Assembly: GCA_903847415.1 (NCBI GenBank)
Contig: CAINDR010000021.1
Coordinates: 1 to 52,800 of the forward strand
DNA: 52,800 bases
Source of the DNA: Candidatus Falkowbacteria bacterium
GTDB lineage: Bacteria; Patescibacteriota; Patescibacteriia; Patescibacteriales; UBA12465
Direction: 5' to 3'
The notes beneath the pieces were generated by a model. It had not been told where the DNA came from. It did no database searches and worked only from the letters and a program-made list of their open reading frames with translations. Both the position numbers and the translations under genes were made by a program. Of the stretch, positions 1 to 52,800 are shown in pieces. How positions within the stretch are numbered: the stretch's first letter is position 1; every line of letters starts with the position of its first letter.

Positions 1-40
1 AGGCCTGTAGTGTAAACCTTTCGCTGCAATGCTACATTTC

Positions 41-69
41 TTGACAATTCCAATAACTTATATTAATAT
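41..69 (+). promoter_or_regulatory. sigma70-type promoter for lipoprotein gene
   Basis: TTGACA (41-46), 17 nt spacer, TAATAT (64-69). Confidence 0.55.
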
Positions 70-117
70 TATAATATAGTTAGTAAAATCAAATTCATTA
101 ATAAATAAATAGAAATC

Positions 118-618
118 ATGAAAAAGTTTTTTTTCATTTTTGTAGTGATCGGATTATTATTATCCGCCTGCGAAAAGGAGAAGGTGGTGAAACCGCCTGA
201 TCCTCCGCCAGTAATTAGTAACATCAAAGTAACTGGATCCTTAGATTTTCCAGCCCCAGGTGTGCCTTCCGGGCTTGATGTCAGGATCGTTATTCTGAGA
301 AATGGCAGAAGTTTTGAATGCTCGGAGCCAAGTATGCTTCGGTCCAACGCTAGTGCATCAGATTTTTCGGTTAATTTGCCCGCTTCCTTCAATTATTTGA
401 AGGGAACCACCAAGGAAATTGTATTCCGGGTGGATTATTATTATAATCTGGCAAGTTGGGGTGCAATCATCATCAAACCAGTAACTTTCACTGATAGTGA
501 TACTACTGATTATGTGGTGAATGTGGATTTGGGGAAAATCGGTTTCAGTGATTATGACTGGTTTAGTGTTCCAAAATTAGAAATGGTAGTTCTTCCTTCG
601 GGTGAGAAATACTATTAG
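118..618 (+). CDS. hypothetical lipoprotein
   Basis: MKK + hydrophobic stretch + lipobox LLSAC, then Pro-rich linker (KPPDPPP) and beta-rich domain. Confidence 0.7.
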   Translation: MKKFFFIFVVIGLLLSACEKEKVVKPPDPPPVISNIKVTGSLDFPAPGVPSGLDVRIVILRNGRSFECSEPSMLRSNASASDFSVNLPASFNYLKGTTKEIVFRVDYYYNLASWGAIIIKPVTFTDSDTTDYVVNVDLGKIGFSDYDWFSVPKLEMVVLPSGEKYY

Positions 619-685
619 TCAGTAACAAATTAAATGTGCTGTTTAGAACAGCAAGAAAGGAAAAACATGTTTTACGATGAGAAAT

Positions 686-726
686 AACCCGAGTTAATTT
701 AGATTATTCTAGATGCTCGGGTTTTT
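686..726 (+). terminator. probable intrinsic terminator
   Basis: AACCCGAGT...GCTCGGGTT stem followed by T-tract. Confidence 0.55.
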
Positions 727-833
727 ATTATTTATGGGGTTTAATGGTCAACAGATCAATTAAGAGCTATGATATAAAATAATAGTTATTTTTTTAAAAA
801 CAACTTCAGTGTCCTTAATTAAAATAATTTTTT

Positions 834-1307
834 ATGTTAACTTTTCGATCTATTAAAATTAATCACACCAACCTTCCTGAACTAGCACATCTGATTTCTC
901 GGACTTATCAGAGTTTCAATAATCAAGAAGGTAGTCCACAAGCAGTTAAGAACTACCTCCAACAGTTTAATCTAGAGGAAAATTCATTAGCTGATTTACA
1001 AAAAAGATTTAATTCTTCAACTATTAATTTTGCTGCTTTTGTTGATGGTAAAATGGTTGGGATTGTTCGGGGGAGAAAAGATCGGCTTGTGAATTTGTTT
1101 GTTGCTGGAGAATTTCATCGTCAAGGAATCGGTCGAGAATTGGTGCGCCGTTTTGAAGAATCTGCCAAAAAAGAGCAAGCCAAAGTGATTAAAATCAGAG
1201 CCTCCTTATTTGCTAGGGAATTTTATGGTCGATTGGGCTATCAAAAAACAACAGGAGTGAGAATGTTTCATGGATTAAAAATTCAGCCAATGAAGAAAGT
1301 GTTATGA
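834..1307 (+). CDS. GNAT family N-acetyltransferase
   Basis: Motif A LFVAGEFHRQGIGREL and motif B AREFYGRLGY. Confidence 0.9.
   Translation: MLTFRSIKINHTNLPELAHLISRTYQSFNNQEGSPQAVKNYLQQFNLEENSLADLQKRFNSSTINFAAFVDGKMVGIVRGRKDRLVNLFVAGEFHRQGIGRELVRRFEESAKKEQAKVIKIRASLFAREFYGRLGYQKTTGVRMFHGLKIQPMKKVL
1109..1303 (+). repeat. direct repeat copy 1 (GNAT 3' end), left flank of island 1
   Basis: 195 bp matching 4959-5153; 14 mismatches by manual alignment, mostly synonymous. Confidence 0.95.
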
Positions 1308-1399
1308 GTTTTTTAGGGTAAATTAGTTAGTAGCCAATCTTGTTACCAGGGCCAAAAATATAGATTATAACAACGTTTTTAACAATAATTTGTAGATTA

Positions 1400-1428
1400 T
1401 TGACTTGTAGATACTTTTTTGCTATCAT
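1400..1428 (+). promoter_or_regulatory. promoter of ATPase-RloB operon
   Basis: TTGACT-N17-TATCAT with extended TG. Confidence 0.6.
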
Positions 1429-1449
1429 ATAGATATAAATAATAAATAT

Positions 1450-2667
1450 ATGATTCATTCATTTTCGTGCAAAAACTTTTATTCTTTTAGTGAACTTACT
1501 GTTGTCGATTTTTCTGTGAACGACAAGGCGCCTGTTAATAAAAGCTATTTTACAGCCCCCTCTGGAAATCGTCTTTCTAAGATTGAAACCGTGGTGGGAC
1601 CAAATGCGTCCGGCAAGACAAATCTCTTAAAAGTTTTGCCTTTTTTGAAGTGGCTGATCTCGGATTCATTTATCGCCAATCCACTATCCTCTTTGCCGGT
1701 AAAGCCTTTTTTATTTGGTGAATTAAAAAGCAAACCAACTGAACTCTCAGTTGATTTTGAAATTAATGGGAATATTTATTCTTATCGCTTTGTTTTGACT
1801 GAAAGCAAAATATTAGCAGAAGAACTACGGGTTAAAAATAAAACTAAACAAAAAATTACTAGCAAAAAGCTATTCTCTCGTCAGTGGGACCAAAAAACAG
1901 AAAAATACATTCTTGATGACAAAAACTTTAATTTGCCAAAAGATTTTGATAACTTACTTCGAACTAATGCTAGTGTCATTAGCGTTGCTGTTCGATTAAA
2001 TCACAAAGGCAGTCAAGATATTTTAAATTTTTGGCAGAAAGTTGAAACAAACGTTGTCGAAGCGGGCTGGGTTGGTGATCATTTGTTGCCAAATTCCGGA
2101 CAACAATTAATTGAAGCCCTAGATTTTTATAGCGATGATAAAAATGAAATTTTAAAGAAAGAGGCAGAAAAATTACTATCTCGTTTTGATTTAGGATTAG
2201 AATCTTTTGAGATAAAAAAAGAAAAAAAGGAAAATGGGCTGTCGCTAAATGTAAAGGTTTCTCACTCATTTAAAGGACACATTGAAAACCTCCCGATGCA
2301 ATATGAATCATCTGGTACTAAACAACTATTTGTCTTATTAAAAACAATTCTACTCGTTCTAAATAATGGCGGTGTTGCAATTTTGGATGAATTTGATGTT
2401 AACTTACATCCCGATATAGTTATGTCGTTATTTGAATTATTTATTCAGTCAGAAACAAATCCAAAGAATGCCCAAATATTGTTTAGCACTCATAGTCATC
2501 GGATACTAAGCCGTTTAGACAAATATCAAATCATTTTTGCTGAAAAAAATAAAAAAGGAGCTAGTGAATCTTGGCGTTTAGATGAAATGGGAAGTAGTGT
2601 TCGTGCTGATGACAATTATTATACAAAATATATCGCTGGCGCATATGGATCTGTTCCTAAATTGTAA
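1450..2667 (+). CDS. AAA_21/ABC-type ATPase (AbiLi/RloA-like)
   Basis: Walker A GPNASGKTN, signature ESSGTKQ, Walker B ILDEFD, STH motif, C-terminal YIAGAYGSVP; adjacent to RloB-like gene. Confidence 0.85.
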   Translation: MIHSFSCKNFYSFSELTVVDFSVNDKAPVNKSYFTAPSGNRLSKIETVVGPNASGKTNLLKVLPFLKWLISDSFIANPLSSLPVKPFLFGELKSKPTELSVDFEINGNIYSYRFVLTESKILAEELRVKNKTKQKITSKKLFSRQWDQKTEKYILDDKNFNLPKDFDNLLRTNASVISVAVRLNHKGSQDILNFWQKVETNVVEAGWVGDHLLPNSGQQLIEALDFYSDDKNEILKKEAEKLLSRFDLGLESFEIKKEKKENGLSLNVKVSHSFKGHIENLPMQYESSGTKQLFVLLKTILLVLNNGGVAILDEFDVNLHPDIVMSLFELFIQSETNPKNAQILFSTHSHRILSRLDKYQIIFAEKNKKGASESWRLDEMGSSVRADDNYYTKYIAGAYGSVPKL

Positions 2668-2679
2668 TTATGTAAAAAT

Positions 2680-3150
2680 ATGTCGAGAACCAATCCCTAT
2701 AAAAAAAAGAAGCGCCAAGCAAGCAAAACTCTTTTGGTGTTTGGTGAAGGTTTTAACGAAGAAATGTTTTTAAAGCATTTAAGGGCTTTGTATTCCTATG
2801 AGAGTAATGTAGCGATAACCGTTAAGAAAGGTAAGGGTGGAGACGCCCAAAATATAATAATTGATGCTGATAAAATATTAGGTAGCTATGATCGGAAAAT
2901 AGTAGTTCTTGATAATGATAAATCGAAAGTCGAAATGCTTAAAGCAAGAAAGGAAGCTCAAGATAGAAACATTGAACTGATTGAAAATACACCTTGCTTA
3001 GAAAGCCTGTTATTATCGATTCTTGAAAAAAAACCAAGCGGAAAAACTTCTGCGTGGTGTAAAAGTGAATTTGAAGAGAAATATCTGGATCAGAAAAAGC
3101 GAGGAGAGCCTAACGAATACATAAAATTATTTCCGAAGAAGTTGCTATAA
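2680..3150 (+). CDS. RloB-like (TOPRIM-related) protein, possibly truncated by a premature TAA
   Basis: Basic N-terminus, VFGEG..EEMFL, VVLDND and NTPCLE motifs; frame stays open for 19 more codons after the TAA, to 3210. Confidence 0.75.
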   Translation: MSRTNPYKKKKRQASKTLLVFGEGFNEEMFLKHLRALYSYESNVAITVKKGKGGDAQNIIIDADKILGSYDRKIVVLDNDKSKVEMLKARKEAQDRNIELIENTPCLESLLLSILEKKPSGKTSAWCKSEFEEKYLDQKKRGEPNEYIKLFPKKLL

Positions 3151-3272
3151 GCACGAAGGTTAAAAATAATAGAATTAAATAAATTGATTTTAATTATGGA
3201 GGGGAAATAAATAACTTAATTTCTAGAATCTAACGCAACAACTAAGAATGCTGAATAATCTCTGTTGATAAT

Positions 3273-3869
3273 ATGAAAAAAGATAATCAAACTAAATCGC
3301 CGATTAATGTTGGTGAGGATTTAAAACCTAGTCAGACTCTTAGTATTGTTTGGAAAAGTTTTTTACCAAAAAGTAAAATTCTTGATTTGGGTTGTGGGGC
3401 AGGAGTCGACTCTCTATTTTTAGCACAAAATAATTTTTTAGTAACCGCAGTTGATCATTCCGCACCAGCAATACGTGAGTTAAAAAAATTTGACTACAAA
3501 AATTTAGAGGTGATTCTTGATGATATAAGAAGTTTTTCTATCACTAAATCTTCTTATGATGTCGTTATTTGTCGTAATGTTTTAAATTTTATAGACAAAA
3601 AAGATGCAAATAAAAAGATTGAGGAAATTATAACTAACATTTCCAAAGGGTCATATGTGATTATTGAGGTATTCACTAATAACGATCCCAGTTTTTTAGG
3701 AGAGAATCGATTTGCTTGTTACTTTGAAGAACAAGAACTTCTTAAAATTTTTAGTAGTTTTAAGATTTTATATTACCTTGAAAACATGATTTTAGACCAA
3801 GGGCACCCTGGATTTCCTGCGCCACATCGTCATGGTGTGGCTAGAATTATTGCTCAAAAATTAAATTAA
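3273..3869 (+). CDS. class I SAM-dependent methyltransferase (TehB-like)
   Basis: ILDLGCGAG motif I, VTAVD, and C-terminal PHRHGVARIIAQK. Confidence 0.85.
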   Translation: MKKDNQTKSPINVGEDLKPSQTLSIVWKSFLPKSKILDLGCGAGVDSLFLAQNNFLVTAVDHSAPAIRELKKFDYKNLEVILDDIRSFSITKSSYDVVICRNVLNFIDKKDANKKIEEIITNISKGSYVIIEVFTNNDPSFLGENRFACYFEEQELLKIFSSFKILYYLENMILDQGHPGFPAPHRHGVARIIAQKLN

Positions 3870-3968
3870 GTTAAATAAACATCAAAAAATAAATAAAAAA
3901 TTTAATACTGATCTTGTATCAATTGAGGATATTAAAAGTCAGATTATTGTTGAAATTTTAAAAAATAT

Positions 3969-4430
3969 ATGAACAACATTAGCTTGGGCGTAAGAGCTTT
4001 AATTAAAACTGATAAAGGTTTAATTATGGTCGAGCATAATGAGGAAAAAAATGGAGAAATTTTAATTTTTCCTGGTGGCGGCATGGAGTCTGGTGAAAAT
4101 ATTTTCAAGGCTATTGAAAGAGAGGTAAAAGAAGAAACTAATTTAATAGTTAAGTCTGAAAAAATTATCTATATTCGTGAAACTTTTTATAATGGGGATA
4201 GTGGTATCGAATTCTATATTATCTGTTCTTTGATTGGTGGAAATTTATTACTAGGAGTTGATCCAGAGTTAGAAGATAATAAACAAATTTTACAAGGAGT
4301 TCGTGAAGTTAATTGGAATGAGATAAAAAATAATAAGTGGTATCCAGAAGAATTGCATGATCGTTTGGAGGGTGATTTAAAAAATAATATTGATACTATT
4401 CTGTATTTAGGGATTAAAGATTTTAGTTAA
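3969..4430 (+). CDS. Nudix hydrolase
   Basis: Nudix box PGGGMESGENIFKAIEREVKEETNL. Confidence 0.9.
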   Translation: MNNISLGVRALIKTDKGLIMVEHNEEKNGEILIFPGGGMESGENIFKAIEREVKEETNLIVKSEKIIYIRETFYNGDSGIEFYIICSLIGGNLLLGVDPELEDNKQILQGVREVNWNEIKNNKWYPEELHDRLEGDLKNNIDTILYLGIKDFS

Positions 4431-4470
4431 ACTCATTAATATTTTTCAATTTTTCAGGGGGATTTTTTTA

Positions 4471-4866
4471 TCACTCTAGTGGAAGACCTGGTCTTCTATT
4501 AGATTCCTGTTTAAAAGCCCACCTTATACCTTTGCCTTGAAGGGGTTCGTCTGGAAATCTAGCAATCACATGAAGGTGCGCATGATTGACGTTTTGTCCT
4601 GCATCAACGCCAATATTCCAACCAATATTATAACCCGAGGGATTATGTTTATCTAAAATAACTTTGACTTCTGGCAGCAGCTCTTTAATGGCTAACCATT
4701 CCTCGGTATTAATATCAAAAGGAGTTAGAGTATGTCGATAAGTGATAATCATTCCAGCGTGCCTGATAATTGGGTCAATACTCTCCACAAAATAACAGAG
4801 GTTATTCTTAGCTAAAATCTCTCCTTTAAGTGTTTCATTTTCCAGGCAAAAGTTGCATTTCTGTAT
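4471..4866 (-). CDS. HIT family nucleotide hydrolase; true start probably near 4866 (ATA), not 4788
   Basis: GQNVNHAHLHVI triad; upstream in-frame IQKCNFCLENE carries the usual N-terminal CxxC. Confidence 0.8.
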   Translation of the reverse strand: MQKCNFCLENETLKGEILAKNNLCYFVESIDPIIRHAGMIITYRHTLTPFDINTEEWLAIKELLPEVKVILDKHNPSGYNIGWNIGVDAGQNVNHAHLHVIARFPDEPLQGKGIRWAFKQESNRRPGLPLE

Positions 4867-4958
4867 ATATTTATAAATATTATCGATTAATTAAAATTTT
4901 ATTTTATCTAACTACATTCAAGATAGTTAATGCATTCGATTAAGTCAACAGGAATTGT

Positions 4959-5157
4959 AGAATTTCATCGTCAAGGAATTGGTCGAGAATTGGTTCGCCT
5001 TTTTGAAGAATCTGCGCGAAAAGATGAAGCCAAAGTGATTAAAATTAGAGCGTCCTTATTTGCTAGAGAATTTTATGGTCGATTGGGCTATCAAAAAACA
5101 ACAGGAGTGAGAATGTTCCATGGACTAAAAATTCAACCAATGAAGAAAGTGTTTTAA
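4959..5157 (+). pseudogene. 3' fragment of GNAT gene (direct repeat copy 2, 4959-5153)
   Basis: Encodes EFHRQGIGREL...PMKKVF, near-identical to the C-terminal 65 aa of 834..1307 and lacking the N-terminus. Confidence 0.9.
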
Positions 5158-5159
5158 AT

Positions 5160-5196
5160 AAAAAATAACCACAACGAGCAGTTGCGGTTATTTTTT
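5160..5196. terminator. bidirectional intrinsic terminator
   Basis: AAAAAATAACCACAAC-GAGCA-GTTGCGGTTATTTTTT between convergent genes. Confidence 0.7.
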
Positions 5197-5309
5197 GTTT
5201 CCTGATTTTGCTTAGTTTTCCAAGATTAATCTTCGGTATCCTTTTTTAGTCTAAGTAGTTAGCCTGTTTTTTAAATAGTTAAATTATATCCACCTTTCTG
5301 TTGCTGAGG

Positions 5310-5639
5310 TTATTTTGTGAGGTAGCGCATAAAAGCTCTGCGGAATTGGCTTTCTTCTTTTGTCTCTTTTTTTTCTTTCTTGGCTTCTTTCTTTGGTTTG
5401 CTTTTTTCTTCTTCTTTAAATTTTGCAAAACGACCATAATACTCATCCCCCGGATCATCTTTCTCAGCTCTTGCCAGTTCTGTTCTCACTTTTTCCAGCT
5501 CCTCTTGATCATTATTTTTGACCATTTCTTTTGCCGATTCTTCGATTTTCTCATCTTTTCTAAAAGCCAAAGAATAATCTTCCGGGTTTGGCTTGATTTC
5601 ATGAGGAGGGAACTCAATTTTATATTGTTCACCGTTCAT
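5310..5639 (-). CDS. hypothetical charged protein
   Basis: E/K-rich ORF with extended -10 TGCTATAAT 6 nt before the ATG. Confidence 0.65.
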   Translation of the reverse strand: MNGEQYKIEFPPHEIKPNPEDYSLAFRKDEKIEESAKEMVKNNDQEELEKVRTELARAEKDDPGDEYYGRFAKFKEEEKSKPKKEAKKEKKETKEESQFRRAFMRYLTK

Positions 5640-5726
5640 AAATAGATTATAGCATTTTTGGATATAATTTGTAATAGGATAATAGTTAATTTTTTTAATT
5701 GACTAGTCTTATTCGGGTTTTATTAA

Positions 5727-5754
5727 AAAGACGCTTTTTGATATAAGCGTCTTT
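5727..5754 (-). terminator. intrinsic terminator
   Basis: AAAGACGCTT-N8-AAGCGTCTTT; T-run on minus strand. Confidence 0.6.
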
Positions 5755-5787
5755 GTTGATGAAATTTTTGTGATTTATTTTTTTAAA

Positions 5788-5943
5788 TCACTTTCTAATG
5801 AAACCGGACACTTTTTTAATCATCGAGATTAAGGCGTGAATCAAGTCGCTTTCTTTTAAATATTGATCGTAATCTTTTGGTGAAAGAAACTTGGCGGTTA
5901 TGGCATCTTCATCATTTTGTAATTGTAAAAGATCTGTAGTCAT
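5788..5943 (-). CDS. small hypothetical protein (51 aa, MTTDLL...)
   Basis: Internal ATG at 5943 lies downstream of TGCTATAAT; terminator follows. Confidence 0.5.
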   Translation of the reverse strand: MTTDLLQLQNDEDAITAKFLSPKDYDQYLKESDLIHALISMIKKVSGFIRK

Positions 5944-6046
5944 GATTACTATTTTTATATGGTTATTTATATTATAGCAAATTATTTTGTTAAAAACCAA
6001 TATTTTGTAAACTATTACTATTCTGAGCGCTTGTTTATTTTTAAAT

Positions 6047-6358
6047 TTAAGTCATTTTAGTCGTTTCAATTTCAATTGCCCTAGTTATCATTTTAGTGTT
6101 AACCATTGACTCTGGACGAGCCACTACCTTTCCGGTTACTGACAAAACCCATTTCACACCAACCTCTTGGGCTAAATTTATTAATTGTTCATTATTTCGT
6201 GATGGATCTAGAGTTATTTGTGTAACACCATAACGATCACGCAAGTCAAGAAAAATTAAAGCACCGACATTACGACGACTGGCAACCCAACCGGTTAAGG
6301 TTATAATGTTACCAATAGATTTGTTCGTCAATTCTCCACAAGTATATGTTCTTAACAT
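6047..6358 (-). pseudogene. aspS: 5' fragment of aspartyl-tRNA synthetase (OB-fold anticodon-binding domain only)
   Basis: MLRTYTCGEL...LTGWVASRRNVGALIFLDLRDRYGVTQ is the bacterial AspRS N-terminus; ends after 103 aa and no catalytic domain follows. Confidence 0.85.
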
Positions 6359-6487
6359 ATGGTTATTATTATAGTAATTATCCCTTAAATCCTATCATGG
6401 GGATAATTTTGTATCAACCGCGTGCTTTGGACCTCATTTTACTTTTTTTCGCAATTATGTTATTGTTGTGTATGAATTTTATAATCC

Positions 6488-6643
6488 ATGGCAACTTACA
6501 AACAGATAATTAAAGGTCTTGGTATACGCCCTGTGATAGGCTTTTTTGGGTATTCAAGTGTCACACTTGTAAAGGATGGAGAAGAAACAATTTTGTTTGA
6601 CACTGGCGGACCCGGAGTAAGATTGCCTCTCCAAAATAGCTGA
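6488..6643 (+). pseudogene. 5' fragment of a metallo-beta-lactamase-fold hydrolase (51 aa)
   Basis: Manual translation MATYKQIIKGLGIRPVIGFFGYSSVTLVKDGEETILFDTGGPGVRLPLQNS*; has ILFDTG motif but no HxHxDH. Confidence 0.6.
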
Positions 6644-6761
6644 TAGTATTTATAATACAATTATAAAAATCAAATCAAGTGAAAGCCGGGACTAAACCAT
6701 TAATACACTTACAAAAATTACCAAAGCACTGAGTGTCAGTGTTGATAAATTAATAAAATAA
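6627..6761 (+). pseudogene. decayed XRE-family HTH regulator remnant
   Basis: Manual translation LSKIADSIYNTIIKIKSSESRD*TINTLTKITKALSVSVDKLIK*; XRE C-terminal pattern with internal stop and no start. Confidence 0.65.
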
Positions 6762-6766
6762 TCTCT

Positions 6767-8245
6767 ATGAATAAAAATGATGCTATTAGTAAAATAACTA
6801 CTCGGGAAGAAAATTTTTCAGAATGGTATTTAGATGTAATTCGTGAAGCAGATTTGGCCGAAAATTCTCCAGTTAGAGGTTCTATGATTATAAAACCTTA
6901 TGGTTATGCTATTTGGGAAAATATACAGAAAGTTTTAGATGGTGAATTTAAAAAACGTGGCACACAAAACGCATATTTTCCACTTCTTATCCCAAAAAGT
7001 TTTCTAGAAAAAGAAGCTGAGCATGTAGAAGGCTTTGCAAAAGAATGTGCGGTTGTCACACATCATAGACTTGAAGAAAAAGATGGGAAGCTTATCCCTG
7101 CAGGTGAGATGGATGAGCCACTTGTTATTCGCCCAACATCAGAGACAATTATTTATGATGCATTTTCCAAATGGATTAATTCATACAGAGATTTACCTCT
7201 CATTATTAACCAATGGTGCAATGTAGTCCGCTGGGAAATGCGTCCAAGGCTTTTTTTGCGTACAACAGAATTTCTCTGGCAGGAAGGACATACAGCTCAT
7301 TCCACAAGAAAAGGGGCGGACGAAAAAACACTTGAAATGCTTGAGGTTTATAGACAGTTTGTCGAAGAGTATTTAGCCGTTTCACTTGTTAAGGGTAAAA
7401 AAACCGAACTAGAAAAATTTCCTGGGGCTGAATACACAGCTACTATTGAGGCCATGATGCAAGATGGTAAGGCTTTGCAGTCGGGGACTTCGCATATGTT
7501 AGCTCAAAATTTTGCAAAATCTTTTAACGTTTCGTTTTTAGATGAAAATCAAGAGAAACAATATGTATGGCAAACAAGTTGGGGTCTTAGTACAAGAATT
7601 ATTGGCGCTCTTATTATGTCGCATTCTGATGACAAGGGTCTCGTTCTACCACCAAAAATCGCTCCAATACAAGTCGTGATAATTCCAATTTGGACCAATG
7701 ACGGCGAAAAGAATGTTGTCTTTGCAGAAGTACAGAAAATTAAAAACGAATTTGAAGCTGGTGGAATTACATGTAAAACGGATGACAGAGAAGGGAGACC
7801 TGGCCCCAAGTATTTTGAATGGGAACGAAAAGGTGTTCCACTTCGCATTGAGATTGGTCCTAAAGATGTTCAAAAACAGTCAGTGATTATTGTTGATAGG
7901 ATTACAGGTAAAAAAGAGTGTGTCTTAAACACAAATATAGCTATCAGTGTAAAAGAAAGCTTGGAACAAATACAAAAAACATTACTTGAAAATTCAAGAA
8001 AATTTCGATTAGAAAATACTCGTGAGGTCTTAGATTATGAGGAGTTTAAGAAAGTTATAAATGAAAAAAAAGGATTTATTTTTGCTCATTTGTGTTCAGA
8101 CAAAAATTGTGAAGAAAAAATAAAAGAAGAAACAAACGCAAGTACAAGATGTATTCCTTTTGATGGAGGGTTGGGTGATACTGGTAAGTGTATTTTTTGT
8201 AAAAAAGATGCACAAAACAAAGTCCTATTCGCAAAGTCATATTAA
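6767..8245 (+). CDS. proS: proline--tRNA ligase, archaeal/eukaryotic type
   Basis: RPTSET, VVRWE, FLRTTEFLWQEGHT, QTSWG motifs; C-terminal Zn-like domain ending FAKSY. Confidence 0.97.
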   Translation: MNKNDAISKITTREENFSEWYLDVIREADLAENSPVRGSMIIKPYGYAIWENIQKVLDGEFKKRGTQNAYFPLLIPKSFLEKEAEHVEGFAKECAVVTHHRLEEKDGKLIPAGEMDEPLVIRPTSETIIYDAFSKWINSYRDLPLIINQWCNVVRWEMRPRLFLRTTEFLWQEGHTAHSTRKGADEKTLEMLEVYRQFVEEYLAVSLVKGKKTELEKFPGAEYTATIEAMMQDGKALQSGTSHMLAQNFAKSFNVSFLDENQEKQYVWQTSWGLSTRIIGALIMSHSDDKGLVLPPKIAPIQVVIIPIWTNDGEKNVVFAEVQKIKNEFEAGGITCKTDDREGRPGPKYFEWERKGVPLRIEIGPKDVQKQSVIIVDRITGKKECVLNTNIAISVKESLEQIQKTLLENSRKFRLENTREVLDYEEFKKVINEKKGFIFAHLCSDKNCEEKIKEETNASTRCIPFDGGLGDTGKCIFCKKDAQNKVLFAKSY

Positions 8246-8381
8246 AATATGATGAAAAAGTTTAACGGATATTATGAAGCTATTAATTATCTATAAGTAT
8301 CGACAGGGCGCTGCTGTTAATTTATGCTATAATTGTTAATAGCCTTGATTTCCTTAAGTTTTAATGGCAAAATAAGCAAAT

Positions 8382-10076
8382 ATGAAAAATAAACTTGCCA
8401 AGCTATTGGCAGAAAAAGTGCAAGAGCTTGGAGGCCAAGAAATTTCCCCAGCTCAATTATTAGCAAAAATTGAAATTCCCCCATTGCGTGATTTGGGTGA
8501 TTTTGCTTTTCCTTGTTTTGTGTTAGCAAAAGATCTCGCGCTTCCACCAGCAGTAATTGCCGAAAAGCTAGTTAATTTAATGACGACTCAGGATGGCATT
8601 CAGAAAGCAGTAGCAGTAGGGCCTTATCTTAATCTGTTCGTTGATCGGCTAGTTTTTGCTGGCGCTGTTTTGGATGAGGTTCTAACTCTTGGTGAAAAAT
8701 TTGGTAAAGCGGAAAGTAATCAACAAAAGATTGTCATCGAATACCCCTCACCAAACACCAACAAACCTTTGCATCTGGGGCATTTGCGCAATTTATCAAT
8801 TGGCGAATCATTAGCTCGTTTATTGACAGAAAATGGGGCAGAGGTGGTTCGAACAAATCTTTTTAATGACCGAGGAATTCATATTTGCAAATCGATGATT
8901 GCTTACCAAAAAGAAGGTCAGAATGCTGAGCCAGATAAAAAATCCGATCATTTTGTCGGCGATTATTATGTAAAATTTTCAAGCCTAGCTCAAGAGGATA
9001 AAAACTTGGAACAAGAAACTCAAGAGCTTCTTGTGAAATGGGAAAACGGAGATGAAGAAACCAGAGCGCTCTGGCAAAAAATGAATAATTGGGCTTTTAC
9101 AGGATTTAAAGAAACTTTTCAATTGGTTGGGATTAAGCATGACAAAAACTATTTTGAGAGTGAAATGTATCAACAGGGAAAAGAATTGGTCCTCAAAAAT
9201 TTAGCTGCTGGTCTTTTTGCGAAACGGGCTGACGGGGCAATTATTCTAGATCTCACTACAGAGGGTTTGGATGAGAAAGTTTTGTTGCGTGCCGATGGCA
9301 CTAGCGTTTACATGACTCAAGATCTGTATTTAGCTTTTCTCAAGGATGCCGATTACCATTACGATGATTCAATTTATATTGTTGGTAATGAACAAGATTA
9401 TCATTTTCAAGTTTTAGCAATTATTTTAAAGAAGTTGGGGTTTGCCAAGAAAATTAGTCATCTTTCCTATGGAATGATTGCTTTGCCGGAAGGACGCATG
9501 AAATCACGTGAAGGAACAGTGGTTGATGCTGATAATCTCATCTGGGAATTAACCGATTTAGCAAAAGAGGGAATTATTACTAGAACGAGCGACCTTGATC
9601 CGATCGAAACTAATATTCGCGCTCAGAAGATTGCTTTAGCGGCAATTAAATATAAATTACTCAAGACCAATATTTTTAAGGACATGATTTTTGATCCCAA
9701 AGAATCCTTAAGTTTTGATGGTGATACTGGACCATACCTTTTGTATTCTTTCGCCCGAGCTAAGTCGATTTTGGTGAAAGTTTCTCAAGAAGAAACTACT
9801 GACAAACTCACTGAGCTAGAAGATGTTGAATTTGCTTTAATTCAAAAAATTGCTGACTTCAAAGAATTACTCGTTTTTGCAGGTGCAAATCGCAATCCAT
9901 CACTGGTGGCTCACTACGCTTTTGAGTTAGCTCAAATCTTTAATGAATTTTATCACACCTGTCCGGTCGTTAGTTCTCATCAAATTAATTTACGCTTAAA
10001 GTTAGTGGAAGCTTTTACGATTGTTTTAGGAAAATCATTAAACATTTTAGGAATCGAAACTTTAGAGAAGATGTAG
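8382..10076 (+). CDS. argS: arginine--tRNA ligase
   Basis: EYPSPNTNKPLHLGHLRN (HIGH), MKSREG, GDTGPYLLY, C-terminal LGIETLEKM. Confidence 0.97.
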   Translation: MKNKLAKLLAEKVQELGGQEISPAQLLAKIEIPPLRDLGDFAFPCFVLAKDLALPPAVIAEKLVNLMTTQDGIQKAVAVGPYLNLFVDRLVFAGAVLDEVLTLGEKFGKAESNQQKIVIEYPSPNTNKPLHLGHLRNLSIGESLARLLTENGAEVVRTNLFNDRGIHICKSMIAYQKEGQNAEPDKKSDHFVGDYYVKFSSLAQEDKNLEQETQELLVKWENGDEETRALWQKMNNWAFTGFKETFQLVGIKHDKNYFESEMYQQGKELVLKNLAAGLFAKRADGAIILDLTTEGLDEKVLLRADGTSVYMTQDLYLAFLKDADYHYDDSIYIVGNEQDYHFQVLAIILKKLGFAKKISHLSYGMIALPEGRMKSREGTVVDADNLIWELTDLAKEGIITRTSDLDPIETNIRAQKIALAAIKYKLLKTNIFKDMIFDPKESLSFDGDTGPYLLYSFARAKSILVKVSQEETTDKLTELEDVEFALIQKIADFKELLVFAGANRNPSLVAHYAFELAQIFNEFYHTCPVVSSHQINLRLKLVEAFTIVLGKSLNILGIETLEKM

Positions 10077-10144
10077 GGAGGTATACCTAAACTAAATAAT
10101 GATAACTTTGGTAATTTTCTTTAATTATTTTTTTTGACTTTGCT
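10044..10144 (+). repeat. direct repeat copy 1 (argS 3' end + toxin 3' end), left flank of island 2
   Basis: 101 bp identical to 14508-14608 except for one mismatch. Confidence 0.97.
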
Positions 10145-10226
10145 TTTAAATAAGTTGCAGTTTTAAACTCAGTTATTTTGAGCTAAACAGTTATGAAATT
10201 TAAATAATTTAACTTGGTATATTTAT

Positions 10227-10940
10227 ATGCATAATAGTGCAAAGCAACTATTAAAAAATAAATTGTTAGAAAAATGGATAGCTGACGGGTATTTGGTGAA
10301 AAAATATTATGAGAAAAAAATTGCTAAATATTCTATTAATTCAGAAGCTTCTTTGGACTGGAGAACAAAAGAAATGCACGATTTATTTTTTTCTCATGTA
10401 TTAGATGGTGTTAATTTTTCTTCAGTAAATTCAATTTTGGACGTCGGATGTGGTATTTGTGGTATTGTTGATTATTTAGATTCTCTGGGTGTAGAGAATT
10501 TTAACTATTTAGGTATTGATATAGTGGACAGTTTTATTTCTGTTGCTCAAAATAAATATTTTGAAAGGGATGTTGATGTTTTGAATAAAAATTTTTTAAA
10601 CGAAGACTTTTGGCCCAAGAGAAATTTTGATTTAGTGTTAAATCTTGGTGGTTTAAATTCAAAGGTTAGATTTCAATATAGCTTCCTGCAGTACAATATT
10701 GAGAAAATGATTTTATGTAGTAGTAAATATGTTGCATTTAATGTTTTAATTAAAGTTAAAAATACATATTTTAAAAAAAATAAGCTTAGAGCTGTGGGAG
10801 CAATTGCTTCTTTCGATGAAGACAAGCTTATTGCTATTTTAAAAAAAATTAGTCTTAAATATAACATTGATTTTGATATTAAAAAAATCTCTATATTCGA
10901 AGGTAGTATCGACGCCTTTGTATTAATTAAATTATTATGA
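10227..10940 (+). CDS. class I SAM-dependent methyltransferase
   Basis: SILDVGCGICG, YLGIDI, FDLVL. Confidence 0.85.
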   Translation: MHNSAKQLLKNKLLEKWIADGYLVKKYYEKKIAKYSINSEASLDWRTKEMHDLFFSHVLDGVNFSSVNSILDVGCGICGIVDYLDSLGVENFNYLGIDIVDSFISVAQNKYFERDVDVLNKNFLNEDFWPKRNFDLVLNLGGLNSKVRFQYSFLQYNIEKMILCSSKYVAFNVLIKVKNTYFKKNKLRAVGAIASFDEDKLIAILKKISLKYNIDFDIKKISIFEGSIDAFVLIKLL

Positions 10941-11485
10941 AGTTAATAAATAAGCCAAATAAAATAGTAGTTGATCAAATAAATAACATTATTCATCTCG
11001 ATTGGCAGGCCATTGAAGTTGCTGTCGGTTTGTTTCATAAAAAAATAGAAAAAATATCACCATTTGATTCTTTGTTGGTACTTGTCAGAGGGGCAATGGT
11101 ACCAGCCGCCATGTTGTCTCATTCGCTAAATAATAGGAACATGAAATTTTATCAGGGAGTTAAAACGAACTCAAACAAACCGCATGATTATGGAAAATTT
11201 CGTAGTTTGTTGCTACCAAAACTGATGCCAGGAGAGAGGTTATTAATTGTAGAAGATATTATTTTTGAAGGTGATACTGTTAATAATGCTATTGATTATG
11301 TAATAAAATGTGGTTGCGTATGTGTTGGAGTTTGTAGTATAGTAATCGATGAAAATCTAAAAAATTTACCAGCTATAAAAAGAAATTCGGTGCCACTGAT
11401 AGGTGCTTACGAATGTGAAAATCTAAAATGGATAAGATTTCCATGGGAAATAAAGATAGATAATGAAATATCTATTAATTTTTAA
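10937..11485 (+). CDS. type I phosphoribosyltransferase (Gpt/purine PRT-like)
   Basis: LVRGAMVPA, PRPP loop LLIVEDIIFEGDT, C-terminal WIRFPWE. Confidence 0.85.
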   Translation: MKLINKPNKIVVDQINNIIHLDWQAIEVAVGLFHKKIEKISPFDSLLVLVRGAMVPAAMLSHSLNNRNMKFYQGVKTNSNKPHDYGKFRSLLLPKLMPGERLLIVEDIIFEGDTVNNAIDYVIKCGCVCVGVCSIVIDENLKNLPAIKRNSVPLIGAYECENLKWIRFPWEIKIDNEISINF

Positions 11486-11499
11486 ATAACATTATTGTT

Positions 11500-12057
11500 A
11501 TGATTGTGGTGTTAGAGGGGTTGCCTGCTAGCGGCAAAACAACAATTGCTAATTATTTGCAAGTAAATTGTAATTTTAATAAAGTTAACGAATCCCTTGG
11601 TTACCTGGGTGGAGTTAATCTTTCGGATGATCAAGGGGAAATTTTTCAAGAAACCCTTAAAAAATATAATTTAGCAAAGATTTCAAAATCGCACTCCGTG
11701 ATAGATCGTGGTTATGCATCGATGCTCGCATGGGATTATTGTGCTGCGCACTTAAAAATAGCTGACAATCTATCTACTAAAAATAAATGGGTTACCAAGG
11801 CAATAAAAAAAGGCTTATTATACGAGCCAGATATTTACATTTATTTAGCTATTAGCGAAGAAACTAGTTTAACAAGAAGACCCAGGAGGGAAAACATTAA
11901 AGATGTTTGGACTAGCGTTTTAGGATTAAAATATTGTTTGGATTATTATGCATATTTTTTTGGAAAAGAAGAAAACAAGAAAAAAACTATTTTTATTGAT
12001 GCCGAAATGAACACAAAAGAAGTGATCAAAATTTTAAAGGCTAAATTGTTAATATGA
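11500..12057 (+). CDS. thymidylate/deoxynucleoside kinase-like P-loop protein
   Basis: VLEGLPASGKTT, VIDRG, PDIYIYL. Confidence 0.8.
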   Translation: MIVVLEGLPASGKTTIANYLQVNCNFNKVNESLGYLGGVNLSDDQGEIFQETLKKYNLAKISKSHSVIDRGYASMLAWDYCAAHLKIADNLSTKNKWVTKAIKKGLLYEPDIYIYLAISEETSLTRRPRRENIKDVWTSVLGLKYCLDYYAYFFGKEENKKKTIFIDAEMNTKEVIKILKAKLLI

Positions 12058-13343
12058 AAAAATCTGTTCATATAATTTATATAGCTGAAGATGGAGTATC
12101 TTCTTTGGTCTGTGGTGTCGGGACGATAGTCCATAATTTTTTATTATCTTTTGATAAAATCGCGTCAAATTTTGAAAAACATTCCGTTGTTTTAAGGTTG
12201 TCTATAATATCATTAAAATACAAAAAAACAGATATAGGTTTTAGGCCTGATTTTTTAAAAAGATCTGCTGATTTATGCAAATTCTATAAAGGTTCACTCA
12301 TATTAATTGACAAGCCTAATAATCATTCAAGTGATTATTTTAATTTTTCTAATTGGAAAATTCTTAATCGCAAAGTAAGATTTATTTTAAAAGAAATATT
12401 TAGCAAGAATGATGATCTTACAGTTATTATTTCAAACGATACTATATTCGCCGAATCTTATTTTGTAGAGTCAAAAGTAATTAATATCTGGCTACCAAAT
12501 AGTTTGGGTATTTTACATAAGCAATCTTACGTCCAACAACCAAAACGAATATCTTGGGAATTAAGTGCGATGAATAGATCAAAAAAAGAAAATTTTTTTA
12601 TAGGTAGTGTATCGAGATATATTTTTAAAATTATAATACAAAAATACGATTTAAATCCTAACAAGGTACTATCTCTACATAATGGGTTTAACTTATCGTC
12701 CCTTAAATTGTTTTTAAGGAACGATTTCGAAATATCTAGTTATTTAAAAAAAAGAAAGATACCTCTAGACAAGAATATAATTTTTTGCTTCGCCAGAGCA
12801 GATGAATATAAAGGCCTCGATGTTGCATTAAAAGCTATGCTTAAAATTTCTAGAAAATATGGATTGCATCCAGTCTTAATTGCTTCTAAGTTTAGTGATG
12901 AAAAATTTATAGAGAATATACAAGAGCAGTTAAAATTTATAGCGAATAAATCTCAACAACCTGTATCTTTATTTTTTGATTACGAATTTGAACTACCAAA
13001 ATATCTTTTGCAATATAAACGAGTGAAATATTTGCTTAATATGCCTAAAAATGATTTTTGTCCTCTAGTTCCTTTTGAAGCTGAAATTTTGGGGCATAGA
13101 GATTTATGTGTTGTTAATAGTAATATTGCTTGTATTAGAGATGTAATAACAGACATGCAAGATGGATTTCTTTGTTTGCCGGCGTCAAAACATATAGTTA
13201 AAAAAATTGCTAAAATATTTGACTTATCTCCTGATGTGAGAAATACTATTATTGCTTCAGGTAAGGCAAGAGCCTTGAAAGCAATGGATATTAAAAAAAG
13301 CTATTTAGCAACTTTAAAAATGCTTATAGATACTAATATATGA
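12054..13343 (+). CDS. GT-B fold glycosyltransferase (GT4-like)
   Basis: N-terminal CGVGT, HNGF, FARADEYKGLD, DFCPLVPFEA, DVITDMQDGFL. Confidence 0.75.
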   Translation: MKKSVHIIYIAEDGVSSLVCGVGTIVHNFLLSFDKIASNFEKHSVVLRLSIISLKYKKTDIGFRPDFLKRSADLCKFYKGSLILIDKPNNHSSDYFNFSNWKILNRKVRFILKEIFSKNDDLTVIISNDTIFAESYFVESKVINIWLPNSLGILHKQSYVQQPKRISWELSAMNRSKKENFFIGSVSRYIFKIIIQKYDLNPNKVLSLHNGFNLSSLKLFLRNDFEISSYLKKRKIPLDKNIIFCFARADEYKGLDVALKAMLKISRKYGLHPVLIASKFSDEKFIENIQEQLKFIANKSQQPVSLFFDYEFELPKYLLQYKRVKYLLNMPKNDFCPLVPFEAEILGHRDLCVVNSNIACIRDVITDMQDGFLCLPASKHIVKKIAKIFDLSPDVRNTIIASGKARALKAMDIKKSYLATLKMLIDTNI

Positions 13344-13750
13344 AAATTTATTCTGCGGGTGGAGTATTAACCAAAAAAGAAAATAACCAGATTTTTGTGT
13401 TGTTAGTAGAACATCTTGATGGTACTTTTGTTTTTCCAAAGGGTCATGTTGAGGAAGGTGAAACTTTTCAGGAGGCAGCTAAAAGAGAAATAAGGGAAGA
13501 AGTTGGTCTCTCGGATATTGTTATTGATAAACAATTAGGTGTAATAAAAAGAGTTTCAAAAAATTTAGGCAATCAGCTAATAGAAAAAAGGATTGTTATG
13601 TTTAGTGTAATTATAAATAATTATGATCATCTAAAAAACACTGAAGAAGAGTACCGTTGGTTTGATATTGATGATGTAGCGGGTCGCTTAAGATATAGCG
13701 AAGATAGAAGATTTTTTTTAGGAATAAAAGGTTTTTTAACATTAAAATAA
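13340..13750 (+). CDS. Nudix hydrolase (Ap4A-hydrolase-like)
   Basis: SAGGV start and FPKGHVEEGETFQEAAKREIREEVG. Confidence 0.9.
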   Translation: MKIYSAGGVLTKKENNQIFVLLVEHLDGTFVFPKGHVEEGETFQEAAKREIREEVGLSDIVIDKQLGVIKRVSKNLGNQLIEKRIVMFSVIINNYDHLKNTEEEYRWFDIDDVAGRLRYSEDRRFFLGIKGFLTLK

Positions 13751-13769
13751 AGATTGAGGAGGGTTGAAG

Positions 13770-14378
13770 ATGAGAAAACAAGTTGTGTTTATTGGTGGAA
13801 TCCATGGTGTTGGTAAATCAACTATATGTCATGAGGTGCACTTAGCGACGTCAGCTATTATTGTAAAACAAAGACACTTAGTGAAAGAGGTGGCAATAAA
13901 ACTTGGGGCTATTACCTGGGAAGATGCAGGCCTGGTTCATAATTTAGTTATAAAGGATGCTGCCAGTTTGGTTATAGAAAGAGTAAAAGCTAAAAAAAGT
14001 TCGCTTGTTTTAGTCGACTGTCATTATTCAATAAGGCAAGCCAAAGCTTTAAGAATAAGTTCCAGTCCAGGCTTTAAGGGATACATCCCGGACTTAGACG
14101 AAAAATTTGTTTCTGTGCTAAGAAAATATTTTGAATTAAAATTTATTTTAGTGCAAACTGCCCCAGAAATTGCTTTTGCAAGAATTGTAAACAGACCAAT
14201 AGAGATTAGAGATGTCGATTGTAGTTTGGAGTTAATGGTAAAAAGTGAACGAATTGAACAAATATATTTTATCCAAATGGTTCAGAATTTTCAAATTGAT
14301 CAGAAAAACTTTGTGATATTAAATAATAATGGTGACCTAAGCCAGACTTTAAAATCTTTTAATAATTTCGTTTTTTAA
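13770..14378 (+). CDS. nucleotide kinase-like P-loop protein (archaeal adenylate-kinase-like)
   Basis: FIGGIHGVGKST, LVDCHY, ARIVNR lid, ILNNNG. Confidence 0.7.
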   Translation: MRKQVVFIGGIHGVGKSTICHEVHLATSAIIVKQRHLVKEVAIKLGAITWEDAGLVHNLVIKDAASLVIERVKAKKSSLVLVDCHYSIRQAKALRISSSPGFKGYIPDLDEKFVSVLRKYFELKFILVQTAPEIAFARIVNRPIEIRDVDCSLELMVKSERIEQIYFIQMVQNFQIDQKNFVILNNNGDLSQTLKSFNNFVF

Positions 14379-14400
14379 GGACTATAAAATAGTCCTTTTT
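14377..14400 (+). terminator. intrinsic terminator ending island 2 operon
   Basis: AAGGACTAT-AAA-ATAGTCCTT-TTT. Confidence 0.7.
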
Positions 14401-14507
14401 AATTGGTCAGTAAACCTAATAAAATAAAAGGTTAGCTATGTATTAGACTTTTTGAGCGCAGGAGAAGATATTTTTTTATTAATAAAGAACAAAATAACTT
14501 TATAAAT

Positions 14508-14608
14508 ATTTTAGGAATCGAAACTTTAGAGAAGATGTAGGGAGGTATACCTAAACTAAATGATGATAACTTTGGTAATTTTCTTTAATTATTTTTTTTG
14601 ACTTTGCT
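14508..14608 (+). repeat. direct repeat copy 2, right flank of island 2
   Basis: Re-encodes argS terminal ILGIETLEKM*; 100/101 match to 10044-10144. Confidence 0.97.
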
Positions 14609-14943
14609 GTTTCATTGCCACCCTCTAAATCATTTTTATGATAAACCAATAAAACATTAATCAATTTTTTCTCGTTATGCATGGCAACAATACAGCGGTT
14701 CCCAGATCCATGGCGAGATTTTTTTGTTCCTGCGATACTAAATTCAGTTTTTATAATTTTAATATCAAAATCTTTTGCAATTATTTCGGCAATAGATTTT
14801 TCTAAGATAACGTCAAAACTTTGAAACTCTCTCACGAGAGCTTCTATTGTAATATCCCAGGATCGTCCATATTTTTTAGCAAATTTTTTGATGAAGTGGC
14901 GATGGGCGTATTCTTCGAAATTTACTGAATATTTAGTAAACAT
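14551..14943 (-). CDS. putative toxin (RelE/HigB-like fold) paired with Panacea antitoxin
   Basis: Overlaps antitoxin stop; GSGNRCIV...INVLLVYHKND resembles RelE-superfamily C-terminal strands. Confidence 0.55.
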   Translation of the reverse strand: MFTKYSVNFEEYAHRHFIKKFAKKYGRSWDITIEALVREFQSFDVILEKSIAEIIAKDFDIKIIKTEFSIAGTKKSRHGSGNRCIVAMHNEKKLINVLLVYHKNDLEGGNETAKSKKIIKENYQSYHHLV

Positions 14944-15622
14944 GGTTTGGGTCCTCTTGGGTTATTAGACTATAAGGGATTATTTCATTATCTTCGCAGA
15001 TTGCATATGGTAGTTGGTCATGAGTAAATTTGACGATATCTTGAGTTCTTTTTCCGCGCCATTTTAAGGAGATATCTTTAATCATTTTTAGCTCCACTGC
15101 GTTTAGTTCTGATAACTTTTCCCGTTCACCGGAACGAGTCTGAGAAATAAAAAAGACACCATCCTTTGTGGTTTTATCTACCTCGATAATTCCAGCCTCA
15201 AAAAGTTCTTCAATGGCGCGGAAATAATTATCTGGCACTGGACCGTATTGAATTTTTCGATAAGGCATTCCGCTCATACTTTCTAGATGTTCATAGAACC
15301 AAGCAAAATCAGCCAAGTAGAGCATTTTTGCTAACTTGGTTTTTGGTATTTTGCTATGAGAGTCTTTTTCTGATCGCAAATAGGCTAAAATCATTTGCTT
15401 GTATTTTTTGTAGTTTGGTTTTAGCCCGCCACGCATTTCTTCTAAAGAAATGCCAAAAAGATCCGCTAGTTTTATCGCCTCAAATAGGCTTAGTTCGTTT
15501 TTTCCTTGTTCAAAGCCAATATAGGAAGATCGGGAAATGCCAATTTTTTCGGCGGTTTCTAGCTGAGAAAGACCTCTTTTTAGTCTTAGTTCTTTGATAA
15601 ACTTGTAATAATCTTTAGTCAT
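14933..15622 (-). CDS. XRE-HTH + Panacea (DUF4065/SocA) antitoxin
   Basis: HTH IKELRLKRGLSQLETAEKIGISRSSY; Panacea motifs KTKLAKMLYLAD, YGPVP, FTH; ATG 15622 preferred. Confidence 0.85.
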   Translation of the reverse strand: MTKDYYKFIKELRLKRGLSQLETAEKIGISRSSYIGFEQGKNELSLFEAIKLADLFGISLEEMRGGLKPNYKKYKQMILAYLRSEKDSHSKIPKTKLAKMLYLADFAWFYEHLESMSGMPYRKIQYGPVPDNYFRAIEELFEAGIIEVDKTTKDGVFFISQTRSGEREKLSELNAVELKMIKDISLKWRGKRTQDIVKFTHDQLPYAICEDNEIIPYSLITQEDPNHVY

Positions 15623-15685
15623 ATTACTAAGATTATAAGGCAATAATGTTTAAAAGTCAAACAAAGCTTGTCTATATTTTAGACA

Positions 15686-16564
15686 TTATAATTTTAAAGT
15701 AGTCACTAATAATTTCTGATAATCTTGCCAACGCTTTTCTTCTTCCTGGAGAGATTTCTTAGCCCAAGAGACGAGAAAATTATTCTTTTCTAAAACTGAT
15801 ATTTTTTTTGCTTTGGTAATTGCTAAAGCTAAAGTTTCAATTAAATAATTGTGAAAGTGGGGATAGATATTTTGGAAAATTTCTATTTCCAGGTCAGAGA
15901 GATTGTCTTTTTTATTTTTAAATTTTTTCATTAAACTGACTGTGACTGCGGTGGGAATATTATTTTTTAAATCATCATGCCAATCATATAAGTCATCAGC
16001 AAGTTGCCGACAATTAAGAAATAGCACGAGAAAATCCCAAAACTTCTTTTGCTCTGTTGAGTTAATGTCGCGATTTTCTAAAAATAAAAAGACTGAAATA
16101 TAGAGCCCCAAAGATTTTTGGTGGCCCTTTTTTAAAAGAGAATCTTCATCAAGTGTTTGCCAATAATTTGGATTCTTTTTTAGTTCACTAACTCGTGAAA
16201 ATTCGGTTTGATTGGCAATTTCCATTATTAAAAAAGCTTTGTCGACCAATTTACTTTTTCCGCCCAGAACTTTGGCGCTTTCAAATAACAAAAGATTAGC
16301 AATAGGAAGTTCGGCCAAACTGGCGCCACCATCCATTATGTGATCATAAATAGTATAGGATCCCCAGAGTTTCAAATTGGCTTGTTTCCAGGATTTCTTG
16401 TCGGCTTTTGGTAAGGGAGAAAAAGCCTTTTTGTCTCGCCAAGATTTTTCTAGACTAGTAATGATTTCTACGGAAGCAAGACCTTCGGGGCTTTTGAGAA
16501 TTTTATCATAAATTGGTTTCACCGTTTTTTGAATAGAAAATAAAGATAATTTTTGTGTTTTCAT
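15686..16564 (-). CDS. class I isoprenoid-synthase-fold prenyltransferase (ComQ-like candidate)
   Basis: Two Asp-rich motifs YDHIMD and QLADDLYDWHDD; helical composition; ATGA overlap with kinase. Confidence 0.7.
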   Translation of the reverse strand: MKTQKLSLFSIQKTVKPIYDKILKSPEGLASVEIITSLEKSWRDKKAFSPLPKADKKSWKQANLKLWGSYTIYDHIMDGGASLAELPIANLLLFESAKVLGGKSKLVDKAFLIMEIANQTEFSRVSELKKNPNYWQTLDEDSLLKKGHQKSLGLYISVFLFLENRDINSTEQKKFWDFLVLFLNCRQLADDLYDWHDDLKNNIPTAVTVSLMKKFKNKKDNLSDLEIEIFQNIYPHFHNYLIETLALAITKAKKISVLEKNNFLVSWAKKSLQEEEKRWQDYQKLLVTTLKL

Positions 16565-17973
16565 ATCTCGTGTTTGAAATCGATGGGCAAGATAATTGAA
16601 AATAAGCAGCCACCTTCTTTGTTATTTTTTGCCTCTATTTTTCCGCGGAAATCTTGCTCTACTAAATGTTGAATTGAAGAAAGTCCCAACCCCAATCCCT
16701 TTCCTTGTTTTGTACTAAAAAATGGAGTAAAGATTTTTTCAAAATTTTCTGAGCTAATTCCTGGGCCGTTGTCCTTAATGGTTAATTTAATTTCTTGGTT
16801 ATTTTGGTAGTTTAATTTGATACTTATTTTTTTGTTTAATGATGAATTTTCACCAAGAGCATCAAGAGCGTTAGTGATTAAATTCATAATTATCTGGCTA
16901 AATTTTAAAGGGTCACCAAAAATTTTAATATCTTCTTCGTAGCGAAACTTCAGTAGCACTTTCTCTCGAATGGCTCGGTGGTTTAAAAGACTAATCATTC
17001 CCTTGACTTCTTGGTTAATCGAAAATTGACGACGACACTCTTCTTTCTGAAGTTGTTTTTTAACACTGATTACCAATACTTCCATTCTTTTTGCTGCTTC
17101 CACTGCTTGTTCAACTTGATAGGAAGTTTTTTGATATTGTTTATCTCGAGAAAGTTGTTCCAGATTCAAAGAAACGGCAGTAAGAGGGTTGATTAGGTCA
17201 TGAAAAATTCCTGCGGAAATTCGACCAAATTCGGCAAAACGATAAAGTTGGCTAATTTTTTCCATTTGCATTTTTTGTAATTGCTCAGTTCTTTTTTTAA
17301 CCGTTATTTCGAGATTATCTCTTTCTATTTTGAGCGCCTGTTCAGAATTAAGAGCTTTTCTAAGGGAATTTTCAATTTCTCGGTTAGCTAGCCAGGAAAG
17401 AGTAGCCATAATCGAAAGAGTAATAATAATTGGGATGGCGTCATAAATTGTCACCATTTCTGTTGCCCAATAGGTATTTGGAGTGATAATTTGATGGCCC
17501 TGAAGATATCCAAGGGTCGCAAGATAGAGGCTAATAAATAGAGTTGTAATCAGAGAAAAACGAGTACTAATTAAAATTCCAGCGCTTAAGATGGTGAAGG
17601 CATAAAGTAAAAGACTTTGAGGTAAATCTATTCCCCAGTGAAAAGAGAGATATAAATTTGGAATAAAGAAAATACTTAAAAAAAGGAGAGAAGCGATTTT
17701 AATCTTTTGTTTTCTAGAAAGATAATGAGCAAAAACGAAAACAGCACCCATTAAAATAAAGACCGCAGGTTGGAAACCGCGGTCTTCACCAGAAATAATA
17801 TCGATAACTTCACGAATAAAGGATAATAACAAAATTGTGGCCATTAAAATCTCTGAAGAAATTAAGAGAATGTTAAGAATAAATTCTTTTCTTTTTTGCT
17901 CCTCATTTTCACTTTGAGCTTCGATTAGGTGGTGATAAATTTTTTGACTTAATTTTTTTAAAATTTTTTTCAT
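16561..17973 (-). CDS. membrane sensor histidine kinase (about 6 TM, HisKA + HATPase_c)
   Basis: H-box FHDLINPL, N-box NLITNALDA, DNGPGI, FTPFFSTK, GLGLGL; six hydrophobic N-terminal segments. Confidence 0.95.
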   Translation of the reverse strand: MKKILKKLSQKIYHHLIEAQSENEEQKRKEFILNILLISSEILMATILLLSFIREVIDIISGEDRGFQPAVFILMGAVFVFAHYLSRKQKIKIASLLFLSIFFIPNLYLSFHWGIDLPQSLLLYAFTILSAGILISTRFSLITTLFISLYLATLGYLQGHQIITPNTYWATEMVTIYDAIPIIITLSIMATLSWLANREIENSLRKALNSEQALKIERDNLEITVKKRTEQLQKMQMEKISQLYRFAEFGRISAGIFHDLINPLTAVSLNLEQLSRDKQYQKTSYQVEQAVEAAKRMEVLVISVKKQLQKEECRRQFSINQEVKGMISLLNHRAIREKVLLKFRYEEDIKIFGDPLKFSQIIMNLITNALDALGENSSLNKKISIKLNYQNNQEIKLTIKDNGPGISSENFEKIFTPFFSTKQGKGLGLGLSSIQHLVEQDFRGKIEAKNNKEGGCLFSIILPIDFKHEI

Positions 17974-17976
17974 ATT

Positions 17977-18111
17977 TTAAAGCCAAGGTTTTCCAGGGGT
18001 AAAAATACTAATGATATTTGCCATGGTGCCCCCAATTGCCAGAAGACCAGTTTTTTTAATTAGATTTTTTTTGTTTAATTTTTCAATTTTTTTTGTTTTT
18101 TTGTTTTTCAT
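17977..18111 (-). CDS. unannotated 44-aa peptide, putative pheromone precursor (ComX-like)
   Basis: Manual translation MKNKKTKKIEKLNKKNLIKKTGLLAIGGTMANIISIFTPGKPWL*; fills the gap between regulator (30 nt) and kinase (3 nt). Confidence 0.75.
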   Translation of the reverse strand: MKNKKTKKIEKLNKKNLIKKTGLLAIGGTMANIISIFTPGKPWL

Positions 18112-18141
18112 TTTTTTGATTTGTTTGCTTGGTGAAGATTT

Positions 18142-18816
18142 TTATGGTTTTGGAATTTCCAACTTATATCCACGACCGGGCAAAGTGCTAATTATTTTTT
18201 GTTTTTTGTCGTTTAATTTTTTTCTTAATTTTAGAATATGCATTTCGATTGTGTTTGAAAAAGGATCACCATTGATGTCCCAAACTCCCTCCAATAATTT
18301 GGTTCGAGATAAAACTTTCCCCTGATGCTTGACCATGAATTCTAGTAGAGCATATTCTTTTCCAGTTAAGACGACAGTTTTTCCTTTTTTGGTGGCGGAA
18401 AAATTTTCGGGATCAAGGGTGATTTGTCCGCAAGAAAGATTTTTTTCTTCTCTAATAACTGGTCGCCTACCAAGAGCTTGGATGCGAGCTGATAGTTCGG
18501 TCATTGAAAAAGGTTTGGTGAGATAGTCATCTGCTCCAGATTCAAAACTTGCTACTTTGTCATCCAATTCCGTTCGAACGGTGAGCATGATGATTGGCGT
18601 CCAAATTTTTTCTGATCGAATTTCTTTGATTACTTCTAAGCCATTTATCCCTGGCAATAAATAATCCATAATGATAACATCGTAGTCATTGGTTCGAGCC
18701 AGAAAAGAACCTTCTTCGCCATTGCGCGCTGAATCGACAACATGATTTTCCGCTTTTAAAGCTTGAACTAAAAAGGCATTAAGAGCCACCTCATCTTCAA
18801 CAAGCAAAATTTTCAT
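18142..18816 (-). CDS. OmpR/PhoB-family response regulator
   Basis: LLVEDE, IIMDYLLPG, GADDYLTKPF, winged-helix LTGKEYALL...LRKKL...GRGYKL. Confidence 0.95.
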   Translation of the reverse strand: MKILLVEDEVALNAFLVQALKAENHVVDSARNGEEGSFLARTNDYDVIIMDYLLPGINGLEVIKEIRSEKIWTPIIMLTVRTELDDKVASFESGADDYLTKPFSMTELSARIQALGRRPVIREEKNLSCGQITLDPENFSATKKGKTVVLTGKEYALLEFMVKHQGKVLSRTKLLEGVWDINGDPFSNTIEMHILKLRKKLNDKKQKIISTLPGRGYKLEIPKP

Positions 18817-18862
18817 AAAAGAAAAATTAAAGATTAAAATTGTTTTTCAAAAATACTTTTTT

Positions 18863-18898
18863 ATTTTATCACAAGCCAGATAAATAACCGATAAATAA
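18863..18898 (-). promoter_or_regulatory. promoter with tandem OmpR/PhoB-type operator repeats
   Basis: Minus strand TTATTTATC-GG-TTATTTATC (11-bp period), 10 nt spacer, then TAAAAT with extended TG. Confidence 0.6.
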
Positions 18899-18929
18899 AA
18901 TTTTTCATCTGGGTAAAACTTTTTTTCGG

Positions 18930-18958
18930 TTGTTTTTCCTTGATTTACCTGCTATAAT
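18930..18958 (+). promoter_or_regulatory. mrdA promoter
   Basis: TTGTTT-N17-TATAAT with extended TG, 9 nt before the ATG. Confidence 0.55.
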
Positions 18959-18967
18959 CCAAGTATT

Positions 18968-21085
18968 ATGCATAAAAAATGGGCATTTTCCAATAAAGCA
19001 TTATTAGAAAAAGAAAGCAGTCAGGAAAATCCTTTTATTGTGAAAGAGGGTGGTTTTGGTGCTCTCAAGGACTCTTTCTACTACACCGACTGGACCGAAC
19101 ACTCTTTTATTGCTGATCACACCAAGAGCTCAGAAGCAGTTGGCCTCACTTTTGATTTTCGCCGTTTATTTTGGTTGCGTTTAATTTTAGTTTTTTTTAT
19201 TGGAATTCTAATTTTTCGATCAATTTTTCTTCAAATGATTAAAGGTGATTACTATTATGGTTTATCCGAAGGTAATCGTTTGCGCCTAGAAATAATTGAA
19301 CCCAAAAGAGGGATTATTTATGATCGAAATTTGATTCCCCTAGTGCACAACTCTGCCAACTTTGTTCTATATGTAATTCCTCACGATTTACCAAAAGATG
19401 AGGAATCTCGTGATGCTATTTTGCGTCGGATGGTTAACATTCTGGAGATGAATAAAATTCAGAATATCCAAGGCCAGAAAAGTGCTTCCGCCAATTTAAT
19501 TGAAGATAGCCCGCTTTTTTTTCAACTGAAAGATCAGTTGGCAGAAATCAAAATGTCTTCTTTTAAGGCTTATTCTCCTTTTTTCATTGCCGATAATATT
19601 GAGTATGATCAGGCCTTGCGTTTATATCTAGAGTGCAATGGTGAGCCCGGAGTTTTTCTTTCAAATAAAATTCGCCGAACCTATGAGATTTCTGCTCTTG
19701 ATTATAGTTCATCACTATCTCATTTACTTGGTTACACTGGTAAAATCAGTGAGAAAGAGCTCAAGGAACAGCCAGGAAAATACACGCCAATTGATTATCT
19801 CGGCAAATCTGGATTAGAGTATATTTGGGAAAAAGAGTTAAAAGGGATTCCAGGAAGAAAAAGCTCAGAAGTAGATGCAATGGGGAAGCTTAGCAAGGTG
19901 GTCAGCGAAACTGTTGCGGTTGATGGTCTAAATTTAGAATTAGCGATTGATAAAGGTCTGCAACAGCAAAGCGAAATGGTTTTGCGTCGTTATTTAGAAA
20001 AATTAAATCTTAGTTCTGGTTCGATCGTTGCCCTCGATCCTCGCAATGGTGAAGTTTTAGCAATGGTTTCTTTGCCAGCCTATGATAACAATTTGTTTGC
20101 CAAAGGTATTAAGAAAGAGGATTATCAAAAATTTTTAGAAGATCCGGCGATGCCTCTTTTTAATCGCTCAATCTCAGGAGAATATCCTTCGGGCTCAACG
20201 GTAAAAATTGTGGTGGCAACCGCAGCTTTAGAGGAAAATATAATTTCTGAAAGCACCAGCGTCGTTTCATCCGGTGGTTTAACTATCGGTGTTTGGACTT
20301 TTCCAGATTGGAAACCTGGTGGTCATGGAGTGGTTGATGTTCGGAAGGCAATTGCTAATTCGGTAAATACCTTTTTCTACTATATCGGAGGTGGTTATCA
20401 GGGATTTGTTGGTTTAGGCGTTGATCGCCTGGAAAAATATCTTAAAATATTTGGCCTCAATGAAAAAACCGGCATTGACCTTACTGGAGAGCGATCTGGT
20501 TTTGTGCCGAATGCAGACTGGAAAAAACAAACCAAAAAAGAGTCGTGGTATATTGGTGATACCTATCATTTAGCGATTGGGCAGGGAGATTTATTAGTGA
20601 CTCCGATTCAGGTTGCTAATTATACGGCCGCTTTGGCTAATGGTGGTACATTATATCAACCAAGGCTAGTTAAAGCGATTTTAAATGATCAAAATCAGTT
20701 AGTGCGCAGTATTCCGGTGAAAATTATTCGTAGTAATCTGGCTAGTCCTAGTAATTTAGAAATCGTTCGGGAGGGAATGAGGGAGACTGTTGTAAATGGT
20801 AGTGCTCGCAGTCTTCAATCAGTTCCAGTGCCAGTTGCTGGAAAAACAGGAACAGCCCAATGGAGTAGCAAAAAAGATCCGCACGCTTGGTTCTCTGGTT
20901 TTGCACCTTACGACAACCCGCAAATAGCAATTGCTGTCTTAGTTGAAGAGGGGCGAGAAGGGAGCTCGGTTGCTACGCCGATTGCCAAAGAAATTTTAAC
21001 TTGGTATTTTGGTGGTCGCGGTGAAGTAAAACCAGAAGTTATTAATGTCACTCCTTTGATTGCTACTAGTACAATCATTGATTAA
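18968..21085 (+). CDS. mrdA: penicillin-binding protein 2
   Basis: TM anchor, PKRGIIYDRN, GSTVK (SxxK), SVN (SxN), KTGTAQ. Confidence 0.93.
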   Translation: MHKKWAFSNKALLEKESSQENPFIVKEGGFGALKDSFYYTDWTEHSFIADHTKSSEAVGLTFDFRRLFWLRLILVFFIGILIFRSIFLQMIKGDYYYGLSEGNRLRLEIIEPKRGIIYDRNLIPLVHNSANFVLYVIPHDLPKDEESRDAILRRMVNILEMNKIQNIQGQKSASANLIEDSPLFFQLKDQLAEIKMSSFKAYSPFFIADNIEYDQALRLYLECNGEPGVFLSNKIRRTYEISALDYSSSLSHLLGYTGKISEKELKEQPGKYTPIDYLGKSGLEYIWEKELKGIPGRKSSEVDAMGKLSKVVSETVAVDGLNLELAIDKGLQQQSEMVLRRYLEKLNLSSGSIVALDPRNGEVLAMVSLPAYDNNLFAKGIKKEDYQKFLEDPAMPLFNRSISGEYPSGSTVKIVVATAALEENIISESTSVVSSGGLTIGVWTFPDWKPGGHGVVDVRKAIANSVNTFFYYIGGGYQGFVGLGVDRLEKYLKIFGLNEKTGIDLTGERSGFVPNADWKKQTKKESWYIGDTYHLAIGQGDLLVTPIQVANYTAALANGGTLYQPRLVKAILNDQNQLVRSIPVKIIRSNLASPSNLEIVREGMRETVVNGSARSLQSVPVPVAGKTGTAQWSSKKDPHAWFSGFAPYDNPQIAIAVLVEEGREGSSVATPIAKEILTWYFGGRGEVKPEVINVTPLIATSTIID

Positions 21086-21102
21086 CACTTAAATTAATTT
21101 TT

Positions 21103-21615
21103 ATGCCTCTTTGGCTTCATTTATTAACCCATTTTTTATTAGCAGTTCTGGTTGGTCTGATTTTTTGGCGCGCTTCAAAATTGTTTTGGCTCTCATTAAT
21201 AGCCGCAATAATTGGTGGTTTTTTAATTGATGTTGACCACTTAATTGAATACTGGATTGTTTTTCATCGGTTTTCCTGGTTTGGTTTTTTAAATGGTTGG
21301 CAATTTTTGTGGAGTGGAAAAAATTATTTAATTTTTCATGCTTGGGAATATTTACCAATTTTATTATTAGGAGCTTTTTTATTGCGTCGTCGTCAAAAAA
21401 TAGCAGTATTTTTGGCAGTTTTGGCAGCGGCTGGTTTTATTCATTTAGTTACTGATTGCTTTATTAACCAATATTCTCCAAAATTCTATTCTCTTAGCTA
21501 TCGCTTTGTTTATCATTTTTCAGCTCAAGATTTGTTGCCAGCGAGCAACTTGGAGTTAAATAACTATTATTATCAAAAATGGTTTGGCGAGATGGAGCAG
21601 GAGATAAATAAATGA
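21103..21615 (+). CDS. membrane protein, putative metal-dependent hydrolase (YdjM-like)
   Basis: Hydrophobic with HLLTH, IDVDH, FHAWE, HLVTD motifs. Confidence 0.65.
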   Translation: MPLWLHLLTHFLLAVLVGLIFWRASKLFWLSLIAAIIGGFLIDVDHLIEYWIVFHRFSWFGFLNGWQFLWSGKNYLIFHAWEYLPILLLGAFLLRRRQKIAVFLAVLAAAGFIHLVTDCFINQYSPKFYSLSYRFVYHFSAQDLLPASNLELNNYYYQKWFGEMEQEINK

Positions 21616-21733
21616 TATTTAATAAATAGCTAATATTGGATAAATTTATTCTTTTGAAAGTCTTTTCTTTTAAATTGACAACAATAATTGTAGCTATTGA
21701 CAACACTTTGGATAATGCTTTACAATAGATAAT

Positions 21734-22783
21734 ATGAATAATAAAAACAGTAGAATTAAAGAGTTTATTTATAAACATGTATTTGAGCATCCGTCGGATA
21801 TTGCTCTGCTTGTTTCTAATGAATTTGGTTTTTCCCGCCAGAATGCTTTGCGTTATATTTCTAGAGAAGTAAGAGATGGGAAAATTATCAAAGTGGGCAG
21901 AACAAATTCAACCCGTTATTTTGAAGTTGGTGGCAAGAAGATTGAGTTTAATTGTGAGATAAATAAAAATCTTGCAGAAGATCAGGTTTGGTCAAAATAC
22001 ATTAAACCGATGACTTCTGGTTTTAATGATAATATCAAAAGAATTATTGCCTATGGTTTTACGGAAATTTATAACAATGCAATTGATCATTCAGGAGGAA
22101 CAATCATCAATACAAACGTTGAGATAAAAAATAATAACATAGAAATAAGTATTATTGATAACGGAATAGGGATATTTAAAAAAATTCACCAGGCACTCAA
22201 ATTAGATTCTGTTAGAGAGGCGATTCTTCATCTTTCTAAAGGAAAATTCACCACTGACCCTTCAAGGCATTCGGGGGAGGGAATATTCTTTACCTCAAGA
22301 ATATTCACGAAGTTTTCTATTCTTTCTGGTGACCTATTCTATAGTTTTGAGAATCAAGAATGGCTTCTATCTCATGAAAAAGAGGAAAGATTCGGTGACG
22401 GCACTTTAATCAAAATGGTTCTAAACCTCGACGCAACCCACACGTCAAAAGATATTATGGATAAATATGCCGACGTGGATTTTGATATTGGTTTTTGGAA
22501 AACTATTGTTGCGGTTTCATTGAGTTCCAGTCCCGATGACCCACATGTATCAAGGTCGCAAGCAAAAAGACTAATGATGGGATTGGATAAATTTAAAACT
22601 GTTGTCTTGGACTTCAAGAACGTATCTTCAGTTGGACAGGCCTTTGTTGATGAGATATTTAGAGTTTTTAGAAATAATTTTCCTGAAATTTCCATTGAGT
22701 ACATAAATGCCAATCAGGAAGTAGATGAAATGATTAAAAGAGGGTTGACACAAAATAAATTAAGTGGTAATTTTGGGACATAA
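21734..22783 (+). CDS. HTH + GHKL ATPase + STAS-like (DUF4325) protein
   Basis: TEIYNNAIDHS, DNGIGI, HSGEGIFF; C-terminal SRSQAKRL...VLDFKNV..VGQAFVDEIFRVF. Confidence 0.8.
   Translation: MNNKNSRIKEFIYKHVFEHPSDIALLVSNEFGFSRQNALRYISREVRDGKIIKVGRTNSTRYFEVGGKKIEFNCEINKNLAEDQVWSKYIKPMTSGFNDNIKRIIAYGFTEIYNNAIDHSGGTIINTNVEIKNNNIEISIIDNGIGIFKKIHQALKLDSVREAILHLSKGKFTTDPSRHSGEGIFFTSRIFTKFSILSGDLFYSFENQEWLLSHEKEERFGDGTLIKMVLNLDATHTSKDIMDKYADVDFDIGFWKTIVAVSLSSSPDDPHVSRSQAKRLMMGLDKFKTVVLDFKNVSSVGQAFVDEIFRVFRNNFPEISIEYINANQEVDEMIKRGLTQNKLSGNFGT
22745..22773 (+). promoter_or_regulatory. promoter for 22916 gene
   Basis: TTGACA-N17-TAATTT with extended TG. Confidence 0.5.
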
Positions 22784-22811
22784 AAACAGGACTTTAAAAT
22801 CTTAATAATAA

Positions 22812-22874
22812 ACTTTGTTATAGCTGAAAGTAGTCTAATTTTCAAGGATTAGTGATTTTCAGCTGTAGCAAAGT
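22812..22874 (+). other. long leader RNA hairpin
   Basis: ACTTTGTTATAGCTGAAAGT...CTAATTT-TCAA-GGATTAG...ATTTTCAGCTGTAGCAAAGT; most non-Watson-Crick positions are G-U on the + strand. Confidence 0.6.
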
Positions 22875-22915
22875 CAACAAAGATTTGAGAACGGCAAACC
22901 AAAAAAAATACTGTC

Positions 22916-23539
22916 ATGAGTAACGGAAAAGAAGAATCTGTTTTAGACGGAAAAGAAAAATTAACCGACGAGCAACTGGGTAAGTTGCATCGGAAATTCA
23001 GTGAAGTTATTAAAAGAATTAATGAGGGGGTAATAAATTATGAAGATGCCAAGGATGTCCTGCAATTCATTATTGTTGAGGGGAAATCTTCTGATTTTCT
23101 GAAAGTAATAAACAAGACCCATGAAATTCGTGAGATTGAATACCTCATCGATTGTAATGCTCGCCCTTTTATCCCACAAGGATCGACGGTGGAAGTACAC
23201 AAAAAAGGCGGAATGTGGAAATGGAATCCAAATATCTCCTTCTATCTGTCCAAAAAGCAGAAAAAAGGTGGATATTCCAAAGGGAATGATTTACGCAAAG
23301 AACTGGAAAATCAACCAGTGCTTAATGCTAATGTCTTGGATTACCTGCTTGCTCATCCAGAATTAATTCCAGAATCTTGGAAAAGCAAAATAACTTTTTT
23401 CTCGGGCACTATTTATCGCAATTCCGGCAGTAATCTCTTTGTTCGTTACCTCTACTGGCATGGCTTTCGCTGGGACTGGGGCAACGGCTGGCTCGGTTAC
23501 AATTTTAACAGCGATTACCAGGCCGCCCTCGCAAGTTAG
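22916..23539 (+). CDS. hypothetical protein with DGR variable-region-like C-terminus
   Basis: C-terminal VRYLYWHGFRWDWGNGWLGYNFNSDYQAALAS; 38 of the last 44 sense codons end in C/T. Confidence 0.7.
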   Translation: MSNGKEESVLDGKEKLTDEQLGKLHRKFSEVIKRINEGVINYEDAKDVLQFIIVEGKSSDFLKVINKTHEIREIEYLIDCNARPFIPQGSTVEVHKKGGMWKWNPNISFYLSKKQKKGGYSKGNDLRKELENQPVLNANVLDYLLAHPELIPESWKSKITFFSGTIYRNSGSNLFVRYLYWHGFRWDWGNGWLGYNFNSDYQAALAS

Positions 23540-23609
23540 TACTTAGTTCTTTGGCCCTTAGCTTTTTAGCCATCGGTCTTTTACCCTTTGTCCTTTGCGC
23601 TTTGTCCTC

Positions 23610-23650
23610 AAGCTCAGTTTACTTTTAGTAAATTGAGCTTATTTTTTATT
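23610..23650 (+). terminator. hairpin/intrinsic terminator
   Basis: AAGCTCAGTTTAC-TTTTA-GTAAATTGAGCTT-ATTTTTTATT. Confidence 0.7.
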
Positions 23651-23663
23651 CAAAAAACCTTTA

Positions 23664-23690
23664 TTAGCACTCTCTTGACTGGAGTGCTAA
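23664..23690 (+). promoter_or_regulatory. CIRCE operator (HrcA site)
   Basis: Exact TTAGCACTC-N9-GAGTGCTAA upstream of hrcA; -35 TTGACT lies in the spacer and TACAAT follows after 17 nt (23698-23703). Confidence 0.97.
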
Positions 23691-23723
23691 TTTAATATAC
23701 AATAAAAAAGTAAGTCTAAAAAT

Positions 23724-24416
23724 ATGATTTCTGATCGCAAAAAACTGATTTTGCAAACAATTATCAAAGAACATGTGAAAACTGCTCAGCCAGTTTCTTC
23801 AGGTCTTTTGGTTGAGAAGTATAAGCTGGGAGTTTCCACCGCCACTGTTCGCAATGACATGATGGAGCTCGAGGAAGAAGGCTATATCTTTCAACCGCAC
23901 ACTTCAGCTGGTCGAATTCCTACTCCTTTGGCTTATGAAAACGAGGCAAAGACAATTAGCGAGGACGGTAAACATCGGGCCCTGAAAGAAGCCGAGCGTG
24001 TTGCTCTGCAAGAGATTTTTGTTAACAATGAAACCGCTTTTAAGCAAGTCGCCAAATTAATTTCAGAATTTTCTGGTAGTGCAATTTTTTGGGCTTTTCA
24101 TAAAAATAGTTTTTTTCACACCGGTTTGGCTAATTTGTTTTCTCAACCAGAATTTCGTCAAGTGGAAGCGGTTTGTGATGTCTCTGGCGTGATTGATAAA
24201 ATGGAGGAGATTATTAGTAGTTTATTTGAAGAATTACCATTGGGAGCAAAAATTTTAGTCGGCGACCTTAATCCTTTTGGTAATTTTTTAAGCGTTACTT
24301 TATTAAAATATAATAATTCTGGTCAACTGGGTGTTTTTGGAATTTTGAGTCCAATTCGAGCAGATTATTCTCACAATCTCGCGCTAGTTGAATTTTTAGA
24401 GGAACAATTTAAATAA
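23724..24416 (+). CDS. hrcA: heat-inducible transcription repressor (short form)
   Basis: PVSS...STATVRNDM..LEEEGYIFQPHTSAGRIPT; CIRCE upstream. Confidence 0.93.
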   Translation: MISDRKKLILQTIIKEHVKTAQPVSSGLLVEKYKLGVSTATVRNDMMELEEEGYIFQPHTSAGRIPTPLAYENEAKTISEDGKHRALKEAERVALQEIFVNNETAFKQVAKLISEFSGSAIFWAFHKNSFFHTGLANLFSQPEFRQVEAVCDVSGVIDKMEEIISSLFEELPLGAKILVGDLNPFGNFLSVTLLKYNNSGQLGVFGILSPIRADYSHNLALVEFLEEQFK

Positions 24417-24423
24417 TATCTAT

Positions 24424-25224
24424 ATGGAAAAAAAACAAGAAAACAGTATTAAGCTGGCAGCTCATGGTTTTATCTTTAACTCTCAAAATGAGATCTTACT
24501 TCTAAAAGAAAAAGGAGAGGAATTGTGGCTTGGTTTATCGGGAATAATTTCTCAAAACCAGGAACCATTGGAAGTGATCAAGCAAAAAGCCTTGAAGGAG
24601 TTGGATTTAAAAGTAAACAATTTCAAGATTTTTGATACTGGCTTGGTTGGTGATTTGGTAGTTTTGCGTTTTATCGCTAATGATGTTTCTGGCGAGATCA
24701 AGCTAACTGGAAAATATCAGGAATTTGCTTGGTATAGTTTTACTGAAGCTAAAGAATTGAAAAATATTTGTCCGATTGTAAAGAAGAATTTAATTAAAAT
24801 GGAAGCAGAAATTGAGGGTGGTGCAGCGGATCAAAAGTATTTGCGGGCTCTTGCTGATTATCAAAATTTACTTCGTCAACATGCTGCTGATAAAACAAAC
24901 TTTATTAAATTTGCTCTCGCTAATTTTTTAGAAGAAATTTTGCCAGTCTATGATCACTTAAAACTCTCAGTTGCCAGTTTACCAGAAGCAGAAAAAAATA
25001 ATTCCTGGGTGGCAGGCGTCACTTATGTCTTGAAACAATTTAAGGATACCTTGGAGAGTCATGGGATTGAAGAGATCAAGACGGTTGGAGAAAAATTTGA
25101 CCATCACAATATGGAAGCAATGGAAGGTGAAGGTGAAGAGGTAATTAGGGAAGTGATGGCGGGTTATAAGTTAAACGGAAAATTAATTCGCGCCGCCAAG
25201 GTGGTGGTTGGCGAATCAAAATAA
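24424..25224 (+). CDS. grpE: GrpE nucleotide exchange factor with N-terminal Nudix-like domain
   Basis: C-terminal YLRALADYQN...GEKFDH...GYKLNGKLIRAAKVVV; N-terminal ~125 aa Nudix-like. Confidence 0.88.
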   Translation: MEKKQENSIKLAAHGFIFNSQNEILLLKEKGEELWLGLSGIISQNQEPLEVIKQKALKELDLKVNNFKIFDTGLVGDLVVLRFIANDVSGEIKLTGKYQEFAWYSFTEAKELKNICPIVKKNLIKMEAEIEGGAADQKYLRALADYQNLLRQHAADKTNFIKFALANFLEEILPVYDHLKLSVASLPEAEKNNSWVAGVTYVLKQFKDTLESHGIEEIKTVGEKFDHHNMEAMEGEGEEVIREVMAGYKLNGKLIRAAKVVVGESK

Positions 25225-25290
25225 TAATATTTTTTTTGTTTATTATTTTAATCTTAGAATTAAAACTTAAACAAAGAAATTTTAAAAAAT

Positions 25291-25713
25291 ATGTCATTAA
25301 TCAAATGGACTCCATTCTTCTCTGATGATGAAATGGACAAAGCCTTCGGCGATTTTCTGCCAGCAGTGCGTGGTGATCAATTTGGTTTCACGCCAGCGGT
25401 AGATATGTATGAAGACAAGGATAATATTATTATCGAAACACAATTAGCGGGAATTGATCCCGAAAAAGTGGATATTTCTATCGAAAACAATGTTCTTTGT
25501 TTGAAGGGAGAAAGTGAAAAGAAAAGCGAAGTTGATGACAAAAATTATTATCGCAAAGAAATTCGTCGGGGTTCTTTTTATCGCAGTATCGCCCTTCCTT
25601 CTAAAGTGGATAGCGATAAGGCGGTCGCAACAAATGAAGGCGGATTACTAAAAATTGTTATCCCCAAGGCAGCTGAATTAAAAGCGAAAAAAATTGAAAT
25701 TCAGAAAAAATAA
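25291..25713 (+). CDS. Hsp20/alpha-crystallin small heat shock protein
   Basis: PAVDMYE, EIRRGSFYRSIALP, GLLKIVIPK. Confidence 0.93.
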   Translation: MSLIKWTPFFSDDEMDKAFGDFLPAVRGDQFGFTPAVDMYEDKDNIIIETQLAGIDPEKVDISIENNVLCLKGESEKKSEVDDKNYYRKEIRRGSFYRSIALPSKVDSDKAVATNEGGLLKIVIPKAAELKAKKIEIQKK

Positions 25714-25744
25714 TTATTAATAAAAAATTTAACTAATAAAAATT

Positions 25745-27634
25745 ATGGGAAAAATTCTTGGAATCGATCTCGGAACAACTAACTCCGCCATGGCGATTAT
25801 GGAAGGTGGTGCACCGAAGATTATTGAAAACATTGAAGGAAATCGCACAACGCCTAGTACAGAAGCGATTTCAAAAAACGGTGAAAGATTAGTCGGTGCT
25901 GCTGCTAAAAGACAGGCAGTCATTAATCCGGAGAACACTGTTTATGCGGTGAAACGTTTAATTGGTCGTCATTTTAAAGATGATGAAGTTCAGCGTGATT
26001 TAAAAACCATGCCTTATAAAATAATTCAGGCTGGCGAAGGAGTAAAGGTAAAAATGGGAGAAAAAGACTATACTCCTCAAGAAATTTCAGCAATGGTTTT
26101 ATCCAAACTTAAGTCTGATGCGGAAGCAAAAATTGGTGAAAAAATTACTCAAGCGATTATCACCGTTCCGGCTTATTTTGATGACGCTCAGCGTCAAGCA
26201 ACTAAGGACGCTGGTGTGATTGCTGGTTTAGAGGTAATGAGAATTATCAATGAGCCAACAGCTGCTGCTCTTGCTTATGGTTTTGATAAAAAACAGGGAC
26301 AAAAAATTGTTGTTTATGATTTAGGTGGGGGAACTTTTGATGTTTCGGTTTTGGATATTTCTGCCGACACCGTTGAGGTAAAATCTACTAACGGTGACAC
26401 TCATCTCGGTGGTGAAGATTTTGATAAAAGAATTATTGATTGGATTATTGAAGAATTCAAGAAAGATCAAGGAATTGATTTATCTAAAGATACTCTTTCT
26501 TTGCAGAGAATTAAAGAAGCTGCTGAAAAGGCAAAAATTGAATTATCAACTGCCATGGAAACTGAGATTAATCAACCATTTATCACTACTGACGCTAATG
26601 GTCCAAAGCATTTAGTAATGAAAATGACTCGCGCCCAATTAGAAAATTTGGTTGGCGATTTAGTTGCCAAAACTATTGAACCATGCAAAAAGGCTTTAGC
26701 TGATTCTGGTTTTAAACTAAGCGATATCAATGAAGTAATTATGGTTGGTGGAATGACCAGAATGCCTTTGGTATTAAAACAGGTTAAAGAATTTTTTGGT
26801 AAAGAGCCAAATTTGAGTGTTAATCCAGACGAAGTGGTTGCTTTAGGTGCTGCAGTTCAAGCTGGTGTTTTGCAGGGAGATGTTAAAGATGTTTTACTTC
26901 TTGATGTTACCCCTTTAACTTTAGGTATCGAAACTTTAGGTGGTGTAGCAACTCCGCTCATCGAAAGAAACACTACTATCCCAACCGCTAAATCTCAAGT
27001 TTTCTCAACTGCTGCCGATGGACAAACTAGTGTTGAAATTCATATTGTCCAAGGTGAAAGACCAATGGCTTCCGATAACAAAACTTTAGGTAAGTTTATG
27101 TTGGACGGAATTCCAAATGCTCCACGTGGCGTTCCTCAGGTGGAAGTTAATTTCGATCTCGATGCCAATGGCATTTTAAATGTTAGCGCTACTGATAAAG
27201 CAACAGGTAAGGTTCAAAAAATTACGATCACCGCTTCTTCTGGTTTGTCCAAGGAAGAGGTTGAAAAGATGAAGCAAGAAGCCGAACTTCACGCTGAAGA
27301 AGATAAAAAGAAGAAAGATCAGGTGGAGGTAAAAAATCAGGCCGATGCCGTTGTTTTCACTACTGAAAAAATGATTAAGGAATCTGGCGATAAAATGAAG
27401 GCCGAAGATAAAACCGAGTTAGAGGCAAAAGTTGAGGCACTAAAGAAATTAAAAGATTCTACTGACACCGAAGCCATCACCAAGGCGATGGCCGAACTCA
27501 ATGAAGTTGCTCAAAAGATTGGAGCCGCAATGTATCAACAACCAGGAGGAGAGACGCCAACTGGTGCGGAAACTCCAGGCGAAGAAAAGAAAGACGAGAA
27601 CATTGTTGAGGGAGAGGTCGAAGAAAAGAAGTAA
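25745..27634 (+). CDS. dnaK: chaperone DnaK
   Basis: [34 protein letters not shown]. Confidence 0.99.
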
Positions 27635-27646
27635 TTGTTAATTGCT

Positions 27647-27673
27647 AGGCTGCCTCTTTAAAAGAGGCAGCTT
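27647..27673 (+). terminator. hairpin after dnaK (weak terminator or mRNA stabiliser)
   Basis: AGGCTGCCTCTTT-A-AAAGAGGCAGCTT, short U-tract. Confidence 0.55.
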
Positions 27674-27690
27674 GTGGAATTAATAAAAAA

Positions 27691-28452
27691 ATGGAAAAAA
27701 TATTTATTGAAAATAAGCATGGTGAGAAAATTGCCATTTTGGTTAACGAGGTTAAAGAGCCGGTTGGTTTAGTTTTTATTGCTCATGGTCAGGGCGACTC
27801 TAAAAATTCCTTACATATCGAAAAAATCGCTGAGACTTTTTTAGTCAACAATTATAATGTCGTTCGTTTTGATGCTCGTAATTCTTTCGGTGAGAGTTTT
27901 GGAAAATTTGAAGACGCCACTGTGACTGGTTACCTGGAAGATTTAGAAGATGTGATTTCCTGGGCCAAGAAGCAGGATTTTTTTATTCAGCCTTTTATTA
28001 TTTGCGGGCACAGTATTGGCTCAATGACGGCGGCACTTTACGCCGAAGAACATCCTTTGGAAATAAAAGCTTTAGCACCATTTTCGGTGGTGGTGAATGC
28101 CGAATTAAGTAAGGAGCAGTATACTCCAGAAGAATTACAAAATTGGAAGGATAGTGGTTGGTTAGTTGAAGACTGGGGGCAGACTAAGATTCATCTCAAA
28201 TACGCCTATTGGGAGAGTAAAATGAAATATAATCTTCTGTCTGCTGTCGATAAATTAACAATGCCAGTTCTACTTGTGGTTGGCGAAAATGATCGCTGCA
28301 CTCCTTCGCGTCATCAAGAAATATTATTTGATCACTTGCCTGGCAAGAAAGAATTTCATATTATTAAAGATTCTCCCCATACTTTTCGGAGCGAAAAAAA
28401 TTTGCAAGAACTACAAACAATTTTAGATCACTGGCTTAAAACTTTAAATTAA
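27691..28452 (+). CDS. alpha/beta hydrolase
   Basis: AHGQG, nucleophile elbow GHSIG, VGEND, SPHTF. Confidence 0.9.
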   Translation: MEKIFIENKHGEKIAILVNEVKEPVGLVFIAHGQGDSKNSLHIEKIAETFLVNNYNVVRFDARNSFGESFGKFEDATVTGYLEDLEDVISWAKKQDFFIQPFIICGHSIGSMTAALYAEEHPLEIKALAPFSVVVNAELSKEQYTPEELQNWKDSGWLVEDWGQTKIHLKYAYWESKMKYNLLSAVDKLTMPVLLVVGENDRCTPSRHQEILFDHLPGKKEFHIIKDSPHTFRSEKNLQELQTILDHWLKTLN

Positions 28453-28479
28453 GTTATACCCCAATTTATTTTTAAAAAT

Positions 28480-29514
28480 ATGAATTTTGAAAAGTTTATC
28501 CCAAAAATAGAAGGAGTTGCCGATACAGTTAATAAGGCGATGTATGAATCATCCTTTCCTAACGAGAACTACCAAAGTACTCTCGGTGTTTATGGTGGAA
28601 AAATGAAGATGGAAGAAGGAAAGTTGGTTTGGAATAATACTGGCTTAATTTCAAAACTGGATAAATGGGGCGATGCAATTTTACGAACTTATGATGACCA
28701 TTTAGTTAAAGATCTGGGGGCGCTATTTAGGAGAGATCCAAAACTGTTTTTTAAATTTTTAGCACCAGGACCTAAAAAATATCGAGGCAGTAAAGAAGAA
28801 ATATTTGAGAACATCAAGCGTCTGGGGCTGGAAGCAACATATGGAATTCATGAACACGGAATTGAGGTAAAGGATCAAGAGCTTTTCCGTCAAGGGGTAC
28901 CACTTCAGGATATCTGTCGTTCTGATTTAATAGATGAAGACGGAATTAAAAGTCTTGATAGGTTTCAGGCCTTGGCTGAGACGGGGAAATATATTAACAA
29001 AGTTCACGAAGAATACGGTGCAATTGGCGAGCTAGTTAGCGGTGATATTATTTTTAAAAAATATGATAATGGACAGGTCTATGAACCAGTGTTAAATATT
29101 CCAGATATTGTATTTAATAAAGATAAGGAGGCGAGTGTTAGTGAAAAAAATAATAAAGCGACTGATATTCTAGAGTTATTAATAAATATTGGAGCAGAGG
29201 AGTTTCGTCGCTCAGACGGTGACTTAAATAGTGTTAAAGAGGCGCTAGGAGTTTTATTGGAAAGTTATAACGATAAAGAGGTTATTAGTTTAGTAAAATC
29301 TTATATCAAAAGAGGCCGTTTAGTTCTGGCTGGAGATAAAAATTCAAAAGAGATTGATTTGCCGGAAGATAATTTCACGACTAAACACCGAGAAACTTTT
29401 GCTACTCACAATAAGGTGCGTCAGATTGTTAACTCTTCAGAGTTAGAAACTTCTTTGAAGGAAATTAGTTTAGAACTTTGTGAAAAAATCTGCAATTCAG
29501 ATAACCAAAAATAA
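28480..29514 (+). CDS. hypothetical protein (possible degenerate kinase-like fold)
   Basis: 344-aa ORF; segment ETGKYINKVHEEYGAIGELVSGDIIF weakly resembles a kinase catalytic-loop region. Confidence 0.7.
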   Translation: MNFEKFIPKIEGVADTVNKAMYESSFPNENYQSTLGVYGGKMKMEEGKLVWNNTGLISKLDKWGDAILRTYDDHLVKDLGALFRRDPKLFFKFLAPGPKKYRGSKEEIFENIKRLGLEATYGIHEHGIEVKDQELFRQGVPLQDICRSDLIDEDGIKSLDRFQALAETGKYINKVHEEYGAIGELVSGDIIFKKYDNGQVYEPVLNIPDIVFNKDKEASVSEKNNKATDILELLINIGAEEFRRSDGDLNSVKEALGVLLESYNDKEVISLVKSYIKRGRLVLAGDKNSKEIDLPEDNFTTKHRETFATHNKVRQIVNSSELETSLKEISLELCEKICNSDNQK

Positions 29515-29515
29515 T

Positions 29516-30730
29516 ATGGATAATCAAGAAGAGTCTTTAATTTTCCCGCCACATTTTTTTTGGGGTTGTGCTACTTCAGCGCACCAAATTGAGGGCGGTT
29601 TAAATAATGATTGGAGTGAATGGGAAAAATCTCCACGTCGCCTTAAAGACTTAAAAAACAAACAGCGTGATCCTTTAGATTTTATATCTGGTGGTGCAGC
29701 CAATTCTTTTATTGATAATAATGCCGACATTGCTTGCTTAAAAAATCTGAATGCCAATGCTTATAGGTTCTCAGTTGATTGGTCACGTATTGAGCCAGAA
29801 GAGGGAAGGTTTGACTTAAAAGCACTGAACTATTATAAAGATTTAGTAAAAAAATTACGAGCACAGGGAATAGAGCCTTTTGTTACTTTGTGGCATTGGC
29901 CGCTTCCTCTTTGGCTGAGGGATAAAGGGGGTTGGGAAAATCGCCAGATAGTTACTTATTTTGAAAAATTTACAGAAAAAGTTGTAACGTATTTAAACGA
30001 AGAAGTAAATTTTTGGATTACCTTGAATGAGCCGATGGTTTATGCTTCGCAAAGTTATTTAACTGGTGAGTGGCCACCAAACAAGAAGAATCCGCTTGCA
30101 CTTTGGCGAGTAATAAATAATTTAGTTCTTGCACATCGTGCCAGTTATCAAATTTTAAAAAAAATTGATCAAAATAACCGAGTCGGTATTGCAAAACATA
30201 ATATCTATTTTGAAGCCGCCAATAATTCTTTAATTAATAAGGTTTTAAAAAATATTGCTGATTGGTGGTGGAATTTTCGATTTTTAAATAAAATAAAAAA
30301 TTGCCAAGATTTTATCGGTTTGAACTATTATTTTCATAATCTTGTAAATTACGGTTTTGGTAAACAGAAAATTTACGAAAAACAATCCGATTTGGAATGG
30401 GGTTTACATCCAGAAGGCATTTATCATTTATTAAAGGATTTAAAGAAATACAACAAACCAGTGTATATCACAGAGAATGGTTTGGCTGATAAGGGTGATC
30501 AGCACCGCTCTTGGTATATTGAAGAGATTTTAAAAAATGTCCATCGGGCTATCGGAGAAGGAGTCGAAGTAAAAGGATACTTGCACTGGTCCTTGGCTGA
30601 TAACTTTGAGTGGGCCGAGGGTTTCAAGCCGCGTTTTGGTTTATATGAAGTAAATTTTCAGACTTACGAAAGAGTTGCTCGCCCTTCAGCACAGTTCTAC
30701 GCGGATATCTGTAAAAATAATCGAATTTAA
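29516..30730 (+). CDS. glycoside hydrolase family 1 (beta-glucosidase)
   Basis: FFWGCATSAHQIEG, TLNEP, ITENG, WSLADNFEW; ATG at 29516 preferred. Confidence 0.95.
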   Translation: MDNQEESLIFPPHFFWGCATSAHQIEGGLNNDWSEWEKSPRRLKDLKNKQRDPLDFISGGAANSFIDNNADIACLKNLNANAYRFSVDWSRIEPEEGRFDLKALNYYKDLVKKLRAQGIEPFVTLWHWPLPLWLRDKGGWENRQIVTYFEKFTEKVVTYLNEEVNFWITLNEPMVYASQSYLTGEWPPNKKNPLALWRVINNLVLAHRASYQILKKIDQNNRVGIAKHNIYFEAANNSLINKVLKNIADWWWNFRFLNKIKNCQDFIGLNYYFHNLVNYGFGKQKIYEKQSDLEWGLHPEGIYHLLKDLKKYNKPVYITENGLADKGDQHRSWYIEEILKNVHRAIGEGVEVKGYLHWSLADNFEWAEGFKPRFGLYEVNFQTYERVARPSAQFYADICKNNRI

Positions 30731-30733
30731 TCT

Positions 30734-31795
30734 ATGTCCAAAGACTACTACAACATTATTGGTGTCCAAAAAAACGCATCAGCCGATGAAATAAAAACTG
30801 CTTTTCGAAAGAAGGCTCATCAACACCATCCAGACAAGGGTGGTGATGCTGAAAAATTCAAAGAGCTTAATGAGGCTTATCAAGTTCTCAGCAATTCTCA
30901 AAAGCGTCAACAATACGACCAGTTTGGTTCAGATTTTCAAAGTGGTCAAGCTGGTGGTGGTTATGGCGGTTTTGGCGGCCAGGGAATGAATATTAACATG
31001 GATGACCTTGGTGATTTATTTGGTGGCTTTGGTGATATTTTTGGTGGTTTTGGTGGCGGTCGTTCTCGAAAATCCACCAAAGGAAGAGATTTAGTTTTAG
31101 AAGTTAAAATTACTTTTCAAGAAGCAGCTTTTGGTGTTGAAAAAGAATTGTCTTATCCCCGGGTAGGTGCTTGTTCTTTTTGCCAGGGAAGTGGAGCGGC
31201 TCCTGGCACCAAAATTAATAACTGCCATAATTGTCATGGGACTGGTAGAGTCTCTCAGATTCAAAGAACTATTTTAGGGAATATTCAAACTCAAGCAAGT
31301 TGTCCAGAGTGTCATGGTGAAGGAAAAATTCCTGAAAAAAAATGTTCACACTGTCAAGGAACAGGGCGAGGACGAGTTGAAGAAAAGTTTACTATCAAAA
31401 TTCCTGCGGGAATCGATAACGGAGAATCAATTCGAGTCAGTGGTCGGGGTGAGGTTAGCGAAAAAGGAATTCCAGCTGGAGATTTGTTGGTACAAGTTCA
31501 GGTTTTGAATCATCGCAGGCTAGTCCGTGACGAAGATGATGTTCGTAGTGTTGAGGTTATTGATATTAAAACTGCAATTTTGGGAGGAAAAATTGAAATC
31601 GAAACTCTCGATGGTTCTTTTGATTTAAAAATTCCCGAAGGTACTCAGCCAAACACAATTTTTCGTCTGAAAGAAAAAGGAATTAACCATTTGCGTAGTC
31701 GGGGTCGAGGTGATCATTTTGTTGAGATCAAGGTCGAGATTCCTAAAGGTATTAGTCGTCAAAACAAAAAGATTTTGGAAGAATTAAAATTTTAG
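30734..31795 (+). CDS. dnaJ: chaperone DnaJ
   Basis: J-domain HPD, G/F region, four CxxCxGxG repeats. Confidence 0.98.
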   Translation: MSKDYYNIIGVQKNASADEIKTAFRKKAHQHHPDKGGDAEKFKELNEAYQVLSNSQKRQQYDQFGSDFQSGQAGGGYGGFGGQGMNINMDDLGDLFGGFGDIFGGFGGGRSRKSTKGRDLVLEVKITFQEAAFGVEKELSYPRVGACSFCQGSGAAPGTKINNCHNCHGTGRVSQIQRTILGNIQTQASCPECHGEGKIPEKKCSHCQGTGRGRVEEKFTIKIPAGIDNGESIRVSGRGEVSEKGIPAGDLLVQVQVLNHRRLVRDEDDVRSVEVIDIKTAILGGKIEIETLDGSFDLKIPEGTQPNTIFRLKEKGINHLRSRGRGDHFVEIKVEIPKGISRQNKKILEELKF

Positions 31796-31798
31796 ATT

Positions 31799-32653
31799 AT
31801 GCAATTTTTTGATACCCATGCTCATGTTAACTTTAAAGATTTCAAGGATGATGCTGATGAAGTGATTCGTCGGTCTCTTGATAACAATACTTGGCTTGTT
31901 TTGGTGGGAGCTGAATACAAGACCTCAAATCGTGCTTTAAATTATGCTAATAAATATGAAAGTGGTGTTTATGCCGCGATTGGCCTTCATCCAACACACC
32001 TTGAGGAAGTTATTGCGCACAGTAGTGACGAGAAGGGATCAACTCAGTATTTAACGAGGGGGGAGGATTTTGATTATGCCACTTATGAAAAATTAGCAAA
32101 ATTTGAAAAAGTAGTTGCTATTGGTGAAATTGGTTTAGATTATTATCACCTCGATTTGTCTGGTGATATCGCAGCAATTAAGAAAAAGCAAAAAAAAGTA
32201 TTATTAGAGCAATTAAGGTTAGCCCGCTCTTTAAATTTGCCAGTTATCATTCATTGTCGGCAAGCTCATGATGACCTCCTTCCGCTTCTGCAAGATTTTA
32301 GAAAGGAAAATCGTCATTTGATTGATTCCACTAAACCATGGGGGGTTATTCATTGTTATTCTGGTGATGAAAATTTGGCTTGGGAATATTTTAAGTCGGG
32401 ATTAATGATTTCTTTTACGGGGCTGATTACTTTTAGTCAGATGTGGGATGATTTAATTCGCAAAATTCCTTTAGAAAAAATTATGATCGAGACCGATTGT
32501 CCTTATATGACCCCAGAACCATATCGCGGACAGCGCAATGAGCCATTATTGGTTCAATATGTGGCCAATCGAATTGCTGAAATTAAGAATATAAAATTAG
32601 AGAAGGTGGCAGAAGTCACCACCGAGAACGCGAAAAGATTTTTTGGAATTTAA
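31799..32653 (+). CDS. tatD: TatD family hydrolase
   Basis: DTHAH, GLHP, GEIGLD, IHCR, IHCYSG, ETDCP. Confidence 0.93.
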   Translation: MQFFDTHAHVNFKDFKDDADEVIRRSLDNNTWLVLVGAEYKTSNRALNYANKYESGVYAAIGLHPTHLEEVIAHSSDEKGSTQYLTRGEDFDYATYEKLAKFEKVVAIGEIGLDYYHLDLSGDIAAIKKKQKKVLLEQLRLARSLNLPVIIHCRQAHDDLLPLLQDFRKENRHLIDSTKPWGVIHCYSGDENLAWEYFKSGLMISFTGLITFSQMWDDLIRKIPLEKIMIETDCPYMTPEPYRGQRNEPLLVQYVANRIAEIKNIKLEKVAEVTTENAKRFFGI

Positions 32654-32679
32654 CTTAAACGCTTTACTCCCTATAAATA

Positions 32680-32706
32680 AAAAGCTGTCTCAATCAGACA
32701 GCTTTT
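32680..32706. terminator. bidirectional terminator
   Basis: AAAAGCTGTCT-CAATC-AGACAGCTTTT between convergent genes. Confidence 0.75.
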
Positions 32707-32710
32707 GTTT

Positions 32711-33412
32711 TTAGTAAATTAATTGGCGACCAGGGAGTGCCATGCTTCGGGCTTTTCCTTTTTGATATACAAATGCATAACCATCTCCGTGCAGAGTAGC
32801 TTGATTATTTACTACTATCAACCAATTGCTCTCGCTAAATTGGATTACTGGCAAGTCGTTTTCTTGGTGATAGATTGTTGAGTTATTTTGTGTAGTCAGT
32901 TGAAAGTCTAACAAGCTTAATCCGTTAAAATCTTTTGGCATTATTATTGCCGTTTGATTCGTTGTTTTAATGCTTGGGCAAGCAAGTAACATGCTTTCAT
33001 CGCCAGCGATTAATCTAACCCCATTAAAGATTTTATTTCGCATAGGTTCCATTAGTTCTTCTTCTTGCAATTTTGTAAGCAGGCGAAAAATATTACCTTC
33101 TTCCGGGTGACAATCCAAAAGAATTGTAGCAATCCCAGAAAGATTTAAAAGCATTTCTTTCGGCGATTTAAAATTATATTTTTCGTACTCATGTATGGAA
33201 ATCAGGCTGTTGGCCCAGCCAATAGTTGTAAAAAATCTTTGAGTAGCCTGAAAATAGCAATCATAATCTTTGTAGCCATATGGTATATAAAGAATATATC
33301 GCAGAAGGCCATTTTCATCTTTGTGTTTAAAAGATGTTAAGAATTCTTGAAGCTGTGCTCCATATTCTTGTAGATATTTGTGGCGCAAGGCGCCCACCAG
33401 AAAAAGTTCCAT
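32711..33412 (-). CDS. dipeptidase E (peptidase S51)-like protein, catalytically degenerate
   Basis: LYIPYG..DYD.Y, GNIFRLL, ACPSIKTTN, GLSLLDFQ match PepE; GxSAG and NPHY are absent. Confidence 0.7.
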   Translation of the reverse strand: MELFLVGALRHKYLQEYGAQLQEFLTSFKHKDENGLLRYILYIPYGYKDYDCYFQATQRFFTTIGWANSLISIHEYEKYNFKSPKEMLLNLSGIATILLDCHPEEGNIFRLLTKLQEEELMEPMRNKIFNGVRLIAGDESMLLACPSIKTTNQTAIIMPKDFNGLSLLDFQLTTQNNSTIYHQENDLPVIQFSESNWLIVVNNQATLHGDGYAFVYQKGKARSMALPGRQLIY

Positions 33413-33523
33413 TTTTTCCCCTTTCTAAATTGTTAATGATTATTTTTATTAGCTCCATCCTAGGATAAGCTGTTAAATATGTCAAATTTATTAGTAAATC
33501 CTGGTGATTTAGATTTTAAACAA

Positions 33524-33552
33524 TTGACTTCCTCCATTATTTGCGCTATAAA
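33524..33552 (+). promoter_or_regulatory. atp operon promoter
   Basis: TTGACT-N17-TATAAA. Confidence 0.6.
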
Positions 33553-33612
33553 TGTAAAGGAACATTAATTTTTATCAATAAAAAGGGGTTTTCCTTTTTT
33601 ATTTTTGCCTTG

Positions 33613-33873
33613 ATGCCAATAAACAATCAAGAAACAAAGAAAAACTGGTCAATTGCCATGAGAACCATGGGAGTTACTTCTGCTTGGATTGTTGGTCCGG
33701 TTTTGATTGGGTTAATGATTGGCAAATGGCTTGATCAGAGATATTCTTCTGATCCCTGGTTAATGATTATTTCTTTAGCCTTTTTCTTCCTGATTTCCAT
33801 GTTTGGCATTGTTAAGAATGCTCTTAAGGAATTCAAAAAGATTGAAGAAGAGGCTAAAAAAGATAAAGAATAG
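33613..33873 (+). CDS. AtpZ/AtpI family protein
   Basis: GLMIGKWLDQRYSSDPW two-TM pattern, first gene of atp operon; ATG 33613. Confidence 0.85.
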   Translation: MPINNQETKKNWSIAMRTMGVTSAWIVGPVLIGLMIGKWLDQRYSSDPWLMIISLAFFFLISMFGIVKNALKEFKKIEEEAKKDKE

Positions 33874-33876
33874 TTT

Positions 33877-34695
33877 ATGTCAGCAGGAAGCGAGATTTTA
33901 CACGAAAATACTTTGTTTGCCGAACCGCTTTTTGAGGTTGGGCATTTCACAGTCACTAATTCCTTGTTGAATTCTTGGTTAGTGGTTTTTGTGGTGTTGA
34001 TTCTCGGTTTATTGATTAGGAATAAAATTAAATTAGTCCCTCGGGGAATCCAAAATGCCTTTGAAATTATTTTTGAAGGCTTTTTAAGTATTTTTGATGG
34101 AGTTACTGGTGACCGGAAACGTTCTTTAAAGTTTGCGCCCTTGGTGTTGGCTTTTTTCTTTTTTGTTTTGCTGAATAATTGGCTTGGTTTATTGCCGGGA
34201 GTTGGTTCAGTTGGGCAAGTGATCAGTAAACACGGAGAATTAATTTTTGTGCCTTATTTTCGCGGTGCTACCGCTGATTTGAACACCACTCTGGCTCTAG
34301 CGACTATCGGAGTTGTTTTGAGTCATATTTTTGGTGTTATGGCTGTTGGGGGCTGGAATTATTTAAACAAATTTATTAATATTAAAGCCTTCTTAGAAAT
34401 TCCAAAGAAGGTTTGTAAGGATCCAACTATTTTTTTGGTTAATCCAATCAAAGCTTTCGTTGGTTTAATTGAAGTGGTTGGTGAAGTTGCTAAAATTGCC
34501 AGTCTATCCTTTCGTTTGTTTGGTAATATTTTTGCCGGAGAAGTTCTCTTGGCGGCGATGTCTGCTATCTTGGCCTTTGGTGTGCCGATTCCATTTATGT
34601 TTTTAGAGGTGATTGTTGGTTTAATTCAGGCACTTATTTTTGCGATGCTAATTTTAACTTATCTTACTATCGCAACTACCGCCGAAGAACACTAG
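33877..34695 (+). CDS. atpB: ATP synthase Fo subunit a
   Basis: ATADLNTTLALA, SLSFRLFGNIFAGE, LIQALIF. Confidence 0.97.
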   Translation: MSAGSEILHENTLFAEPLFEVGHFTVTNSLLNSWLVVFVVLILGLLIRNKIKLVPRGIQNAFEIIFEGFLSIFDGVTGDRKRSLKFAPLVLAFFFFVLLNNWLGLLPGVGSVGQVISKHGELIFVPYFRGATADLNTTLALATIGVVLSHIFGVMAVGGWNYLNKFINIKAFLEIPKKVCKDPTIFLVNPIKAFVGLIEVVGEVAKIASLSFRLFGNIFAGEVLLAAMSAILAFGVPIPFMFLEVIVGLIQALIFAMLILTYLTIATTAEEH

Positions 34696-34739
34696 TTATT
34701 ATTTTATATATAAAGAATTAAGTAATTCAGTTTTCCTAG

Positions 34740-34994
<255 letters not shown>

Positions 34995-35056
34995 TAATTT
35001 GGTTCGCTGGATCTGGAAATTCCGGGTCTAGTCATTAGTTTATTATTATCAAAAAT

Positions 35057-35545
35057 ATGGAATCTTTAGTATCCGTTTTTCATCTTGATTTAAAATTATT
35101 CATCGCTCAAATAATCAATTTTTCGATTGTTTTGGCGGTTCTTTATTATTTTGCCTTTAAGCCAATCTCTAAGGTGATGGAAGAAAGAAGTCAAAAAATT
35201 GAGAAAAGTTTAAATGATGCTCAGGAAATTGCTTCTAAATTAAGTGAGGCAGAGATTGAGAAAAAAAATATTATTGCTGAGGCTAAAAAAGCAGCCACAG
35301 AAATTTTGGAAAACGCAAATTTTCAAGGAGAAGAGAAGCAAAAAGAGATGATTAATAAAGCAAAAGAGGATATTGGTCAGATTATTAATGCCGAAAAAGC
35401 GAAGATTCAAATTGAAAAAGCAGAAACCCTGAAAGCTTTAAAAGCAGAAACCGCAGAGTTGGTTGTGTTAACAGTGGAAAAAATATTAAAAGAGAAAATC
35501 AATGGCGAAAAAGACCAAGAGTTAATCAAAAATCTGGTTAAATAG
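35057..35545 (+). CDS. atpF: ATP synthase Fo subunit b
   Basis: AQIINF..L....FKP....EER plus coiled coil. Confidence 0.95.
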   Translation: MESLVSVFHLDLKLFIAQIINFSIVLAVLYYFAFKPISKVMEERSQKIEKSLNDAQEIASKLSEAEIEKKNIIAEAKKAATEILENANFQGEEKQKEMINKAKEDIGQIINAEKAKIQIEKAETLKALKAETAELVVLTVEKILKEKINGEKDQELIKNLVK

Positions 35546-35550
35546 TTTTT

Positions 35551-35952
35551 ATGAAAATTACTGCGAAACAATACGCTCAGAGTTTATATGATTCAATTGT
35601 TGGTAAATCTGAAGAGGAGGCCAGCGCTGTTTTGCGTAGCTTTGTAGCAGTTTTAGGAAGAGACAGGGTGTTAAATCGCGAGAAGGAAATTATTGCTGCT
35701 TTCACGGAAATTTGGAATTCTGAAAATGGGGAACTAGCAGCCTCAATTTCTAGCGCTCACGAACTCGTTGAAAATTCTCGCGTGGTGATTACAGATTATT
35801 TGAAAAACCGAACTGGTGCGAAAAAGGTTGTTTTAGCAGAAAGTGTTGACGCTAATTTACTTGGAGGTTTTATTTTAAAATATGAAAGTAAAGTTTTAGA
35901 TGGAAGCTTAAAGACGAATTTGGAGGATTTGAAGGCAAGTATGAAAAAGTAG
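35551..35952 (+). CDS. atpH: ATP synthase F1 delta (short form)
   Basis: KQYAQSL, VDANLLGGF, DGSLK; position in operon. Confidence 0.9.
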   Translation: MKITAKQYAQSLYDSIVGKSEEEASAVLRSFVAVLGRDRVLNREKEIIAAFTEIWNSENGELAASISSAHELVENSRVVITDYLKNRTGAKKVVLAESVDANLLGGFILKYESKVLDGSLKTNLEDLKASMKK

Positions 35953-36011
35953 TTGTTCTTTTGGAAATAAAAAAACAGTATATACGAATATAGACTGCTT
36001 TAAAGAGAATA

Positions 36012-36206
36012 TCAAGGTTTGTTTTCTTTGATTGCTTTAATAATTTTTCTTTCAGCGATGGCGATAGAAGTAATTATTAATAAACTAAAAGTTAGAATTA
36101 CTGAAACCAAATCCACAGGAGTAAGATGACCACTAGTATCGACAAGACGAATAAGCATATTTATAAAAGAAAATATTCCTAGGACAGTAAAAATTTTGAC
36201 TTTCAT
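36012..36206 (-). CDS. small two-TM hypothetical protein antisense within atp operon
   Basis: 64-aa ORF with two hydrophobic segments filling the atpH-atpA gap. Confidence 0.5.
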   Translation of the reverse strand: MKVKIFTVLGIFSFINMLIRLVDTSGHLTPVDLVSVILTFSLLIITSIAIAERKIIKAIKENKP

Positions 36207-36272
36207 TTTTTTTAATTTTAAAGAATTTATACTAAAATTTACTCACACTAACTATATCATAATATAAAATAT

Positions 36273-37787
36273 ATGTCAACTAAGGACTTTATTATCGAAC
36301 AACTGAAGACGGAAATTTCCGGATTTAAGGCTGAAATTAGTGAGAAATCAGTCGGAAGAGTTTTGAAGATTTCTGACGGCATCGCTCTTGTTTCTGGTTT
36401 ATCAGAAGCAATGATGTCTGAAATTTTAATTTTTAAAACCGCTCATGGTGATGTTTCCGGTGTGGCTTTGAATTTAGAGGAGAATCTCGTTGGTGCCATT
36501 ATTTTGGGCGAATTCACTCACATTAAAGAAGGTGATGAAGTTTTGGCGACAAAGCGTATTTTGGAAGTGCCAGTTGGTGAAGCTTTGGTTGGTCGTGTGG
36601 TTGATCCTCTTGGTGAACCAGTCGATGGCAAGGGAAAAATTGAAGCTAGTAAGTTCTATCCAGTAGAAAAGATTGCTCCTGGTGTTATTACCCGCGCTTC
36701 CGTTAATCAACCAGTCCAGACGGGTATCAAATCTATTGATGCGATGATTCCGATTGGTCGTGGTCAACGCGAATTGATTATCGGTGATCGTCAGTTGGGA
36801 AAAACCGCAATTGCGATTGATACAATCATCAACCAGAAAGGACAAAACATGAAATGTGTTTACGTTGCCATTGGTCAGAAAGAATCGAAAATTGCTGGCA
36901 TTGTTGCCAAACTTGAAGAAGCGGGCGCAATGGAATACACCACAATCGTTTTAGCTGGTGCTTCCTCTCCAGCTTCATTGCTTTACATTGCTCCATATGC
37001 TGGCTGTGCCATGGCTGAATATTTCTTAGATAAAGGTGAAGATGTTTTAATCGTTTACGATGATTTGTCTAAACATGCTGTTTCTTATCGCGAAATTTCA
37101 CTTTTACTCCGCCGCCCACCAGGTCGCGAAGCTTATCCTGGTGATGTTTTTTACCTCCATTCTCGTTTACTCGAGCGTGCTTGTAAATTAAATTCTGATT
37201 TTGGTGGAGGTTCAATTACTGCTTTACCAATCATTGAAACTCAGGCCGGAGATTTATCTGCCTATATTCCAACTAACGTGATTTCCATTACTGATGGTCA
37301 AATCTTCTTAGAGCCAGAATTATTCTATAAGGGAAATCGTCCAGCAGTTAACGCCGGGTTATCAGTTTCTCGCGTTGGATCTTCTGCTCAGATTAAGGCG
37401 ATGAAAAAAGTGGCCGGAAAAATGCGTCTTGAAGCAGCTCAATATCGGGAACTCGCTGGTTTTGCTCAATTTGGCTCTGATCTCGATGAAGATACCAGAA
37501 AGAAATTGGAACGCGGCAAGAGATTATATGAAATTTTAAAGCAAGATCAATATCAACCATTGGCAGTAGCCAAGCAGGTTTTGATTTACTGGTCTTTATT
37601 GGGCGGTCATTTGGATGATATCGCTGTTGAAGATATTCGCACTTTTGAAGCTGGTTTGTATAAATACGCCGATACCAATGATGAAGTACTCAAATTAATT
37701 ACTGAAAAGAAGGAGTTGTCCGAAGAGATTGAAGAAAAAATGAAGACCCTTTTGAACGATTATAAGCTTGTTTATGGCCAAAACTAA
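36273..37787 (+). CDS. atpA: ATP synthase F1 alpha
   Basis: [38 protein letters not shown]. Confidence 0.99.
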
Positions 37788-38724
37788 GGAGATATCCCGC
37801 CGCATTAAATCTGTTGCTAACACTAAAAAGATTACCAGAGCAATGGAAATGGTCGCCGCGGCTAAAATGAGAAAAGCATTAGAAGCGGTTTTGAAAACTC
37901 GCACTTACGCAAATTTAAGTTGGGAGACAGTTTTGCGTTTGGCTAAGTTATCTCAGGCACAAAGTGAACCACTTCATCGTTTATTGACGAAGAGAAAAAA
38001 AATTAACCGCGTTGCAATTATCGTTATTACCTCTAATCGCGGTCTTTGCGGTGGTTTTAACTCCGCCTTGATTGCAAAAATAAAAGAATCCATTGTTCGT
38101 CATCCAGTTAAAACTGATTTTATTTTAGTTGGACGCAAGGGAACTCCTTTGTATGGATTACCAAACACAGAGGTGGCCGCTGAATTTTCCAAAGAAGACA
38201 TTTTAACCAGCATTTCGGAGATAGCTCCAATTGGTAAAATGGCTGCTAGCGATTACTTGAGTCGTAAGTATGATAAAGTTCTGGTTGCTTATACAGATTT
38301 TATTAGTGCTAGTAGTCAAATAGCTCGAGTGAAGCAAATTTTACCAGTTGATTTGAATGTTGATGAATATCTTGGGGTGGCGAGTTCAAACCCAAAGATT
38401 GGTGTTACCAAGGAAATGATCACCGAGAAGAGCAACGAGCATTTAGCAGTTGAACAAGGAAAATATGAATTTGTTTTTGAGCCAAGTCCGAGAGCGGTAT
38501 TAGACAAAATCATTCCTCGTCTTTTAGAAATTCAGTTATATCAAGCATTTTTAGAATCAAATGCTTCTGAGCACAGCGCCCGAATGAGTGCAATGCATCA
38601 GGCAACTGAAGCAGCAAGTGATATGGTTGCAGAGTTAACTTTATTTTATAACAAAGCGCGTCAAGCTGGTATTACCGCCGAGATTGCAGAAATCAGCGCG
38701 GGCGCAAACGCTCTTGCCGAATAA
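37774..38724 (+). CDS. atpG: ATP synthase F1 gamma
   Basis: [36 protein letters not shown]. Confidence 0.98.
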
Positions 38725-38747
38725 TTTTTAAGGATAAAAATAATTAA

Positions 38748-40142
<1,395 letters not shown>

Positions 40143-40145
40143 GCT

Positions 40146-40592
40146 ATGTCTGAAAATAAAAGTATTAAATTTGAAATTGTGACACCAGAAAGAGTTCTTT
40201 TGAAAGAACAAATTTTGTCTGTCAGCGTCCCAACAACCAGTGGCGAGGTAACAATTTTACCAGACCACATCCCTTTGATATCTATTTTAAAGCCAGGTGT
40301 ATTGGAAATTCATTTAGTAAACGGGGAAATTTCTCTGATGTCTGTTTCTGGTGGTTTTTTGGAAGTCTTAAAAAACAAGATTGTGATTCTTGCTGATACT
40401 GCTGAAAAAGCGGAAGAATTAGATGAAGAAAGAATCAAAAATGCTCGCTTGAAAGCTGAAGAAATGCGAACGAGTGAGAAGTTTAAGGATGATGTTGAGT
40501 TTGCCGATTTGGCAGTTCGCCTAGAAAAAGAATTAGCCCGTGAACATACTTTGAATAAGTGGCGTAAATTGAAAGGATTTAAAAAAGAATAA
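40146..40592 (+). CDS. atpC: ATP synthase F1 epsilon
   Basis: FEIVTPER, GEVTILPDHIP, VSGGFLEV. Confidence 0.96.
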   Translation: MSENKSIKFEIVTPERVLLKEQILSVSVPTTSGEVTILPDHIPLISILKPGVLEIHLVNGEISLMSVSGGFLEVLKNKIVILADTAEKAEELDEERIKNARLKAEEMRTSEKFKDDVEFADLAVRLEKELAREHTLNKWRKLKGFKKE

Positions 40593-40678
40593 ATTTTTTC
40601 AAAATTAATTATTGACAGTTATGTTTTTTTAGTGTTAACTAAAGACTTCAGCTGTTTAACAATTTAAAAATTATCAAT

Positions 40679-42262
40679 ATGAAAGATTTTTTACCAGAAA
40701 TCAGTTTATTGCCTAGCTTAGAGGCTTATACGACTAAAAGTTACGAAACTTTTAGCTTAAAAGACGAAAGATTCTTCAAAATGACCATGCTAAAAATGGC
40801 TCATTTTATCTCAACTAGAAATGATCGAATTGACGATTTAAAGTCTACCGAGATTTTAGAGGCCTTAGAGATAAAAAAGAATTTTTTTCCATACGAAACT
40901 CCATATTTGGTTCTTTGTGTGGATGGAAGGTTGATGCAGAAGGTTTTTGCTTGTCTTCATGGCAAGGCTTTTTCAGCTCCTGCCGGTGATGTTAAATCTG
41001 ATTTTTTGCCGGTTAGAGGAAGTGAAAAACTTTTTCTTAAAAAGGGTCGATTCTCAGAGATGCTTCAAGAGGCTCATCAAAAACAAAATGGTCTTTTTCA
41101 TCTAGTTTTTGATAGTCATCTTCACTGTGCAGCCGGGAAAATTGCTGCCGAAGATTGTCATTGTGGTCCAGTTTCCGATGAGGGATTATTTGATGATGTG
41201 GTGAAAAAAATTGCTAAAAAACAAGCAGTTTTGGAATTTTGTCAAAAAGAATTTCCCAATGATGAAGTTTTTGTTTCTCAAACCTCTTTTAATCCTAGCG
41301 ATGGCTTTTTGTTTGTTGGTTTAGAAAAAACAGAATGTCTAGAATTAGCCAAAGGATCTTACACAAATGAGCTTCTGATGGAGTTGGTGGATAAAAATTT
41401 GATTATTTCGACCGCCAAAGAATCTGAGAAATTTCAGAAATTATTGCAAAATCATTTTTTTGATTGTGATTATCGCAATGATTATCGAAAATCAACAATT
41501 AATTTCTGGAAGAATTTTACCGAAATGTCTGAAATTTTACTTCCTCATTTTGAAGAAAAAATTAGAAGCGTTCTTGGTTTTAATAACGAAAAAAGAATCA
41601 AACAGTTGGCTGCTCTTTTAGCTGCTAACACCTTCAATGGTTATTTGCATAATCATCAAGCCGATGGATCTTTAAAGGAATATCCTTATAAAGACCACAA
41701 AGAAAGCGTTATTTCAGTTACTCTTTCGGAAAAGGGTCCATTTTCTGGGGCAGAATCTTTCTTCGTTTATCCAGGAAACAAAATGGTTTCCAGTGGTATT
41801 AAATTAGGTCGCACCTTGGTGATTAAGAATCGAAGTAACGGCAACATGTCACCACTAGAAATAGAAGCTGTTGATCATATTTTTGGGAATCAATTCGCTG
41901 ATTATGCAAAGGCACCAGTTCCAGTAGTTTTTTTTCAAAGAACTAGGAAAGAAATTTCTTTAGAAGAGAAGGAAAAATTACAGGGAATTAACTGGACTGA
42001 TTTAGTGGATAGTCAATGGTTTGATTGGAGTGATCAAGATTTCTCTTCTTATTTAGAAGAAAAACTTCCTGACGTGTCGATGAATATCTTCAATGCCATG
42101 AATGAACTTCGAAAAATGGCTATTGAGCTTTATGAACCAGGTCAACCATCTTCAGATGATTTTCTAGCTGGTCGAATTATTCCTTTTTGGTTTCTTTCCG
42201 GACCAGATCGCGAAATAATCGCTCCAATACCATTTATAATGAATGGTTATCGAAAAGAATAG
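40679..42262 (+). CDS. hypothetical protein with beta-carbonic-anhydrase-type metal motifs
   Basis: LCVDGRL (CxDxR) and DSHLHCAA (HxxC) about 60 aa apart. Confidence 0.6.
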   Translation: MKDFLPEISLLPSLEAYTTKSYETFSLKDERFFKMTMLKMAHFISTRNDRIDDLKSTEILEALEIKKNFFPYETPYLVLCVDGRLMQKVFACLHGKAFSAPAGDVKSDFLPVRGSEKLFLKKGRFSEMLQEAHQKQNGLFHLVFDSHLHCAAGKIAAEDCHCGPVSDEGLFDDVVKKIAKKQAVLEFCQKEFPNDEVFVSQTSFNPSDGFLFVGLEKTECLELAKGSYTNELLMELVDKNLIISTAKESEKFQKLLQNHFFDCDYRNDYRKSTINFWKNFTEMSEILLPHFEEKIRSVLGFNNEKRIKQLAALLAANTFNGYLHNHQADGSLKEYPYKDHKESVISVTLSEKGPFSGAESFFVYPGNKMVSSGIKLGRTLVIKNRSNGNMSPLEIEAVDHIFGNQFADYAKAPVPVVFFQRTRKEISLEEKEKLQGINWTDLVDSQWFDWSDQDFSSYLEEKLPDVSMNIFNAMNELRKMAIELYEPGQPSSDDFLAGRIIPFWFLSGPDREIIAPIPFIMNGYRKE

Positions 42263-42270
42263 TATTTCAA

Positions 42271-42302
42271 AAGCCCTTGAATTTTCAGGGGCTTGTTTTT
42301 TT
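42271..42302. terminator. bidirectional terminator
   Basis: AAGCCCTTGA-ATTT-TCAGGGGCTT-GTTTTTTT. Confidence 0.7.
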
Positions 42303-42320
42303 ATCCAAGACTATAGCCTT

Positions 42321-43112
42321 TTAAAATAGTAGACTAATTAATATTAAGAATCCAATCACAATCCGATACCAGCCAAAAGCCTGAAAGTCGTTCTTTTGAA
42401 TATATTTGATTAAGAATTTAATGCCGATAATTGCTGTGATAAATGAGGTTATAAAACCAACCATCCAGAGAGTCAACTGTTCTCCTGATAAGGCGCTAGG
42501 ATTTTTATAAATATCCAAAACTGTTGCCGCAAGCATCGTTGGAATTGCCAGTAAAAAAGAAAACTCAACAATCGTTTTTCGGTTAATTCCCAGACCCAAA
42601 CCGCCAATAATTGTTGCTGCAGATCTTGAGACACCAGGAATCATTGCTAAGGATTGAGCGACACCAAGAATAACCGCTTGGCGATAACTTATTTTTTCCA
42701 GTTCCATTGTTTCGGTTTTTGCATCAATTATTTTACTCTTTTTTGCGTGCCATTTTTCAAAGAAAATCAGTAATATTCCGCCGATTAGTAAGGATAAGGC
42801 AATTACCAATAAGCTTTCTAGTAAAAAGTTTTTAATAATTTTGTACATCACAAGACCGATAATAGCCGTTGGAATAAAGGCAGCTGCCAGTTTCCAAATA
42901 ATGGAAAAATTTTGCCAAAGACGTTTCCAATATAGAACAACAACTGCCAAAATTGCTCCAAGCTGAATTGAGATTTCAAAAGTCTTGAGAAACTCTGATG
43001 AAGGAATGCCCAGTATTTTTCCGGTAATAATTAGATGGGCGGTTGAAGAAATTGGTAGAAATTCTGTGATACCTTCAACGATTCCGAGAATAATGGATTG
43101 AATAATAGTCAT
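42321..43112 (-). CDS. uppP: undecaprenyl-diphosphate phosphatase
   Basis: GIVEGITEFLPISSTAH, PGVSRSAAT, FSFLLAIP. Confidence 0.96.
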   Translation of the reverse strand: MTIIQSIILGIVEGITEFLPISSTAHLIITGKILGIPSSEFLKTFEISIQLGAILAVVVLYWKRLWQNFSIIWKLAAAFIPTAIIGLVMYKIIKNFLLESLLVIALSLLIGGILLIFFEKWHAKKSKIIDAKTETMELEKISYRQAVILGVAQSLAMIPGVSRSAATIIGGLGLGINRKTIVEFSFLLAIPTMLAATVLDIYKNPSALSGEQLTLWMVGFITSFITAIIGIKFLIKYIQKNDFQAFGWYRIVIGFLILISLLF

Positions 43113-43221
43113 AAATTGAGATTATATTTTTTATTTTAGCGCACTCTTGTCAGCCTGGCTACTACTTGACAAAAATAAGAATAATTATAATATATATAAA
43201 CATTCCTTTAAAAATAAAATC

Positions 43222-43707
43222 ATGGTTCTAAAAAATGAATTAATAAGTAGGAGTTCCTATCTAGAGTTAGTGGGAGATATTTTTTTTAATCCACTTGCTT
43301 CTAATGACTTTTTGTTTTTACCAATTATTTCTGACCGAGAACATCTTCCAGAAAATATGAAGAATTTGGCGCGAATTTATCGAGTGATTCAAGAGGGCAG
43401 TTATCGAGAGTTAGCTCTTTCTTTGCAGGTCGGCTTTAATCAATTGTTTTTTAGCGAAGACAATCTCTTGTCCTCTTGTGTTGTAGATGCAAAAATCTTG
43501 CCGATTTATAAGACTGGCAATCGGATTTTTTTTCTTTTTAAAAGAAAAACTGGTAAGGCTTATTCGGTGGTCATCGCTAAAAAGATTTATTTTCGCAGTC
43601 TAGCAAAAGTGAACAAACTACCTTTTGGTGTTTGTTTGGATGTAAAAAATTTAGAAAATCAAGAAATTATTGCTTGTCAGGGAAATTTTTTAGCATTTCC
43701 TTGTTGA
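43222..43707 (+). CDS. hypothetical protein
   Basis: ORF from ATG 43222 followed by terminator; no recognisable motif. Confidence 0.55.
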   Translation: MVLKNELISRSSYLELVGDIFFNPLASNDFLFLPIISDREHLPENMKNLARIYRVIQEGSYRELALSLQVGFNQLFFSEDNLLSSCVVDAKILPIYKTGNRIFFLFKRKTGKAYSVVIAKKIYFRSLAKVNKLPFGVCLDVKNLENQEIIACQGNFLAFPC

Positions 43708-43709
43708 CC

Positions 43710-43740
43710 AAAACAGCTTTAAATTAAAGCTGTTTTTTTT
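43710..43740 (+). terminator. intrinsic terminator
   Basis: AAAACAGCTTTA-AAT-TAAAGCTGTTTTTTTT. Confidence 0.75.
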
Positions 43741-43801
43741 GTTAACTATTTTCGCCAAAAACTTCTTTTTTTGTTATAATATTTATACTATTAGAAATTA
43801 T

Positions 43802-44305
43802 ATGAAAAAAATAAATAATTCAAAAAAATCTTCTAAAAAACCAGTTATTGTTGCAGTTTCTGGCTACTTTAATCCACTTCATGTTGGTCATCTGGATATG
43901 ATCGAGAAGGCCAAAAAACTTGGCGATAAATTAGTGGTAATTGTGAATAATGACAAACAAGTTGCTCTCAAGGGAAGGGTGCCTTTTATGTCCGAAAAAG
44001 ATCGTGTGAGAATTATTAAATCTTTGCGTGATGTTGATCAAGTTATTTTGGCAATTGATGATTATCAACTGCCGAGCGGGGAAGTGCCAGTGATTAAGTC
44101 ATTAGCAAAATTAAAACCAAATATTTTTGCCAATGGCGGTGATCGACACAGTGTTGTGAATGTTCCCGAATTTGAAGTTTGTCAAAAATATCAAATTAAA
44201 ATGGTTGATGGTCTTGGAAAAAAAATTAGAGCTAGTTCAGTGATGATTAAGGAGGCAGCAGAAAAAAAGATTGCTCTCGATAAAAAACTGGCTAAAAACA
44301 AATAA
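43802..44305 (+). CDS. cytidylyltransferase/adenylyltransferase (TagD/RibL-like)
   Basis: SGYFNPLHVGH, FANGGDR, RASS; ATG 43802. Confidence 0.88.
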   Translation: MKKINNSKKSSKKPVIVAVSGYFNPLHVGHLDMIEKAKKLGDKLVVIVNNDKQVALKGRVPFMSEKDRVRIIKSLRDVDQVILAIDDYQLPSGEVPVIKSLAKLKPNIFANGGDRHSVVNVPEFEVCQKYQIKMVDGLGKKIRASSVMIKEAAEKKIALDKKLAKNK

Positions 44306-45232
44306 ATGAATAAAATAAAAATAATTAAAATATTGGTATTTTTTGTGGTCGCAATTTTTTTGTTGATTTTTTCAGAAAGAATTTGGCAAAACCTTGAAAC
44401 CAAAGTGCCAACTGGCCTAGAATCTCGTTTAAATAATTTTTTTGGCAGAAAAACTATTTTAGAGCGTCAAGCTAAAAAAGAAGAAATTTCAGTTGCTGTT
44501 CTGGAGGGAAAAAATATTTCAGAAATTACTAGTCTTTTGGTCGCAAAAAAATTAGTCAATTCTGAGGATTTCTATCTTTTTGCCGGAAAAGCAAAAACCG
44601 ATTATCGTTTAATGAGCGATCTCCTTTGGCCAAAAGATTATTCCTTAACCTTCACGTTTCTAAAAGACAAACCAAAATACTATAGTTTAGAAGGATATCT
44701 TTTTCCGGATACTTATCGGTTTTTTTCCGATGCGCGTGCTGATGAAATTATTGTAAAAATGTTAGAAAATTTTGACAAAAAATTAACACCAAAAATGCGT
44801 GAAGATATTGCTGCGCAAGGGAGATCAATTTTTGAAATTGTGACCATGGCATCTTTAATTGAAAAGGAAGCGCCAATCAATTATGCAAGTGGCGAAAATC
44901 ATGACGCGAAAATCATTTCTGGTATTTTTTGGAATCGTTTAAAGAATGGACAAGCTCTGCAATCTTGCGCGACACTTGCTTATGTTCTTGGTGAAAACAA
45001 GCCTCAATACAGCGAAGCAGATACTAAAGTTAATTCGCCATTTAATACTTATTTGAACAAAGGATTACCACCAGCGCCAATTGCGAATCCGGGAATTTTG
45101 GCAATTGAAGCTGCTATTTATCCAATTGATAATGAGTATAATTATTTCCTCACTCCAGCCGGAACCAAGAAAATTATTTTTTCTCGAACTTATGAGGAGC
45201 ATTTAATTAATAAAAATAAGTATCTTGATTAA
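44306..45232 (+). CDS. mltG: endolytic transglycosylase MltG
   Basis: EGYLFPDTY, ASLIEKE, SPFNTY..GLPPAPIANPG. Confidence 0.95.
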   Translation: MNKIKIIKILVFFVVAIFLLIFSERIWQNLETKVPTGLESRLNNFFGRKTILERQAKKEEISVAVLEGKNISEITSLLVAKKLVNSEDFYLFAGKAKTDYRLMSDLLWPKDYSLTFTFLKDKPKYYSLEGYLFPDTYRFFSDARADEIIVKMLENFDKKLTPKMREDIAAQGRSIFEIVTMASLIEKEAPINYASGENHDAKIISGIFWNRLKNGQALQSCATLAYVLGENKPQYSEADTKVNSPFNTYLNKGLPPAPIANPGILAIEAAIYPIDNEYNYFLTPAGTKKIIFSRTYEEHLINKNKYLD

Positions 45233-45236
45233 TCAT

Positions 45237-47492
45237 ATGTTTGAAGAACATCCATCATCAGAAGCGCTATCATCTTTAGTGGTTCAAGGCCCAGAGCCAG
45301 ACGATAAGCCGCAGACCATGAAAAAATTGTTCAGGTTTTTATTGATTGACGCAGTAATTTTAGTTGTTCTGGGTGCCGGAGTTTATGGTTATGGACAATA
45401 CAAAAAAAGACCAAAGGCTGTCGTCAAAGAAGCTCCAGCGGTAGTCCAGGAATATACGGGGCCAACAGAAGTGACTAATCAACTTGGAGAAAGCGCCAGC
45501 TCAACTGAGATTAAGGCCGGAGATTTTTTGATTGAGCAGGTTTCTTTTAAAAATTTTTATCAAGCCCCTGTCAGTAATTTTCAGGCAAATATTGATGATT
45601 ATCTTTTGCCAATTAATGTTAAAACAGAGGTGGTCAACTACTTTGATGTTTCTCGTAAATTAGATTTAAACCCGTTGCTTCCTAATTTGAATCAGGATGG
45701 TTTTGTAATCTTTGATAATCCTGATCCAAAAAATAATAAAGATTTTTATTCTTCTTATCTCTGGCTTCAAGGGAAGGGATTGCCTATCCTTGTTACTTCC
45801 GACCTTATTGCTCATCATTATCAAAATAACGTCAAACTTAGCTTTAAAGAACTAGAGGAGGATCTTTTTTATACTAGTCTGAATGAGATTAGTCAGGATT
45901 TGTATAATACCGCTCAAGCCCGTTATGAGGGACGCCTTGCTCAGGTTGGAAAAACAAATGATCGTTTACTTGAAGGGGAGCGCTTGGAATTAGCTTTTTT
46001 TGCGGTTGCACTTCAATTACTTCAGGTCCCAAACAAAGATGGTGTTTTAGAGATAGTAATTTCTGACTACTTGAAGGATGATGTTGTTCGAGAACTGGAA
46101 TTAATTAGAGGGGCAAAAGTAGTTGCTAAATCGCCAGTTCTTTTATATACTCGCGATTATCGAGATTTTAATATTCCCGGAGAATATCGAGGGAATGTTC
46201 GTTTGAATAATTTTTATTTAACTGCTAAATGGCTAAATTCTGTTTTCCCTTTATATTATCAAGGAAAAGATTGCCCAGAGTGTCAACTGGATGAGGTTGA
46301 TTGGCATGTTAACTTAACCGCCGCTTCTTTAATCGCTCATGATTTTTATCAGAGCTATAAGATTAAAAATCAGTGGGCAAGAGTTTATAAGACCCTCACT
46401 TTTTTCAAGGGCTTGAGAGAGGACTTAACTTATCTTGATTATCAAAAAGTTTTAGAATCATCTTTTGGACCGGATTATAATTTAGAGTTTGAGTTAGCGG
46501 GGGAGAATCCACAATCTGATCAAAATTTTAATAAATTACGGAGTAATCTACTCGCTTTAAGTTTTCCAGAGTGGTCAGGTGGTTTTAGTCGGACTAATGA
46601 AAAAATGAGACCACAAATTGGTTTTAGAATTTTAGCTGATTTTTACTCTGCTAATGATTTTTTGGCTTCGGAGTTAACTGCTCCAAAAGTCGGAGCCTAT
46701 GAAGGGTCTGGAGATGTTGATTCTTTGTGTTCCGGTTCTATTCGTTGTCGTTTATTACCATTAGATTTAGTAAATTTAATTTTTTCTTTCCCCGATCCTA
46801 GTTGGATTGCCAATACTAGTTACAAGGGATTTAAAGAACAGTTTTTACTAATTAAGGAGACCTTAAATAAGTTTCCTTCCTGGCAAACTAATCATTATTA
46901 CACCAATTTGAACACTTTGAAAAACTTTTTAGAAGCTTCTCGTGATAATTTACCAATTTTTGGCCGCAATGATTCTTGGCGCAAACGGGAAATTGATTTA
47001 GCAAAAGCCCTGTGGTTAAATTTGCAATCTTCAGTAGATTCCGTTAAAGTATTGGAGATTAGCAATGCTTTGGGGCAAAAAAAAGACTTACAAGGACTTG
47101 ATTATTATTATCTTGAACCAAACCTAGCCTTGATTGATAGCATGATTGCGGACAACAAAATGCTTCTCGGGATGTATGATGTTTTAGAGGTAGATATTGA
47201 GGCACCGAGGGCCTACCAAAGACTTGAGGCATTGGGAAAAGATTTAGAATTCTTTCGCGCAATCATGATTAAGGAATTATCTGGACAAAAATTGGAAGTA
47301 ACTGATTCGGTGGATTTGGGAAATTTTGTGAACAAATATCAATTAACAGCAAATAATGGAAAATTTAGAGTAGGGTCGGCTAGTTTAAATTATAATTTTA
47401 ATCCACCAAAGTTTTTGTTATTAGTTTTTAAAACTGGTGATAAAAAAGCTTTGACTATTGGTCCGATTTTTTCTTATTCAGAAAGTCGTTAA
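45237..47492 (+). CDS. membrane-anchored DUF3160-like protein
   Basis: Single N-terminal TM; LPILVTSD..H, YYLEPN and terminal GPIFSYSE recall DUF3160 proteins. Confidence 0.6.
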   Translation: MFEEHPSSEALSSLVVQGPEPDDKPQTMKKLFRFLLIDAVILVVLGAGVYGYGQYKKRPKAVVKEAPAVVQEYTGPTEVTNQLGESASSTEIKAGDFLIEQVSFKNFYQAPVSNFQANIDDYLLPINVKTEVVNYFDVSRKLDLNPLLPNLNQDGFVIFDNPDPKNNKDFYSSYLWLQGKGLPILVTSDLIAHHYQNNVKLSFKELEEDLFYTSLNEISQDLYNTAQARYEGRLAQVGKTNDRLLEGERLELAFFAVALQLLQVPNKDGVLEIVISDYLKDDVVRELELIRGAKVVAKSPVLLYTRDYRDFNIPGEYRGNVRLNNFYLTAKWLNSVFPLYYQGKDCPECQLDEVDWHVNLTAASLIAHDFYQSYKIKNQWARVYKTLTFFKGLREDLTYLDYQKVLESSFGPDYNLEFELAGENPQSDQNFNKLRSNLLALSFPEWSGGFSRTNEKMRPQIGFRILADFYSANDFLASELTAPKVGAYEGSGDVDSLCSGSIRCRLLPLDLVNLIFSFPDPSWIANTSYKGFKEQFLLIKETLNKFPSWQTNHYYTNLNTLKNFLEASRDNLPIFGRNDSWRKREIDLAKALWLNLQSSVDSVKVLEISNALGQKKDLQGLDYYYLEPNLALIDSMIADNKMLLGMYDVLEVDIEAPRAYQRLEALGKDLEFFRAIMIKELSGQKLEVTDSVDLGNFVNKYQLTANNGKFRVGSASLNYNFNPPKFLLLVFKTGDKKALTIGPIFSYSESR

Positions 47493-47495
47493 ACA

Positions 47496-48815
47496 ATGAA
47501 GAAAAACACTTACTACATTATCACAATTGGCTGTCAGATGAACAAGGCTGACAGTGAGCGCGTTGCTTCCTTCCTGGAAGAACGCGCTTTTCAGCTAGCA
47601 GCAAATTCAAAAGAAGCAGATTTAACAATCATCACCACCTGCGGTATTCGCCAGTCAGCAGAAGATCGAGCTTATGGTCTGGTTAACCAAATTAAAAAAG
47701 CAAATCCCACGGGGAGTTTGGTTATCACCGGGTGTTTGGCTAAAAGAAAAGATGTTATTCGTCGTTTAAAAAATCAAGTCGATCTTTTTTTGCCAATTAA
47801 TGAGCTACCAAATCTTTTTGAGTTGTTAAAGAAAAATAATTTTCAGGAAAAATTAAATGCAGATGAGTTGAGAGTGATTAATGGTGAAAAATATCTTTCA
47901 ATTATCCCTAAATACCATAGCCCCTACACAGCCTTTGTGCCAATTGGTAATGGATGTAACAATTTTTGTTCCTATTGCGTTGTCCCTTATGCTCGTGGTC
48001 GAGAAGTGTATCGACCAATTGAAGAGATTCTTTCCGAGGTTAAAGGCCTGCTGGCTCAAGGCTGTAAAGAAATTATTTTAATTGCTCAAAATGTAAATAG
48101 TTACCATAGTAGTGAAAAAAATTTTGCTGACTTACTTCGTTTAATCCTTCTTATTCCCGGAGAATTTTGGTTAAGATTTTCTTCGAGCCACCCCAAAGAT
48201 TTGGATGATGATTTAATTAATTTAATGTCTGAACCAAAAATTTGCCCACACCTTCACTTAGCCCTTCAAAGTGGCGATGATGAAATTTTAACGAAAATGA
48301 ATCGCAAGTATAGTGCCGATCATTTTCGTGAACTGATTAGAAAAGTGCGCGGAGTTCGTGCTGATTTAGCAGTAACGACAGATGTAATTGTTGGTTTTCC
48401 TGGTGAGACGAAAGAGCAGTTTGAAAATTCAGTGAAAATTTTTCAGGAGTTACAATTTGATTTTGCCTATATTTCTCGATATAGTCCTCGACCAGGAACA
48501 GTTTCCTCGCTTCTTGTAGATGATGTAAAAAGGGAAGAAAAAAAACGGCGCGAGGAAGTTTTAAGTAAAATTATTGAAGAAAGTAGTTTGAAAAAAAATC
48601 AACAATATTTAGGGAAAGAGATGGTTGTCCTGATTGATGGCGTTAATAAAAAAGGAAGATGTTATGGCAAGACAGCTAGTTTTAAGAATTTATGGCTTTT
48701 TGTGCAAGACCAAGAATTAGCAAAATCACTGTGCGGAAAATTTATCAAGGTCAAGATTGTTTCTGCTACTAGCTCTGGTTTAGAGGGGGAGTTAGTAATT
48801 GAGAATAATTTTTAA
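47496..48815 (+). CDS. miaB: tRNA methylthiotransferase MiaB
   Basis: GCQMN..DSE, radical SAM GCNNFCSYC, IVGFPGET, TRAM-like C-terminus; adjacent to miaA. Confidence 0.92.
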   Translation: MKKNTYYIITIGCQMNKADSERVASFLEERAFQLAANSKEADLTIITTCGIRQSAEDRAYGLVNQIKKANPTGSLVITGCLAKRKDVIRRLKNQVDLFLPINELPNLFELLKKNNFQEKLNADELRVINGEKYLSIIPKYHSPYTAFVPIGNGCNNFCSYCVVPYARGREVYRPIEEILSEVKGLLAQGCKEIILIAQNVNSYHSSEKNFADLLRLILLIPGEFWLRFSSSHPKDLDDDLINLMSEPKICPHLHLALQSGDDEILTKMNRKYSADHFRELIRKVRGVRADLAVTTDVIVGFPGETKEQFENSVKIFQELQFDFAYISRYSPRPGTVSSLLVDDVKREEKKRREEVLSKIIEESSLKKNQQYLGKEMVVLIDGVNKKGRCYGKTASFKNLWLFVQDQELAKSLCGKFIKVKIVSATSSGLEGELVIENNF

Positions 48816-48869
48816 ATAGTTTTTTTTGGCATCACCTTTTGTTTAATCACTTTAAAGATAATATTTTTT

Positions 48870-49805
48870 ATGTCTGATCGAGTAATTAAAAAAGAAAAAG
48901 TTTTAGTTATTTTGGGACCGACTGCGAGCGGAAAAACGGCTCTTGGGGTTTTTTTGGCTGCTCAGTTTAACGGAGAAATAATTTCCGCTGATAGCCGACA
49001 AGTTTTTAGAGGTATGGATATTGGTACCGGAAAAGATCTTGGTGAGTATTTAATTGATGGAAAAAAAATTGGTTATCATTTAATTGATGTTGTTCATCCA
49101 AATACCAATTTTAATTTAGCAAAATACCAACGCTTATCTTCTGTGGCGATTAAGGAGATTTTGGCACGCAAGAATCTGCCCATGATTGTTGGTGGTTCTG
49201 GTCTTTATCTTCAGGCAGTGGTTGATAACTTTACTCTTGCCAAAGGGAAGAGTGATCTGAAACTTCGGGGGGAATTAGAGCTTCTAGGGGCAGATGAATT
49301 ATTTTTAAAATTAAAAAAACAAGCACCCGATTTTGCAAATCAACTTAATAATAGTGATCGCCATAATGCGAGGCGTTTAGCGCGTTATTTAGAAATAGCA
49401 GCGATGGGAAGACTGGGGGAGGTTGGTAAACAAGAAGCAAAATATGATTTTTTAATTCTTGGAACTTATCGTCCGGGTGAAGAATTACGATCTCGGATTG
49501 CTTGTCGCTTGAGAGATCGCTTGGAAAAAGAAGGTTTGGTTGAAGAGGTAAAAAATTTACATCAAAAAGGGGTTTCCTGGAAACGGCTAATTTATTTTGG
49601 CTTAGAATATAAATTCGTGAGTTGGTTTTTGATGGGCAAATTAGATTACGACACAATGGTTTTTCGTTTAGAAACGGAAATTTGTCAGTTTGCGAAGCGG
49701 CAAAAATCTTGGTTTAAAAGATGGGAGGGGCAAGGAACAAAAATTAATTGGGTTAGCGGTAAGGATGAAGCGATTGAGTTGGTGCGGAAATGGATCAGTA
49801 ATTAA
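48870..49805 (+). CDS. miaA: tRNA dimethylallyltransferase
   Basis: GPTASGKT, ISADSRQV, GGSGLY, AKRQKSWF. Confidence 0.96.
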   Translation: MSDRVIKKEKVLVILGPTASGKTALGVFLAAQFNGEIISADSRQVFRGMDIGTGKDLGEYLIDGKKIGYHLIDVVHPNTNFNLAKYQRLSSVAIKEILARKNLPMIVGGSGLYLQAVVDNFTLAKGKSDLKLRGELELLGADELFLKLKKQAPDFANQLNNSDRHNARRLARYLEIAAMGRLGEVGKQEAKYDFLILGTYRPGEELRSRIACRLRDRLEKEGLVEEVKNLHQKGVSWKRLIYFGLEYKFVSWFLMGKLDYDTMVFRLETEICQFAKRQKSWFKRWEGQGTKINWVSGKDEAIELVRKWISN

Positions 49806-49820
49806 AAATTTAAATTTAAA

Positions 49821-49851
49821 AAAAATCCATTGTTTTTGACAATGGATTTTT
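49821..49851. terminator. bidirectional terminator
   Basis: AAAAATCCATTGT-TTTTG-ACAATGGATTTTT. Confidence 0.75.
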
Positions 49852-49867
49852 AGTATGAATATTTTTT

Positions 49868-51340
49868 TTATTTTAAATTATTTTCCAAGATTTCTTTGGT
49901 AATTTTTGGATCAGCTTTGCCAGCAGTTGCGGCCATCACCTTGCCCAGGAAAAACGCCATTAGTGGTAATTTTCCACCTTTATATTCAGCGACTTGGCTT
50001 GGGAATTGAGAAATAATTTTTTTGGCGATTTTATCAATAGCTTCATTGTCGCTAATTATTTCTAGTCCAGATTCTTTAATGATTTCTTTGGCACCCATAT
50101 CAGTAGCAAGCATTTTGCTTAATACCTCTTGACCAATATTGCTGGTTATTTTTCCTTCATTAATAATAATGATTAACTCAGAAAATTTTTCTGGGTTAAT
50201 TTTTGCGTCACCAATTTTAGTACCAGTGCTATTAAGATTCTTAAGTAATTCACTAACAATCCAGCCGGCTGCGTTTGGTGCTAAATTTATTTTTTTGGCT
50301 TTTTCTAGATGACTAAAAACTTCTTCAGCGAAATTAACTAATTTTTGGTCGTCAACTAATTGGTCGGCAATTTCTTTTTTTAAAGCATAGGTGGACATGA
50401 GTCTATTTTTTTTATCTTCTGGTAACTCGATTAGCTCTTCTCTGATTTTTGCTAACCACTGATCATCAATTCTAATTGGCGGAATATCTGGCTCAGGGAA
50501 ATAACGATAATCAGCAGCGCTTTCTTTGACGCGTTGAGAAACGGTAATATTCTTTGAATCGTCAAAGCCACGAGTTTCAGCGATAATTTTTTGACCATTA
50601 TCTAGCTCTTGGGATTGTCTATTAATTTCAAAATTAATTGCTTTTTCAACAGCCCGAAAAGAGTTGATATTTTTTACTTCAACTTTGTGATTTAATTTTT
50701 TTGAGCCAATTGGTAAAATCTGGCCATTTTCGTATTTCCAGGTTCCGACCTCTTGAACACTGATATTTGCCTCACAACGCATTTCTCCTTTTTCAAGATC
50801 AGCATTGCTAGCTCCAAGATAACGCAAAATTCTCTGGTAATTTTGACAGAATTTTTTGGCTTCTTCGGCGCTCCGAATTGTTGGCTCGGTCACAAGTTCT
50901 AGTAATGGAGCACCGGCACGATTAAAATCAATTAGGGTATAGTTAGAGTTCTTGGGGTGAAAAGACTTGCCAGTATCTTCCTCTAAATGAATGCGGGTAA
51001 TAAGAATATCATTGCCATCTAGGTTGATTTTTCCATGATGAGCGAAGGGAAGATTGTATTGAGAAATTTGATATCCTTTTGGTAGATCTGGATAAAAATA
51101 ATTTTTACGATCAAATTTGGAAAAAAGGTTGATTTCACAGTTGTGAGCCAAGCCAACCAAAATATTTAGTTCGATTGCCCTTTTATTTGGCACTGGCAAA
51201 GTTCCTGGGTGGCCAAGACAAATTGGGCAGGTGGCACTATTTTGAATCATCCCCGAAGAATTAGGGCAGGAGCAAAACATTTTACTAGCAGTTTTTAGCT
51301 CAGCATGGATTTCCAGGCCAATAATTATATCGTATTTCAT
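49868..51340 (-). CDS. gatB: Asp/Glu-tRNA amidotransferase subunit B
   Basis: GLEIHAEL, FDRKNYFYPDLPKGYQISQ, HLEEDTGK, DYRYFPEPD. Confidence 0.98.
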   Translation of the reverse strand: MKYDIIIGLEIHAELKTASKMFCSCPNSSGMIQNSATCPICLGHPGTLPVPNKRAIELNILVGLAHNCEINLFSKFDRKNYFYPDLPKGYQISQYNLPFAHHGKINLDGNDILITRIHLEEDTGKSFHPKNSNYTLIDFNRAGAPLLELVTEPTIRSAEEAKKFCQNYQRILRYLGASNADLEKGEMRCEANISVQEVGTWKYENGQILPIGSKKLNHKVEVKNINSFRAVEKAINFEINRQSQELDNGQKIIAETRGFDDSKNITVSQRVKESAADYRYFPEPDIPPIRIDDQWLAKIREELIELPEDKKNRLMSTYALKKEIADQLVDDQKLVNFAEEVFSHLEKAKKINLAPNAAGWIVSELLKNLNSTGTKIGDAKINPEKFSELIIIINEGKITSNIGQEVLSKMLATDMGAKEIIKESGLEIISDNEAIDKIAKKIISQFPSQVAEYKGGKLPLMAFFLGKVMAATAGKADPKITKEILENNLK

Positions 51341-51388
51341 AGTATTATCTTAGCTTAAAAGTGCTTCAAAGGTCAAAGTTGTTTTTAA

Positions 51389-51413
51389 AAAAATCCTTTT
51401 TTGAAGGATTTTT
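51389..51413 (-). terminator. probable terminator
   Basis: AAAAATCCTT-N5-AAGGATTTTT at the end of 51412..51723. Confidence 0.55.
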
Positions 51414-51723
51414 AATTTTGAAGTTCGCGAGCCGTTTCGATTAGCCAGCGGTTGTCTTTATCTGGAAAAATTTCCTTAAGAGATCCGATGATGTAAGCCG
51501 CTATTTTTGTTGGCATTCCTCCGAAGAGGTCATTCATGATGATCATCGCCCCAATTTCAATTTTTTCTAATTTTTCTGGTGAATTTTCAAAGTTTTTTTC
51601 TAGGGCTTGTTTTTTAATTTCTTGAATTTCTTGTTCATAGCCAATAAGTTCCGATTTTAATTCCGGAATATTTTTTTTCAGTTTGTCTGTAAAATTAAAT
51701 AATGGCATAAATTCATTCTGCAA
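51412..51723 (-). CDS. hypothetical protein
   Basis: 103-aa ORF co-oriented downstream of tmk-dut. Confidence 0.6.
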   Translation of the reverse strand: MQNEFMPLFNFTDKLKKNIPELKSELIGYEQEIQEIKKQALEKNFENSPEKLEKIEIGAMIIMNDLFGGMPTKIAAYIIGSLKEIFPDKDNRWLIETARELQN

Positions 51724-51744
51724 TATTAATCAAAGGAAGTCAAG

Positions 51745-52800
51745 TTAAAACTTTCCAGTACTGCCAAATCCTCCATTTTCTCGTTTTGTGCTGTCTATAA
51801 TCTCTGACTCAATTAATTTGGTTTGGTTAATTGCTTGAATCAGAATCTGGGCAATTTTTTGCCCCTTGGTAATATTAAAAAAATCTTCGCTAAGGTTTTT
51901 GGCAATAATGATGATTTCTCCTCGATAGCCAGAATCAATAACTCCGCCCATTGTTTTTAATCCTTGGGCTGCAAGACTACTTTTATCCCAAATTAAACCG
52001 GCAAATCCCTGAGGAATAGCCATTTTAATGCCAGTGCTAATTTTAGTTTGTCCGTAAGGGGGAATTGAATAGTGGTCGATAGCGAAGAGGTCATAACCAG
52101 CATCAGAATCATGAGCTTTTTGGGGAAGTTTTGCGTCAGGAGTTATTTTTTCAACAAAAATAGATTCTGATTGTTTATTTTGATCTTGAGTTTCAGTCTC
52201 GATTTTTTCAAGAATATCTTCAGCTTGAAGACTTTCAACCTCCCTTACTTCTTCTTCGTTTTCGGAATTTTTTTCGATAGCGTTTAGTGATAAACTAAAA
52301 GCTTGGCGGTGGTTTTTGGTAATAATATCGGCTAAAACTGTGAAATTAGCAGTTTTTTTCACATTTTCGGCTTTTAGCATTTGGGAGACATAGATCCAAA
52401 TTAAAAAACCAATTTCTTCTCGGTCCATTACTCCTTTTTCATCAGTGCAGTTAACGAGGCGGTAGTTATGATTGTTTTCGGCAATTTCGCAATAGACCCC
52501 TTCTGCTTTTTTGAGATGCTCCAGGTTTTCTTCGTGAATATCTCTTGTTTTTCCGCTCCAATCTTCTCGTCCCCGATCTTTAGCAAGTTGTTGAGCAATT
52601 TCAGCATTTACCCTCAGGACCAAACAAAGGTCGGGGCGGGGAATCTTTAAGATGTCATGCTCTAATTCGCTGAGCCAGTTAAAAAATACTTTGCGCTCCA
52701 GAGGGTTATCAATTTTTCCCCCTTGATGAGCCATATTGGAGGAAGTGTAGCGGTTACAAAGGACAATCTTTCCTTCCGATAGCCATTCTCGAATTTGGCG
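51745..52800 (-). CDS. dut: thymidylate kinase-dUTPase fusion (5' end outside window)
   Basis: Frame open to the window edge: RQIREWLSEGKIVLCNRYTSSNMAHQG...IPRPDL (TMK); C-terminal AGYDL, KSSL, GVIDSGYRGE, KIAQ, RENGGFGSTG (dUTPase). Confidence 0.9.
   Translation of the reverse strand, partial: RQIREWLSEGKIVLCNRYTSSNMAHQGGKIDNPLERKVFFNWLSELEHDILKIPRPDLCLVLRVNAEIAQQLAKDRGREDWSGKTRDIHEENLEHLKKAEGVYCEIAENNHNYRLVNCTDEKGVMDREEIGFLIWIYVSQMLKAENVKKTANFTVLADIITKNHRQAFSLSLNAIEKNSENEEEVREVESLQAEDILEKIETETQDQNKQSESIFVEKITPDAKLPQKAHDSDAGYDLFAIDHYSIPPYGQTKISTGIKMAIPQGFAGLIWDKSSLAAQGLKTMGGVIDSGYRGEIIIIAKNLSEDFFNITKGQKIAQILIQAINQTKLIESEIIDSTKRENGGFGSTGKF

Follow-up and report, generated by a model that had tools for sequence, protein, structure and literature searches.

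Several described systems bring together enzymes of the kinds considered here. Glycosyltransferases (GTs) of the LmbT, MshA and sucrose-phosphate synthase type follow a logic in which a synthase is paired with a phosphatase. The phage T4-type pathway combines a dNTP pyrophosphatase (the dCTPase gp56), a TS-like hydroxymethylase (gp42), a dNMP kinase (gp1) and DNA glucosyltransferases (alpha and beta). Deazapurine nucleoside antibiotic pathways of the tubercidin and toyocamycin type employ a phosphoribosyltransferase (PRT) and a Nudix hydrolase; we know of none with a GT and two NMP kinases, as in the cassette described below. The Patescibacteria, in which that cassette resides, depend on salvage. 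A module linked to the Ter system contains nucleobase PRTases and HAD phosphoesterases and, in the part of the account drawn on here, is predicted to make a nucleoside-like metabolite; the same part describes NAD salvage modules in jumbo phages with the NadR ribosylnicotinamide kinase, NadM-Nudix and nicotinamide PRT (PMC7824862).

Results

The window, which is the whole stretch of 52,800 nucleotides analysed (from contig CAINDR010000021.1 of a Candidatus Falkowbacteria bacterium), has these features at the locus; the repeats carry no strand.

10039..10147: direct repeat of 109 nt on the left, comprising 38 nt from the end of argS, 12 nt of spacer and a truncated copy of the convergent downstream ORF's 3' end
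10148..10226, +: non-coding leader inside the island, 5' of the MT gene; promoter presumed
10227..10940, +: MT, class I SAM-dependent methyltransferase, 237 aa (Methyltransf_25, 29.8 bits, cut-off 27, 9.9e-7)
10301..10328: internal repeat, left copy, 28 nt, imperfect (family D10); one end of a 2886-bp deletion allele
10937..11485, +: type I PRT, 182 aa, PRPP-loop motif intact (Pribosyltran, 34.4 bits, cut-off 26.3, 1.7e-8)
11500..12057, +: kinase 1, P-loop NMP kinase of 185 aa resembling thymidylate and deoxynucleoside kinases; its translation is coupled to that of the GT
12054..13343, +: GT, retaining-type GT-B glycosyltransferase, 429 aa (Glycos_transf_1, 35.0 bits, cut-off 26.4, 1.3e-8)
13187..13214: internal repeat, right copy, 28 nt; other end of the 2886-bp deletion allele (spacing 2886)
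13340..13750, +: Nudix hydrolase of the Ap4A/dinucleoside-polyphosphate hydrolase clade, 136 aa (NUDIX, 59.3 bits, cut-off 21.1, 5.1e-16)
13764..14378, +: kinase 2, NMP kinase of archaeal adenylate-kinase-type fold, 204 aa from TTG 13764
14377..14397, +: terminator-like hairpin from the site scan (9-bp stem, 3-nt loop, T-rich tail)
14503..14611: direct repeat of 109 nt on the right; orphan copy of the argS 3' end, followed by that of the intact convergent ORF (14551-14943)

An ORF check of the window found six co-directional plus-strand ORFs at 10227-14378, in the order SAM methyltransferase, type I PRT, TMK/dNK-like kinase, GT-B glycosyltransferase, Nudix and archaeal-adenylate-kinase-like kinase. 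The ORFs and domain calls agree with the original prediction, which had placed six genes of these types here and had described them as translationally coupled: three 4-nt ATGA overlaps, at 10937, 12054 and 13340, can be read directly in the sequence, and the remaining intergenic gaps of the operon are 14 and 13 nt. Kinase 2 more likely starts at ATG 13770, giving 202 aa, because GGAGG lies upstream and an identical database protein (P0024) has this length. The predicted terminator is present as a hairpin overlapping the last stop codon, but the region held one terminator-like site against 1.4 expected by chance, so the hairpin is suggestive by position only. Promoter-like sites in the region were not in excess (22 found, 25.9 expected by chance). 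The RNA-library trace of cassette transcription is one 223-nt contig.

The cassette lies on an inserted island. Its 109-nt direct repeats are 97% identical, have a spacing of 4464 and occur nowhere else in the genome. A same-genus genome (G002) carries a single repeat copy at an unoccupied junction between argS and the downstream ORF, an empty site, and a contig from a public run (X2) joins 10043 to 14508, representing a repeat-to-repeat empty allele that coexists with the island. These data sharpen the earlier proposal of a recent insertion, and the strong A+T-richness that went with it is borne out by a GC content of 29.3% against a genome mean of 35.4 +/- 2.0% in 4355-bp windows, none of which (0 of 1380) was as low. 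The cassette is absent from all seven same-genus genomes and from 59 of the 60 same-family genomes. The insertion hotspot is variable, with an AAA_14/DUF4143 ATPase in genome G007 and nothing in G002, and a domain search identified the cassette's neighbour as an HTH-SocA/Panacea antitoxin pair. Contigs from two other samples (X5 and X9) run from 10313 straight to 13200, with a shared stretch of 15 nt; the resulting deletion allele retains only Nudix and kinase 2. We suggest that the cassette entered between argS and the toxin-antitoxin-like pair by a Campbell-type event that left the direct repeats, and that it is dispensable and moves between Patescibacteria lineages.

Most family matches of the cassette proteins in profile searches are at superfamily level, far below curated equivalog cut-offs. 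The MT is generic by every search; its five orthologues are 38-46% identical and its PDB matches are weak (they include the cap guanine-N7 MTase 1ri1 at 2.8e-5). The PRT is nearest to archaeal and bacterial 6-oxopurine PRTs (purine PRT 1vdm, 8.8e-10; Sulfolobus GpT-2, 4.3e-6), and its best NCBIfam match, xanthine PRT at 5.9e-9, is far below the equivalog cut-off. Kinase 1 matches dNK, Thymidylate_kin and AAA_18 just under each cut-off (E about 1e-5), matches the thymidylate kinase family phrog_761 over its full length (2.9e-11), and has TMK/dNK/AAA_28 proteins as structural neighbours in the Atlas (TM 0.78-0.86). Kinase 2 reaches 27.9 bits with AAA_18 (cut-off 29.4) and 1.5e-5 with the archaeal adenylate kinase profile, and its model (pLDDT 91.7) resembles archaeal adenylate kinases (TM 0.72-0.80); it forms a discrete family of 37 clusters at E<=2e-39, the next match appearing only at 1e-5. 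The Nudix protein matches the Ap4A hydrolase 3i7u (1.5e-20), CT771, NUDT2 and Ndx1. The GT family is small and very distinct, its profile giving 426 matches at E<=1e-3 among 1.84 billion representatives. The GT model (pLDDT 93.6) places the enzyme structurally nearest to small-molecule GTs: LmbT is best (TM 0.87), followed by MshA (TM 0.70-0.75), sucrose-phosphate synthase, GlgM, TPS, TreT and VldE. Sequence identity to the LmbT, MshA and sucrose-phosphate synthase type of structure is only 12-15%.

Conserved co-occurrence was assessed in 11 non-redundant close loci (the window, L013, L014, L015, L016, L017, L018, L021, L022, L029 and L030); L019 was dropped for its 99.9% identity to L016, and L020 because it duplicates L015 exactly, while the sister species L029 and L030 (95.6%) were both counted. 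In all 10 assessable loci the gene directly upstream of the GT is kinase 1, the cluster includes a Nudix domain in 11 of 11, and kinase 2 was found in each of the 10 loci where it could be assessed. MT and PRT are present in five of nine assessable loci; wherever the MT occurs, the PRT adjoins it. Co-occurrence elsewhere had been set beforehand as a test of the original prediction, and it was found: beyond this core in every assessable related locus, all six domains are present in L013 and L015 and, in the same order, in two genomes of another family (G344 and G170). Across a phylum sample, the kinase-1 family occurs in five of 401 genomes, each time beside the GT family. Domain fusions join the same partners. 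They comprise kinase 1::GT (P0096, its kinase part 29% identical to kinase 1 of the window, E 2.5e-12), GT::Nudix (P0019, P0065, P0066, P0067, L021, L029 and L030), Nudix::methyltransferase, involving a second methyltransferase (L013, L014, L015, L016 and L022), GT::orotate-PRT-like (P0202; PDB 3qw4 at 4e-22), GT::APH-type kinase (P0114) and a weak GT::NDK-like fusion (P0166). In cluster variants, HAD or HD phosphohydrolases take the place of MT and PRT. A divergent kinase-GT pair in L031 sits among TS-like, QueC-like, Ham1 NTPase, HD and IMPase/CysQ-like proteins, and other related loci adjoin Fic-domain genes and rve transposases. An MFS gene of L013 lies outside that locus's repeat, and an adjacent Vut_1 transporter occurs in L015 only.

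Discussion

The chance is about even that the six genes are a single mobile accessory operon encoding a self-contained pathway of nucleotide tailoring with a small-molecule product. The PRT would join a nucleobase, most likely of purine type, to PRPP and yield a nucleoside monophosphate; the MT would methylate base or nucleotide; and the TMK-like kinase 1 and adenylate-kinase-like kinase 2 would raise the NMP to the NDP, possibly to the NTP. The LmbT/MshA-like GT-B may then use an NDP-sugar to glycosylate the phosphorylated nucleotide, much as MshA and sucrose-phosphate synthase act on phosphorylated acceptors, and the Ap4A-hydrolase-type Nudix may trim polyphosphates or limit the pool of product or intermediate, leaving a methylated glyco-nucleotide or glyco-nucleoside. 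Substrates, step order, product and biological role are all inferred here. It could equally be that the GT acts on the leaving-group side, recycling NDP. The domain fusions and the modelled structural neighbours seem best fitted by a nucleotide-centred small-molecule pathway, and the nucleotide-tailoring interpretation of the original prediction is supported, its chemistry and choice of role being matters of inference. Several observations count against it, among them the superfamily level of most family matches, the generic MT and the single RNA-library contig. Domain searches found no sugar-1-phosphate nucleotidyltransferase or other sugar-activating gene in the cassette, so that the host cell has to supply the sugar donor; nor did they find an exporter or transporter between the repeats. 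The pathway as a whole is easily lost, because the allele reduced to Nudix and kinase 2 persists in samples from two other studies. If the tailoring pathway is real, a mobile cassette in tiny-genome Patescibacteria makes a phosphorylated, methylated, sugar-linked nucleotide from a nucleobase.

The two NMP-type kinases and the NTP/Np4N-type Nudix would also be consistent with a triphosphate destined for polymerases, as in hypermodification. In another account, which we judge unlikely, the same chemistry serves an anti-phage or anti-competitor system: a toxic or chain-terminating analogue (a glycosylated or methylated NTP) poisons the phage or host polymerase and the Nudix protects the producer. 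Kinases that possibly reach the triphosphate, with a Nudix, suit a scheme to make and police an NTP analogue; the site is a variable hotspot beside an antitoxin pair, other loci lie by Fic-domain genes and rve transposases, populations contain presence, absence and deletion alleles side by side, and kinase 1 and Nudix have weak PADLOC matches to VakA (3.3e-8) and PDC-S07 (8e-10). Evidence from hotspot neighbours is circumstantial, however, and PADLOC gave no system-level match to any known defence system and no meaningful match for GT, MT or PRT. Because the cassette also lacks a sensor, a regulator and an effector, the product would be made constitutively. Hypermodification of nucleic acid in the T4 style is distinctly improbable: here the Nudix would remove a canonical NTP, the MT modify the monophosphate, the kinases rebuild the modified (d)NTP and the GT glycosylate the polymer. 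That scheme offers a functional analogue for each cassette gene, the phrog_761 family matched by kinase 1 is a phage family, and a TS-like gene adjoins the L031 pair. Yet the GT has small-molecule GTs as neighbours, with no DNA glucosyltransferase among the 40 structural matches listed; 2.9 million viral contigs yielded no relatives of GT or kinase 1 and only P-loop-level matches to kinase 2; PRT products are ribonucleotides; a domain search of the cassette revealed neither a TS-like nor any other C5-modifying enzyme, and no polymerase, nuclease or restriction partner; and the cassette is polymorphic within a population.

Classic drug-modifying enzymes include P-loop kinases, GTs and methyltransferases, and the cassette might be a resistance or detoxification island in which kinases, GT and MT inactivate an incoming nucleoside-type antibiotic or antimetabolite by phosphorylating, glycosylating or methylating it and the Nudix cleans up toxic nucleotides. 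Its mobile context, the APH-type kinase fused to one GT-family member and weak NCBIfam matches to Tet(34) XPRT (1.9e-4) and an Rmt 16S rRNA methyltransferase (3.5e-4) are in keeping with this, but those matches are all far below cut-offs, it is not obvious what a PRT would do in drug inactivation, and strict gene order, translational coupling and multi-domain fusions favour one sequential pathway over parallel inactivators; we regard this account as very improbable. There is slighter probability still that ordinary nucleotide salvage genes happen to lie beside an unrelated cell-envelope GT. PRT, NMP kinases and Nudix are salvage or house-cleaning enzymes and would suit the salvage dependence of Patescibacteria. 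The cassette is nevertheless not housekeeping, because the host has its own ADK, its own TMK and a second PRT-domain gene and the cassette is missing from all same-genus and nearly all same-family genomes. In the 401-genome sample kinase 1 is never found apart from the GT, and with the kinase::GT, GT::Nudix and GT::PRT fusions this strict co-occurrence largely refutes the salvage account. Envelope-polysaccharide genes are lacking too: the cassette has no flippase, polymerase, lipid-carrier or sugar-activation genes, and for this reason, and because of the GT's small-molecule neighbours, it does not resemble a surface-polysaccharide locus, a match to which would have refuted the original prediction.

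In line with the original prediction, which recognised no named pathway in this combination, no defence system (by PADLOC), phage, polysaccharide or published pathway (by literature search) matched. NAD salvage modules likewise bring together a PRT, a P-loop nucleoside/nucleotide kinase and a Nudix domain, with fusions among them, as far as they are described in PMC7824862, and divergent kinase-1 relatives match AAA_28, the NadR-type kinase family; the cassette differs in having a GT and a methyltransferase, no HIGH-type adenylyltransferase, and a PRT of type I purine/orotate-like rather than nicotinamide type. The Ter-linked module is similar in its predicted synthesis of nucleoside/nucleotide derivatives, its nucleobase PRTase and phosphoesterases and its conflict-associated accessory setting (PMC7824862), whereas the cassette is without Ter domains and its invariant core of kinase and GT is not part of that module as described there. 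Deazapurine pathways likewise have a type I PRT, which attaches an unusual purine-like base to PRPP, and a Nudix that removes phosphates. The Vut_1/YhhQ-family transporter beside the L015 cluster and the QueC-like gene in L031 recall those pathways, but the cassette has no deazapurine-synthesis genes. The T4-type pathway likewise gathers an NTP pyrophosphatase-like enzyme, a dedicated NMP kinase, a base-modifying enzyme and a GT-B in one small set; the cassette has instead a PRT and a SAM methyltransferase, no TS-like enzyme, a small-molecule-like GT and a cellular setting, with no viral relatives found for GT or kinase 1. With the LmbT/MshA/sucrose-phosphate synthase type, the cassette GT shares the two-Rossmann GT-B fold and the Glycos_transf_1 C-terminal domain, and HAD, HD or IMPase-family phosphohydrolases lie beside the GT in cluster variants; by analogy, the replacement of MT and PRT by HAD or HD enzymes would fit the synthase/phosphatase logic. 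Apart from the low identity, the difference lies in the company kept: the partners there are thiol, inositol or sugar-phosphate enzymes, whereas here they are nucleotide enzymes (TMK-like kinase, Nudix, PRT and AK-like kinase). The GT itself is unusual, and in every assessable locus it has a nucleotide kinase as its partner.

Gene organisation of the cassette

Six open reading frames lie in tight packing on the forward strand between 10227 and 14378, with a hairpin at their end:

10227-10940, + strand: methyltransferase (MT), 237 aa
10937-11485, + strand: phosphoribosyltransferase-like protein (PRT), 182 aa
11500-12057, + strand: kinase 1, 185 aa
12054-13343, + strand: glycosyltransferase (GT), 429 aa
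13340-13750, + strand: Nudix protein, 136 aa
13764-14378, + strand: kinase 2, 204 aa counted from TTG
14377-14397, + strand: hairpin with a T-rich tail, overlapping the stop codon of kinase 2

The three ATGA stop/start overlaps of the original prediction are real and can be read in the sequence, and the domain that it gave to each of the six genes is backed by Pfam and NCBIfam, mostly at the superfamily level. We favour ATG 13770 over TTG as the start of kinase 2, because GGAGG precedes it and because a 202-aa database protein (P0024) is identical. A terminator had also been proposed at the end of the operon. The hairpin does sit on the last stop codon, but a terminator scan of the region returned one site against 1.4 expected by chance, so the hairpin is suggestive only by its position. 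Promoter-like matches were likewise at chance level in the region, with 22 found and 25.9 expected.

The island and its insertion site

Direct repeats of 109 nt at 10039-10147 and 14503-14611 bracket the block; they are identical at 106 of 109 positions and have no other copy in the 0.93-Mb genome. In each, the last 38 nt of argS are followed by a 12-nt spacer and the 3' end of a convergent ORF (14551-14943), and therefore both flanking genes are intact and an orphan fragment of each is found at the far side. At the same junction in G002, a genome of the same genus, argS adjoins that ORF with one copy of the repeat, an empty site; in the genome G007 a single AAA_14/DUF4143 ATPase gene is there instead. 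The junction thus behaves as an insertion hotspot whose cargo differs between species. The ATPase gene of G007 (L034, G007:C10, 2587-4020) encodes an nSTAND-like protein of 477 aa, and no direct repeats of at least 30 nt flank it.

Between the repeats, at 10148-14502, lie 4355 bp with a GC content of 29.3% against a genome mean of 35.4 +/- 2.0%, and none of 1380 equal-sized windows of the genome is as low. At the protein level the GT family is absent from 7 of 7 genomes of the same genus (82-97% complete) and from 59 of 60 genomes of the same family. Public sequencing runs hold other alleles of the island. Run X2, from lake water and from another sample of the study that is the probable source, has island contigs that are 100% identical, together with a contig in which 10043 is followed directly by 14508 and exactly 4464 bp are missing: an empty allele. 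In runs X5 and X9, from two other studies, a contig joins 10313 to 13200, a deletion of 2886 bp between 28-nt imperfect repeats (repeat family D10). It leaves Nudix and kinase 2 in place; PRT and kinase 1 are gone, and so is the greater part of MT and of GT. Stretches of X5, X9 and the RNA run X16 without contig cover were counted as absent only where a contig bridges the gap. X16 gave one 223-nt contig inside kinase 2, 100% identical and too little for a claim of expression. The cassette is thus accessory: it comes and goes as a unit and decays in some lineages.

The flanking repeats and the empty site in a relative are traits of a site-specific integrative element; an element-encoded recombinase is lacking, with no recombinase or integrase domain among the six cassette ORFs, and rve transposases or remnants of them stand beside other loci only. 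Insertion by a single crossover of a circular form carrying one copy of the repeat would explain the structure. The repeats, the empty site in G002, the empty and deleted alleles and the lowest GC of the genome all bear out the original prediction of a recently inserted, very AT-rich island.

Genes outside the island

Immediately outside the island, and in the same place in G002 and G007, two genes at 14551-15643 on the - strand encode a 130-aa ORF with no family assigned and a 236-aa HTH_3 plus SocA/Panacea protein, which overlap by 11 nt and look like a Panacea-type toxin-antitoxin pair. The native genes downstream include the following:

16561-17973, - strand: membrane histidine kinase
18142-18816, - strand: OmpR-type response regulator
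18968-21085, + strand: PBP2-type transpeptidase

G002 and G007 both conserve the histidine kinase and a 292-aa ORF at 15686-16564. The host gene for thymidylate kinase appears to be split, with the C-terminal part of the profile at the end of the window contig (52435-52794, - strand) and the N-terminal part at the end of contig C60 of genome G000 (30409-30717), so the two contigs are probably neighbours in the genome. The host has its own thymidylate kinase, besides an adenylate kinase and a second PRT-domain gene, so the cassette is not the basic salvage kit of the cell.

Conservation of the gene set

Related loci were gathered by scanning contigs from genomes and metagenomes with an alignment of the GT relatives, and by scanning 401 genomes sampled from the phylum. 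With two duplicates left out (L019, 99.9% identical to L016, and L020, identical to L015), 11 close loci were kept: the window, L013, L014, L015, L016, L017, L018, L021, L022, L029 and L030, of which the last two come from sister species at 95.6% identity. Kinase 1 lies directly upstream of GT in all ten assessable loci (L022 begins inside GT), a Nudix domain belongs to the cluster in 11 of 11, and kinase 2 is present in ten of ten (L022 ends too early). MT and PRT are found in five of the nine loci that can be assessed for them (the window, L013, L015, L029 and L030). Loci without this pair have a HAD phosphatase (L018, L021) or an HD phosphohydrolase with genes of no known family (L016). In five loci Nudix is fused to a second, unrelated SAM methyltransferase, whose domain profile found nothing under E 0.3 in the PDB. 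Two genomes from another family of the phylum, G344 and G170, keep the order of the window as MT-PRT-kinase 1-GT::Nudix-kinase 2. The same six-domain combination therefore does occur elsewhere, with its order kept in these two genomes and its core in every assessable locus.

The set is rare. A word-indexed search of 5.8 billion proteins gave only 19 full-length relatives of GT. The kinase-1 family occurs in exactly five of the 401 phylum genomes, beside the GT family in all five, and a profile search places the GT family proper in seven. A relaxed GT search (E<=1e-3) matched 33 of the 401; in 26 of these the matches were short, partial and to generic GT4 genes, and we rejected them as family members. 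At 23 loci from those 26 genomes no kinase, Nudix, MT or PRT partner was found within about 1.5 kb, and one had a weak HAD-like match.

Signs of mobility accompany several of the loci. L018 and L021 adjoin rve transposases. L013, a second six-gene cassette, in a Parcubacteria MAG, has a 174-nt direct repeat (4893-5066 and 9942-10115, 85% identical) that encodes the C-terminal end of a histidine kinase as 3' fragments, and upstream of the cassette it has frameshifted rve-type transposase remnants (pseudogenes). In L029 (4460-4511, 5929-5980, 12038-12089) and L030 (7281-7346, 13211-13276, near tRNA-Val and tRNA-Leu genes) a sequence of 52-66 nt stands on both sides of the cassette and of two upstream genes, whose products of 268 and 244 aa match no Pfam or PHROG family; these repeats may be att-like sites of a larger island. 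By the repeats and transposases alongside, the other loci look mobile too. Two recurring neighbours were set aside. Histidine kinases near the cluster in L014, L015 and the window were judged incidental, because that of the window is native (it is in G002 and G007 without the cassette) and the kinases are not close homologues. A transporter is an inconsistent feature, since the MFS gene of L013 lies outside the 174-nt repeat and an adjacent Vut_1 gene is seen in L015 only.

Two distant members of the GT family have other company. In L032 (G409:C5), genes for a Fic-domain protein and an AAA_28 kinase come before GT, and a GT2 and a 499-aa protein of no known family after it. In L033 (G227:C47), GT follows a 5'-3' exonuclease and precedes two Nudix genes, then a GHMP and an AAA_28 kinase.

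The glycosyltransferase and its fusions

The fold of GT is GT-B, with two Rossmann domains, and the C-terminal domain is Glycos_transf_1 (35.0 bits; cut-off 26.4); the AlphaFold model has a pLDDT of 93.6. Among the Foldseek matches listed, LmbT is closest (TM 0.87), followed by MshA, sucrose-phosphate synthase, GlgM, trehalose-phosphate synthases, TreT and VldE; those matches include no DNA glucosyltransferase and no enzyme with a lipid-linked acceptor. LmbT, MshA, sucrose-phosphate synthase and their like are retaining GT-B enzymes that act on small soluble acceptors, often phosphorylated ones. Across 20 sequences R248, K253, D334 and E342 are invariant, and they may correspond to the Arg/Lys pair and the acidic E-x7-E-type motif by which such enzymes bind NDP-sugars. 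Many aromatic residues of the N-terminal (acceptor) half are also invariant, including Y95, F96, W101, F132, W146, Y159 and W168. We found no relatives of GT in viral contigs and no PHROG family for it.

Searched exhaustively with an HMM profile of GT, 1.84 billion representatives yielded 426 proteins at E<=1e-3, of which 107 reach E<=1e-30. In our judgement, made without a control profile, this reach is very narrow for a profile of the Glycos_transf_1 type, and the family thus appears well separated from mainstream GT4. Its long members are fusions. P0096 is kinase 1::GT, with a kinase part 29% identical to kinase 1 of the window (E 2.5e-12); P0019, P0065, P0066 and P0067 are GT::Nudix; P0202 is GT::orotate-PRT-like (PDB 3qw4, 4e-22); P0114 is GT::APH-type kinase; and P0166 is a weak case of GT::NDK-like, aligned over the whole domain (Pfam 24.4 bits against a cut-off of 27; PDB 5x00 at 0.007). 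All functions of the cassette except that of kinase 2 are covalently joined to GT somewhere in the family, directly or via Nudix. These fusions are the strongest evidence that the six genes form one nucleotide-centred pathway. A predicted complex of kinase 1 with GT (score 0.00; mark 0.32) is evidence neither for nor against their pairing.

The other enzymes

Kinase 1 is TMK/dNK-like by Pfam, by PHROGs (phrog_761 thymidylate kinase, 2.9e-11 over the full length) and by its structural neighbours in the Atlas, and no relatives of it were found in viral contigs. The model of kinase 2 (pLDDT 91.7) has an archaeal adenylate-kinase fold (TM 0.72-0.80), and its family is discrete, with 37 clusters at E<=2e-39 and the next match only at 1e-5. 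Fifteen matches to kinase 2 in viral contigs were mostly short and in the P-loop region, and were rejected as relatives; near the three that were checked (L046, L055 and L051) there were no other cassette genes.

PRT has a type I domain (Pribosyltran, 34.4 bits against a cut-off of 26.3) and an acidic PRPP-binding loop in which E106, D107 and T114 are invariant in three orthologues. Its best NCBIfam match is a xanthine PRT (NF006613, 5.9e-9), at 35.7 bits where the equivalog cut-off is 138, and its best PDB match is the purine PRT 1vdm (8.8e-10). It thus appears closest to archaeal and bacterial 6-oxopurine PRTs, far under the equivalog cut-offs. Nudix (NUDIX, 59.3 bits; box residues G35, E50, E53 and E54 invariant) has as its top PDB matches the Ap4A hydrolase 3i7u (1.5e-20), CT771, NUDT2, 1kt9 and Ndx1; it falls with the Ap4A and dinucleoside-polyphosphate hydrolases, and hydrolysis of Np4N substrates is its predicted activity. 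MT is a generic class I enzyme, for which ESM Atlas gave only generic class I methyltransferase clusters. A weak likeness to guanine-N7 methyltransferases (1ri1 at 2.8e-5, Rmt at 3.5e-4, TrmB at 0.011-0.017) is only a lead to that putative activity, taken up solely in the boldest reading below.

Proposed pathway and alternative readings

From these assignments a route can be proposed in which PRT would join a base to PRPP to give an NMP, MT would then methylate it, and kinase 1, possibly followed by kinase 2, would raise the NMP to NDP and perhaps NTP. GT would transfer a sugar from a host-supplied NDP-sugar to the phosphorylated nucleotide, and Nudix would trim polyphosphate or police the pool, a role that the HAD or HD enzyme may take in variant loci. 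Such a route would be expected to end in a methylated glyco-nucleotide or glyco-nucleoside. We give this scheme about an even chance. The original prediction of a nucleotide-building set came through the comparisons of co-occurrence and of polysaccharide loci and is strengthened by the repeats, alleles, synteny and fusions; the cassette itself is real, rare and mobile, while its chemistry is a well-constrained hypothesis and not a result. A surface-polysaccharide or envelope locus was rejected: the six genes include no flippase, polymerase, lipid-carrier transferase or sugar-nucleotide gene, and the partners of GT are all nucleotide enzymes.

The same chemistry could serve in defence or antagonism, a role that is suggested by insertion at a hotspot, by neighbours of the toxin-antitoxin and Fic kinds, by IS elements beside related loci and by the presence/absence polymorphism. 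The cassette has no sensor or effector, however, and no known defence system matches it: PADLOC-DB 2.0 gave no full system, only single-domain matches (VakA at 3.3e-8 for kinase 1, PDC-S07 at 8e-10 for Nudix), and nothing meaningful for GT, MT or PRT. We consider this role unlikely, though worth keeping in mind. Nucleic-acid hypermodification of the T4 type is rather improbable. Kinase 1 is a counterpart of the dedicated (d)NMP kinase of the T4 pathway, but the TS-like hydroxymethylase has none (no Thymidylat_synt match among the six proteins), and the phage-encoded DNA glucosyltransferase is not matched by a GT of small-molecule type with no relatives in viral contigs; PRT, moreover, forms ribonucleotides. 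What keeps this reading alive is the divergent locus L031 (G385:C6, about 4731-11130), the one place where a divergent TS-like gene was seen, near a distant kinase-GT pair. Its order is a TS-like protein (263 aa), a QueC-like PP-loop ATPase (287 aa), a Ham1 XTP/dITP diphosphatase, a TMK-like kinase, GT, an HD phosphohydrolase and an IMPase/CysQ-like phosphatase, every score being far below equivalog cut-offs, and it may be a pyrimidine-directed counterpart of the cassette of the window. Drug modification is very unlikely and plain salvage is the reading that we find hardest to credit; both fit poorly with the fusions and the strict coupling.

Beyond the proposed route from base to glyco-nucleotide lies a bolder suggestion, which we consider unlikely too: that ultra-small bacteria have a class of mobile nucleotide-glycosylating systems not described before, with the cassette as its first example. 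Its kinase-coupled GT-B family would make a sugar-modified nucleoside polyphosphate (here methylated, possibly of N7-methylguanine type). Used against phages, competitors or the host cell, this product would be a signal or a weapon aimed at polymerases or translation, and the Ap4A-type Nudix would be a safety valve for the producer.

Significance and relation to known systems

A large part of bacterial diversity belongs to the Patescibacteria, whose accessory biochemistry is, to our knowledge, almost unknown. The analysis defines a compact, portable gene set of 4.4 kb that is directly testable, being of a size that can be synthesised and expressed in a laboratory host. From the invariant pairing of a kinase with an unusual GT, which several independent fusions back, one would expect glycosylated nucleotides or nucleosides that are formed along a route absent from the literature searched. 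Were the product an antimetabolite, chain terminator or signal, a new chemical class would join the known systems of microbial conflict, along with a new enzyme family that makes sugar-modified nucleotides; were it a modified DNA or RNA building block, the cassette would be a cellular counterpart of phage hypermodification.

A full-text search of the literature found no description of this gene combination, in agreement with the original prediction, which did not recognise it as a named pathway, and as far as our searches reach the cassette is undescribed. The nearest concepts are the synthase/phosphatase pairs built on GTs of the MshA or SPS type and the logic of T4 hypermodification, both of which lack the invariant kinase-GT core. 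Deazapurine nucleoside antibiotics are made by pathways with steps by a PRT and a Nudix enzyme; these too are not known to have that core. A Ter-linked PRTase/HAD module has been predicted to make a nucleoside-like metabolite (PMC7824862). That module and the kinase/Nudix/PRT sets of NAD salvage, in the part of the same source compared here, come near to the cassette, which differs from both in its invariant core of kinase and GT.

Follow-up and report, generated by a model that had tools for sequence, protein, structure and literature searches.

Lodged between the genes of a response regulator and a histidine kinase, an open reading frame of only 44 amino acids on the minus strand of a Candidatus Falkowbacteria contig raises the question of whether such a short stretch is a gene at all and, if so, which neighbour its peptide belongs with and what is made of it. 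The contig (CAINDR010000021.1, assembly GCA_903847415.1) was analysed over positions 1 to 52,800, and these 52,800 nucleotides are referred to as the window. It derives from a genome of 0.93 Mb on 64 contigs that is 95.6% complete. The small reading frame is called X below, and the enzyme gene that ends the same gene group is called Q.

A small gene between regulator and kinase

X belongs to a cassette of four minus-strand genes at 15686-18816, arranged as response regulator, X, histidine kinase and Q with gaps of 3 and 30 nt and one 4-nt overlap. The first cassette gene encodes an OmpR-type response regulator of 224 aa (18142..18816, minus), assigned through its Pfam domains Response_reg and Trans_reg_C and through synteny. 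The kinase of 470 aa (16561..17973, minus) features HisKA and HATPase_c, the HisKA match (PF00512) lying just under the Pfam cut-off, as well as six predicted transmembrane (TM) segments joined by short loops within residues 35-192. Q (15686..16564, minus) encodes 292 aa, is assigned to the trans-IPPS fold on the basis of predicted structure and motifs, and overlaps the kinase stop with its ATG by 4 nt. A PBP2-type transpeptidase gene (18968..21085, plus; identified by Pfam and synteny) runs divergently from the regulator; it is a conserved neighbour of the cassette and only a candidate for membership in the system. Between 15000 and 21500, Rfam had no match with an E of 0.1 or better, and promoter and terminator scans returned nothing decisive, with no terminator-like site on the operon strand within the cassette.

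The ORF list, tblastn, synteny and codon comparison describe X (17977..18111, minus, stop included) as a 44-aa precursor gene with a variable Lys-rich leader, a moderately hydrophobic middle and an invariant C-terminal core, Pro-Gly-Lys-Pro-Trp-Leu, whose codons (17980..17997, minus) are defined by genus and family alignments. An earlier reading of this DNA, made from its letters without database searches and called the sequence-only reading here, had proposed an ORF with these boundaries and this translation, which the ORF list bears out for the minus strand. Direct inspection likewise agrees with its placement of the stop 3 nt before the kinase start, since the TAA occupies 17977-17979 and, after three bases, the ATG follows at 17971-17973. 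The compositional split that it had described is also present, with a GC content of 0.17 in the Lys-rich and very AT-rich 5' half (18050-18149) and of 0.32, equal to the coding level, in the more GC-rich 3' half (17950-18049). No Shine-Dalgarno motif precedes X; such a motif is found at just 1 of the 37 long ORFs of the window, so that its absence is normal here.

In a collection of 5.8 billion proteins the identical 44-aa product is recorded as the window's own entry, and a direct peptide search with X in that collection yielded nothing beyond it. Relatives of X among these proteins number only 9, the sole name given being ‘hypothetical protein’, from which it follows that the peptide gene is mostly overlooked by gene callers. 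Neither Pfam nor NCBIfam holds a family for the window X. The idea of a second X copy in the genome was rejected after a scan of 17,917 small ORFs for a Gly-x-Pro-Trp ending, which recovered as sole other candidate an ORF located within a 608-aa gene in a different frame. At the RNA level, 10-13% of the sampled words of the sequence were present in the metatranscriptome runs X1-X4 of one study. Contigs from the RNA libraries, which may contain DNA, cover parts of the cassette and are short, with a depth of 2-6; one of them, 151 nt long and possibly of DNA origin, equals 17856-18006 with one mismatch and includes the kinase start and the last ten X codons. Such coverage is no demonstration of transcription, and its gaps carry no meaning.

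Comparison within the genus provides the evidence of selection. With the 44 residues as query, tblastn recovered counterparts from 6 of the 7 other genomes of the genus, all six of them between the orthologous response regulator and histidine kinase, while the search beyond the genus, in 53 genomes, gave two chance-level matches only. The genus alignment shows PGKPWL, the last six residues, to be invariant; the hydrophobic middle varies, and the Lys-rich leader differs in both length and sequence. Across the genus the last six codons display only amino-acid-preserving differences, the pairwise synonymous differences over the last 24 codons of X ranging from 0.17 to 0.93. X is under purifying selection, and the selected small coding gene with a conserved C-terminal core that the sequence-only reading had postulated is confirmed by a PGKPWL core kept invariant through saturated synonymous change. 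In the window X and the kinase share one reading frame. The spacer between X stop and kinase start measures 3, 11, 11, 11, 16, 24 or 37 nt within the genus, however, and the same-genus spacers of 11, 16, 24 and 37 nt are out of frame or contain stops, so the shared frame is incidental, and the idea that X extends the kinase N-terminus, by readthrough or as a split-off part, was rejected. That X is a real gene can be regarded as virtually certain.

X-type peptides were then collected across the phylum by way of the regions upstream of Q. Of 97 loci examined, 5 lacked a kinase match and 8 had the kinase N-terminus off the contig, which left 84, including 7 that had been found through the peptide itself; the search zone required the small ORF to end between 450 nt upstream and 90 nt downstream of the kinase start. 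A small operon-strand ORF with Trp in its last six residues occurs at 80 of the 84 loci, and Pro-Trp within the last 12 residues at 83 of 84 on the operon strand versus 4 of 84 in the opposite-strand control. Loci found through Q alone behave likewise (76 of 77 with a Pro-Trp small ORF), and the contig of the single miss, L062, holds only 200 nt of upstream sequence. The scan of regulator-kinase intergenic regions that the sequence-only reading had suggested has located the terminal Pro-Trp in 6 of 7 other same-genus genomes and at 83 of 84 loci.

In the 83 homologues collected, Trp is found 2 (13 loci), 3 (58), 4 (7) or 6-8 (5) residues from the end, followed by tails of variable length, and it is the last residue in none of them. 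NPGTPWR, with D, S, N or Y as the next residue, is the core seen most often, as compared with PGKPWL in the window's genus. An alignment of 35 diverse homologues leaves no invariant residues besides Met1, Pro and Trp, in keeping with the earlier emphasis on Trp as the conserved residue, and the same 35 sequences match no family in Pfam and NCBIfam. An amphipathic N-terminal motif recurs in many leaders (Met-x2-Φ2-x2-Φ-Leu-[Thr/Ser]-[Asn/Asp]-x3-Arg, where x is any residue and Φ a hydrophobic one), in place of which the window's genus has its Lys-rich stretch. That stretch is followed in the window's genus by about 15 moderately hydrophobic residues, whereas a hydrophobic segment is absent in 34 of the 83 homologues (best 13-residue Kyte-Doolittle window below 1.0), some of which are acidic throughout; membrane anchoring is thus not a conserved function of the peptides. 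Loci from other families of the phylum show the order regulator, X, kinase, Q in 11 of 11 cases with Trp near the X end, in tails that read Pro-Trp in six and Tyr-x-Tyr-Trp in five. Saccharibacteria, Saccharimonadales and Parcubacteria records contain the same cassette, again with Trp near the end of X. The four cassette genes are linked across the phylum, and Pro-Trp is the conserved feature of X.

The enzyme Q and its coupling to X

Within the order, 94 of 316 genomes contain Q (83 of 147 in the window's family), and a sample of 400 further genomes from the phylum added 13. Nearly all Q loci follow one order, namely PBP2 and then, divergently, regulator, gap, kinase and Q; three loci (L023, L024 and L062) have a SAM-methyltransferase gene inserted in the cassette. 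This gene after the kinase lies outside the coordinates covered by the sequence-only reading, which did not see the clue of a terpenoid-fold enzyme.

The window protein obtained no Pfam match at E up to 10 and no NCBIfam family, and the 5.8-billion-protein collection has just 11 relatives comparable in length, among which a single name is given, ‘hypothetical protein’, from a Patescibacteria bacterium. Its family, for which there is no Pfam model, numbers 1,647 members among 1.84 billion cluster representatives when E values up to 1e-3 are admitted, and 1,093 when the limit is 1e-30. AlphaFold2 predicted an all-helical structure (pLDDT 80.5, pTM 0.81). When this model was compared with the PDB by Foldseek, 35 of the 35 matches listed (ranks to 50) were trans-prenyl diphosphate synthases, the best with a TM of 0.62 at an E of about 1e-2. 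An exhaustive comparison by VIA-align gave IPPS-type structures on all of ranks 1-37, with a best Z of 15.8 at an rmsd of 3.7 over 254 of 292 residues; Z values of 14.0 and 13.5 were obtained for the prenyltransferase MoeN5 and the indole prenyltransferase Ord1, respectively. As judged from the predicted model, Q has a trans-isoprenyl-diphosphate-synthase superfamily fold. This fold by itself does not fix the reaction of Q, for which prenyl transfer to the peptide Trp is the putative activity.

The tie of Q to the IPPS enzymes in sequence is weak. Matches of Q relatives to PF00348 stayed sub-threshold (E 0.018 and 0.07), a close alignment of Q against solved structures gave chance-level matches only, and a profile built from the 14-sequence cross-genus alignment A3 reached E 0.3 with an octaprenyl-PP synthase, in a match that covers the latter's first Asp-rich motif. 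The automatic names attached to ESM Atlas neighbours were class 1 isoprenoid biosynthesis enzyme and prenyltransferase family protein, with scores of 0.94-0.95. In A3 the invariant residues are W67, D74, D78, P87, A89, N90, E121, S151, Q187, D190, D191, D194 and D198, which include the two motifs D74-x3-D78 and Q187-x2-D190-x3-D194. At the first Asp motif most genera have the canonical DDxxD and the window's genus has D-H-x-x-D; the second reads DDxxD in all genera aligned. When Q (alignment A2) and X (alignment A1) were modelled as a complex, the scores were 0.24, 0.38 and 0.01, the mark being 0.32, and the prediction is given no weight for or against the pairing.

Most members of the Q family are longer, with about 640-660 aa and an extra N-terminal domain. 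The predicted structure of this domain (alignment A4; pLDDT 82.4) has a class II terpene cyclase fold, its Foldseek matches being squalene-hopene cyclase-like proteins, drimenol synthase and MstE at E 1e-10 and a TM of about 0.7. It contains an invariant Asp-x-Asp-Asp-Thr stretch, which we take to resemble the catalytic motif of class II terpene cyclases.

As to the substrate of such an enzyme, no PF00348 protein, IspH or GHMP kinase as a source of prenyl diphosphate, and no UppS above cut-off, was found in the window's genome at its 95.6% completeness, so that a donor would come from outside the genome's known pathways. PF00348 is detected in 12 of 148 genomes of the window's family. The genome does encode MraY and the undecaprenyl-diphosphatase BacA (42321..43112 of the window). 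The donor would presumably be scavenged or else be a recycled polyprenyl diphosphate. One locus, L166, carries a canonical polyprenyl synthetase (PF00348, E 3.6e-57) inside the cassette between regulator and X.

Two sets of exceptional loci reveal which neighbour X goes with. At L081, L083 and L092, where no kinase or regulator was matched, a Pro-Trp-tailed small ORF is located directly before Q, and a Saccharibacteria record (L177) likewise has X directly before Q with no kinase between. The reverse situation is found in G005, an 88% complete genome and the one same-genus genome without a peptide match: its regulator and kinase are intact beside PBP2, at 79% and 69% identity, but the position behind the kinase holds no Q, nor did a search of the rest of that genome recover one. 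The gap between regulator and kinase there retains an X remnant that reads the core followed by a stop, with two stops inside and no start. The sequence-only reading had regarded disruption of the ORF in close relatives as evidence against it. One such disruption thus exists, and as it coincides with the absence of Q, it supports a functional link between X and Q rather than refuting the gene. X is gained and lost along with Q, and the kinase-less X-Q loci, taken with the joint absence in G005, tie X to Q rather than to the kinase. We therefore think it probable, with good confidence, that X is the partner of Q.

Proposed function and competing explanations

With a terpenoid-fold enzyme gene following the kinase, a reading based on Trp modification is preferred over one based on bacteriocin-type leader cleavage. 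By analogy with characterised systems, we lean towards X being a ComX/PalX/StheX-like precursor that is modified on Trp and sensed by the adjacent six-TM kinase. Q would bind an allylic prenyl diphosphate through both Asp-rich motifs and, like ComQ, PalQ and StheQ, move the prenyl group onto the conserved Trp at its indole. Once the variable leader of X had been cut off, the lipidated remainder, a short C-terminal piece that corresponds roughly to the conserved block with PGKPWL, would exit the cell. The adjacent kinase may sense this peptide within its membrane domain and subsequently phosphorylate the OmpR-type regulator. Prenylation, cleavage and export, the kinase as receptor and the nature of the prenyl donor are what we infer here; the six-TM, short-loop sensor of the kinase suits a lipidated peptide ligand, a fit that proves nothing.

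A peptide signal or RiPP tied to Q could also undergo a chemistry other than Trp prenylation, for example at another residue or with another donor, or an unmodified peptide could act together with a terpenoid product of Q. Such chemistry, which we consider fairly unlikely, would suit the lack of a detected prenyl-PP source in the genome as well as the two DDxxD motifs of Q, a synthase-like trait as opposed to the pseudo-second motif described for ComQ and StheQ in the accessible text on these enzymes, and the class II cyclase-like domain of the long forms may exceed what simple transfer needs. On the other hand, Pro-Trp is the sole invariant feature of X, the three IPPS-superfamily enzymes characterised beside small Trp peptides all prenylate Trp according to the parts of their reports available to us, and the conserved Gln before the second motif of Q matches the indole-binding Gln proposed for PalQ in the accessible part of PMC10853753. 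If X were instead a small membrane protein that assists or modulates the kinase, anchored with its N-terminus inside and its C-terminus outside and never released, one would expect a hydrophobic segment in all its forms; this is contradicted by the 34 of 83 homologues that have none, some of them acidic throughout. The Lys-rich N-terminus with the subsequent hydrophobic stretch in the window's genus, and the position of X always just before a kinase whose sensor consists of TM helices only, speak for an anchored modulator. The loci at which X directly precedes Q without a kinase (L081, L083, L092 and L177) and the decay of X next to the intact kinase of G005 nevertheless make it improbable.

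The immediate proximity of X to the next gene, at 3 nt in the window, would equally be compatible with a regulatory upstream ORF, in which an arrest-type nascent-peptide motif tunes translation of the following gene, and both the restriction of conservation to the last few codons and the placement of X directly before Q at kinase-less loci agree with this. We nonetheless rate it as highly improbable, as stop and next start lie anywhere from 3 to 37 nt apart even within the genus, the tails behind Trp vary and place it 2 to 8 residues from the end, the N-terminal amphipathic leader motif of the longer forms is too far from the C-terminus to share a ribosome tunnel with it, and X decayed in G005 while the supposedly regulated kinase stayed. 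The sequence-only reading had itself favoured a double-glycine leader whose cleavage behind LLAIGG would free a 16-mer; in the model built on it, a C39 peptidase-ABC exporter makes the cut. The window copy does read Gly-Gly at this site, but the counterparts in the genus read IGG, IGA, AGS, SGA or IGQ, the Gly-Gly is gone in other genera, and the whole stretch holding it is missing from the 34 homologues without a hydrophobic segment. Its remark that the window holds no C39 peptidase can be extended to the entire 95.6%-complete genome, in which PF03412 has 0 matches, whereas the same search finds matches in 7 of 14 control genomes. Cleavage at this double-glycine site can therefore be set aside with near certainty.

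If the Trp modification is taken as correct, a broader picture may be drawn, which is put forward tentatively and is doubtful as a whole. X and its relatives would represent a class of Trp-peptide signals with terpenoid modification that has so far gone undescribed and is widespread in Patescibacteria, with Saccharibacteria and Parcubacteria among its carriers. As the IPPS-like domain is fused in most lineages to a class II cyclase-like one that retains a DxDDT-type motif, the Trp-bound prenyl group may even undergo cyclisation, which, if true, would create a peptide-terpenoid hybrid pheromone without known counterpart. Most such genomes, the window's included, lack isoprenoid synthesis, so the signal could need a host-derived prenyl diphosphate and might report host contact or metabolic state to the episymbiont through the kinase. 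Signalling between cells or between host and symbiont is almost unexplored in the ultra-small and mostly uncultured Patescibacteria, for which the compact, phylum-wide cassette is of interest. Should the chemistry hold, Trp prenylation of signal peptides would reach beyond Firmicutes and Chloroflexi into the candidate phyla radiation, new peptide-lipidating and possibly cyclising enzymes would be at hand, and the origin of the donor in organisms without isoprenoid synthesis would become a question in its own right.

Relation to known systems

Full-text literature searches returned no description of such a signalling system for Patescibacteria or the candidate phyla radiation, and the cassette was compared with several systems from other bacteria. 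Precursors of the double-glycine leader class are short, with an N-terminal leader and a C-terminal active part, and are often encoded beside a two-component system. The window shares with these C39-ABC systems the short leader-plus-active-part precursor near a two-component system and differs from them in that the cleavage motif is not conserved in X and a C39 domain was not found in the genome. From small membrane-protein modulators of kinases, X is set apart by the lack of a conserved transmembrane segment, a hydrophobic segment being absent in 34 of 83 homologues.

Closer parallels are offered by enzymes that prenylate peptides. For PalQ of Paenibacillus alvei, a member of the isoprene synthase superfamily once annotated as a terpene synthase, the accessible part of the report by Miyata, Ito and Fujinami (2023, PMC10853753) describes prenylation of the C-terminal Trp of PalX, with a histidine kinase alongside. 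PalP-PalX-PalQ and the cassette thus both combine a histidine kinase with a small precursor whose C-terminal end bears a conserved Trp and with an isoprene-synthase-superfamily enzyme, which in both cases escaped annotation as a prenyltransferase (PMC10853753, as far as accessible). The PalQ residues D89/D93 and D200/D204 and the conserved Q197, proposed to hold the indole NH, show the same spacing as D74/D78, D190/D194 and Q187 of Q when compared by published residue numbers, not by alignment (PMC10853753, same portion). Differences lie in the precursor, in that PalX has a nitrile-hydratase-type (NHLP-type) leader and Trp as its very last residue, whereas X matches no Pfam or NCBIfam family and carries 1-7 residues after Trp, and in the regulator, as none is listed for the Pal cluster in the accessible text (PMC10853753). 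Outside the Firmicutes, StheQ-StheX of Sphaerobacter thermophilus likewise pairs an IPPS-fold enzyme with a small Trp ORF, and StheX has its Trp second from the C-terminus as does the window X; in the part of the preprint at hand, StheQ has a single Mg site, the peptide comprises 69 residues and no kinase linkage is described (bioRxiv 10.64898/2026.08.29.745113).

A further likeness is to comQXPA, four adjacent same-strand genes in Bacillus, where ComQ prenylates an internal Trp of ComX (PMC4008528, accessible text). The protease and the exit route of ComX are unknown, and ComQ and ComX suffice in E. coli, according to the portions available of PMC10853753 and PMC4008528. Four adjacent same-strand genes for an IPPS-type enzyme, a small precursor, a multi-TM kinase and a regulator are shared, and so is the position of Trp, which in a precursor of otherwise variable sequence falls within the last 5-10 residues for ComX and 2-8 from the end in 83 of 83 X homologues (PMC4008528, accessible text). 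As far as the same text of PMC4008528 goes, the gene order differs, being regulator-X-kinase-Q here and Q-X-P-A there, and so do the kinase, with HisKA (PF00512) instead of HisKA_3 (PF07730), and the regulator, which is OmpR-type with Trans_reg_C instead of GerE/LuxR-type (PF00196). None of 35 X homologues matches the ComX family PF05952 at E up to 1, and the window X has no family match either. Q has a full second DDxxD, as in chain-elongating synthases, in place of the pseudo-second motif given for ComQ and StheQ in the parts of their descriptions available. The 2014 census by Dogsa et al. required the modifying enzyme to match the polyprenyl synthetase family PF00348, which the window Q does not match at E up to 10, and placed comQXPA loci in Firmicutes only, whereas the host phylum here is Patescibacteria (PMC4008528, accessible text). 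By that family's own criteria, the cassette is not a ComQXPA member. It resembles, by analogy, the prenylated-peptide pheromone systems of Bacillus, and its precursor family, its enzyme family, its two-component subfamilies and its phylum are all new to this kind of system.

Genes adjoining the cassette

The cassette of response regulator, Trp-peptide precursor, histidine kinase and trans-IPPS-fold enzyme is flanked on its regulator side by a PBP2-type transpeptidase, which is transcribed divergently from the regulator and together with the region up to it occupies positions 18817-21085 of the window. Within the order, almost every related locus preserves this divergent layout, and cell-wall growth may be under the control of the two-component system. 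A 349-aa protein combining a HATPase_c domain with a STAS-like DUF4325 domain is encoded at 21734-22783 on the plus strand. Immediately downstream of the cassette lies a gene for a 236-aa protein with HTH_3 and SocA/Panacea antitoxin domains, overlapped by a 130-aa ORF for which no family was found (14551-15643, minus strand). The two look like a toxin-antitoxin module, and the pair had no match in G005, the sole same-genus locus searched with it.

The G005 genome retains regulator and kinase at locus L170, but no copy of the enzyme gene was detected in this genome, which is 88% complete. At 4835-4981 of L170 the peptide gene survives as a relic interrupted by stop codons, whose core is still readable. 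This condition could represent an "orphan receptor" state.

Prenyl carriers and additional cassette genes

The genome of the window encodes MraY and the undecaprenyl-diphosphatase BacA, the latter at 42321-43112 on the minus strand of the window, while neither UppS nor a polyprenyl synthetase, IspH or a GHMP kinase was found in this 95.6% complete genome. The organism seems to use polyprenyl carriers without making them. A sub-threshold match to the cis-prenyltransferase family PF01255 at 16771-17154 (minus strand; E 0.0014, and 21.1 bits in another search) is located within the dimerisation/ATPase region of the kinase and was rejected as spurious.

In the related locus L166, the stretch between regulator and peptide gene encodes a canonical polyprenyl synthetase that matches PF00348 at E 3.6e-57 (3683-4735, minus strand); the genome of this locus, G527, contains UppS, and no GHMP kinase was found there. 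The cassettes of some genera are interrupted by a SAM-dependent methyltransferase gene, which may supply an additional tailoring enzyme. It was called by Pfam for the L023 copy only (5809-6507, minus strand), and by ORF size and position for the putative copies in L024 (2622-3311, plus strand) and L062 (1635-2351, plus strand).

Long-form enzymes and their host labels

Most relatives of the 292-aa enzyme measure about 640-660 aa, as at L157 (4390-6348) and at L025, L062, L158-L165, L178 and L180-L182. One of these, L181, is a MAG contig labelled Candidatus Pristimantibacillus sp. that shows the complete arrangement of peptide gene, kinase and long-form enzyme, with flanking genes resembling those of the Parcubacteria record L180; its cassette reflects either mis-binning or transfer. 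Four public MAG contigs (L172-L175), whose enzyme genes are 66-70% identical, are labelled "uncultured Gammaproteobacteria bacterium", a label that looks doubtful because the enzyme gene belongs to a Patescibacteria family.

The N-terminal half of the long forms adopts a class II terpene cyclase fold (Foldseek E 1e-10) and contains an invariant Asp-x-Asp-Asp-Thr stretch. This cyclase-like domain is lost from the enzyme in the window's family.

Follow-up and report, generated by a model that had tools for sequence, protein, structure and literature searches.

A probable orphan target gene of a diversity-generating retroelement in a Candidatus Falkowbacteria genome

Results

The window, by which we mean the whole 52,800-nt stretch analyzed (CAINDR010000021.1, positions 1 to 52,800), is contig C21 of a 928-kb Candidatus Falkowbacteria assembly (64 contigs, 95.6% complete). 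At 22916..23539 (+ strand) it carries a gene for a protein of 207 amino acids, a member of the target family of diversity-generating retroelements (DGRs) described below; searched against Pfam and NCBIfam, the protein passes the cut-off of no family. The gene lies between a ydjM-like gene and hrcA. Four of the seven congeners have nothing in this interval; in G002 and G003 it contains a member of the family in a more advanced state of decay, and in G006 a contig ends within it. The stop codon is followed by a pyrimidine tract (23540-23609), a 14-bp hairpin with a T run (23610..23640, + strand, z = -3.7) and then directly by the hrcA promoter region, the spacer typical of a DGR cassette being absent. 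The hairpin is terminator-like and possibly has the role of a post-VR stem-loop; a near-identical hairpin follows the G005 and G007 homologues as well as the paralogue on contig C60. Three further observations concern the surroundings. A perfect inverted repeat at 23664-23690, which we take to be of the CIRCE type, occurs upstream of hrcA, grpE, hsp20, and dnaK and is present in 8/8 genomes of the genus. The GrpE encoded at 24424-25224 carries a NUDIX-like domain at its N-terminus (Pfam NUDIX, E = 0.0014, short of the cut-off). A HATPase/STAS-like (DUF4325) gene at 21734-22783 is missing from the same place in the congeners and is skipped by a contig of sequencing run X6 (joint 21727-22745), and it reads as a variable insertion.

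Codon usage changes sharply toward the 3′ end of the gene. Third positions in the last 44 sense codons (from 23405) are C in 22, T in 16, G in 5 (four TGG and one CAG), and A in 1, against A 54, T 51, G 31, and C 27 in the first 163 codons (Fisher P = 5e-6 for A, P = 2.5e-6 for C/T). A first-pass annotation made from the sequence had counted 38 C/T endings, four TGG, and one A in these codons and set them against the rest of the gene; the counts are correct on recount, and the skew is real and survives a composition control. For this protein sequence and the codon usage of the genome, the expectation is 7.6 codons ending in A where one is observed (P(<=1) = 0.001), and 38 C/T endings were reached in 0 of 20,000 simulations. 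The gene ranks first for codon skew among 659 genome ORFs (at least 150 aa) and is the only one with at least 38 C/T-ending or at most one A-ending codon in its last 44. The GC-rich end that the same annotation placed just before the stop is GGCCGCCCTCGC at 23521-23532, with the TAG stop four bases downstream.

At E <= 0.001 the protein has 1053 homologues (of 1149 candidate proteins), the named ones belonging to Patescibacteria, some of them Ca. Falkowbacteria. Among 148 genomes from the taxonomic family of this organism, 54 have the protein family, as do all seven congeners. The search for related loci in genomes gave three loci only. In G011, G026, and G022 a template repeat (TR) of 118-123 nt lies about 340 nt behind the gene end. 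Mismatches between TR and variable region (VR) fall at TR adenines in 22/22 cases in G011, 12/12 in G026, 16/17 in G022, and 17/17 in G099. The cassettes of G011 and G026 are complete: behind the TR come an antisense gene resembling Avd (E = 1e-20 to NF033474, narrowly missing the cut-off) and then the reverse transcriptase (RT), so that the order in relatives is target-VR, spacer of about 340 nt, TR, antisense Avd, RT. Twelve further TR loci came from metagenomes, found with a pattern built for this template type, which therefore shows templates with adjacent targets and not the share of targets that have templates: a homologous target lies upstream in 11 (at the twelfth the contig breaks off), each TR/VR pair has 10-20 adenine mismatches, and on these short contigs an RT is seen in 5/12 and Avd in 9/12. 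Among 116 homologous proteins, the 11 positions that correspond to AAN codons of the template have a mean entropy of 3.09 bits vs 0.95 at the 28 remaining ones (P = 1e-6). The A-biased hypervariability among homologues that the first-pass annotation would expect of a DGR target does exist, and it peaks at template AAN codons. The fixed Trp scaffold that it described is equally borne out, W181, W186, W188, and W192 being near-invariant in the same homologues (0.14-0.66 bits). Some members of the family are damaged. A one-base insertion in the cassette-linked VR of G022:C12 (L035, around 6997) shifts the C-terminal frame relative to its template, and the family gene of G007:C4 (L036, around 6068-6182) is reduced to VR end, stop, and hairpin. 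Downstream of the target in G084:C9 (L114), the sequence past the hairpin resembles the start of the G022 cassette spacer and is perhaps a truncated cassette, although template, RT, and Avd were all sought there in vain.

The VR of the window gene occupies 23417..23534 (+ strand; 118 nt) and is colinear with the family templates, matching the TRs of three relatives without gaps at 67% identity (E = 1e-12 to 5e-12). Compared with 14 templates, it is changed at 12 of 27 conserved adenines and at 10 of 59 conserved non-adenine positions (P = 0.015). The closest templates, foreign ones, differ at 34/118 positions, 20 of them non-A, and therefore none belongs to this gene. Residues that are near-fixed in the family are replaced at four places (W163S, G172S, S184F, and P202Q), which fits either drift after the gene was last rewritten or a template that was itself somewhat different; the first of these, TCG (Ser163) at 23402..23404 (+ strand), lies a short way upstream of the VR, at a position that is Trp in at least 90% of homologues, and would be a sign of drift. 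The GC-rich 3′ end at 23522..23536 (+ strand) is common to cassette-linked targets, in which VR and TR part at this place (VR GCAAGT vs TR GCAACT), and is likely the equivalent of the IMH, a function suggested by the Bordetella model. Taken with the homologues, these alignments support 23417-23534 as a genuine VR of a described CPR class, UVR2.

AlphaFold2 predicts the whole protein with a mean pLDDT of 90.9 (91.5 for residues 70-207), as an N-terminal helical module (22967..23110, + strand; helices 18-36, 42-54, and 58-65) followed by an alpha/beta domain that ends in the strands of the VR (residues 72-207; 23129..23536, + strand). The sequence shows no apparent signal peptide or membrane helix. 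Foldseek returned no match at E <= 0.001 for the whole or the domain model, and the top nine matches of the domain model are of C-type-lectin (CLec) type at E = 0.36-1.3. The best match in a wider structural search was InvE (Z = 5.0, rmsd 3.1, 90 aligned), followed by Bd2740 (Z = 4.7) and others at 4.1 and lower, among them the DGR variable proteins 1yu0, 2y3c, and 5ioo (Z = 3.5, 3.2, and 3.0); these scores (Z 3-5) are below the reliable level of the tool, and none reaches Z 8. By title, or presumably, the top 50 matches listed are all C-type-lectin, Link, or FGE-type structures, and because they are so uniform residues 72-207 likely adopt a divergent CLec-like fold, the resemblance being weak but consistent. 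ESM Atlas matches were Patescibacteria clusters, an AAA+ fusion (TM 0.73), and DUF5701 (TM 0.55), under the bar for naming. The VR forms the ligand-binding face in known DGR targets, and by analogy that of the window protein would do the same.

We searched the assembly for the machinery that would serve this VR. The first-pass annotation had proposed a BLASTN search for a template differing almost only at A positions near an RT gene; blastn against the assembly found only the VR itself. The VR was likewise the only match in an adenine-tolerant scan with five sub-windows, with the TRs of relatives as queries, with 26 repeat pairs from the RT loci of relatives as queries, and in a scan for AAC density. 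No Avd was found in the assembly, nor any DGR-type RT, only two unrelated RTs. These two (on C58 and C15; L001 1291-2511 and L002 1273-2493) have the motif YxRVGDD; they were considered as DGR RTs and rejected for their 28-29% identity to the DGR RT, an ABC-like membrane gene as the downstream neighbor of each, and the lack of Avd. They match the DGR RT at E = 1e-12 and 3e-9, vs values down to 1e-173 for the DGR RTs of relatives. Because template, Avd, and DGR RT are all missing from the assembly, the gene is likely an orphan, an absence to be read against 64 contigs at 95.6% completeness. Repeats such as TR/VR pairs break assemblies.

The same state recurs within the genome and the family. 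Ranks two and three for codon skew are held by C19:1032-1652 (-) and C61:9639-10304 (+), which end in VRs matching two other template classes (up to 81% and 69%) that occur in cassettes of congeners; each VR is single-copy, and no template for either was found in the assembly. Two paralogues, C60:23443-23910 (-) and C20:35213-35596 (-), have a decayed VR signature, 7 and 11 of 44 codons ending in A. In G005 and G007 the C60 type is conserved, and C60 itself has retained the hairpin of the window gene. The N-terminal helical module is fused to a C19-type target domain in G156 (L163) and G163 (L170), which appears to be module swapping between target classes. No adjacent TR was seen at the 12 family-level loci read that have the N-terminal type of the window protein (G177 not re-aligned, G314 cut); the idea that this type marks a remote-only subfamily was rejected, a G055 match lying about 1.3 kb from a DGR RT.

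Across the taxonomic family, 42 family loci were examined and 32 scored, 10 without the anchor motif being dropped. An adjacent template accompanies 4 of the 32. Another 11 have a fresh signature (at most three A-ending codons) and no adjacent template, 8 of them, the window gene included, with about 1.5 kb read downstream and 3 near contig ends; the remaining 17 are decayed (5-14 A-ending codons). The template query matched 17 of the 148 genomes, of which 5 have a template, 9 have VRs only, and 3 have only the flank or another class, and in none of the 5 genomes with a UVR2-type template was a second, distant VR found. G140, a single contig that is 96% complete, has a homologue with a fresh VR but no second VR copy, DGR RT, or Avd, and is in the same orphan state as the window genome. 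DGR RTs are patchy in the taxonomic family, and four of the seven congeners have DGR-type RT sequence, some of it broken or partial.

Strains were compared through 8 of 22 sequencing runs, all as contigs at depth 3-14, at which rare variants drop out; X13-X20 (small shares, including three RNA runs) were left out, and X1 and X2, which are identical and stem from a study that is possibly the source of the assembly, are not independent. In X6, X7, and X11 (whole VR) and in X10 (from 23441) the sole VR change is a silent T>C at 23506, a return to the base of the template, and X5 has seven differences, this change being among the two listed. Contigs of five runs from four other studies thus hold one silent VR change among the differences that could be placed, whereas the 5′ part of the gene has, per 210 nt, 5 differences in X6 and 13 in X7. 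Two members of the protein's cluster, P0001 and P0122, carry 2 and 6 substitutions, all at residues 25-59 and none in the VR. The VR thus looks frozen, and likely is, being the same in strains from several studies.

A second allele exists at the same locus. X12 record 8, a contig of 1528 nt, has a different VR and no cassette, is about 92% alike in the 5′ part, and is identical at the hairpin; its 5′ part is seemingly also present in X10, which would then hold both allele types. P0002, encoded on a contig of equal length, is likely the protein of this allele. It differs from the window protein at 18/35 VR residues vs 29/172 elsewhere (P = 4e-5) and carries a 6-residue insertion; within the VR, 12/18 template-A codons differ vs 6/17 others (P = 0.06), and 18/65 sites differ in residues 70-134. 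The second allele can be explained by rewriting in trans after the gene had reached the locus or by replacement through recombination. A different VR at the same locus therefore leaves room for past rewriting at a distance.

Discussion

We think it probable that this UVR2-family gene is an orphan whose VR became fixed when the cassette was lost. A frozen leftover is likely because neither template nor enzyme was found and because strains from other samples have the same VR. Adenine-mutagenic retrohoming with an AAC-rich TR as its source would have rewritten an ancestor of the gene, leaving C/T at third positions together with fixed Trp, Leu, and Gly codons. The gene, its 3′ tract, and the hairpin would then have come to their present place, flanked by the ydjM-like gene and hrcA, with no cassette accompanying them, and the VR would since have stayed constant across strains while diverging from the family template at non-adenine sites. 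The product is predicted to be a small ligand-binding protein with a divergent CLec-like domain whose binding face is the VR.

The gene is of an ordinary, already described kind and represents no new kind of system. Patescibacteria UVR2 DGRs have architecture B3, TG-TR-(AVD)-RT (Wu et al. 2018, PMC5758913). The target and VR of one UVR2 entry there, t368 (LCQY01000001.1), resemble the window protein by eye, the shared pattern being NxLDYLLxHPELIP..WK...FFWGTxYR..G.L.VRYL.W....W.W...WL......PAA.LAS. UVR2 systems as given in that source and the relatives of the window gene share the cassette order and a C-terminal VR of about 120 nt, with Avd antisense in the relatives. In contrast, no TR, Avd, or RT follows the window gene or was found in its assembly, and 14 of the UVR2 rows in Wu et al. 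(2018) have one adjacent and no non-adjacent target each. Partial DGRs of DUSEL4 Nanoarchaeota, taken to be either fossil or remotely diversified (Paul et al. 2015, PMC4372165), are like the window gene in having a target, VR, and cis elements but no RT; their genomes have complete DGRs elsewhere, whereas the window assembly has none. Of the two options left for DUSEL4, the strain comparison of the window VR favors the fossil. Clade 2 of the DGRs in Roux et al. (2021, PMC8144416) is described as cellular, from Patescibacteria, with targets usually lacking transmembrane or known domains and with activity below average; the window family is likened to it by that description. Among the matches of the window domain are the CLec variable proteins Mtd, TvpA, and nanoarchaeal 5IOO, at low scores.

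The first-pass annotation had called the gene a probable remote target of a DGR. The part of this claim that makes it a DGR target in CPR stands, on homologues in cassettes, adenine-specific TR/VR differences, and AAN hypervariability. The part that has it still served by a cassette elsewhere does not; a working remote target is unsupported because no TR, Avd, or DGR-type RT was found and the VR is unchanged across studies. An active cognate TR-Avd-RT cassette could lie unassembled or unbinned in the same chromosome and still rewrite the gene, which we consider unlikely. The VR signature is no less fresh than that of cassette-linked targets (one A-ending codon vs two or three), the GC-rich 3′ end and hairpin are intact, DGR-type RT sequence persists in 4/7 congeners, broken or partial in some, and examples of non-adjacent targets exist (Wu et al. 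2018, PMC5758913, section 13). Against this, the genome has three VR classes, so that three missing templates would be required, and 0/5 family genomes with a UVR2-type TR show a second, distant VR match; the cassettes of congeners that were read belong to other TR classes, and a strict pattern of the fixed VR positions had no metagenome match (own or very near records possibly excluded). Remote targets in Treponema denticola resemble the window gene in lying far from any cassette. At a true remote target, every difference from a TR of that genome falls on an adenine (Wu et al. 2018, PMC5758913, section 13); unlike those of T. denticola, the window gene has no such TR in its assembly. An excess of nonsynonymous VR variation is a mark of DGR activity (Roux et al. 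2021, PMC8144416), and the window VR shows the opposite across strains, with the reservation that purifying selection can mask activity (section 10 of the same paper).

Rewriting may alternatively have been intermittent, compatible cassettes coming and going, rewriting the locus in trans and leaving an allele that became fixed once the cassette had left, which we regard as improbable, slightly more so than a cassette still at work. The two cassette-less alleles at one locus speak for it, differing mostly in the VR (18/35 vs 29/172), with 12 of the 18 VR changes at codons with a template A, as do the apparent presence of both allele types in X10 and the patchiness of DGR RTs in the taxonomic family. 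The enrichment at template-A codons is, however, not significant (12/18 vs 6/17, P = 0.06), and residues 70-134 differ too (18/65), so that paralogue recombination of the 3′ two-thirds of the gene fits equally. That the gene has no DGR history, its skew coming from amino-acid composition or a foreign GC-rich patch, can scarcely be right: Asn, Tyr, Asp, Phe, His, and Ser codons necessarily end in C/T (29/44 expected), but the skew is above composition-matched expectation, the 118-nt match to real TRs is ungapped, and the family resides in DGR cassettes, the TR/VR pairs of homologues refuting this reading.

For a probable orphan of this kind, DGR history is legible from codon endings alone. The screen of Roux et al. 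(2021, PMC8144416) needs a VR beside an RT and therefore does not count orphans; RT-anchored surveys miss many DGR products, the protein family being present in 54/148 genomes and a UVR2-type template found in 5. The divergent CLec-like fold is a testable prediction for UVR2, which Wu et al. (2018, PMC5758913) did not assign, leaving the fold of UVRs open; the literature searched, mostly papers accessible without subscription, held no structure or fold assignment for UVR2. Tentatively, and short of thinking it probable, we suggest that DGR cassettes in this Patescibacteria family may be short-lived gene factories that come and go, rewrite resident targets, possibly in trans, and leave behind fixed genes for CLec-like receptors, which then persist as a gene family like any other. 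If so, the genome would hold three frozen outputs of three templates together with two older, decayed copies, and the alleles at one locus would be a record of separate rounds of rewriting.
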